From Torpedo marmorata (lineage: Eukaryota), in NCBI GenBank assembly GCA_977017645.1, contig OZ360239.1, forward strand, positions 44,702,001 to 44,766,000: DNA of 64,000 bases. Reading direction: 5' to 3'. Every line of letters starts with the position of its first letter. Within the stretch, counting starts at the first letter, position 1. Both the position numbers and the translations under genes were made by a program. The notes beneath the pieces are model-generated. The model searched no databases and was not told the origin of the DNA. It was given only the letters and a program-made list of their open reading frames with translations. Shown in pieces: positions 1 to 64,000 of the stretch.

Positions 1-3000
1 AGAGCCCAATGGCTGCAGTAACAATGACTCCAACAATTTCCCCAATGCCTGGACTTGCCTGGTTCAGAGATGGAAGACCTCTGTGCATCTTATTGGCACA
101 AAGTGTCCTGTGGTGCTCTGAAGAAGCCCCCTCCCAACAAAACATCCCTGAAACAGCCAACAAAGCCCCAACACCTTAAACTCAGTGATTACAAATAGTT
201 AATCATTTAATTGTTGTTTTTACCTACACATTGATCTGAGCCAAAATGATTAAAGAAGAGGAACTTTTGCTGTTTTAACCACAGTCCCACCATTCCTGTT
301 TGAGGTCAGTGGGGTCTAAAATAGTACAGGATCCAAGAGCCAATCTAAACACAACAGAGTGAAATGACAGGTTCAGCGTTCCAAATCTGTCAGTAAATTA
401 GGATTTTCATTCATAACTGCCATTCAGAACAGTCAGCATTATCAGCAAAATCTGGACCAGAAATCCTCCCTGATCTGCAGGGCCAAACGTGCTATATAAC
501 ATTATTGTGTACTGCGTCCAAGATTCAATTCCATTGCGTTGAGTGGAATATTTAGTATCTCCAACCTGGCATGAACTTCCAGGCAGCTATATATAATTGT
601 GGTAAAATGTTCTGCTGTAATAAATGATTTCCTTTTATTAAAGTATAAGGTCATATACAAGTCATCTCAGTGGTTATTTTGGCTCTGTTAAAGATGTCAG
701 TTAGTTTTGCAAAGGTTATCCTATACTTATACCCAACAGATTAAACAAAATCTGGTCATGTTTTTTCTGGCATCTGCATGTTCAATACTTTATTTAGACA
801 TTTTGAATGCTTTTTCAGGCAAGTTAATGTGAGTGTTGCAACAGTTTTTGCATATGATTGATTGCTTAACATGACAAATATCATCATCAGCTTCTGATAG
901 TACCTGTGTTAAGTTCCAGTTGATTCAGATAAAGTATCAATTGAATGGGAAAAATATTCTAATTTACTATACCCCTGCTGTTAACCTTGCTGAAATCTAC
1001 TTTCACACTGCAATGAACCACATATTATGGACCTGCCACTGTTAGATGTGAATAAAAGATTTCCCACATGGGGCAAGGTCTATAAAATCATTTCATGTAA
1101 GAAAAAGGAAAAAAAAAGGATATATATGTGATAAAAAGTATTAATTACTTTGAAGAAATTAAAACATACTTCAGCAACTAACTCATTAATTGGCCTTTTT
1201 TCTTACACCCACTTTTATGAATTGTTTCCCATTTTATTCCAGAATTAATGCTGATCCATGGCACAAATCAAATTTTGAAATTATGTAGCAGAGACAATAA
1301 ATTTGGTCTTATGACGCTTAAAGAAGAATCCCAGTGGGAGTCATTGCGTGAATCTGCAGGGATAGAGAGGTGGCAGTCAAGCTGCTCTTTATCATGACAG
1401 ATCTCCTTTACACACTAATTTTATTGTTAAAGAAAAGGGAATAGAGTTAAATCCTAAGAAATCCTTTTACTGCTAGTTTGACTTGGCAGCTTGGGGAAAA
1501 AAAAGAGGTTTCATGGATTCCAACTGTTTCCTTTGAGTCTCTGATACAAATGAGTATCTACCATTAAGAAGCAACACCTTAGCCCCCTCTGCCCTCTCTC
1601 AAAGAAAATTAAATTCAGAGAGTATCTACCCACACAACTTTGCTCAGAATCAGAGCATTTTACTGCCACAAACAGACATTTCCCCAGATTACAATTTGTG
1701 TTGTATTAACTGTCAAGTGTACTTTTGAGAAATATCGATAACAATTCAGATCCAATTGATGAATAGTGACAGTCGATTTTATAGCTTAATAAAACAGCAG
1801 AAAAATAATAATTGTGGTACCAGCACTTAAGGACTGTATTTGTTTTTCATAATATTCTTTGTGAAATGTATTTTAATGAGTTTATCTCTTCAAACTAAAT
1901 GTTGAATTTATTGTACAATATGAAGAAAATATATATCCTTAAGATTTATTTTGGTATTAGCTTAATAAACAGACCAACAATTTTACAATAATACTCTTGA
2001 GTTTCAATATTTTAGAAAATACATAAATTATGTTCCCCTCCTTCTAATTATTTGTTTAATTATGCCTTATGCCACACTCCATTTCCTGATAAGAGAGCTA
2101 GTAGATGGATGGCTCCTAAGCCTCTACCAAAGGTGCTTTAGTTACAATGCAGAATCGCCATTCCCATCCAACATCATCTGGATCTTGTGAAGCTACTCTC
2201 ACCAGAGCTTACACAAGGCTAGCATGAATTGACTCCACTGACTCTTCTCCCCTTACACAATATTTCTCTTCTTAACACCTCTGCAGATTGCCTGACTGAG
2301 GTCCTGCCATTTCACAGCACACTCCTTTAATGTACTAATGAGGTGGGCCATTGAGTCGAGCCTTCCTGCTCGTATGTCTTTTAAGAATTTATTTTGTCTC
2401 AGTCGTGTGTTTTCAAGGATTTTATGTTTGAACATTTTTTTGTACATGCGATAATGTGAACTGACAAATTTCAGTTTGCATGGAATGACCTGTTCTTGAA
2501 TTTCATGAAAATATAAAGTTTTCCTTAAGTTGTTACATAAAATAGCAACTCTCTATAACATTATACAGAGGAGATCAGTGACGCATACTGTTTTACTGGA
2601 GACACACAAGAGATGCACTGTTTTGTTTCTAATGGAATCGGTATTAAATACTTGAAACATATTTCCCAGATTTTTCAAGAACACAGACTTTTGACGTTGT
2701 GGAAAAGGACACATGTAGCCAGCTTGTGTTGCTGAACGCTCCTGTCATTATTAACAGAAAGCTTTCTATCAAAATGTCCAGTTTAATCTTGAACTATAAA
2801 TTGGAGGATTGAATGTTCCAGTCATTCGCTGCACAATGCGAAACTAACATGACACCTTGCAGATAAAAAAATCTCACGTAAAAAAAAATCTTTTAAACTA
2901 ACTCTAGGATAAAACTTTTATTTTCACTCAGTGTGCAGTTTGGGTTCTTTATCGAAGCAGTGCAAATTCAAATCTACCGGCTTGGTCGAAATCAAATGAT

Positions 3001-3567
3001 GGTAGTTACCACTGTTTGAATTCATCCATACTTCTTACTGATGATATGATTGATTTTCTTTCAGAGTTGCTCATATAAGGGATTGTCTTCCTTATCACTG
3101 TGGTACCAGCTAATGTATACAGCCTTGGTCAGTCTGGGAATGGCAAGAGGTTGACATGTGGAAGTACAACTGAAATGAATACGGATGAAATTTGAAAGTG
3201 CAATTTTCCATCTGTCAATCACTTTTGAAAGGAACAACTTAACCACCAATCAGAAAGGTCCTTTGTGAGGTCATCTTCATTTAGGGGTACTTTTGAGAGG
3301 GAATCCACCATTATTTGGTAACATATCATGTTTCCATGAAATTATTTCTATGAAACAATTTTTCAGCATTAATTGTTTCTGCCATGTGTTTATTGATCAT
3401 TGATATCGATAACCAGAAACAAATGGAATAAAATTTGATGATGATGTTACAGAGCTTAATGGAATTGCTAACATTGTATGCTCAGCTCACTTCAGAAAAA
3501 AACTGTGTGGTACTTTGGTATTAATAATGTATAGACACCAAAACCCATTTTGACCGTAGCTTTAAGA

Positions 3568-3755
3568 NNNNNNNNNNNNNNNNNNNNNNNNNNNNNNNNN
3601 NNNNNNNNNNNNNNNNNNNNNNNNNNNNNNNNNNNNNNNNNNNNNNNNNNNNNNNNNNNNNNNNNNNNNNNNNNNNNNNNNNNNNNNNNNNNNNNNNNNN
3701 NNNNNNNNNNNNNNNNNNNNNNNNNNNNNNNNNNNNNNNNNNNNNNNNNNNNNNN
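3568..3755. other. Assembly gap or masked run (188 N)
   Basis: Run of N. Confidence 0.99.
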
Positions 3756-4268
3756 ATAACACTCTCAGGTAATCGTATGTTGCCACATGTAAAGTGCACT
3801 TTCCTGGTTGAGTCTAATATTGGCTATCAAATATAGATGAGAAGGATGCATTTGTGACACATCAGATTTCCAAAACAAAAAGCACAATACAATCTGAGGA
3901 ATAATAAGGACACAAAACATAGAATCCCAGGGAGTTTATGGGAGCAGAAAGGGATCACACTGTGCTGTGGATTCTTAAGACTCAGTTACCTTATTCTTTT
4001 CCTGTCAGTGCTTTTGTGATATGTTACCTTGTTAGCATCAGTAGGAAAAACATAAATAATTTTTATTATTTGTGAATCTCAACCTGTCTTGTTAATAGAC
4101 AGGCCACACAGAGTCAAAACCATATTATATGGCACTGGGCAGAGACAATAACTCAAAAGATGTCACTTTCCTACCACTTTACTTTATTAATTCTAAACCC
4201 TAAAAATTGGAAGGGAATTTCCTGTGTTCCATTTAATGAAGGAATGCAGAAACAAAAAGGAAATTTCC

Positions 4269-4408
4269 NNNNNNNNNNNNNNNNNNNNNNNNNNNNNNNN
4301 NNNNNNNNNNNNNNNNNNNNNNNNNNNNNNNNNNNNNNNNNNNNNNNNNNNNNNNNNNNNNNNNNNNNNNNNNNNNNNNNNNNNNNNNNNNNNNNNNNNN
4401 NNNNNNNN
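4269..4408. other. Assembly gap or masked run (140 N)
   Basis: Run of N. Confidence 0.99.
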
Positions 4409-5047
4409 GCCTTCATCTGCAATGTTTATTGGATTACAACCAATACAAATCTTGTTGTAAAACAGAAGTAAAAAAAACAGGTTAACCAAGAGAAGTGATG
4501 GCCAGGCAAATATCTCAGCAGATGATGATAAGTCAACTGTTCGAAGTAAATTTGAACAAAAACAATGTTTGTGATAAAACTCTTCATTGTCAGGGTAATT
4601 GATAAGCCTCTGCTGCAGTTCATTACCCTGACAGATCAGGCTTAACGATTTAGACAAAGAAGTGGATGTTTGGTAAAATATGTTAATTATACTCAAGCAT
4701 GTCTACTTGCTCTAATTAATCTTTTTAACATACTTTGGAGGAGTTAGAATTTTTTTAAAAATGAGATAGAGATAGCAAATGCGACATGTTGCAACATCTA
4801 TGACTCAACTGCGATTGAGGCTGAGAAGAGCATAAATACATTTAAAGGTTTACTTCAATACTGGAAATATAAATCAAAGCAATTATTTCAATTAGCCAAG
4901 CCAATTGTGTTGTAAGTCCACTTGTGTAATATGTAGAACTGTTATTTATAATTTGTGTTGCCTGCCATGAGAAGATAACCTGCAACCTCATTGAGAACCG
5001 AGTGACATGACATTGGTCATGCAAATAAAGACCATTGAAATTTAGAG

Positions 5048-5270
5048 ACACAAGAGACTGCAGATGCTGGAATCTGGAGCAAAAAAAAACAAACCGCTGG
5101 AAGAACTCAGCAGGTCCTGACAGCATCTATGGAGGTAGAGTGATTGTCAAGATTTTATGCTGAGACCTTAAATCCTGATGCAATGGTCTTGAGCTGAAAT
5201 TTCGACTATCCTTCTGCCTCCACAGCTGCTTCCTGGCTCGTTGAGTTCTTCCAGCAGTTTGTTTTATTGC
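5048..5270. mobile_element. Short non-autonomous Penelope-like element formed by inverted pseudo-LTR arms
   Basis: gctggaagaactcagc...gttgagttcttccagc inverted arms; resembles the terminal part of the Penelope fragment at 18282-18430; degenerate CTGATG...GAAA core at 5175-5199. Confidence 0.7.
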
Positions 5271-8200
5271 GGCAGGAAATCCAAACTCAAGGTTTTTTTT
5301 GTCATACCTTTTTTTTAAACCCCTTTTTCTACTGCTTCATTTTTTAAATTCATGTTCAAAAGAAGGTTCATTTTTTTGTATTCAAAGAATAAGAGGCAAT
5401 TTTGGTAAACAATTACAATCTCACCATGAGATGGTTTGCAAAGCAGAATGCTTCTTGAACAAAATGTAATTTTCAGCCACAGATTTTTTCAAAATAATTT
5501 CACCTCTTTCATTATCTTTTTCAGTGTATATATTTTTTGTCCAGAAATATAATAATGAAATACAACTGTACATGTTCTTTCTCCAGAATTCTTTTCGTCC
5601 AATTTGGCCTAAGTGCATATTGCTGCACTGAACCTGAGACCTCTGGCTACGACCTCGACACATGTATATTTAATGGGCCAGCAGTTGGCAAGGGTGCTGC
5701 TCTGATCAAGATTTGAAGAAGTAGCTTTGAACACTCCTATGTGTTGCTACATGCACAGCCCCAAGCTGCTTCTACCAGATGTAGACCAATGAATCACAGT
5801 TTTAGGTAATGTCCAACACAGTCTGTATACTGTAAAAGTCAAACTCATAAAACAGAGTCATATTTGCACAAATATAACATGCAATACCTGTGCTTCATGT
5901 GAAAACTGCTGGTAATTTGTAATCAGAACCCTATTCTTGGCATTAATTGTTTGTGGAAATAGGATTGACTGCTAATGCTGGTTTGTTCAACAGCTCTCTG
6001 AGTTACACACATATCTGTCTAATAGAACACTAACAACCGTTGCTCTTAATTTCTCAGGAGTACCTGTTCTCGTTGACATGTCCCTTGTGCTTTTACTTCT
6101 GGGGTTACCAAAGGATACAACTGCTTTCAACCACACTAGAACATTCAAATAAAATACAGCAAAAACACAAGTTTAACATCGGTGCCATTTTACTGTTTTC
6201 TTTCCTCAAACAGGCAGTTAAAATTGCTTTCCAAATTGGTACAGCAGTAACCTTGTCAATGATATCAACCCTTCAGGTTTGTTCTTGGGTACCTGACTAA
6301 CTGAAGTGCTCAGATTGCTGCTTTGACTACTCACTATCGTCAGTACTTTGTATGTCTCTGTAAACCACCCCAGAACCAAAAATCCTCCCTTCCTGCACTG
6401 ACCTCTCTGTTCTGGAAACAATTACTCCTAGAAGGCCTGTCAATATCATTATTTTTACAAGAAATCAATACGACTCACAGAGTTAATGGGGGATTCAGGC
6501 AGCCACCGTTTACCTTCTCACTGTCAGTAGTGCAGCAGGCCGTGCTCCAGCACAGATGACAGATTCACCCAGACACCAAGCAGACAGTAAGCAATGGGTA
6601 AAAAAGAGAAATAGGCTGCAGGCAGGCGTGGAAAACGTCAGCTCCGCAGGCATTTATGCTCTAACAAGCCAAAGATGTCAGTATCTTGTAGTGTCCAGTT
6701 AGGAACAATGCAGAATAGAGAAGGTATTTGCACGTACAGCTTTTTTTATTAGGCTGTACTTTACCATGCATCAGCACCAAAATGTGTGCACTCGCCAATC
6801 ATTTACCGTGAGGGATATAAGTAGGCTAAAAGTGTATGTGTACACTTCATCATCTTTTCATGAAGTTAATTTCTTGCAGAGAAATTTGGTTTTCATAAAA
6901 AACATTATTATTATCCTTAGATCTGAATGTAAAAAAGAATGTGTTCCTCCCAACTTAGTTAAACATTTTATTTCCAGGATCATAAAGACATGCCTCAAAG
7001 TGTCTGCAACACAGTTTTTCTCAATGAAACTAATATGCAGTATAATTGTTTAAAATGTTGATCCCTAACCTCTTGTACATTTCCCATACTTTATGCTACC
7101 ATCCCCAGATGGGTCAGAAGCTGTGCCAGAAGCCTACTTGTCAGCAGCTTTGTGAGCTATGTGATCATCTGGCATCGAGAGACATGTCTTCATACTAATT
7201 TTTTCCTGACCCCACCCCTATCCCCATCCTATTCATCATCTACAAACATACTTGTCAGTTCCGTGAGTATGGAACAAGCACAGCATTTGCAAATTTCTTG
7301 GAGTCACCAGAGTATCCAGTTATTTGAGATTTCACGCCCAATGTATAACTTGGAGAAAAATAACTCGAGCGATCTCAAAGAACACATTGCAATTTCCTAA
7401 GCTAAGCTGCAAATGTGTGAGAAGTAATGGGTTAATGTAACAAATAAGACAGTGCCTGAGTAGGGTCAAATATTCCTAACCAAACATTCCCTAAGCTAAA
7501 ATTACCGTAATTGATGACTCCACCACATGGTGGTGAACTGAGGATACTAAAGAGGAATCTTGGAGCTTCTCGCCTACATTCAACAGATTGGAATTTGTAG
7601 CAGTGCCTCACATCATTAGCTTGGTCGTTCACAGCTTTTTTGGCCCTAATGCAAGCCACATGCAGAACAGGGTTGATTACTGAGGCTCATAAAAAGGCAC
7701 ATTCTGATTGGCTGGTGCAAGATGGGAAAAAAAGGGTCTCTGAGGAAAAAACAACAAACAAATTCCATGTCTACAATGCAGAACTCAAAACATTTTTCAT
7801 GCTTTGTGGTTTCACGAGAAGCAGCAAGCTGTTTAAAAAATGCCTTGTCCAAATTGAACATTTGCTTGACATGATGGAAAAGTGAGTGCTATTTTCTGTT
7901 ATATTGCCCTTATTCTACATTTACAAGAATATATTTTTTTTGCTGCTCCCAACTGATTTCACAGTGGTGAACTCCGTTTATGAATTATCTGACACATCTC
8001 CTGCAATTTTTCTGACAACAGTGCTCAGTGGAAATTTCAAGGCCCTCTTTCTGACAAGTAGAAATATCAATATTTGAATAAATTGTGGATTTTAAACTTC
8101 TCACTTCGATGCACTGGAGCTGGGAGACTGAATTTTTCTTTTACTGGGTCTAATCCCCTTGAGCCTAAAGAAAGAAATCTGTATGCAGCATTTCATTACA

Positions 8201-9959
8201 AGAAAGCTGCACTGAGTGACATTTGAGGCACACATCTAAGTCGAGCTGATGAAGTTTACTTCCTTCAAACAACAAATAGCATCTTTGTATTATTTCCCCT
8301 TCTCAAGAAAAAGTGAAAGCATGATGGCTAGCAAAAAAACAGAAATGTTGATTCACAAATTGACAGGACAATCTTTAAACAAATGTGTTTCTTTGGGAAA
8401 AAGTGCAGCTTTGTTCTTTGCTGAGCATTTTTTTTTGCCTGGCAGAAAAATTCCAAAGCTGATTAGAAGGAACTTGTTAGGATCCTGTCTCAGACACGCT
8501 GACTCCACATTTTAACAACCGTGCAAAACAAAACAACATAAAGATAACAAAACATTGTCATTACTTTTTATGTGTGCTGTGGATGTCAATCAATACATAG
8601 CATTAAGAATATAAAAATTCCAGTATGCTGCTGAGAAATGCATTTGATTTATTCATTGAAAAAGCTAGACAATGATTAACAGTGTTAAATTAATTACAAC
8701 TGTTCTGTACCTTTTAAAGATGAGGACGGACTGATTAAATGTTTGATTAACCACTAGGATTTTCACCAGATGAAAAAATAGACAAGGAAACAAATCATAA
8801 GTAAGCATTAAGAAACTATTGTCAGTGTGGCTTGATTGTAGGCCTCATTACCTCTTCAAGTAAACCTACTTTGACAGCACCACTTCTACCTTTCCTGCCC
8901 TCAACCTCTTGTCTTATCCATCGAAACCCTGATGTTAGTCTGTTGCTTGTCTCATTCTGCAGGATTCTCTCTGTAACAGTGCGGAGGCTGCCATGGATCT
9001 GATAGTGCCACTTAACAATAGATTGGCCTATTCCTTTTTTTAAGGTGAATAAATGACCTGCACAATTTCAGCAGCACGAGAACCTCAAGAGGACAGATTT
9101 TCAGCATGTGTCTCATCTTTTTTTTATCTGTACAACTTTACTGGCCATGAATAATTCTGCTTTAATAGTTTTCCAAATTCAGTAAATCCATTGAAACTGA
9201 TCAGCTAAATCTGAAAAAATGCATTCTAAATAAACAACTCAATACATTTTTATACAAATTGCTCTTCTGTAGCTTATTCTACTAGGAGCAATGCTCTCTG
9301 TATCTAAACTTGTTTTGTAACCAATAATATGTTTGTGAACTGTTTTCTTTCAGACCGATTTCAAATCATATTATCCTGCACACAAAACCCAACTCATCAT
9401 CTATAACTAAGGCCGACATTCTCCGCCTGCTTCCTGTGTTAATTTTTTGCATGTTCTGGTGTGGCAATAATGCTCTGATGCATTTCACTCTTGACTGGAT
9501 ACAGTGAGATTGCTAATCAGGATTACTTGATTCAGTCAACACTAATTTCAATAAAAGGACAAAAAAATTATCATAAATATAGAGGATGTGCTGTGGATAG
9601 TGACAGGTGATTAAAATCTCATTCATTTGGAATCAGCCTGATTCATGGTGGTCAGATAAGAGAAGTCTTCATATCAACAGCAGATGATTATCATCCGACT
9701 CATTCTTAGTCATTTTTGATTGCACATGCATACGCAAATTGGTATAAAGTAGACTCATGAACAACAGATCATCATATCAGAGGTTGACCTCTTCCAGATG
9801 GGCACATTATTTACATGATTCTTCCTAAACTGGGAGCTGTAATACAACTAATACTAATTTACCAAACCAGAAAAAGGTAAAAACTTTCTTTAAAAAAAAA
9901 TCTGTAATTTCAAACAAAACCAAACTGGGTGTTTATAAAGCCAAGGGATCCATGAGTAA

Positions 9960-10130
9960 ATATGCCATTGGGTGCAAAGTTTCAGGTTCAATCACAGGTA
10001 TGTGCTGAGCTGCTGAGACTTTACATGGGAAATGCTGGACTACTATACCAGGCCTTAGCATTCATGAGATAAGGATAAGAAATACAATTATTGTTCCATC
10101 TCATGATAATTAAACTGTGATGCAGTTGGA
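9960..10130 (+). mobile_element. Possible highly degraded ancient tRNA-derived SINE
   Basis: B-box-like caggttcaatc followed by tgtgctgag...ggccttagc, resembling a recalled elasmobranch SINE; weak. Confidence 0.3.
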
Positions 10131-10924
10131 ATAGTTAATGCACTAATACTGAAATGGGCACATAATCCATAGGTATTCAAATGAAGAAAATGCCTAGTAT
10201 GAGGAACCAGATGGAAAAATTCATAATAATAGAAAATAAAAGTTTCTGACAGTTCATACAATGTTGCAAGTGTTGTCCTATTATCCTTAATCCTATCACA
10301 TCTCTCAATTGGACTAAGGAAGGAAGAAATGATAGAACAGGATGGTTGAAATAAAACAAATACAGGGTTACCTCTCTGTAGGAAAAGAAAAACAGATGGA
10401 AGTCAAGTTCAGCTAATCATTTTTCATATACCTGGTACTGGATAATATTGGGAAAAGACAAACAAAGACTTCTTTCCATTCCCTTCATGAGATTTCCACT
10501 CAGATAATAAGAAAGGCAGCCATTTGACACAATCCATCACACTCATCCAGGAAAACCTTTTTTATTTCTTTTCCAGCAATCATTTGCCCCTTAAGTGATT
10601 TCAGGATTTTTCTTTTACAAGTACCAACCTAAAGTCCAAATATTGATTAATTATTTTATGTTGACAAGATATTTGTCATCAGCTTTAATTTTTACTGTTC
10701 ACTATTTTCAAGCAGTAATCTTTATTTATGGATTAATATAAATGAGTCTGGATTTATCTGTTCTGTGCCATTACTATCCTAGCTAGCTCTCTAAAGTTCA
10801 TTCCAGTCACTTCCTTTGAGGACAAATGAGCATGTGATTTCTCATTCTTTAACCCTCTAATGATAGCAATACCTTCTGCGTCACCTCCAAGCCTCGACTG
10901 TCTTTTAAAAAAAATATATTTACA

Positions 10925-11130
10925 ACATGGTAGAAGCCGATTCTGGCCAATGAAACCTGTGCTGCCCAATTACACCCAATTAACCTCCAACCCGGTACAT
11001 TTTGGAGGGTGGTAGGAAACCGGAGTACCTGGGTAAAACCCACCCACACAGGTCACAAACTCCTTACAGACAACGCCAATCTCAAGCCCAGGTCGCTGGT
11101 GCTGTAATACCGTCACGTTAACGCTAGCCA
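10925..11130 (-). mobile_element. tRNA-derived SINE (V-SINE/HE1-like)
   Basis: Reverse-complement V-domain-like core (ggaaaccggagtacctggg...aaactccttacagaca); similar to 11445-11683. Confidence 0.8.
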
Positions 11131-11444
11131 TGCTGTTTTGTATTTTGATGACCCAAACTAAACACAATTCTTAAAATTTGACTTAACTATAGCAATACAC
11201 AATTTTACCATCTTATCTTCTAACTGCCACAACAAATTTCCAGTACTGTGAATTGCCTGGTGTTCCATTCACTCAGATAATTGCTGCTCCTTGGTGCTTG
11301 GACATTGTAAGATTCAAATTGACAAATATTTTCACACTATTTTTAATCAAAATAGTGCACATACACTTTTTTTCTTTTACAGTGGTATATCAATATGTAT
11401 GATCTACTGCTTTTCACCCTTTAATTTTTAAAAATTTTTCAAAT

Positions 11445-11683
11445 TTAAACATACAGCACGGTAACAGGCCCTTCCGGCCCACGAGTCCGTGCCGCCCAAA
11501 TACCCCAAATAGCCAACAACTCCCGTACAGTTTGAAAGGTGGGAGGAAACCGGAGTGCCCGGAGGAAATCCACGCACACATGGGGAGAACGAACTAACTC
11601 CTTACAGACAGCGCCGGATTTGAACCTGGATTGCTGACGCTGTAATAGTGTTGCGCTTACCGCTACGCTAACCGTGCCGCCCA
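11445..11683 (-). mobile_element. tRNA-derived SINE (V-SINE/HE1-like), young CpG-rich copy
   Basis: On minus: GGGCGGCACGGTTAGCGTAGCGG A-box head, GGTTCAAATCC B-box, TCCGGTTTCCTCCCAC core, LINE-like tail. Confidence 0.88.
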
Positions 11684-11904
11684 AATTCCAAATTGTATCT
11701 AGCTCATTAATATATCCTTATTTGCCATGGTCCATACATATGACCAATTTGAATTGTGCAGTTGAACCTGGATGATGAACATAAATTAAAAATATCTGGG
11801 ATGCCAACACATAACTCATTCAGTATGCTTGTTTATACTATGTACCTCTCCTAACAAGGGGCTAGTACAAGGATTGTGCAAGGTAAAAAAAAAAAGTAAT
11901 AAGC

Positions 11905-12910
11905 TAAATAGCTATCAAATTCTTAAAGGACTTAAGAGGCTGGATGAAAGGGAAGATGTTTCCCTGAGCTGAAGAGACTAGAGCCAGGTGCATTCAGAAT
12001 GGAAATGAAGAAGCCTTTCTTCATGCAGAGGGTAGTGAATCTTTGGAATTCTCTACCCGATACACCCTTGGAAGCTCAATAATGATGTTCATTCAAAATA
12101 GAGATGGATAGATTTCTGGGCTTTAAGGGAATCAGGAGAGATGGGAACAATGCTGGAAAATGGGGCTCAGGTAGAAGATTAATGATGAGATTTCAGATTT
12201 ATTGTCAGAGTACATACATGACGTCACATACAACCCTGAGATTTGTTTTCCTGCGGGCGCGGCAGAATTACCACTAATTGGTAGTGCAAAAAGTAAACTG
12301 TACACAGCGTAAACATGTAAACAATCAAAAGAACTGCTAACAGGTAACGAATGAAACTGAAAATGAAAATGAAACTGACTGCAATACAGAGAGAGCAAAT
12401 AAAAATCAATAAAGTGCATGAGTAAGAGTCCTTAAATGAGTCTCTGATTTGACTTTGTCGTTGAGGATTCTGATGGTAGAGGGGTAGCAGCTGTTCCTAA
12501 ACCTGGTGGTGCAAGTCTTGTGGCACCTATACCTCTTTCCTGATGGCAGCAGCGAGAACAGAGTATGTGCTGGGTGGTGTGGGTCTTTGATGATTGCTGC
12601 TGCCCTTCGACAGCAGCATTCCCTGTAAATGTTCTCGATAGTGGGTAGGGATTTGCCTGTGATGTCCTGAGCCCACTACCTTTTGCAGAGCTTTACGCTC
12701 AGGGGTATTGGTGTCCCCACACCAGACCGTGATGCAGTTGGTCAGCACACTTTCCACCACACATCTGTAGAAATTTGCCAGGGTTTCTGGTGTCATACCA
12801 AACCTCTGCAAACTCCTGAGGAAGTAGAGGTGCTGACGTGCTTTCTTCACGATGAACGGTGGAATAGGCTCAAAGGGCCATAAAGCCTGCTCCCATTCCA
12901 ATTTCTTACG
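11905..12910 (+). mobile_element. CR1 LINE 3' end remnant, split by the Rex1/Babar-like insertion at about 12186-12850
   Basis: gagggtagtgaatctttggaattctctacc and ggctcaaagggcc...tttcttacgttctta match the 3' end of the CR1 copy at 30149-30500. Confidence 0.7.
12186..12850 (-). mobile_element. Rex1/Babar-like (L2-group) LINE, 5'-truncated 3' fragment
   Basis: ORF 12527..12901 contains KKARQHLYFLRSLQRFG...FYRCVVESVLT; 3' tail tgacaataaatctgaaatc; same family as 63590-64000. Confidence 0.85.
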
Positions 12911-15889
12911 TTCTTATTTCAATACCATCGTCTTGTCAATGAAAACATCATTTCCATTTTCCTTCCTTTTCTCTGAAATTTATGCAGGATATCAAACAAA
13001 AAGTAGATCTATCTTCCACTTCTCACATTATAATGACAAACAGCACTTTTCCACTCAATGCTAAGTTGAGACCAGTTTCTCTCCACGTCAGATACAATAA
13101 TACAGATTGAAAATTGAGCTTCACTAATTTAGTCAGTAATTCCATTGGTCATTTATTTGAGCTCTAATCTATTTCACACAGCTGCAACAAGATCATCACT
13201 CGCTATCTTCCCATGGCTTGCCCTGGGAATGGTGCCAAATTGCGCCTTTAATGGCAAATGAGATTGTGGTTCCAAATCACAAATGCTGGATTTGATATAC
13301 TTAGATCCAGTTCTCCAACAACAGTCCTTAATAATTAAAGGTAATGATCTATTTTAAGTTTGACTATTTTATTAATTTTCTGTGTATCATAGAGCATGCG
13401 TTTACATTGTACTTTCTGTTTCAAATGACAGGTTAAATAAAACCCTGAAGAGCATTCTATGTTTTTCTCTTTGTCCAAAATATCAATTGTAATTGACTTC
13501 TAGATTATGGATCAAGTGTTTCTTCTCCATTCAACATGATGCTATTAATGAACTCAAGACAAGATAAGTCAAAGAAGACCTAATATGGTCAAATTTAATA
13601 AATTATTTCTAGTCCTGTGCCCACATGGAGGCCATTGGATAATCTGTGTTTCCATCAGTTTTACCCTTGAGCAGAAATTTTCTCACCAGAACCACGGCGA
13701 ACTGGCACAGCTCTGCAAAAACATATTGTAGGCAGGTTGGAAATTCTCCAGAGGAATCCGAAGTGCTAACCATTTGATCTGTTAGCAAAAAGTAATTAGC
13801 AATTTTTACAAAAAGCAATAAAAAATAACACATTTGTCCCACCTTCTTAATAAGTTTTTCCAGTTCATTTATATTCGCAAAACTCTAAAAATCCTAGAAC
13901 TCTGCAAAATTTAGACGAAAATTGATTAGTACTTACTGCAGTCATTTATTTAAGCATTTTAAAATCACATTTTATGCTTAGAACAGAGATTATATTGTGT
14001 AAGTAAGATAGGAGATTATCAGGTGGTCTAAACTCAAATATTGTGAAGGTCACAGGGGTCATGCCCATCCACCAAAATAAGAGATAATTTTGTCTTTTTA
14101 ACTCAATTCCCTTCAGGAAAGAGCTAATTAATGAGTCATTTTTCAATCAAGAAAAATCTCTGCTTTTGATGAATGGGGTTTGAGATTTGATTAAATATTT
14201 GGGACAGAAGGCGAATAAAATCTGTATTTCCTTAATTCACTTCTAATTCAGCTATCAGATACTTTTTTTCTTCATAATGAATCACTGTTATATTATTTTA
14301 ACCTTGGAAAATTAGTATAAATTAATCATACCAAAAACAGTTTTGCCATAATATTACACAGTTTACAAAGTTGTTCTGGAAGATTTTAAATTGACTATGC
14401 AATCAAACACAGTAGCAGTGTCTGTGTCAAAGTGCAAGTCAATATCTTAGTTAGAAGTTGTCTAATAGAAATGAATAACAGCAGCTGAAGCTAAGGGAAA
14501 CACACTTGAAGCAGAGGATCTGGCTTGTGTTCCAAGCAATTAAAGTCTGGTGAATCAATGGGGAGAAAGCAAGGCAAGATTTTATTTAGTGTGGTCATGG
14601 CTCATAAAGTCAACCTGTTGAAGGGCAGAGAAATGGAGATACTTGGGGTAGTAGGCAATAAAAGCCCATTTTATTTTGTCTGGATTCCTTCAGATGGAGG
14701 AAGAACTGAAGCTGGAGAGTTACAGAAGTGACCCCCACTAGTCCTAACATTTAGAGCAGATAATGTTCAATTCCCTGCAGCGTCTACATCTGATAACCCA
14801 ATTATCCCCAATCTATTTTTCACAGCCTTTTTGCAGCTCTCTGCTTACAAACAAATGCATTAGTTTTTGCAGAATGGTGGTCTCAATTATTCTGACTATT
14901 CTTAACATTGCTATCATTTGGCAAAACAAAAGAGTACTGAACATTAAATAAATCATTTTCAGCATACCTACTGCCTACTTAACCAATGCATGCTTATAGT
15001 AAAATTCTACTCCCGCTTCACTACTATTTAAAATATCTAAGATATTTGTAATATGAATATCTTGAAACAGAAAAGCTTGTTCCACTTATTTTTAAGTTTC
15101 TAATTAAGGGGCCATTTATAGCCATTATGTTATGTGAGACGAACAGTGGTTAGGAATTTCTAATTCAGACTTGTTGATAGCTATCAAATCCCAAGCAGAT
15201 AATTACATTTACATTATACACTTAGCCATCCAATCATAAAGCATCAGGGGTTTAATCTGAACAGGAAGGATGCTGGAGAAAATGGACAACAGCCTGAGTA
15301 CATCACCTTCCAGGGGTCCTGCGAGTTAATAGTGGAAATTAATCCATCACATAAAAATAGGGAACAGAAGGTGAGCAGAAAGAAACAACTAATAAAGCAA
15401 AGTTTAACTTCCTGGCTCATAGGTTCAGCCACAGTTCTCTAAACAGACTATGCCCCTCAAAACTACAAATCAAAATCACATCAAACTTGTTGATCCATAG
15501 TTGATCTTCCTACTATTTCATAACTGCCATGAAATAATGCTGCATTTATGTTTCAAGTTGGATTTGCTCTGGTCTGGCAGAACTGTAGTATCAAAATCAA
15601 GCCATACATGCATTCAAGGTAGATGAGTGCAGTGATATGTCATCATGCCAGTGATTCACATCAATTCCTTTCTGTAGGTAGTGCATTTTAAAATCTTGAA
15701 ATTGGATCACAGGGCTCCCTTAGCCATTACAGAAACACACAAAATATTTCTGATATACACAAACAGAGTTATATATATTGTATACATACCGGTATATAAT
15801 CTATTAATGCATTTATTTTAGCCATGTTTACCCATTTTCCTTGAAGTAGTAACTTATCCTAGGATGTTGTTCCATCAACTTGTATCTGA

Positions 15890-16190
15890 TGGAAATAAGC
15901 CCTTTGGCCTCTGTCATTGCCAACCATCAGCCACCCATTTACACTAACCCCAGTTTTATTCCCCCCACATTCTTATCAATGCCCAGGAGACTATATCATT
16001 GATAAACACACTTGGGCCAATTTACAGTGGCCAATTAACCTACCACCCACACATCTTTGGAACGTGGGAGGAAACCAAAGCACCGAGAATAAATCCACAT
16101 GGTCATAAGGAAAACAGGCAAACTCCACACAGAAAGCACCCTCCAATGCTGTGAGTCAGCTGTTCTACCAGCTGTGCCACTAGGCCACCC
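15890..16190 (-). mobile_element. Older V-SINE/HE1-like SINE
   Basis: caatttacagtggccaattaacctacc...gtgggaggaaacc...caaactccacacaga core. Confidence 0.75.
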
Positions 16191-16940
16191 TCTGGTACTT
16201 ACTGAATCAAGCTTAATGTTTGAACATAGACAGGGAATGTCAAGAGATTATTTCACTGTGGGATGCCAGAGTCAGGTTCAATTCTATCATCTTCTAGTAA
16301 TGAATTTTGAACATTTTCCAACACTGGAACTGGAAAGGGAGAAGGAGCTGTGAATCAATGATTTCTTTGCTATCCCACTGGTACGGAGGTAAATTGTTGT
16401 GTTCCTGATTAAGGTCACATACCAAGAATTCACTCAGGGACATATTCAATATGGAACATGGATTTCTCATTAACCATCAGTTTTACTTGATATTAATGTA
16501 ATTATGATGTAATTTGCAAATAACAAAAAGGTTTTGCTGCTGCATTTGTCACTCTCTCCCAGAAAAAAAAATCATGCTGACATAATCATTCTCTGACATT
16601 ATCAATGTTATTTTTGGAATATTGGGAGTTTCCCTGTTTTTCAGTAACAACTGCCTCATTTATACATACTGATTGAACAGTTTTGAACCCATTTCATTTG
16701 GACACAGTTATACTGATGTGCATTTGTATCTAGAGACCAACAATCCCAGACTTACACCAGCATTGTATCTTTAGGTGACTCACCAGATCACCTGAGGTTA
16801 GGGAGAGGTCTTTCTTGGTAGGTTCCCATCCTATTAGAGTACATTAAGAAAGACTGCATGTTATATGAGGGAGGATATGATAGGATATGATTGTGGCATA
16901 AGCAGCCTTCAACCTTTCTAAAAAAATAACTTTTTTTATT

Positions 16941-17982
16941 CCTCTTTCTTTTGTGCCACATTTATTAAACTAATCAATCTAGCAATATTACCCTTTGAAT
17001 ATCTATTCTTAATAAAACCTACTTGATCTGCAAGAATTAAATCTGGTAAATATTTTGCCACTCTATTTGCTAAAATTTTCACCATTATCTTATAATCCAC
17101 ATTTAACAATGAAATTGGTCTATATGATTCTGTTTTCAACAAATCTCTATCTTTTTTAGGTATAACTGTTATTATTGCATTTGAAAATGTTTCCGGTAGA
17201 GAATGAGATTCCATTATTTGTTTTAACACCTCCATATATGGAGGTATCAATAAATCCTTAAATTCCTTATAAAATTCTGATGGGAAACCATCCTCCCCTG
17301 GAGACTTTCCACTTGTTAAAGAACTAAGAGCATCATTAACTTCTCTCATCGTAAATGATGCATCTAAATTTTTTTTACTTTGGGTATTTAATCTAGGTAA
17401 CTTAATTTTAGATAAAAATTCATTAATTTTAGAATCATCTTTATCGGTTTGAGATTTATATAAATTTAAATAAAATTCCTTAAATGAATCATTTATTTCT
17501 CGAGGTTTATATGTTATTTTCTTTGAATTCTTTTTTATAGCACTTATAGTTCTAGAAATTTGTTCTTTCTTTAATTGCCACGCTAACACTTTATGAGCTC
17601 TTTCTCCCAGTTCATAATATCTTTGCTTAGTTCTTTCAATTAATTTTTCCATTTTATATTTTGCAACGTATTATAATGCAATTTTTTTCAATTAAATTTT
17701 TTCTCTTTTCTTCTGTTCCCTTTTCTTGCAAATGTTTCTCCAAAAACTCAATTCCTGAATATATTCCTTCTTAACTTTTGCTGAATAACTAATTATTTGA
17801 CCTCTTAAATAAGCCTTTAAAGCGTCCCAAATAATAAATTTATTATTAGTCGAATTAGAATTAATCTGTAAAAATTCTTGAATTTCTCTTATATAATTAC
17901 AAAAATCCATTCTTTTCAATAAATAAGAATTAAATCTCCATCTATATATCATTTTTTATTTTTCTGGAATTATACATGACAT
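16941..17982 (-). mobile_element. L1/Tx1-clade LINE ORF2 fragment (post-endonuclease linker to RT N-terminus)
   Basis: ORFs 17692..17952 (WRFNS...WDALKAYLRGQII) and 16936..17652 (KSPGEDGFPSEFYK, YRPISLLNVDYKI, DQVGFIKNR). Confidence 0.93.
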
Positions 17983-18281
17983 ACATCCATGATCAAATTA
18001 ACAGAGATCTGGAAAATGCTGGATTGGGATGAAGAAACGATAGCAAATGTTATGTAAAATCTGTTTGGGGGGGTGGACTTTTTGTCTTCTCTATACCTAA
18101 CCACAAGTCACCTTAGTGGTGAGGGCCACTTCCCGTACAGTAGAGGGTGGTAGTACTGATATAAATATACCAGTATTATTTTATATTCTTTTCTCTTTTT
18201 TTTTCTCTTTTTTAAATATAGTGGGATTTTTTACTTTTTTTATTTCTTCTTTTTCTAAGGAGATGTCAAACATATTACAAA

Positions 18282-18876
18282 AGTAAAACACGAAAATCTG
18301 TAGACACCGTGGTTGAAGTAAAAAACACAAATGCTGGAGAAACTCAGCAGGTCAAACAGTGTCTTTTATGTAGCAAAGGTAGAAATACATAACCGACGTT
18401 TCGGGCTTGAGCCCTTCATCAAAGTATGAGAAAATGCCGGCAGGCGTCTGACCAAAAGAGTGAGGGGGGAAGGGGGGGGTGGCAAAGGCAGGAGATGATA
18501 GGTGGAAAAAGGAGGGAGGGGACAGCAGCAAAGAGGGGGAGGAGGGATGGCTGGGTGGGTGGAAAAAAACAGGAAGGACAGGTGAGGGGGGAGGGGAAGG
18601 AAACGACAAGCAGGTTTAGTGGAAAGCAGAAAAGTCAATGTTAATGCCATCTGGCTGGATAGTGCCCAGACGGAAAATGAGATGTTGTTCCTCCAACTTG
18701 CGGGTAGTCTGGGTGGGATAGTACATAAGGCCATGGACAGACATGTGAGTGTGGGAGTGTGACCCGGAATTGAAATGGTTGGCTACTGGGAGGTCGCTGT
18801 TGTTGTGGACGGAGAGGAGGTGCTCAGCAAAGCGACCTCCCAATCTATGACCGGTCTCTCCGATGTAGAGAAAGCC
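18282..18876 (-). mobile_element. Penelope-like retroelement 3' fragment (GIY-YIG endonuclease C-part plus pseudo-LTR), nested in the L1
   Basis: Minus translation LYIGETG.RLGGRFAEHL...PVANHFN...KLEEQHLIFRLGTIQPDGIN; flanked by a 12-bp direct repeat acatattacaaa (18270-18281 and 18877-18888). Confidence 0.9.
18388..18429 (-). ncRNA. Minimal hammerhead ribozyme motif in the Penelope pseudo-LTR
   Basis: Minus strand: CATACT-TTGATGA-A-GGGC-TCAA-GCCC-GAAA-C-GTC-GGTTATG, i.e. the core boxes around a 4-bp stem II, with C3U. Minimal hammerheads are established features of Penelope-like elements. Confidence 0.65.
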
Positions 18877-20177
18877 ACATATTACAAATGTGGAAGGGGG
18901 AACCAGTTGGTCAGATGGAGAGAGACTTATTAAATATTAGAAATGGTGGATAGTAAATCAATAAATGTAGTTAGTATCAATATAAATGAACTAAAAAATC
19001 CGAATAAAAGGAAGAAAACTTTAGCATATATTAAAAAATTAAAAGTTGATATAGCTTTTTTTTTTACAAGAGACACATTTGACAGAAATAGAACATCAGA
19101 AGTTGAAAAGAGAATGGGTTGGTCAAGTGGTAGCGTCTTCATTAAATTCTAAAGCCAAAGGAGTTGCTATATTAATTAATAAAAAGTTACCTTTTAAAAT
19201 GCAATCTGTGGTTATAGATGTTGCAGGAAGATTTGTCTTAATAAATTGTCAAATATATTCAGAAATGTGGACACTTATGAATATATATATGTGACAAATA
19301 TGGAAGATGAACAATTTATTCAAGATTCTTTTATGCACTTGTCAGAAGCAAATGATAATAATTTAATTGGTGGAGATTTTAATTGTTGTTTAGATCCAAT
19401 AATGGATAAATCACCGCAATCAATTATCAGAACTAAAACTGCTAAAATAATTCTTACTTTGATGAAGGATTTGAATTTAATAAATATTTGGAGGAAGTTG
19501 AATCCAAAAGAAAAAGACTATTCCTTTTATTCTTTTAGACATGATTCTTATTCTTGAATACACGTTTTTATTGTCATCACAATTAGAAGAGAGGGTGACT
19601 CAAGCGCAATATAAAGCGAGAATAATTTCTGATCATTCACCTCTTTTAATAACTTTTTTATTGATTAAGGTCTCCATTACAGTTGTGACCCCTCCAAGTT
19701 GACACACAAATGCCTCTGTGAGACATTTATTAGGTATTCCTGCAGTGAGTCAACACCACATTTCTACTTCCACTTTGGCTGTTGTATGTGGGTAAAAGCA
19801 TCACACCCACCATCCAAATTACTACTTGACCTTATTGACATAGTTTTATGAGTAATGGACCACGCTGCCCACCAATAATGTCTGGTCTTGTGCATATTGT
19901 GTGCATGAGCTACCTTGCAGAAGTCATTCAATCCTCACTTGCAAGCTCTGAACAATGCAGGGTTGCACATATAAGATATATAGATAAAAGATGGCCAGAA
20001 CAATCCCTCTCCCAGAAATGCTGAAAAAAATTATAGGTAGCTTAGCCACGCACTTCCAACTATACGGGGAAGGGTAAATCTGATAGAAGCTTCAAATGTT
20101 AATGAATATCTTGTTAAAAATTCATCAAGAATGAAAAAAAATAATGTTTGTTACATGTTATAAACCAAAATTGCAGT

Positions 20178-20480
20178 AGAGTGGCATGGCTAATACAACT
20201 GCCACCTCAGCTTCAACATAAAAGGTTCAATCCTGAACTCCAATGCAAAGCTCAGGGACTGCATGGGTTTCCTCCAGGTGCTCTGGTTTCCTCCCATATC
20301 CCAAACATATGTGGGCTGGTAGGTAAACTTGCCACTGTGCATTGCTCCTAGGTGTATAGTATAATCTGGGGGAGTTGATGGGAAAGTGAAGTGAATAAAA
20401 TGAAGATGATAGTAAACGGGTGCTCGGCAATCAGCAGGGACTTGATGGGCCAAAGGGCCTCTTTCCATGCTGTATGGTTT
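20178..20480 (+). mobile_element. Older V-SINE/HE1-like SINE
   Basis: ggttcaatcctg B-box, gggtttcctccaggtgctctggtttcctccca core, gatgggccaaagggcctctttccatgctgta tail. Confidence 0.78.
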
Positions 20481-23400
20481 TATATGAAAAAATTGATACA
20501 CTTAAAACACTTCGGAACACATAACAAGCAAAATGGATCCAACCAAACAATGTTAATAAACACCCCAATCCCTTGGAGATATTCCTATCTTCTCCAGCTG
20601 AAAACATGGTATGTTGTTAGCACAAGTGCCTTCTGGGTGCAGTGACCACAAAATGTGGACAGGGTGCCACCATTCTCATTCTTAAATATTTTTAAAAATT
20701 TGTTTTTATAATTTAATTGTCTTTATAGGTTTAAAATGGAGGAATATGAAATGGTAAACAAGTCGGCTTTAGTCTCCTAGGTAATTGGATCATCAGCAAG
20801 AACTGGTTAATTGAAGTCAGGTGACTCAAATGTGCTGATACCTGGGAAACTAAATCTCTGGGGCCAATGTAAAACAGCATGTTTTTAGCATAGTATTCTC
20901 TCAATGTAGTGTCCATAGAGTGAGGACTCTAGTGAGAAAGGAACTTTGATGAGGTCATGGTGACAGTGAAAAGAATTATTAAATTACATAATTACTTTCA
21001 GACAAGCATGACAGGACTGCAGAATATGGGAGTTAATAAAAATCATCGTGACCCTTAGCGACCACCTATCCAGTAAGTGTCTGCAGCTCAAAGTGAATTG
21101 GCTGACTTTTGAGTTTCAACAATTGTAATGCATCAAGGAGGGGGAAGGTGCCTGAATACTATTTCAAGTGGCAGTCACACCTCTCAGTTTAAATGCCATG
21201 TAATTGGTCAGTCAAGAGGACAGGATGATGTGACTACAAGAGGCACATATGAAACTCTAGACAGTAGCAAAGCATTTGTCGAAGAAGCATTTGTCTGAGA
21301 AGTATGAGGTTCTTGCAGCATGTAAGGATGGCAACATAGACTATCGAGTGGATGAGCAAACTAAACACAATCCCATTATAAAAGGAGCCTTTTACGTTGG
21401 GGAAAAGGAAAAAGAACATGGCAATAACAGAGTACAGGCTCATGGGATTTTGGGGGGAGGTGGTAATGGTTCTCTGTAACTGCATTACTGAAGTGTAAAT
21501 CTCTTCAGAGTTGTAATGAAATGAGGAGTGGGAGGGAAAGATCTAAATGTTATGGTCCATGTGAAAACCAATTACCTAGACAGGAAAATAGAAGGTTCTG
21601 GTGAAGGGATGTGAGATCTAAGATCCAAATGAACAAAGTCTTTGGATTACCACTTTAGCTATGTGCAAAATGACAGAAGGTAATTAATATCGAATAATTG
21701 AATTTGTAACCCGAAGATAGGTTGAGAGAAATAGGTTTTAATTTGTGGAACAATGGCACTAGAACAAGAAGAGGGAGCTATATTTTGATGGGGGAGCGTT
21801 CACTAGAATCACTGGGGCCAGCCTCCCAAAGAATTAACTAGCAGTCTAGATAAGGCATTAAACTAAATTGTGTGTCTCTATATGGTAGGGAGAGGCATGC
21901 GTAGCAGGATGAAGGTTCTGGGAAGGAGGGTAAGTTTAGAAAGTTAAAGAGGAAGGACGCAGTGAAATGCAGGACAGCAAAATCGGTAACAGTACTGTAG
22001 TTGTCAGGAAAGGTCAGTGTTTCTGAACAAAAGAATACACCCCCAATTAGAGTCAAAGCAGAGAAGAATGGCAAAAAATATAAAGCTGAAGTTTCTTTAA
22101 CTGAATGCAGACAGCTTTTGTAACAAGATAAGTGAATTAATGGTGCAAATAGAAATAAATGTGTATGATCTAAAAGCCATTAGAGATGTCGTTGCAAAGT
22201 GAGCAAAGCTGGGAATTAAATATTCCAGGAAATTAACTGTTAGGAGGAAGAGACATAATGGAATATGTGGTGGGGATCTCTAATAATAAAGAATGAGGTA
22301 AAGGCAGTGGAGAGGGAATGATAATAGCTTTAGTTCTGGTGCATCTAAAAAAAATTACAAGGAGCAAAAATAGAAACATATACTGGCCTCCAAACCGTGG
22401 TAGTAATGCAGGCCATAGTATAAATCAAGAAATTAAAGGTGCTTATAACAAGGAGAACATCACAATCCTGGAAGACTTTAAATCCACAATAAAACCGGAG
22501 AATCCAAATGCAGTTATACAGGATGAATTCATGGAGAGTACTTCAGATCAAAATGTTAAGGAACCAATGAGGGAAAAGGAAATATTAGATCTACTACTGT
22601 GTAATAAGAAAGGGTTAATTCATGATCTGGTACTAAAGGGGCCTTTCGGGTTCAATAATCGCAATATGATCGTTTAATGTAAAAATTTACAGTGATTTAG
22701 TTAAAACTGAAACTAGGACCTTAAATCTGAATAAAGTAACTGCTGAGGCATGAGGCTTGAGTTGGCTATGATAGAATGTTTAACTATGTTAATAGGTATG
22801 TCTGTAAAAAGCTATAGCTAATAATTAAAGAATTAGTACATTGTTTACAAATAAAATATTATCCCTGTTAAGATTAAAAACAAAGAAAAACAGAAAAGTG
22901 ATCTAGCCAGTGGCTAACTGGGAAAGGCATATAAAATTGCTAAAAAAAACAGTGAACATGAGCATTAGGAAAAGTTCAGAATTCAGCAAAGGAGGGACCA
23001 GAGCACCGATTAGGGAATTGGACATTTCCAAGAAACACAGGTCAGTAAGAGCTTCCATGTAGATGTATGGGAGAAATTATATCAGAGAATAAAGAAAAGA
23101 CAAAGAATTAAACAAATATTTGTGCTCATTTTCTGTGAAGAAGACACAGAAAATATCAGATACAGTATACCACAGAGCTTCTGGAATGAATAAAGAGCTA
23201 AAAAAAATTAGTATCAGTAAACTTTAGCACTGGACAAAATAGTGGGATTGAAAGGGACCTGGTAATGTTCATCCTTGAGTTTTTGATTGGCAGTGACTAT
23301 GAAGATAATGGAGGTGCTGATTGTCATCTTCCAAAATTCCATTGACCTATTTCCACACATTGGAAGTTAGACAAAGTCTAACAAAGGTTTCAGGAAAGGA

Positions 23401-23932
23401 TATTGAGAGAAAACAAGGGAACAATAAACCAGCCAGCCTTACATCAGTAGTAGAGAAAATGCTAAAATACATTGTTAAGGAAGTGATAACAAGGCACTTG
23501 GAAAATATTGATGGGATTGGGCAGAATCAACATGGATTTATGAAAGGAAATTATGTATGACAAATCCATTATAGCTTTTTGAGGTTGTAATTAGATATCT
23601 CGATCAGGGCAATATGTGATGTATTTGGATTTTCACTGGGCCTTTAATAAGCTGTCACTCGACTGATTATTAAACAAAATTAGAATGCATGGTATCAAAG
23701 GTCATATCCTGCAACAGGCTGAGAATCAGTTAATGGACAGAAAGAGAGAATAGGAATAAATTAATATTTTTTGAGATGGGTTAGTTCTATTGGAGTGCTT
23801 ACAAGGATAGATGCTGGGGCCCTAGCTGTTCACGAACTATTTCAATGATTTAGATAAAAGGATCAAGAGTAATATATCTAAGTTACTCATGATACAAAGC
23901 GATGATGCAGGGAAGCTTCTAGTGCTATAGAC

Positions 23933-24158
23933 CAGCAATTCTCAATGGGTGCCCTACGGGGGCCACAGCACATTAAAATAAAAGCCATGTTTTCTTTTCA
24001 CCTCACGTAACATAAATATTTTTAATATTATTTTTATGTGGTCTGTAGGAAGAAACCAAAACTTGACTGCTTCACAGGGAAGAGGACTCATAAACTTTGA
24101 GCAGAGTCCGGTGGGGGGGGGGGGGGGCCATAGCCAAAAAAAAGGTGGAGATTGGCTG
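23933..24158. mobile_element. hAT-like MITE nested in the CR1 RT region
   Basis: Imperfect TIRs cagcaattctcaa / tggagattggctg (10 of 13 match); interrupts the CR1 sequence; TSD degraded. Confidence 0.6.
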
Positions 24159-24531
24159 CTTAGGCAATTTAAGTGAATGGACAATGGCATGGCACATAGA
24201 ATATGATGTGGAAGAATGGAAGGCCATCCATTTTAGCAGAAGAAATAGAAAAGTGAGGAATTTTAAAAATAATGATCGAAAGGTTTAGAGGATCCTTGTA
24301 TTAATTGTACATTAATTGCCAGATTAACATGAAAACAGCAAGAAATTAGGAAGATAAATATTTAATGGCCTATATTGCCAAAGGATTTGAGCACAAAAAT
24401 AAAGATGTCTTGCTCCAATTGTATGGGGGCCTGCCAAAACGACATCTGAAATATTGTATCGAGGTCTGGTCTCCCTACCCAAGGAAGCAAATACAGTTAA
24501 GTGTGGGAGCGCAACAAAGGTTCACCAGATT

Positions 24532-25328
24532 AGCCCCTTTCACACCGCCAACCCTCCTAGGAAGTGGGTAAACTTACTGGGCATGCAGTAGCCGGTAAGC
24601 CTTTCACACTGGAGCCTAAATTACCTGGTAAATGCGTAACTCGCGAATCTAAGGGGGGCCCAACCTCCAGCCATAACGTCACGAGTGACGTGTTACGTAC
24701 TCGTAGGGCAGTGAAATCGTAGCGGGAATAAAGCACATATGCGCTCAATGTATAAACGACTGTGGGAAAATCTACCGCAGTGGGTTTCAGACTGTTCAAA
24801 CTTAGGACAAACCCACAGACCAGCTTGTCATTATTCCCTAAACAATAGAGTATAACAACTATTTACATAGCATTACATTGTATTAGGTATTATAAGTAAT
24901 CTTGAGATGATTTAAAGCACAGGTACGCGCTGACAGCTCCACCGGCCGCGCTCTGATAGCTCCACCGGCCGCCCTGTGAAATATTACTGTGCAGTTATAT
25001 TTCACAGGACAGCCGGTGGAGCTGTCAGTGCGTACCTGTGCTTCAAATCATCTCAAGATTACTTATAATACTACCAGACTGACGGACGCACGCAGGAACT
25101 AACGTCACTAATGGTACCTGGTAGAGCAGGTTGCGCATTCACACCGCCAGAGAGTGATTAACGAGTTAACTCGGCCGGGCTCTGACTCTTCCCCCCACCA
25201 AGAGTCAGAGCCTGGTTGATTTTTACTCGCCCTGCCCGGTTGGGACCTTTCCCACCGCGCGATTACCCGGTACGGACCCGCTACATTGGCCGGTTCAACC
25301 CACTTTATTTGGCGGTGTGAAAGGGGCT
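24532..25328. mobile_element. Non-autonomous PIF/Harbinger-type DNA transposon (797 bp)
   Basis: Perfect 20-bp TIRs agcccctttcacaccgccaa / ttggcggtgtgaaaggggct; 3-bp TSD ATT (24529-24531, 25329-25331); removing it restores CR1 ttcaccagATTgattcctgg. Confidence 0.9.
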
Positions 25329-37200: not shown

Positions 37201-40200
37201 TTTTTGAGAAACACAACATGATCCCTAGCAAATCAACCAGCTGTTCCACATTACAGTATTTATCATTAGGAATAAAAAGATAACTGTTGATTTTAGTTTA
37301 GTTTACTTCTACACTAAATTGCAATCAAACCTCGTTAAAACAAACTTTATTATATCAAACTCTCCTTATTTAGGTAACCTTTCTTCCCTTTGCCCTGGCT
37401 AAATTTACTAATGGGATTTAGATCTCAATAACAAAAATTCTTAATATGCAGGATTCTTTTTTGATATTACTAGGTATTATATAAAAAATGATGATAGTCT
37501 AACTCTAATAAAATGGGATGTGAGGTACATAAAGCAAGCCATTTGAGTTTATGTTTCAATGATACACTTTGCACAGAGTATAAAGAAAATAATTAAAAAC
37601 AATAACAAAAACAGTTCTTTGTTCAAATCCACAAACATTACTTGTTGATGGATTTTTTTTTTCATTTTCTCTTCAATGTAATCTGTGGATGCTCTGCCAA
37701 ATTCAGGTTAAGCTCCCTGAGATTTCACTTCCTGTAGTCCTGTCTGCCAGTCATGTTCTGGCTTCTGCTGTGGAAACCTCCTTCTCTGAAGCTAAGAATT
37801 TCCATCACGATACCACATACTCTGCCATACCCTCCCCCTCCCTCACCCCATGCCACCTATCTCCACCCACTCCGTCACCATCAATTCTTGTTTCCTTATA
37901 AATTATTACATTTTTGTGGAAATAAATGATGTATCCCATGACATCATTTTGGCAAATAAGCACATGTTTTGAGTCAGATTCAGGATTTTATAAAGTTTGT
38001 TATTAAAACTTTGTTCAAACAGCTCCATTTCCACTTTCATGGTTTATTTTCACTTAAGGTTACAGAAAAATATTCTTGTTCATTTGCTGATAAAAATCAC
38101 CCATTTCTATAACATTGAAATAACAGTGTTCTGATTTTGGTTGACTTTTCCATAACCTAATGCAATTTATCAAAGACTTCCAAACAAAATTACAGGCTAC
38201 GGCACTATCTCTCCTTTTCACCTGATAAGAGTGCAACAGAAGCACAGAATGGTTTTTATCAGGTTCCTCATTTTGTACAGTTTTGACAGCTTGGCTGGTC
38301 TCCCCTTCCCTTACTGATGCTCATATTCTCTCCCACATATACTGTCTACTTCTCAGTGTCGCTTTGTATATAAGCATCCATTTTCCCTCTCTAATTTTAT
38401 ACAGTTGTCCTCTATAAGCTTCCATCCTTCCTTGTGGCCGTCCCCTCCCCCTCCCCTCCATCTCCACCAAACCCACAATCCCCACCCCAACCCAACACAG
38501 ACCCTAGCACATTGGCTTTTTCCATGACATTCCACTATAGTCTTTAGTCGCTGAGATATATTTAGTATTGAAGACTGAATGAGCACAGCACTTCTCAAAA
38601 TTGTTTTGTTTTTCCTCTATAGCACGAGATGTGAGATGGTCATAAATAATGCAGAAATGTTCACACCTGTGTACTTGTATGGAGACTGCACTTGTAGTTT
38701 CTCCTGACCCGAAATGTATTTTCTACTGCCATGCTCATTAATCAGAAATATACTGTATCCTTGAAATATGTGTAGAAACACCAATGGAAAGAGAGAAACA
38801 AATGTTTACGCAGAAGACTTGCAATTTATTTGGTACAAGGTACAGCTTAGAAAATGAAAAGCTGAGCAACTATCTGCCCTGTGTTTTAACATTGACACAC
38901 TAACGTACACTAGAACATGAAGAGGAAAACTTAACACCAAACTGTGTTGCTCTAATTATATTATGCAGATGTAATGACAACATGCCATTCAAAGAAGGTT
39001 TCTATATAATCTCTAAACATACAGTGGAAACCACCAACAATCACTGCTTTGCATTAATTGTCCAAACACTGTAGCGTACTAAGTGCTAGATAACAAAACA
39101 ATGTTTAATTTAAAATTATTAAAATTTGAAAATCCTGCTTGTCATTCCTAGCTCAGCCAAAACATAAATGGCATTCAAGAAGACAATGAATTAAATTTTG
39201 TTTAATGTCCCTTTCCACAGATTCTAATTTACATTGCATTTTTAACAAAACCGTTGACCTTATAAATGCTGGCATTTGTACAGATTCAACAGTGTAGGGT
39301 TTAATCATGCTTTTCCAAAGCCATAAGGGAAAATGTTTTAACTGCTGGTTGGATATGGACTAGGAACAAAAATACTGGGATTGGTCAAATGTTTATTCTC
39401 AATGCTTCCGAAAACAGCCTGACAAGAAGATGTAAAGGTCTGGGGAATAACCCATCACTGTTCCTAGGGTCTAGTAATAATCATACATAATCGTTTGGAA
39501 ATATAGCTAATAAGAAATACAATGAATGTTAAGCAAAATCGGCATTAGGCGCAAATTACATGATATTAATAGTTGAACAGGTGCAGAAAGGCGCTTTAAA
39601 TGAGGTAAATGAATAAAATGTCCCAGAGCACAACTGTGTGCACTGACAAAAAGTCAATCACATGAATTATTCAACAACTGAAGCTGCCAGCAAAGGTCAG
39701 CTTTCTTTGACCTTTGTGACAGGAAGTGAAAGGAACCAATGTTGACTAAGAAAACTGAAAATCAGTCTTTGGCTACTATGCTACCATCACTTAAAATCTT
39801 AAAATGGTTCTTAAATAACATTAATTGTGTTGAATCAAAAAATTTAATCCTACAATATTGATAATGACATACCTATAAAAGTATTTATCAACAATTACAT
39901 TCAGTGATATTGACAAACGCAAAATAATTTAAAAAAATCATGAATTCACATTGTTTCAGAACCATTAAAAACCATGCAGATCCAAAGGCCACAGACAATA
40001 TTTTAGAAACCAGCAGGCTTGAAATTCAGTAACAGCTGTTAAACCTGACTAAACTTTTCACTAAACTAAAGCCACTCCAATCGCTCCAAGAGAGAGAAAA
40101 TGGGATAAACAGATGTCTGGCTGCTGTACAGGAAAATAGGACACACTTGGAATGATAAGTCTCCTGAACTGTACAGAAATGCCAGCTCTACAGGGGATGC

Positions 40201-43041
40201 CAGTTACTACTAGTAAAGATGCCAACTTGCTATTTGACTGCACGGGTGCCACTGGGAACATTGTGCAGTGTCTCCTATCCGTACTGTATTGTGAACCCAT
40301 TTAATGTATCCCAGCACAGCTACCACAGCTTTCACTACAGCATTGCTGTGCTCTGTTGTGATTGTAATATAATCCTGCCTCCTCTTGTCTTCCTCAACAA
40401 TCAGTCTTTTCAATTTTCAACAGTTGGACATTGCATCCATCTACATTGAACCCACACAGGGAAGGAAAAGGCAGGAGGATGTACCTTTCCAGGAATTTCC
40501 GCAGTTAGCAATAAAATACACTACACTAGCTCGGAAGAATTATTTTAGCACAGATTATGTTCTAATTTAAACAGCATTCACAGCATCCTGTAATCATTTA
40601 AGCCCATCAGAACGTATCAGCGAAATAGGATTTATATCTTTAGATTTGTGTGTTATAGACAATGGGTATTCCTAATAAGAAACATGTTTTTTTTGTTTTC
40701 CCAGAAAACATTATTTTACTATGAAAATGATATTCTCATCCTGCTCAGTGGTATAACAAAGCCTGTCTGTTATTTCATCCCTCTCACTACACCACCATCC
40801 CCACTACCACTATCACCCCCATCCCTCCAACTCCCTAAAACCCTGCTCCCCTGAATACAGTTAAGTCAAAAGATTTTCCTCCAAACAGTTTATTTGCAGT
40901 AAGCTGCTTTTTTTTCCCACCTAGCGATGGACAATGGTTTTGATTTACGGAACACTGCTTGGACCCGAGCTGGAACAAATGTGTGGTCATAGATCTCAAT
41001 TCAAGATTGAATTATTGGTTCATATCCTGAGGACAAATATGCCTTATCTGTTCAGAACCTGCTAAATGTGTCCGAGGGCAAAAAGGAACTGGTAGAGCGT
41101 GCTCTCTGTGATTCCTTTTAGAACCAACTAGCCAAGTGATGAGATTGCTCACCAGGGGACTCTAAGCCATACAACAAAACAAGGGGGAAAAAAACTCTGC
41201 AAATGCAGTTTCTCACTTCAACTTTGTTTTGATGTCTGTGCAGACTTGGGAGCCCATATCTCCATGTAGATCTAAACGCTTAACTTTAGCGCTTTTTCAA
41301 TACATGTCAAGGCTATAAACTTTTCTGCCTTTCCTTCTAACTATTCACTCTTGCTTCTTTATTTTCTAGAAAGGATCTGAGCTTTGCATGTCTGGTTAAA
41401 TGCCTTTTCTGTATCTTCATAGCACTTAGTAAATGGTGCAACATGAAGTTTTTTTGAATTCCTACATTTGCAATTGCTTTAAGTATTTCAAATAAATTTA
41501 GAAGAATGAAGCAGATTTCTCATACATAATATAGTTTCAATAGTTTCACTGTTATACCAAACACTACACAGCACTTATTCTTCAAACATTAATGTGTTTT
41601 GCTGTAGTTTTGTTAGTCACTAAACATAACTATTTTATGAAGAACTATGTGATGATGTTAAAACTAAGGGGGGGGGGCTGATATAGTCATGTATATTTTC
41701 CATTGAACATTTTATATTTTAAAATTACTGGTCTTCAAATGTTTTCAAATAAAATGTTCTGGTTATATAAGTGGAACTGCCCTATAAATTGCATAAAGTA
41801 ATATATTATTTGTATTATTTATTTAATGTTTACATTTGAATCCATTGTATGAGAATCACTATTTCACCTTTCTCCACTATAAACTAGTTTTTCACATTAA
41901 TCTTACTGCAGGTTATAATGCCATCACTATTGATAACACAATAAATGTGCAATATTAATGTGTCTTTAAATTACATCATAATATCAGCTCAATACAAAAT
42001 GTTCAATAGCCACTGTAATGAAATAGCATAATAACCTGAGTCATAAATGCAAAATCATTTTTATAACATCTGCCAGACAATAGGAATGAAGAAGGCCAAT
42101 GATAGTGAAGAATATTAAGCAAATATTCAGTGCATTTATTTGCAATATTCACCTAATAAAATAAAAATGTCGTGTATTATAATTGCACTCTATGTAGAAA
42201 TTCTACTTTGAGTCCATTAGGACAGAAACACTAAAGATAAATATAATTGTATTGATTTTTTAACACCAAGTTCTTCAAACTGTTGAACCTGCCTTCAATT
42301 GCCTGACACAATCCCAGAGTGATGGCAACAACTGGTCTGCCCTATTTGATTACTAATAAGAAAGATGTCCCCTCTGTCAGATAGCTAACATTCTCCACTA
42401 AGCAAACAGCTATTCCAGCTAATCAAACATTGGCACTGCTCTCCACTGGTGGTGCATATTTTGTCAGGCTTAACTTAGGGTCTTTCCTGGTTTAATTTTC
42501 AGACATTGAAACCAAAGTTCATGATCAGAAGATATGTCAGTAATGAAAGTGGCTGAAGCCAGAGCTTTGTTCGAAATCTACCAAGGAGTTGAGTTACCAT
42601 GCCTATACTTTGCAGTAACTTTCAACATGTGACAGCAGCTATGTTACGTATACAAATTTAATGGCACAAGGCTTTCAGTAAGGTATATTTCTTTCTAACA
42701 AAAGAGAACAACATGTAACTAATAAACAAATGGCAACTAAAAGTAACACAAAACACCCGTGAGTTACTAAGAAACAGATTAGAGCACATAACTGCATTTA
42801 AAGCCAAAAACTCTCTAGGCATAAAATACTCTTCACAGTGAGCATGGTGGCAGATGAAACTGCTTCCCTTGACAACTCACAAGCAATTACTGAATCCCCA
42901 CAGAGTGAGCCACCAGGTTTCCAAGTCAACCCACCTGTGATGGTAACACAAAAGGACAACAAACGGAACAATGCACAGAATGAACTGAAAGCAAGACTGA
43001 GGGTAATGGGCATCAAAGAATAAAAATTAATACATTCATAC

Positions 43042-43110
43042 CTGTCAATAATCACAGGATCTGAGGGAGTTTCATTTCTGTTGCCGCAACTTTTCTTGTC
43101 ACAACACCGG
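43042..43110 (-). CDS. EBF3: EBF3 exon 6 (69 bp): (S)[22 protein letters not shown](R), second half of the zinc knuckle
   Basis: Lies inside ORF 42798..43199; ctacAG acceptor, GTATG donor; completes the H-x3-C-x2-C-x5-C COE motif. Confidence 0.97.
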
Positions 43111-43538
43111 CTGTAGGTAAAAGAAATAACCATAAGTATGTTTTCAAAGTGATCAGCATCCTCCCTCCCTACCCCAAACTTCAACTTTGATGCAATCATG
43201 GCCAGTGAACAAGCATCATAATGGGAATGTTAAAAGATTGAAAAAACAACATGTTGTGGTGTCTGTCTTTACGTTGATCTCAGAAAAGAAAGAAGCAGGA
43301 GGCTGGGGAATAGGTTTTCACAGCTTCCGCTTTTGTTTACCTCTAATTGTCAAGCTGTTATTTCTGGAGAAGATGCAAGATGCCACCTTCAACCAACATT
43401 TCTGTGGGGCATTTATTAATTGGAACCATACCAGTCAGTATGCCCCTTTTGTGAGTTTAAAAAATTCCTTTGTTAAACATAGGTTTCAGAAATGTAATTG
43501 AAATTTGAATATAACAAATATAATACATAATTATATCT

Positions 43539-43678
43539 NNNNNNNNNNNNNNNNNNNNNNNNNNNNNNNNNNNNNNNNNNNNNNNNNNNNNNNNNNNNNN
43601 NNNNNNNNNNNNNNNNNNNNNNNNNNNNNNNNNNNNNNNNNNNNNNNNNNNNNNNNNNNNNNNNNNNNNNNNNNNNNN
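43539..43678. other. Assembly gap or masked run (140 N) in EBF3 intron 5
   Basis: Run of N. Confidence 0.99.
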
Positions 43679-44710
43679 TCACATCTGTGCTCTCTTCTAT
43701 GTTAATTGCAATACATGCAGTGGTGGATAATAAAGAAATTTCACTTTATTGGTTGTAATTTATATTTATTACCCAGTATAGGGAAAACTCTGCTTTTGTA
43801 TATTAGCACTGTTACAGTATGTTTTAAGTGAAATGACATTAAGCAATAAGCATAATAGCTAGGAATAGTATGCCCCTTAGAGTATGATACCTGCTACTGT
43901 AGTCTGAAATTCTGGCTGCACTTCCTGAACAGCCCTGCTCTAACAAGCAACTATATTTCACATTCAATACATACAAAATCAATGATGTATTTTTTATTTC
44001 CCTTGCAGTGTGAAACTCTTATGGCACTTAGAAAAAAACAGGTGGGAAATTGCTCTTCTGACACAAATCCTGGTGATGTGCATGTTATCTAACAACAGTA
44101 TGAACAATGCATCACTGCTCTAGAGAAAAGGTTAACTGACAGTATCAAAATCAATTCTCACATACATGAGCTCAATAAGTACAAAGAGTTTCTTTTTTTA
44201 TCAATAACAGATTATGGTTTATCTGTGGCTCAACCTAGTATGAACAATAAAATAACTGAATGATCAGGAACTCCTATGGAATCACTCGCGTGTTCATAAA
44301 CTATGACCTGTTTTGGTTGTTCTCTTAAAAGTGCATTGCAATCGCAAGAGCAATATATTAATCCGATGCAATGAACAACATGTTGGATTGCAAACTTCTC
44401 AACGTTCCAAGCCAAAGCAATTACGAAGAGTTCCAACGTCGGCAATAAAACATATTGTACGATTATTGAAACTTAACTTTTGTTTTAAAATGCCGCCCCT
44501 CTTTTCATTTCTACTGTTGAGAAATGTCTTACTTAGCACCAAAGCAGCACTTCAATTCAATCGCCGGCATGCAAAAAAAAGTTTTAAGATGTTGTAAGAA
44601 AGTGGTGATTTCGCCTCGCGTACCATGGGCATTGAAACTGTATAGCGGAGAATAAATCGTGTGCAACTTTGTACATTGACAAAGCACCTTCTGCGCCACA
44701 AGTAGCTTAC

Positions 44711-44784
44711 CTGCACATAATTTCGTGTGTAAGTAGGACTCTGCACATTTCGGGGTTTTTGTCTTGGCCTTCGTATATAATCGG
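44711..44784 (-). CDS. EBF3: EBF3 exon 5 (74 bp): PIIYEGQDKNPEMCRVLLTHEIMC(S), first half of the COE zinc knuckle
   Basis: Manual translation; ttttAG acceptor, GTAAGC donor. Confidence 0.96.
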
Positions 44785-47237
44785 CTAAAATAATTATTTA
44801 AAGAAACAATAATCAGCGTTTTGACATTGGAAAGTTTCCTTTAACAGTGACTAAAAGTCGCTATACCTGGATATGCAGGAACACTGGCCATTTAAAAAAT
44901 AAGAACACAATAGTTTTCGGATCATCTGCAACATCCCTTTCCTTGCTCTGTGCATTAAACTAATGCGCACAGGTTGAGAAAGAACAGTGAAAACGGAAAA
45001 GGCCCAAAACTGAGATTTCTGGCGGCCCGAGAGCCTGAAGCTCATGGTCACGTTTAAATCAGTTAGAAGCTGTCCTTTAACAAGGTGAGAAGTGCCTGCC
45101 ATTCCCGGGTATTAATTACATGTCATGTTGAATTTTGATGGTCTATTTTATGAGAGGGGGGCAAGGATACGACCTGGGCGTCAGCTCGACAGAAACGTTC
45201 ATTGGTAAATACTGCATTTGCCTCGCACTAACCCCACTGTTGTACATGTTTGGGGAAGGGGAGAGAGTCGTCATTTATTTTGTGAGGGCGACACAGGAAT
45301 TTTTGGAGGAAAGCAATGTTGTGTCTTAGTTTGTCGTTTGACTTTCCCTCCCACCCTCATCCCCACCCCAAAAAATACGCTCAGTTTTTTTTCCATGCGA
45401 TTTAGCCTGTGGAGTGAATCTGGTATTTATTTTTCAATTACACACAATGATTTTTTTCTCTAAAAAGACAGTCTGTGAGTACGGTTGAGTAATTATTGAG
45501 CATTCGTTCTAACAGCAGCCAGATGGTGGGAGCTCTAGGTGTGTTCCCCTTCTCCTCGCTCGCCTTTCAGCCAGTCTTCTCCAGCGAGCAGTGCGCACAA
45601 ACGCACCACTCTCCTTTACGACTCAGCTGAGCGCATCGGATCCCAGTTCCAAGCTGTCTGTCCCCTTATTATTCATCTAACGAGATTCGCTTTGCTCGCA
45701 TTGTAACAAGCAGCACTCCCCAAGTCCAGATGCTTATTTTCTGATTGTTGTCACTAAAATAAAACATGACTAAGTTGGGAATGCTATTGTTTCCTCTCCC
45801 AATCGCCATTCCTGCGCGCTTTTTTTTTTTGTTTCGCGTTCCTGTTTTCATTTTGCTTCAGAAATTCTAACCAGTAAATTAGTTGCTCTGCGCCGTTGAC
45901 TCTTTGATCAGTTACATTGCTGTTTTCCATCAATCAAGTGAGATTAGCGTTTTTACAAAGCCTCGTTTGCATCATTAAAATAGTAAGATGCGTGACTCCG
46001 TGAGAAGATATCTCTTAAAATAACAGCCCCTTCACACCAAGCCCTTTAGAAGCAGGATATACACCCTCCTAATTAAGGTACGGCGATCTCGGCAACCATG
46101 TACCTTACAGATAAAATGGCAATAAACATAGAGGGTTTTTTTTACCTATTGAAATTACTGTAGCAAGTGGGAAATAACACTGGGGTTCCTCATGACCAAT
46201 GTCAATCCCGTGCTAGATTCAAGTCTTTAATTCCAAAACTAGATATCTATGAATTATATTATGATCAGTGCGGGGCTGCTTAACACGGTTCATTCTTTCC
46301 CAACTAGCAAAATCACTGCGTAATCACAAACTTAATTAGGAAATTTGAATGATGAGAAGCAGATCTGATTCCATGAGATGAATGTATGGCACGCAACGTG
46401 TACCATTGCCCAAAAAGTGCAAAACTGAACAAGCAAAAATAACGGTTGTCAGCGGATGGAAGACTGAGCAAGTCATTTGGGCAATTTATTAAATGTTGTT
46501 CTTTATTTATAGTGCCTTTGTGACAATAAAATTACACTGTAATGTAAAACAAAGTGTATTGGGGAGATGGTGAAATATTTGGCGACTTTCAATTGGAAAT
46601 GTAAACGAGCCGACTCCCGTGGCTAATTACTGTGCAGCACTTTTGATCAACCGCACTTATCATCTTTGAAGTTGCAGAAGACAGGCTAAATAATTTAATA
46701 AGCAACTGCCTGTAATTATGTTATTTACAAGGTATGACAGACAGATGATAAAGAAATACAGCTGATCTCAGGGAATGGGTTGCTTCGTGACCCCTGGCGC
46801 ACACACTCAAAGCTACAGCTCCTGGGCAGGAATAAAAAAGTGGAGCTGAATTATGGAGAATGGGCTGAGAGGTGAATTGGAACTGGGAGAGGACAAGCTA
46901 ACTTTTCACCTGAACGCATTTAACTCCGCACACAAATGGAGACGCCAATTGCCAGACCATCCAGCTCTATAATAACCAAATCGCGCCCTTCTTCACATCG
47001 TGCGAATTTAACCCTGAAAAATTTGAGGTACACATGCATAGTAAAACTTAGCTAAACCCAAACAAATTGAGTTTGAGTTCAAGAGAGGAAATTCATTTAA
47101 CATGCTGCAAATGGCAAAAAGTGTGTCTTTCTACTAAAACGCGTGGAATTTTATACACTTTGGGATCTGATGTTGAAGGAATAAATCGACTGTAAACATT
47201 ATAATGCAAAAATTAAAGTTTTTTTTTACAGGCTCAC

Positions 47238-47293
47238 CTGTTTGGTCATTGAATCGATGAGTCTGACGTAGAGATCTTGTTCTGTTCGCACCC
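47238..47293 (-). CDS. EBF3: EBF3 exon 4 (56 bp): (G)VRTEQDLYVRLIDSMTKQ
   Basis: Manual translation; ttccAG acceptor, GTGAG donor. Confidence 0.96.
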
Positions 47294-48184
47294 CTGGAAA
47301 TAAAGTAGTATCAAATTTAACGGCACTTAAAAAGGGAAACGTGCGCTGTCAATGGATGAATCGTCTTGAGATCCAAATCATTCAAAAACAGAAAGGCAAG
47401 TTTGCATACTACATCGCACTGTTAAAGGACACTATTAATTTGGAAAAATATGGAAGCTGGTGTCCTTGTAATGAATGCAATAAAACGAGCTGATAGGCGA
47501 TAAAACGCGAATAAAATATTCGTCAGAGAAATATAAACTGTATCCCAGGAAATTCATGAATTCTTGACATTTATTGTAAATTTTATGTTGAGTTGAAATG
47601 TGCAATTTGCAGGGCCATGGAGCATGGAGCATGGAGCGCTGGTCTTTTTTTGTCCCAATACTTGTATATTTTCTTTTTGGACAACTATTCAAATTAACTC
47701 AAACGATGACAACTAATGTCACGAATATATTTAATGGTTTGGTTATGATACTCAAATCTGGAATTCATTGTCAAGCCCAGAGCACTGTTTAAATATTTTG
47801 GGTGCACAATTTTACTTTAAAGATTTGTTTTACTGCCTGCGTTTGACTTTTACAACATTGGACAATATGCTGCCCCACAAGATCACCATGCAACAACGCC
47901 ACAAGGACAAAAAAATAATAATAATAAATTACATTAAATCCAAACGAAGACCAAGCATCAAGAGGTGGGAACAACATCATGTTCACTTTCAAAGCTAGAT
48001 GCCCGATAAATCAGGAGAAGCGACATTGAAATTCTAATCTTTTTATTTTCTTTTTACACTTAATTGCTAGCAAGGTTGAACTTCAAAATTATAAAAACAG
48101 CGACTTACGTCGACACCTCATGACTCCTATCCAACCCTATTAAAATAGAAAAAGAAAACCGGTGTACCCCTGTGGATCAATTCA

Positions 48185-48286
<102 letters not shown>

Positions 48287-48606
48287 TTATATTGTTCAAG
48301 GTATTCCATAGTTTATTTTTCATGTCTCTTTCAATATATGTGTTGATAATTAACAGCTTGCCAGGTCAGTCCCTGGCTTGTTAAGTATGCGGCGAGTCCT
48401 TGCATTCGAGCAATAGGAAACATTTTGCTTATAGGCTTTTGTAAAAAAAATAATATTTACACACAATGTCATAAATAGGCAGCTATTTTTTTTCTTCTCA
48501 GCAGCCGAGAGCTGTTATAACAAGCAGAACTACACGTGGTTTGGACGCCTCCTGAGTACCGTTAGGCTTGTTAGTTATTGTGCACTTAAAGAGAAAATCA
48601 TTTCTA

Positions 48607-49041
<435 letters not shown>

Positions 49042-49050
49042 TTATGCCTA

Positions 49051-49960
<910 letters not shown>

Positions 49961-52900
49961 TTGTTATTAACATAATGAATCCTTTAGGAAAAAATATACG
50001 GCGAACGTGAATTGTTTGTTTTCAAACAAAAAAATAAAGGGGCAAATTGTTACTTTAAACACAAACTGAAGTGGAGAACACTGTCAGATCAATACGTGTA
50101 GCAGGAACTTGCGGCTGAAGTTTGTATTTAAACTTATAAAATAGCGTGTGGCAAATGTTCCTTGGCCTTGACTACAAATGGTTGATCACTGCAATATTTT
50201 GCTAGAAAATTAAGAAAATCCTGTATGGAACCCACGGGACAAATTAATCACAAGCCTGAATTCTGTGTGTGTCTGCGTATAAATGTGTTATATGTGTGCA
50301 CGTTTGTGTGTGTTGGGGAGAGGGGTGTCTTTATTTTGTTTAACCTACGTAGTTGTCAAACACTGTGTTTTCTTTATATAGTTTGTTGTGTACAAAATGC
50401 TGTATTACATTTTTGCTGCTATCTATGTGATCGCGTAATCAATTATGAGTAAAAGATCTAGACATGTCCACTGAATCAATATCCAAATTGTGAGGTACAT
50501 TTAATGCTTTCAACACAAGGGCTGCATAGCTGCTGTGAATCAGCACGACGATTTGAAGTTAGATGATATGTAGATGTGCGATAACCAGGAATTCCTGAAG
50601 ATCCACATGTATTTCTAAGTAGATTTTTTGTTGACTAAAACTAGCCTTTCAGAGATATTAGCTCGTGCCCAGAGGAGGGGGCCCTCGGGACGGAGGCTGC
50701 CCTGTGCTTTTTTTAAAAACTAAAGGTAGGAGCCCTGGCTGGTGGGAGAGAATCAGGGACAGTCACTTACTCAATGATCAGCTCCTTCTCTTCGTTCGTA
50801 TTAGCACTGCCATCCTTTATTTGACAATTGGCACCGTACGTACGCTAATATTTTAATTAATCGGTGAAAATCGAAGTCCGAATTCTGTTATCAGGGGACA
50901 CCATAACACTAGAATTTCAATAGTCCGCTGAGGGTGAGAAAGAGATGTGTTAGAGCAATCTATTTTCTGGTGTTGGGGGTTAATGACTATTGTGACAGAT
51001 AAGTGAATTATCAAAGCTGTTGCTATTCCGATTTCAAAATCCATTACATTGCTGGCGTCTAATTAAATACGTAAGTATAATAAAATCATATTTTATGGCG
51101 ATTGAAAGTAATAAGATTAGTCTTCAGAAGCAATCATCACATATTAAGATGCCATATAGATCTACAGAATCCGAAGACTGTACTTTAAAATCAAAATGTG
51201 CTGGAAACAACATGCACAATAAGCAAAATATTTTGTGAGCGGTAGGAATCAGTGATATATCGAACAGGTATATCTATATTATTAACAACATTATTACATT
51301 TCAACTGAAAATAAATATAAGCTACAGCAAAGTTAAAAAAATCTTCTCGTTTAAGCGTAATATTTGAAACCTGTGAAGAGTTTAAGCGTATTTTAATTCT
51401 GCGAGTCACTTGTTAATACATGTATGCAAAGCTCCGTTATAGTAAACATGCATTAGTAATTCATGAGTGTGTAGCAATGGAAATAAAAATGGGTAATTTT
51501 AGCATTAACTAGTCGAAGTGAACACATTTTATCAATCATTTATATATTTTAAAATATATTTAAAGTGTTTTCCTTCAAATCTGATAAATGTGTTTTGCAC
51601 CAAGTCACTTACAGTGTTCTCATACCAGATTACACCCGCCGAGGCGATTTAAATCTGATTACCAAATTATAGGGTTTTAGCCAAATCCTTTTAAAGATGA
51701 CTGTAAAATGCAACCTGAAAAGTTCCGCAAAACCGTCACAGAGGCTTCATCCGTGCTGTAGCCAAAGAGTTTTAAAACGTATTGGACAACAAATGCAGCT
51801 GCACTGCTATTTTTTTGAAGATATTAGGCGAAAATTAATGCAAATCTGTGTTCAGAAGCCATCTGGCCAGAATAGGGGAATCAGCTGTTCCTCACAACAG
51901 GGTTTGGGCTGAATATATTCCGCTCATTTTCTATTCTCATCTGGTCTGGACAACGACTGCTCCAGACGATAGCGTGGAAAATACAACCTTTATCACCCAC
52001 TCCAAATATACCGTTTTGACAAACTGTTTGCAACAACCCAAATTTAATCGAGGGGAAATGTGACGACTCCGTATTGACACAACAATTTACCGCTGCCATT
52101 TCTTGTAGGGGCAGGGTCGCACAAAAGCGGTTCAAACTTCATCTCCTCAATATAAAGTGACTGGCGTTCAAACACACAACTTTCCCGTGGTTTGAAGGCG
52201 TTTTCAGTTTTTTTTTCCAGGTACCCTTTGTTCCTATGGATGAAAATGTTAATAACACACCCGCCTGACTATCACCTTTAGGCATCAACACTTATACACA
52301 GCTCCATCCCAAAAGAAGCGAGGTTGTCGAACGATCTATTCGGCTGAAAAAAAGTGAACCCGCGGAAGACATTTAAATAATTTACTACAATGGGGTAGGA
52401 CAATGAGATAGAGAGTTTTATGGACTGTTTGTTGTCAAATATTGTTTGAATTATCTGCTTTAAAAATCATATTGGGAAGTCGGGACAGTTGTGTGGTTAA
52501 ATCGAGGCGATTCAGCTCGATTCTTAGTTTGAGGAATGAGCTAACAGTCACTGTTGGACAAAGAAAGAGAGGCAGAAGCTTGCGGGATTGGATCGGATTT
52601 GCATGGTCCAGTCATAGACCTCCCGAAGTAACGATCCTCCTTATTATGTGAAGTGTTCCTTTTGTAAATTTACGGTGAGGGTTGAATGATACACAGAATT
52701 TGCATATAAATAGCGACATCAAGCGATTCGCGTGCCACACACCAGTGGTCTCCCAGATGTCAAGCCAAAGTCAGTCAGATGGACATTGGCAGTCCCAAGT
52801 CCCCCGCGCCAGCTGTCCTCTCCCCGCCGTCATACCAGAGCACACGGAAAAATCACAATCGCCAACCAAAGACGCTGCTTTTCACCAAATCTCTGCCTTT

Positions 52901-55900
52901 GCCTTTTTGCTTTAACCCTCAACCCCGTTTTACAAACGCTCTTTTTTTATGTGGACACCTGACGCCTTTGTTCAATTTTAATGGCATGGTTTTAGATATT
53001 ACCCCCCTCCCCTCCCCCATTTCCTAAAAAAAGTAGACGTCTTCCAAATCATTGCTACTGAGCTAATTGTTGGTCTCTTTTAAAAAATGTATATTTCTGG
53101 CTGACTTTTAAAACAAAACACTTGAACTACTCAACCGCTCGCGGGCGCTCAGGGCTATTTAGCGCACAAATAACGGCAGTTTTCAAATAAAGGTAACAAA
53201 ATCGTAGTGCGCCTAAACTTGCGGTGAACATTACACAAAGGGCTACAATGTAAACTCGCATGGTACAGCGCGAGGTGAGAACGGTAGGGGAAGCGTGGCA
53301 CTTCGAGTATTGGGGTCATTTCCGCAGCATGTAACATACATTCAATTGCGAACCAGTCTAATTGTTTATCGCGTTTCTCGATCCAGTTAGGCACTTTTAA
53401 TTGATTGCAATCTATTTCCCAACTTACACAAAAATAAGCAAATAGCTAAACCCGCGTCATATTTTTGTTCAAAGAAACGGTACAACGGTCATTCGGGGAC
53501 GTCTAACGCATAAAAAAAAAACACAAATTAATTGATCGATTAAAATGGTTTGTCCCTTCTTTGCAATCTAGCTTTCACAGAGATGTTATGCCAGAACTTA
53601 AATGAAAATAGCCAAATTCATAAATGTTCTCCGCACTACTATATTACAAGGCGAGATGTGATTTTTTGGAGAGGTGCTTAGTTGAATTTTAAGGTTTTTT
53701 TCCCCTCAGGAAAATATATTCTATTAAGCGCCTTGCAGAGATTCAGCAGAAAGCCTTGATCCCTGTTTTCGCGTTGCAACCTGTAAGGTGCACATTTGAC
53801 AAATAGCGCCGCCTCGGGAGGCCCAGAGACTCGGCTTTGGGATCAATCTTGCCTCCATCAACAGCTCGCCAACATCGCGAATGTGGAAAGGAGCCCGTTG
53901 ATCACACTAAGATTTCCGTACCAACTTTTTCCCACAACTAAGAAACCTTTAGACGCACACTAGATACATCACATTGCCGCGCTTACCTTTCGGCCCCGAC
54001 TGCCTGCAACTTTCGAGCTTTCAATTTTTACGCCGCGCATTAATTAATATCCAGACCGTCAACTTTTTTTTGTGAACAGAAATAAATAAACCGACTGCAC
54101 CTTTCTAAATATTTCTCCGAACATGCTGTAAAGTTTCATCACTGGACTTACTACGGCGTGGGTATCAATTCGTATGTGGCAATGATTTAGAAACGCGTGA
54201 GACCACGATTTGTCGACAATATGCAACTTTTCACCACTTTTCGCCTGAGAGGTAAATAACACACAACCACTTTTATTTTATAAAGCAGACCGTGATTGGA
54301 AAAGTGAGGTAGATCTTTAAACCGAAGACATTGGGGTCATATTTTGTGCAACTCGCAACGAGAGATAGAAACAAAACGTATAAAGGTCCTCATTGTAAAC
54401 GGGGCATCACCTCACGGCCGAGAGAGCCGCTGAAATACCTCCTTACGAGGTTACACCTGGACTGGCGTACTGGCGTATTCTTTGGTCACACGAAACTAGA
54501 AACTTTCTATATCGGGACATAACTCAAACTTAATCACCGAAGTGCGCAAGTTATCGAGCCATTCCGACAGAAATATATTTTGGGGGAAGTTGGGGGCAGG
54601 GGAGGGGGGAGAGAAACATTACGCATCTAGGTTAAGAATATCAAATAAACGGCCGGTCTGGATAACATTTAGTCAATTAAAACCACGGTGGGTTCATCAG
54701 TAAATCAGCCCAGTGTCCCAACTTTATTTTGTTCTTAACCTCAAGAAGTTGTGCAAACTCTAACTTCCCGATCTCAGAGGTGGAATTTTCACGAAGGATC
54801 GATTGCTTAATTTTAAATATTATAACACGCTTTGATGAAACACACTTCATTCTGATGTTTAACTAAATCTGATATTTTTTGTGTTGGTCATATTTAATTT
54901 AATATGTTCAATCCAGATGTCATTCCTAGGGTGAGATAGTCAGTGATGGAGTGAAGCTTCAGTTCAATTCATGGAGGGAAATTGTATAATACTGGCTGAG
55001 AACTTACTTTTGTATTGCAATTGGAGAAACAGATTCAAAGAAAACTATTTTTAAAATAGCCAAAACGTAATATATATATGTTCAAACTCTACCTTTTAAA
55101 ATCGGACACTTTAGACAATGAACAATATATACTGGGTATCAGTAGCGAAACTTTCAATCTACTGCTCTTTACAGTTTTATTTTCAGTATGAAAATATTCA
55201 AAGATAAAATTTAAAACCCCAATTTTAACACTGCGTATTCTAATCGCGTATCTCATGCCGTACAAGCACTGCGAAAAAAATAATTCCATTAAAAATTTGT
55301 ATATTTTCATACTAATAGAACTATTGATTGGAAAGCTGTTGCCAATTTACTTTTTGTAATGCCACGCCGCGATTTGCATTTATTCAACAGATCGTAATAA
55401 AGAAAGAAAGCTGGGCGGTTTGGCTGCCGAAAGCGTAGCTGGGGGGCAATGCAAGAACATAGATTGCTTCCAGTCAATTAATATGCAGTTTGTCCCAATA
55501 AAACAAGGAGTGGAAATAAAATAAGACACTGCGGGTTTCTCCACGATTAAGATTAGTCAATGAGATTTCCAAATTTGTTGTTAGGCATGAGATGCTCCTT
55601 TAACTGACAGTAATTTGTTAAACAACCAGAGATGCTCCCGCATACTTCAAACTGCCAAAAAGGTATTACCCTTGAACTAGATCTAAATTATTCAGCAGGG
55701 TAATTTACCTAAAGAAAACACGGACAAAGTTAAATACAATATTACATCCTGGGATGTATTTGCTTGCAAATCATTTGGAAGGAAGGAATACTATGAGTTA
55801 GAACAAAGTTTGATCCTAATACATTGGCTTAGTAAAATTAATTTGAAAAGAGGGGACCAATATTTGCTGTAGGAAATTGGATCGGAACATGAACGGTAAA

Positions 55901-58900
55901 CATATTTAATCTGTATTTTAACAGCTATTTTTTTTGTTTTTGACAGGGTCGCGTTTTATCCCAATATTTAGAGTTGGCGTTTTAACGCAGATGGCATCAA
56001 TGAATAACAAGAGATGGGCTAACTTCTTGCAATCAAAGATTATTACCAACGCTTTTGGATTGCGATCAAAAATCTCAACCCTCGTACTATGGTGACAGTG
56101 CGCCACCTAAAGGAATTATTGTGTATAAACAGGATAACAACTTCAGGAGTTCAGAATTTGAACAATACCGTTCATTTTGAAATCTCACAGAGATTTTATG
56201 CTCTGATCATCTTTTAAGGATATATTTTGGCCAAAAGGTAATGCTAGTCAATAGTTAATTTGCGTTCATCAATTTCATTACACGGATAAATATTAACAAA
56301 GTAAGAAAAGAACACCAAAGAACATTTTTTTTTCAAATGCATGCACAACATAATCAAATGGATTAAAAGTGACCACTTTCTGAATATTGATTAATGGAAA
56401 TATAGAAGACTGCACAATTAATGACATAACCTCAAAAGTGATTGGGGGTTTGACATACCTGTCTCTCAGATGAACTTTGCTCGAGTTTTTTTTTTCTTTT
56501 TGTATTTTTACATCAATCTGGATTTGAGCTCGATGAACTCAACTTCACCTACTGACCATTAAATCCAATATCAAGGAAATGACCACCACGAATAAATCAA
56601 CAATATTCCTGACAGATCGATCAGTTTGTGGTAGTTTACTTTTAGAATTGATTCGTGGCTATTATAACAATACTTTAAACATTATCTTTTACGAGGCAGT
56701 ACACGATGAAGGATATAATTTCAAGCTTAAAACCGAATGAAGAAATGCCTTCATTGTCAGAACGCACATTCAAATTAAATTGATTTGTTTCGAACTTTTA
56801 ATGCTGTTTATGCATTTTTCCACACCATACAAATAACGAAAGGCCGCAAGGGCGGGAAAGTTTTTTGGGATGAATTTAATCTGCAAAGCACGGATGAATA
56901 ATAAAGGTAACCGAAATGTTTATGTGACGCAATGTTATTAAATAGAATATTAAGAATGAAAGTTTCAAAGAAAAGTTGAGAAAATGTTATTTATTATATA
57001 TTAATATTATACAATTATCCATTATAAATACACCGGTCATATCTGTAGTACATATCCATGATATACAAACACACGTCTATTTATATTAATCTGTGAATTC
57101 CATGTTTACATGGACGCGTTGAAGCTCAAATTATTTTAGAGAAAACATTGAAACATCTCATGAAGTGCTGGTAACATATATACGAGCTAAATGTGAATTA
57201 TACAAAATAACAGCGAAAGGGAGGTTTAAATGCAAAATAAAGAGAACGTGTCTGACTATAACCTATAACTGAGACTGTTATGGCATGTCAAGGTAGTGTG
57301 AAATCTGGAACGTCGCTTACCTTGCATGGACAATTAGACACTAGACAGATTTTCCTTTAAAGCCAAAATCGGAACTATTTGCCCGTCATGTTGTGTTTAT
57401 TTATGTACTGTGAAAGCCTGATCCTGGACTAGTTTAGTTACTTACAGGGAGAATATTTGCATTTTCTGTCTGCAACTCAAATTGGGGTCGCGTGGCCAGT
57501 GCAAACCCTGCTCAGACGCAAGCGCAGTCCAACTGATCTGGGGAGGCGGAATGTGGTTTGTGCTTTATGGCTTTGTCTTTGGCGTGTTAAATTGATCGGG
57601 GAAAGGGGTGAACGACAAGGAGCAAAGAACTTCAGACAAGTGGGCGGCGGGTTCCTCAGAGTCTTGAGCCGCGGGTGCATTACTCCAACAGGGGCAGAGG
57701 TCCTTTTAAAAAAAGGACAGCCTCTCTTCCCGCAACTCCCCCTCAGGATAAATGCAAATGTTATGACAACTTCTCAAGTGTTGAAGGTTAAACATTTAAG
57801 TGTTTAAAAAGTGTCAGAATCTGAGCGAACGTTGACTGAAACTGTGCGCGACTTCCTGAAGTAACTGTCTTTGCCCAACAGCGCTGAATTCCCATGCTCG
57901 GTGAACTATTGGAAAGCGGGTCATGGTGTGAAAGGGCACGTACCAGGTGACCCTGGAGTTCAGTTTAAATATGGCAGTCGTTCCACGGGGACAGCAACAA
58001 GCAGCCGTACAAAACTTCCCAGCACTCACACTCATGTCTGTCATACAAGTGAACGCGAACAGGGTGTGGAGCAAGTGTTGTCACAGAGTTAAAGGCATGC
58101 AACAGAAACAATTCAAAGGGTGCATAATTGACCATACACAATTTGCATCTACCTTTCATTCTTTGCAGGGCTTTTGGAATAACTTTGGGCGATGATATTC
58201 ATCCTCAGCACACCATAATTTTTATTCACTCAATTTTATGGAAATTGTTGTACATTTAGAGGAAATTAAAGCTCTTTTTTTTGGTATGAAAAGAAATGAT
58301 TTTGGGAATACAATGTATGTACTCGAGCATTTTAAGGTTGGTTACCTGTAAATTAATTTTGTTTTATTGCTGGGCTCAGTGAAAAGAACTGATCAATATC
58401 AATGTAAGTATAGAATTTGCAAAAATATTATGATAAAATTTAAGACTACTCAAAATTTAATAACCTGGACATCAGCATTAAGGGTGCACAGATATTTATC
58501 AATACAATTACACATAAAAGGTTTCTTTTAAATGAGTTTCCAGCCAATTAAGGTGTTCCGATTATGTCAAAAACCATTAAGGGGAAAGTTCAAGTAGACC
58601 ATAAACATGGTCTGAACTTTGAGATACAGCAATACTATTTAACTCACACTTTGGTACCTATTATGTTTCCAGATTATTATGCCACTTATAGCTAATTAGG
58701 AAGCTGATTTTATGATGTCAGAAGACATTCAACAGTCTGAGAGGTCTGGGACATTCATTCTCCAGCATTATACATTCTGTTTCCATGGGAACTTGGACGT
58801 TAAATCCAATGATGGAATTCAACAGTCAAGTATGTTTTAAAAACAACAGCATTGTTTGTCTCCCAGACGTCACACAAAGTAGCCATTAATTTACAGTCAG

Positions 58901-60420
58901 AAATAGTGTTTGTAATATATTTTCTTTAAATTATTTTGAAAGCAAAAAGATATTTGTAATATTTAGAAAATTATATTTTCTAAAGTAAGTTGAGTGTCTT
59001 CTCTCCATTTCTTGCTCTAATCTGTTTGATTGACTTGTCAGAGTTCCAGAAAGTAGACAATATATAAAGCAAGGAACTTACATTTGTTTTCAAGATGTTC
59101 TTATTTCATGGAAATGGTTAAAATATATGTTACAGGATGTAATTAAAATGTACTTTTAAAAGATTTTCTTTGTCTGGAGCATATCAGCAATGAGGTTGAT
59201 GATGTTTGGAGAATGATGTTATATTCTATATGTCATTGCAGTAACTTTTGAATGTACGTTCTTTGAAAGTAAATGATTGTAAAAGGAATACAATTGACTA
59301 AAAGTGAGCATTGATGCATGGTAATAATGACCCTTTGCTCCGATAAGTAACCTCGATTAAATCAAAGCTCTCAGCAACGAATTTCTGCAAAAATATTCTG
59401 AAATATTTATTTTTTACCATGTGTAAATAGTAAGAATGTGCCACTAAGAAAGTCCCATAAAATTGGAAGCATACATTTTAAGAAAAGTATTTTCCTTTGT
59501 AAATGCTCCATTATTAACTGATAATGTAACCCACCGTATTGTTTGTTTACATGCTCTGAAAATAATTGTGAACCACCTTCATTCAGTCAAGAAAATTAAT
59601 TCAACTTTCATTATTAACTTTGAAAATTGTAAGTTTATTTTGCAAACTATTGGAATACATTTGTCTGTAGCACATGTATGAAGGTACAACTAATAACGCT
59701 AATAAATGTTGAAATTAAAATTACTAATAGAAGACATGAATATCCATACAACATTTTAAAATGCATTTAATAGATTAAGTTCATCTTATTGTTCTGATTT
59801 TGATGCAGTAATGCCACTATACTGTGTCAATGTTAATGCAGTTATTGTAATGGAAGCTAAATACAGCAATAAAACTGAATCCAGGGTCTGTGAGAGAATT
59901 AGAACATGTTGTACTTTGTTACCATAGTCTGAATTGTCAGAGGGAAATAAGCAAATATAGGTTGATTACACCAATAATCTTTTATTAATCATCAAAAAAT
60001 GAGTTTATTATTATGGATTAAAACTTTCCCATTAAATGAGATTATCAAAATCCTCGGTAGTTATTTGCTAACTAGGTTCTGGGGCAGGGAGAACATCATA
60101 GCACATAGCTGACTTCACATGACATCTGTGGTAATGTTGCAGGTGTAGCCTCGGACATATAGCTGATGACCACAATTCGTAAGTGCTGTTGATGCCAGTG
60201 GAGAGTTGTGCACATAGATTTCCATGCCCATAGATGTCCATGCCCATGCAGAGAGCACCATTTCCCAGCTGGTTCACTCACAGTGTTTTGAGAAGACAAA
60301 CAGGAGTATTCACCTTTTCAAAATGAACTTCTGGAAACTATTTGCATCAAGTTTCATTTTATGTTTACATTTTTCACTTCACCTTCGCCTGTAGATAGTC
60401 TTTTTAAACATGATTCTAAA

Positions 60421-61246
60421 ACATCTACAAGTTTGCCGATGTCGGCAGAATCACAAACGGCAATGAGGAAGCGTACAGGAGGGAGATAGATCAGCTCATT
60501 GAATGGTATAACGACAACAACCTTGCGCTCAACATCAGCAAATGATTGTGGACTTCAGGAGGAAGTCAGGGGAACACGACCCAGTCCTCATCGAGGGCTC
60601 AGTAGTGGAGAGGGTCAAGAACTTCAAATTCCTGGGTGTCAACATCTCTGAGGATCTGTCCTGGAGTCTCCACGTTGATGCAATCACAAAGAAGGCTTGC
60701 CAGCGGCTATACTTTGTGAAGTGTCTGCGGAGATTCGGTATGTCACCAAAGACTCTCGTAAACTTCTACAGGTGTACCGTGGAGAGCATTCTGGCTGGTT
60801 GCATCACTGCCTGGTATGGAGGCGCCAACTCTCAGGACAAGAATAAACTCCAAAGGGTTGTTAACTCGGCCTGTGACATCACAGGCACCAGACTTTACTC
60901 CATCGAGGACATCTACATGAGTCGGTGTCTTAAAAAAGTAGCCTCTATTCTAAAAGACCCCCACCACCCAGGCCATGCCCTCTTCACTCTGCTACCATTG
61001 GGAAAAAGGTACAGGAGCCTAAAGACGAGCACTCAACAGCACAAGGACAGCTTCTTCCCCGCTGCCACCAGATTCCTAAATAATCAATGAACAAAAGACA
61101 CTACCTTACTTTTCGTGCACTATTATTTATATATATTTTTATAGAAATGTCGTAAGATGGTTATAATATGAATGCTTGCACTATGATGCTGCCGCAAAAC
61201 ACCGAATTTCATGACATTCATGACAATAAATTCTGATTCTGATTCT
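60421..61246 (+). mobile_element. Rex1/Babar-like LINE 3' fragment
   Basis: IYKFAD near 60423; ORF 60542..61090 (MIVDFRR...FKFLGVNISEDLSW...DPHHPGHALF); tail gacaataaattctgattctgattct. Confidence 0.9.
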
Positions 61247-62604
61247 AATCTTTTATCTCGCACAACTTTTTATTTAACTCTGCATTTATAATCTGTATCT
61301 GTAATAATTTCCCATTAATCTATCCTTTCTTACACAAAATCTGATCAGAAAAATTTATTTATTGCCACAAGCTGGTGTGAACTGACCATTACACCAGAAC
61401 TACCAGCCAGAAGAATGCACCTTAGGCACATTCAAAAGTGAGCCTTCAGCTTCATTTCCTTACAAAAGGGCTTTAAGAAATACATGCAGCTTTAATGCAA
61501 ATATGTTCAGGAGCTAAGGTGACTCGTGCACTAGATGCAGAGGGGGAGATGCATGGATAAAGGAAATGCAGTATGGAAAGCTAACAAGAAGATGGTCACC
61601 CTGACTGCGTAGCAGGCCATTGTATTATAAGGAGGAGACACCGTAATTCAAGAACAGGGCAAAAGTGGCAACATGTTGATGACCAGTTTCCCAAATCGGG
61701 ATCTTGATTCACACATTCACCTTATCTCATGCTTGATTTTTGGCAGGTGCTATAAGCAGGAAAACCATTGGCTTTCCATATCTCAGCTGTTTGACTTCTA
61801 CATAGAGATCGGACACCCTCCATCATACACAAAAATTGACGGCCTGCATGTTATATTTAATTTTAACTGGTGATAAAGCAGATGTCCTAACCTTCCTTCA
61901 GATAAAGGTTCACACCCAAAAACACCACAACAGTTGTCTGATCTGTTATGTATTTTCAGCTTCTTTTTGCTTTAATTTCAGATTTTCAGTTTCTGTATTT
62001 TATTTTTCCTCAATTGGCACATTTGCTCATGACAAAGTGGAAACAGCATAACCACCAAATAAAACAGAATATTAATTTTAGTATTTAACCAGGAACATAT
62101 GTGTCAGTCATTAAATTACTGACTATCAATTTTTTGAAGAAAATTGTAATTAATTTCAGATGTTTTGGGCATGACATGACACCATAATATAAAACTCGCG
62201 CTGGGTTTTGATTGGGCGCAGATTAGCATTCTAAGAATAGAAAAGCCACCTTTGGCAGGAAAGCACTTTATCAAAGGTGGTGTTAAAACCACTTTATCTT
62301 AATAATGCCAAGCACAAGTGACATTTCTCCTAAGCAAAACCATGCTTTTTTTCAGGATCATTTAGCACATGTAAAAAGACAAAGGAGAATTGAATTTGTG
62401 AATTATTTTACTCTTTAAAAATCATGGTAAAATAGAATCATATTTTACAAATATGAACTAACTTCTTACAATATTGAAGCTCAGAAAGCTTTTATCTTTT
62501 ATCCCAACTATTTATCATGTTTCTCACAATTGTCATTGTGTTACAACTATCTAAGGAAGTATTTTTTTTCATTGCCTTTTCAAAACATTCTCAAATGGCA
62601 TTAA

Positions 62605-62845
62605 GTAAAGGTAAAGGTAAAGGTTCCATTATTGTCACGTAATACTACATTTAGAATGTAACATACATGAAATTCTTTAATTTTTGTCTACCGTAAGGCA
62701 GACAGAGGGTCGCTACTTTGTCCAGCACCCCTCACAGAAACCTACAGCACCTGGTGTTCCTTGGCGGTCTCCCCTCTAAGTACTGACCAGTCCTGTGCCT
62801 GCTTAGCTTCTGAGAATCAGACAATCCCAGTCGTATTGGTGCTGT
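62605..62845 (-). mobile_element. 5S-rRNA-derived SINE, copy 2
   Basis: Nearly identical to 29881-30122, with a short deletion near the 5' end and a longer (ACCTTT)n tail. Confidence 0.88.
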
Positions 62846-63589
62846 TCTTCTGCTATAAAAATAAAAATAAAAATGAGAATAACATATATTTAAATCACCT
62901 ATGAATAGTAAAACCAACATAACCTTTAATAGTACAGTTACTTATAATTACATTTTTCAGTTATGTAAATGTTTTATAATATTTAAATGTGTTGCTATTA
63001 AAGCAGTCATGACTATTTTTTAAAATTCACTCCTGTTCTCATTTTAACGTACCATTTTCTATAAAGTTGTTTAAACTTGCTTTGGAACCTTGGGTTGATA
63101 TATGCTGCATTTCATATCTGGTAAAGATCTACAGTGAAAAAAGCCTAGTAGTTGGTTGGAATTTTTTTTTTCATGTGGGTTATTTTCTTTCTTGCTCTTT
63201 CTTTGGAAAGAGCAAGAGAGAAAATTCCAGCATTTTAAACGAAGTGATTATTCACTCAGCAGGTGTTGGGTCAATAAGGGGGCCATTACATCTTATACAC
63301 AAAGCTGTTGGGCAAATGACCAAGTGAATTGTCTAATTCCCACAGCTGTTATGTGAATGAAACCACCCTCACTTTTATTTCCTAAACTGCAAAAACTCCT
63401 GAGAAATGCTGCTTACATAGCAACTAAATAAATAGTCCAATTTTCAGACCAGGGTTTTAACGTTTCTGTTGAGTGCTTAAAGCAGTTAAAGAATATTAAG
63501 TATTTTTGAATGGGGCGAGCTTTTGTATTTTTGCATTTAATATTTAAAAATACATGTCATAAATTGAAAAACAAAATGTAAGATCTTTA

Positions 63590-64000
63590 GCATCCTGAGA
63601 GTAAAGCTCTCCAAAACGTAGTGGACACAGCCCAGGACATCACAGGCAAAACCCTCCCCACTATTGAGTACATCTACAGGGAATGCAGCCGTCAGAGTTG
63701 CAGCAACAATCATCAAAGACCCACACCACCCAGCGCACGCTCTGTTCTCGCTGCTGCCATCAGGAAAGAGGTATAGGTGCCACAAGACTCGCACCACCAG
63801 GTTCAGGAACAGCTGCTACCCCTCCACCATCAGACTCCTCAATGACAAACTCAATCAGAGACTCATTTAAGGACTCTTACTTGTGCACTTTATTGATTTT
63901 CTTTTGTTCTCTCTGTATTGCATAGTCAGTTTGTTTACATTCGTTATCTGCTTACAGTTCTTTTATTTGTTTACATGTTTACGCTGTGTACAGTTTATTT
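63590..64000 (+). mobile_element. Rex1/Babar-like LINE 3' fragment (runs off the window)
   Basis: ORF 63664..63870 (IIKDPHHPAHALFSLLPSGKRYR); same family as 12186-12850 in the opposite orientation. Confidence 0.88.

Follow-up and report, generated by a model that had tools for sequence, protein, structure and literature searches.

The window analysed here, a stretch of 64,000 nucleotides, carries coding exons 1 to 6 of EBF3 (COE3) on the minus strand and, downstream of exon 6 in the direction of transcription, a decayed LINE that is interrupted by a short DNA transposon. The features of the locus are the following.

43038..49185, minus strand: EBF3/COE3 coding exons 1-6 (Pfam COE1_DBD; tblastn)
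24383..25433, plus strand: decayed host LINE into which the element is inserted; the coordinates are the outermost aligned flank positions, and the LINE continues to the left of them (second copy at 30514-30764)
24529..24531, plus strand: target site duplication ATT, left copy, in the flank of the element
24532..25328, unstranded: non-autonomous DNA transposon (MITE) of 797 bp with Pangu/Harbinger2-type ends (pair of terminal inverted repeats, ATT duplication, gap-free empty site, CpG observed/expected ratio)
24532..24551, plus strand: left terminal inverted repeat (TIR), 20 bp, beginning AG, 20 of 20 positions complementary to the right end
25309..25328, minus strand: right TIR, 20 bp, complementary to the left TIR
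25329..25331, plus strand: target site duplication ATT, right copy, in the flank of the element

The EBF3 exons were mapped by tblastn with 18 of the at least 120 listed proteins, and no exon after exon 6 was mapped within the window. The element, some 17.7 kb away from exon 6, is therefore likely to lie in the long intron that follows that exon, and for the same reason the length of this intron must be 43 kb or more. Upstream of EBF3, the region 51900-55400 is CpG-rich, as would be expected of a regulatory CpG island, which it likely is. Exon 2 is fully identical in at least 19 listed proteins (14 from sharks, skates or rays and 3 from teleosts); in two teleost proteins with full identity over exon 2, exon 1 is only 66-72% identical, and the gecko, snake and paddlefish proteins match exon 1 fully. 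EBF3 is thus too conserved to decide the host group alone. The reverse transcriptase of a LINE of the window gave at least 13 listed matches of 80% identity or more, and all six that were named are elasmobranch (81-85%); among the matches listed, those to Callorhinchus reached 60-65% and those to birds 49-61%. Taken together, the EBF3 exon matches and the LINE reverse transcriptase bear out the cartilaginous-fish host that the first-pass annotation had supposed, most likely an elasmobranch.

The LINE that flanks the element, presumably of CR1 type, is identical to its second copy at 30514-30764 in 169 of 254 positions, and the frame adjoining this second copy holds a reverse transcriptase domain. 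When the element and one ATT are deleted, the flanks align to the second copy with no gap at the junction, although this concerns one insertion only. With a GC content of 49.8% and 43 CpG, the element has a CpG observed/expected ratio of 0.87 (compare 0.25 and 0.18 for the two flanks), and its decay, as bounded by a computation from the intact TIRs, does not exceed about 7%; it is therefore much younger than the LINE that it interrupts. It occurs once within the window, which contains several other repeats. A 203-nt repeat, apparently a young unclassified element, is present at 29881-30113 and 62613-62846 in two copies that are 97% identical and 32.7 kb apart. A LINE 3' region is found in inverted copies (12291-12913 and 63630-64000; 60512-61090; 88-94%), and a frame related to these copies matches Pfam ALKBH8_N. 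Fragments of another LINE lie at 16936-17670 (minus strand) and 19198-19557 (plus strand); a reverse transcriptase was found in them, and their endonuclease sequence is one that we take to be L1/Tx1-like. Finally, inverted arms of 27 nt that are 132 nt apart and 93% identical occupy 5083-5268, and the repeat end found at 18320-18353 is related to them.

The element has the marks of a MITE: it is short, it is bounded by TIRs and a target duplication, and it contains no frame of transposase length, the longest stop-free frame being 101 codons. An imperfect subterminal likeness continues the left TIR to about 65 nt. The inverted repeat also reaches one base outward, which would give a 799-bp element starting with TAG, but only a 1-bp duplication would then remain and these limits were rejected. 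As defined by Han et al. 2015 (PMC4482050), PIF/Harbinger elements make a 5'-TWA-3' duplication, and Pangu elements make a 5'-ANT-3' duplication and have TIRs of 11-40 bp starting with AG or GG; the Pangu_ADig family described there carries an ATT duplication. Pangu corresponds to Harbinger2 of Repbase, as given in PMC12730594. Because this one insertion has ATT on both sides and 20-bp TIRs that start with AG, its ends are Pangu-like by the published definitions. Canonical PIF/Harbinger MITEs have in common with it a 3-bp duplication and a short TIR beginning with A or G, but their duplication is TWA, and a canonical Harbinger was ruled out. Judged by the ends of one insertion, the carrier appears to be a young MITE of Pangu/Harbinger2 type, in the PHIS superfamily, and this assignment is well supported. 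It had previously been called a Harbinger-type MITE, which holds in so far as a PHIS-type MITE is meant but not for a canonical Harbinger, given that ATT and the AG ends fit Pangu/Harbinger2.

The element differs from the described Pangu families in being non-autonomous, with no transposase to place it, and in its host, since the 34 families from 15 genomes tabulated in PMC4482050 have no vertebrate among their hosts; our literature search found no later report of Pangu/Harbinger2 in vertebrates. The TIR motif had no occurrence in the stored text of the three supplementary files of PMC4482050, one of them truncated; the table row examined there gives a TIR length and not letters. An exact scan with a 21-mer of the TIR found no locus in three collections of prokaryote or virus DNA. 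The full element likewise had no blastn match among plasmids; given the prokaryote or virus origin of all these sequences, neither result carries weight. The core motif of the TIR is repeated internally near both ends, at 24600-24609 and 25138-25149, and these repeats may be binding sites for the transposase or a partner.

Inside the element, an AT-rich piece and a large palindrome overlap.

24824..24917, minus strand: AT-rich, CpG-free piece, putatively an internal part of MER2/Tigger (composition; fitted borders 24830-24916)
24887..25071, unstranded: internal palindrome of 185 bp that extends across the junction at the right end of the AT-rich piece (81-nt arms, 6 mismatches)
24926..24971, plus strand: 23-nt unit duplicated in tandem, confined to the left arm (21 of 23 identical)
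24985..24996, unstranded: centre of the palindrome, CAGTA/CAGTT around TG; possible decayed Tigger-type end and TA (base rate; post hoc)
25041..25071, plus strand: the 31 bases that close the AT-rich piece, repeated in inverted orientation (30 of 31 identical)
25168..25222, unstranded: second, small internal hairpin with 23-nt arms (83%)

The 94 bases quoted in the first-pass annotation were recovered at 24824-24917, where it had placed them, and its description of an AT-rich island in a CpG-rich element was confirmed, as the piece has 25.5% GC and no CpG against the values given above for the element overall. When the element was shuffled 2000 times, a 94-mer of so low a GC content was obtained once. 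A two-changepoint fit that was blind to the earlier coordinates set the island at 24830-24916, borders that differ by 6 bases and 1 base from those of the first-pass annotation, and none of 100 shuffles reached it. The low GC, the absence of CpG, the rarity in shuffles and the sharp fit thus make the piece foreign-looking within the element. Composition cannot name the donor, however, because elsewhere in the window 4250 of 62160 94-mers (6.8%) are equally AT-rich; the piece itself has one copy in the window. A motif scan detected no TA-flanked Tigger-type end at its borders, meaning that it is not an intact nested Tigger insertion, a possibility ruled out by the lack of both TA and TIR. Borders without TA or TIR are what a copied internal fragment would have, and the piece is more likely to be one than to be a nested insertion.

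We then considered the palindrome, which the first-pass annotation had overlooked. Five of the 6 mismatches between its arms are transitions, one 23-nt tandem unit being set aside, and each arm takes in the final 31 bases of the AT-rich piece together with its GC-rich neighbour. Since both arms carry the junction between the piece and this neighbour, the junction is older than the inverted duplication, and the capture of the AT-rich piece preceded that duplication. The 23-nt tandem unit, present in one arm only, likely arose after the inversion. The palindrome was also considered as a separate insertion with a duplication of its own, and this was rejected as its outer flanks show no duplication at all. 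Folded as RNA of the EBF3 sense strand, the palindrome core (24918-25040) has a computed energy of -91.8 kcal/mol (z of -13.8 versus shuffles); it would form a stable hairpin in EBF3 pre-mRNA and be a candidate substrate for editing or small-RNA production. None of the 6 Rfam matches attained the gathering threshold (the best had 37.1 of 70 bits) and none fell on the AT-rich piece. These sub-threshold matches are explained by the hairpins, and a microRNA gene was ruled out, all of them being below threshold.

As to the donor, the piece at 24824-24917 is putatively about 97% identical to an internal part of MER2, from which it would differ by a 1-base indel and some two substitutions. The first-pass annotation and the present analysis propose this match alike, but the second proposal is a lead of the same kind as the first and not independent evidence; the one check on it is that the proposed borders agree with the fitted ones. 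On that footing, homology of the piece to MER2 seems quite probable. MER2 is a non-autonomous element classed as Mariner in Repbase and listed without a named autonomous parent in PMC5753468, and according to PMC1914374 it was active around the divergence of the mammalian orders. The piece shares with MER2, a Mariner/Tigger element of placental mammals, the putative near identity over 94 internal bases; it differs in being only a fragment, whose borders have neither a TA duplication nor a TIR, and in residing in an elasmobranch. A 22-nt motif of the piece had no exact match in viral, metagenome and prokaryote genome contigs, and blastn of the piece against phages gave no match; as these collections consist of prokaryote and virus DNA, blank results in them carry no weight for vertebrates. 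Nor does any weight attach to the absence of the motif, on either strand, from the full texts of the papers searched. No paper describing MER2 from a cartilaginous fish was found in a search of the literature, most subscription papers and Repbase Reports lying outside its scope. The corresponding shark family may already be present in Repbase, in Dfam or in the supplements of PMC7070016.

Could such a likeness have been inherited vertically? Sharks and mammals are at least 0.2-0.4 substitutions per site apart at neutral sites. If an identity of 91 of 94 bases is assumed, neutral vertical descent would produce it with a chance of 2e-5 when the divergence is 0.2 substitutions per site and of 9e-12 when it is 0.4, both being assumed rates. 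Thus, if the putative identity of about 97% holds, vertical descent is excluded at these rates, and the piece would imply horizontal transfer, direct or via a shared third host and in either direction. The decay bound of about 7% is compatible with few differences from MER2. Exchange of this kind has precedents. Tigger is found in all vertebrate classes except Caudata, as stated by Gao et al. 2020, and Diaby et al. 2022 (PMC9219625) describe Tigger elements in 5 chondrichthyan species and claim transfers that join Eutheria with two sharks. The 4 mammal-shark pairs given there are all 0.65-0.70 apart, as distances between transposase coding sequences, and MER2 is not named in the main text. Those transfers concern the same family and the same pair of classes as ours, but they rest on coding distances and do not involve MER2, whereas here the identity would be one of about 97% in non-coding sequence. 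Mammal-shark transfer of Tigger has already been claimed in outline, and composite MITEs are known. In the screen of PMC7070016, alignments of at least 300 bp and coding regions were required, so that a 94-base non-coding piece would have escaped it.

On balance, and with moderate confidence, we favour the view that a Pangu/Harbinger2-type MITE took up, in a master copy, a piece of a MER2-related Tigger by template switching, and that the Tigger family concerned had been horizontally transferred. A Pangu/Harbinger2-type transposase likely moved the element. Excision of the master element would have left a break repaired by synthesis-dependent strand annealing, and a template switch during this gap repair likely copied in a short piece of a MER2-related Tigger. 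The capture would have occurred in the master element and not at the present locus. Further template switches may have produced the internal inversion and, later, the 23-nt tandem unit, after which the composite was probably mobilised in trans and inserted at an ATT of the LINE. Provided that the identity to MER2 holds, the arrival of the Tigger family in elasmobranchs or in mammals would be due to horizontal transfer, and the captured piece would be a neutral passenger, likely devoid of function. Switching of templates during gap repair is described in PMC3814204 as capturing outside sequence and making internal inversions in MITEs, and such repair would explain why, within 250 bases, a fragment that bears no insertion marks is found along with an inversion and a tandem unit. 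A comparable case is MER6 (PMC6887750), a composite MITE built from two families that holds a fish V-SINE and for which horizontal transfer is discussed. Both are MITEs that carry part of an unrelated element from a different class of vertebrates; MER6 is a Mariner MITE with a retrotransposed SINE, whereas the present element is a PHIS-type MITE with what is likely a DNA-transposon fragment, without insertion marks. Against this joint account, which we nevertheless rate as somewhat probable, stand the putative nature of the MER2 match, the frequency of equally AT-rich 94-mers in the window, the fact that no partner transposase was found, the lack of vertebrates among the surveyed Pangu hosts, the single copy in the window and the published mammal-shark Tigger distances of 0.65-0.70, which are nothing like an identity of 97%.

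The centre of the palindrome allows a different delimitation of the foreign sequence. Around a TG spacer at 24990-24991, one transition away from TA, both arms begin with CAGT, an arrangement found at 138 of 127022 positions (about 1 in 920); the island edge is 49 bases from this centre in both arms, and in Table S1 of PMC9219625 the TIRs of 4 of 5 chondrichthyan Tigger elements start with CAGTA and have TA duplications. The foreign unit might then be larger (24824-24989) and represent a Tigger-type end, the palindrome being two such ends head to head at a TA decayed to TG; the donor would be related to MER2 but differ from it in the terminal region, and horizontal transfer would still be implied. 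We hold this unlikely, since the centre was noticed post hoc and involves 4-6 letters, no TIR in the rows of Table S1 examined matches by eye beyond about 6 bases, the 49-base spacer is GC- and CpG-rich like the MITE (58.5% GC) and unlike the island, and a second Tigger end was not found. The CAGT/TG centre would be the sole hint of a Tigger in the sequence itself and, being post hoc, it is a weak one. The earlier statement that no Tigger TIR or TA is visible is thus accurate for the borders of the piece, but it passes over this possible decayed end 49 bases further on.

More doubtful still is that the piece is ordinary AT-rich host DNA that was captured, or a native AT-rich core, and that its likeness to MER2 is mistaken or partial. 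Equally AT-rich 94-mers are indeed frequent in the window (6.8%, see above), the borders bear no Tigger hallmark and no search, whether of the prokaryote and virus collections or of paper texts, returned a Tigger match; but the blank sequence searches were of prokaryote and virus DNA, a specific 94-base match was proposed twice, and its borders agree with those of the fit. We give very little credence to the piece being a travelling module that MER2 and the MITE each took from a third source, with no need of an elasmobranch Tigger. The uptake of a fish V-SINE by MER6 (PMC6887750) and the listing of MER2 without a named autonomous parent (PMC5753468) speak for it; the third source has not been seen, however, and near identity would still require a recent horizontal step. 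A chimeric assembly with mammalian contaminant DNA, conceivable in a draft whose window has 3 N runs, is extremely improbable, as the piece is enclosed by intact TIRs and a target duplication, 31 of its bases recur in inverted form with one difference and along with their neighbour, and the nearest N run is more than 18 kb away.

Returning to the capture of a MER2-related Tigger piece by the MITE, we tentatively extend it, as a possibility short of an even chance, to the history of the family: the Tigger family of MER2 may have crossed between elasmobranchs and early placental mammals, near-identical relatives, perhaps including the autonomous parent of MER2, may survive in sharks and rays, and one of its ends may have been swallowed and inverted in a vertebrate Pangu/Harbinger2 MITE. 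Transfers that involve mammals are rare; of the 975 vertebrate transfer events inferred in PMC7070016, less than 3% involve mammals and birds. If the carrier is correctly assigned, a family of Pangu/Harbinger2 type would be placed in a vertebrate. If the match to MER2 is true, an identity of 97% in non-coding sequence would be far stronger evidence for an exchange of Tigger between mammals and elasmobranchs than are the coding distances of 0.65-0.70 in the literature, and it would suggest where to look for the parent of a common human repeat.
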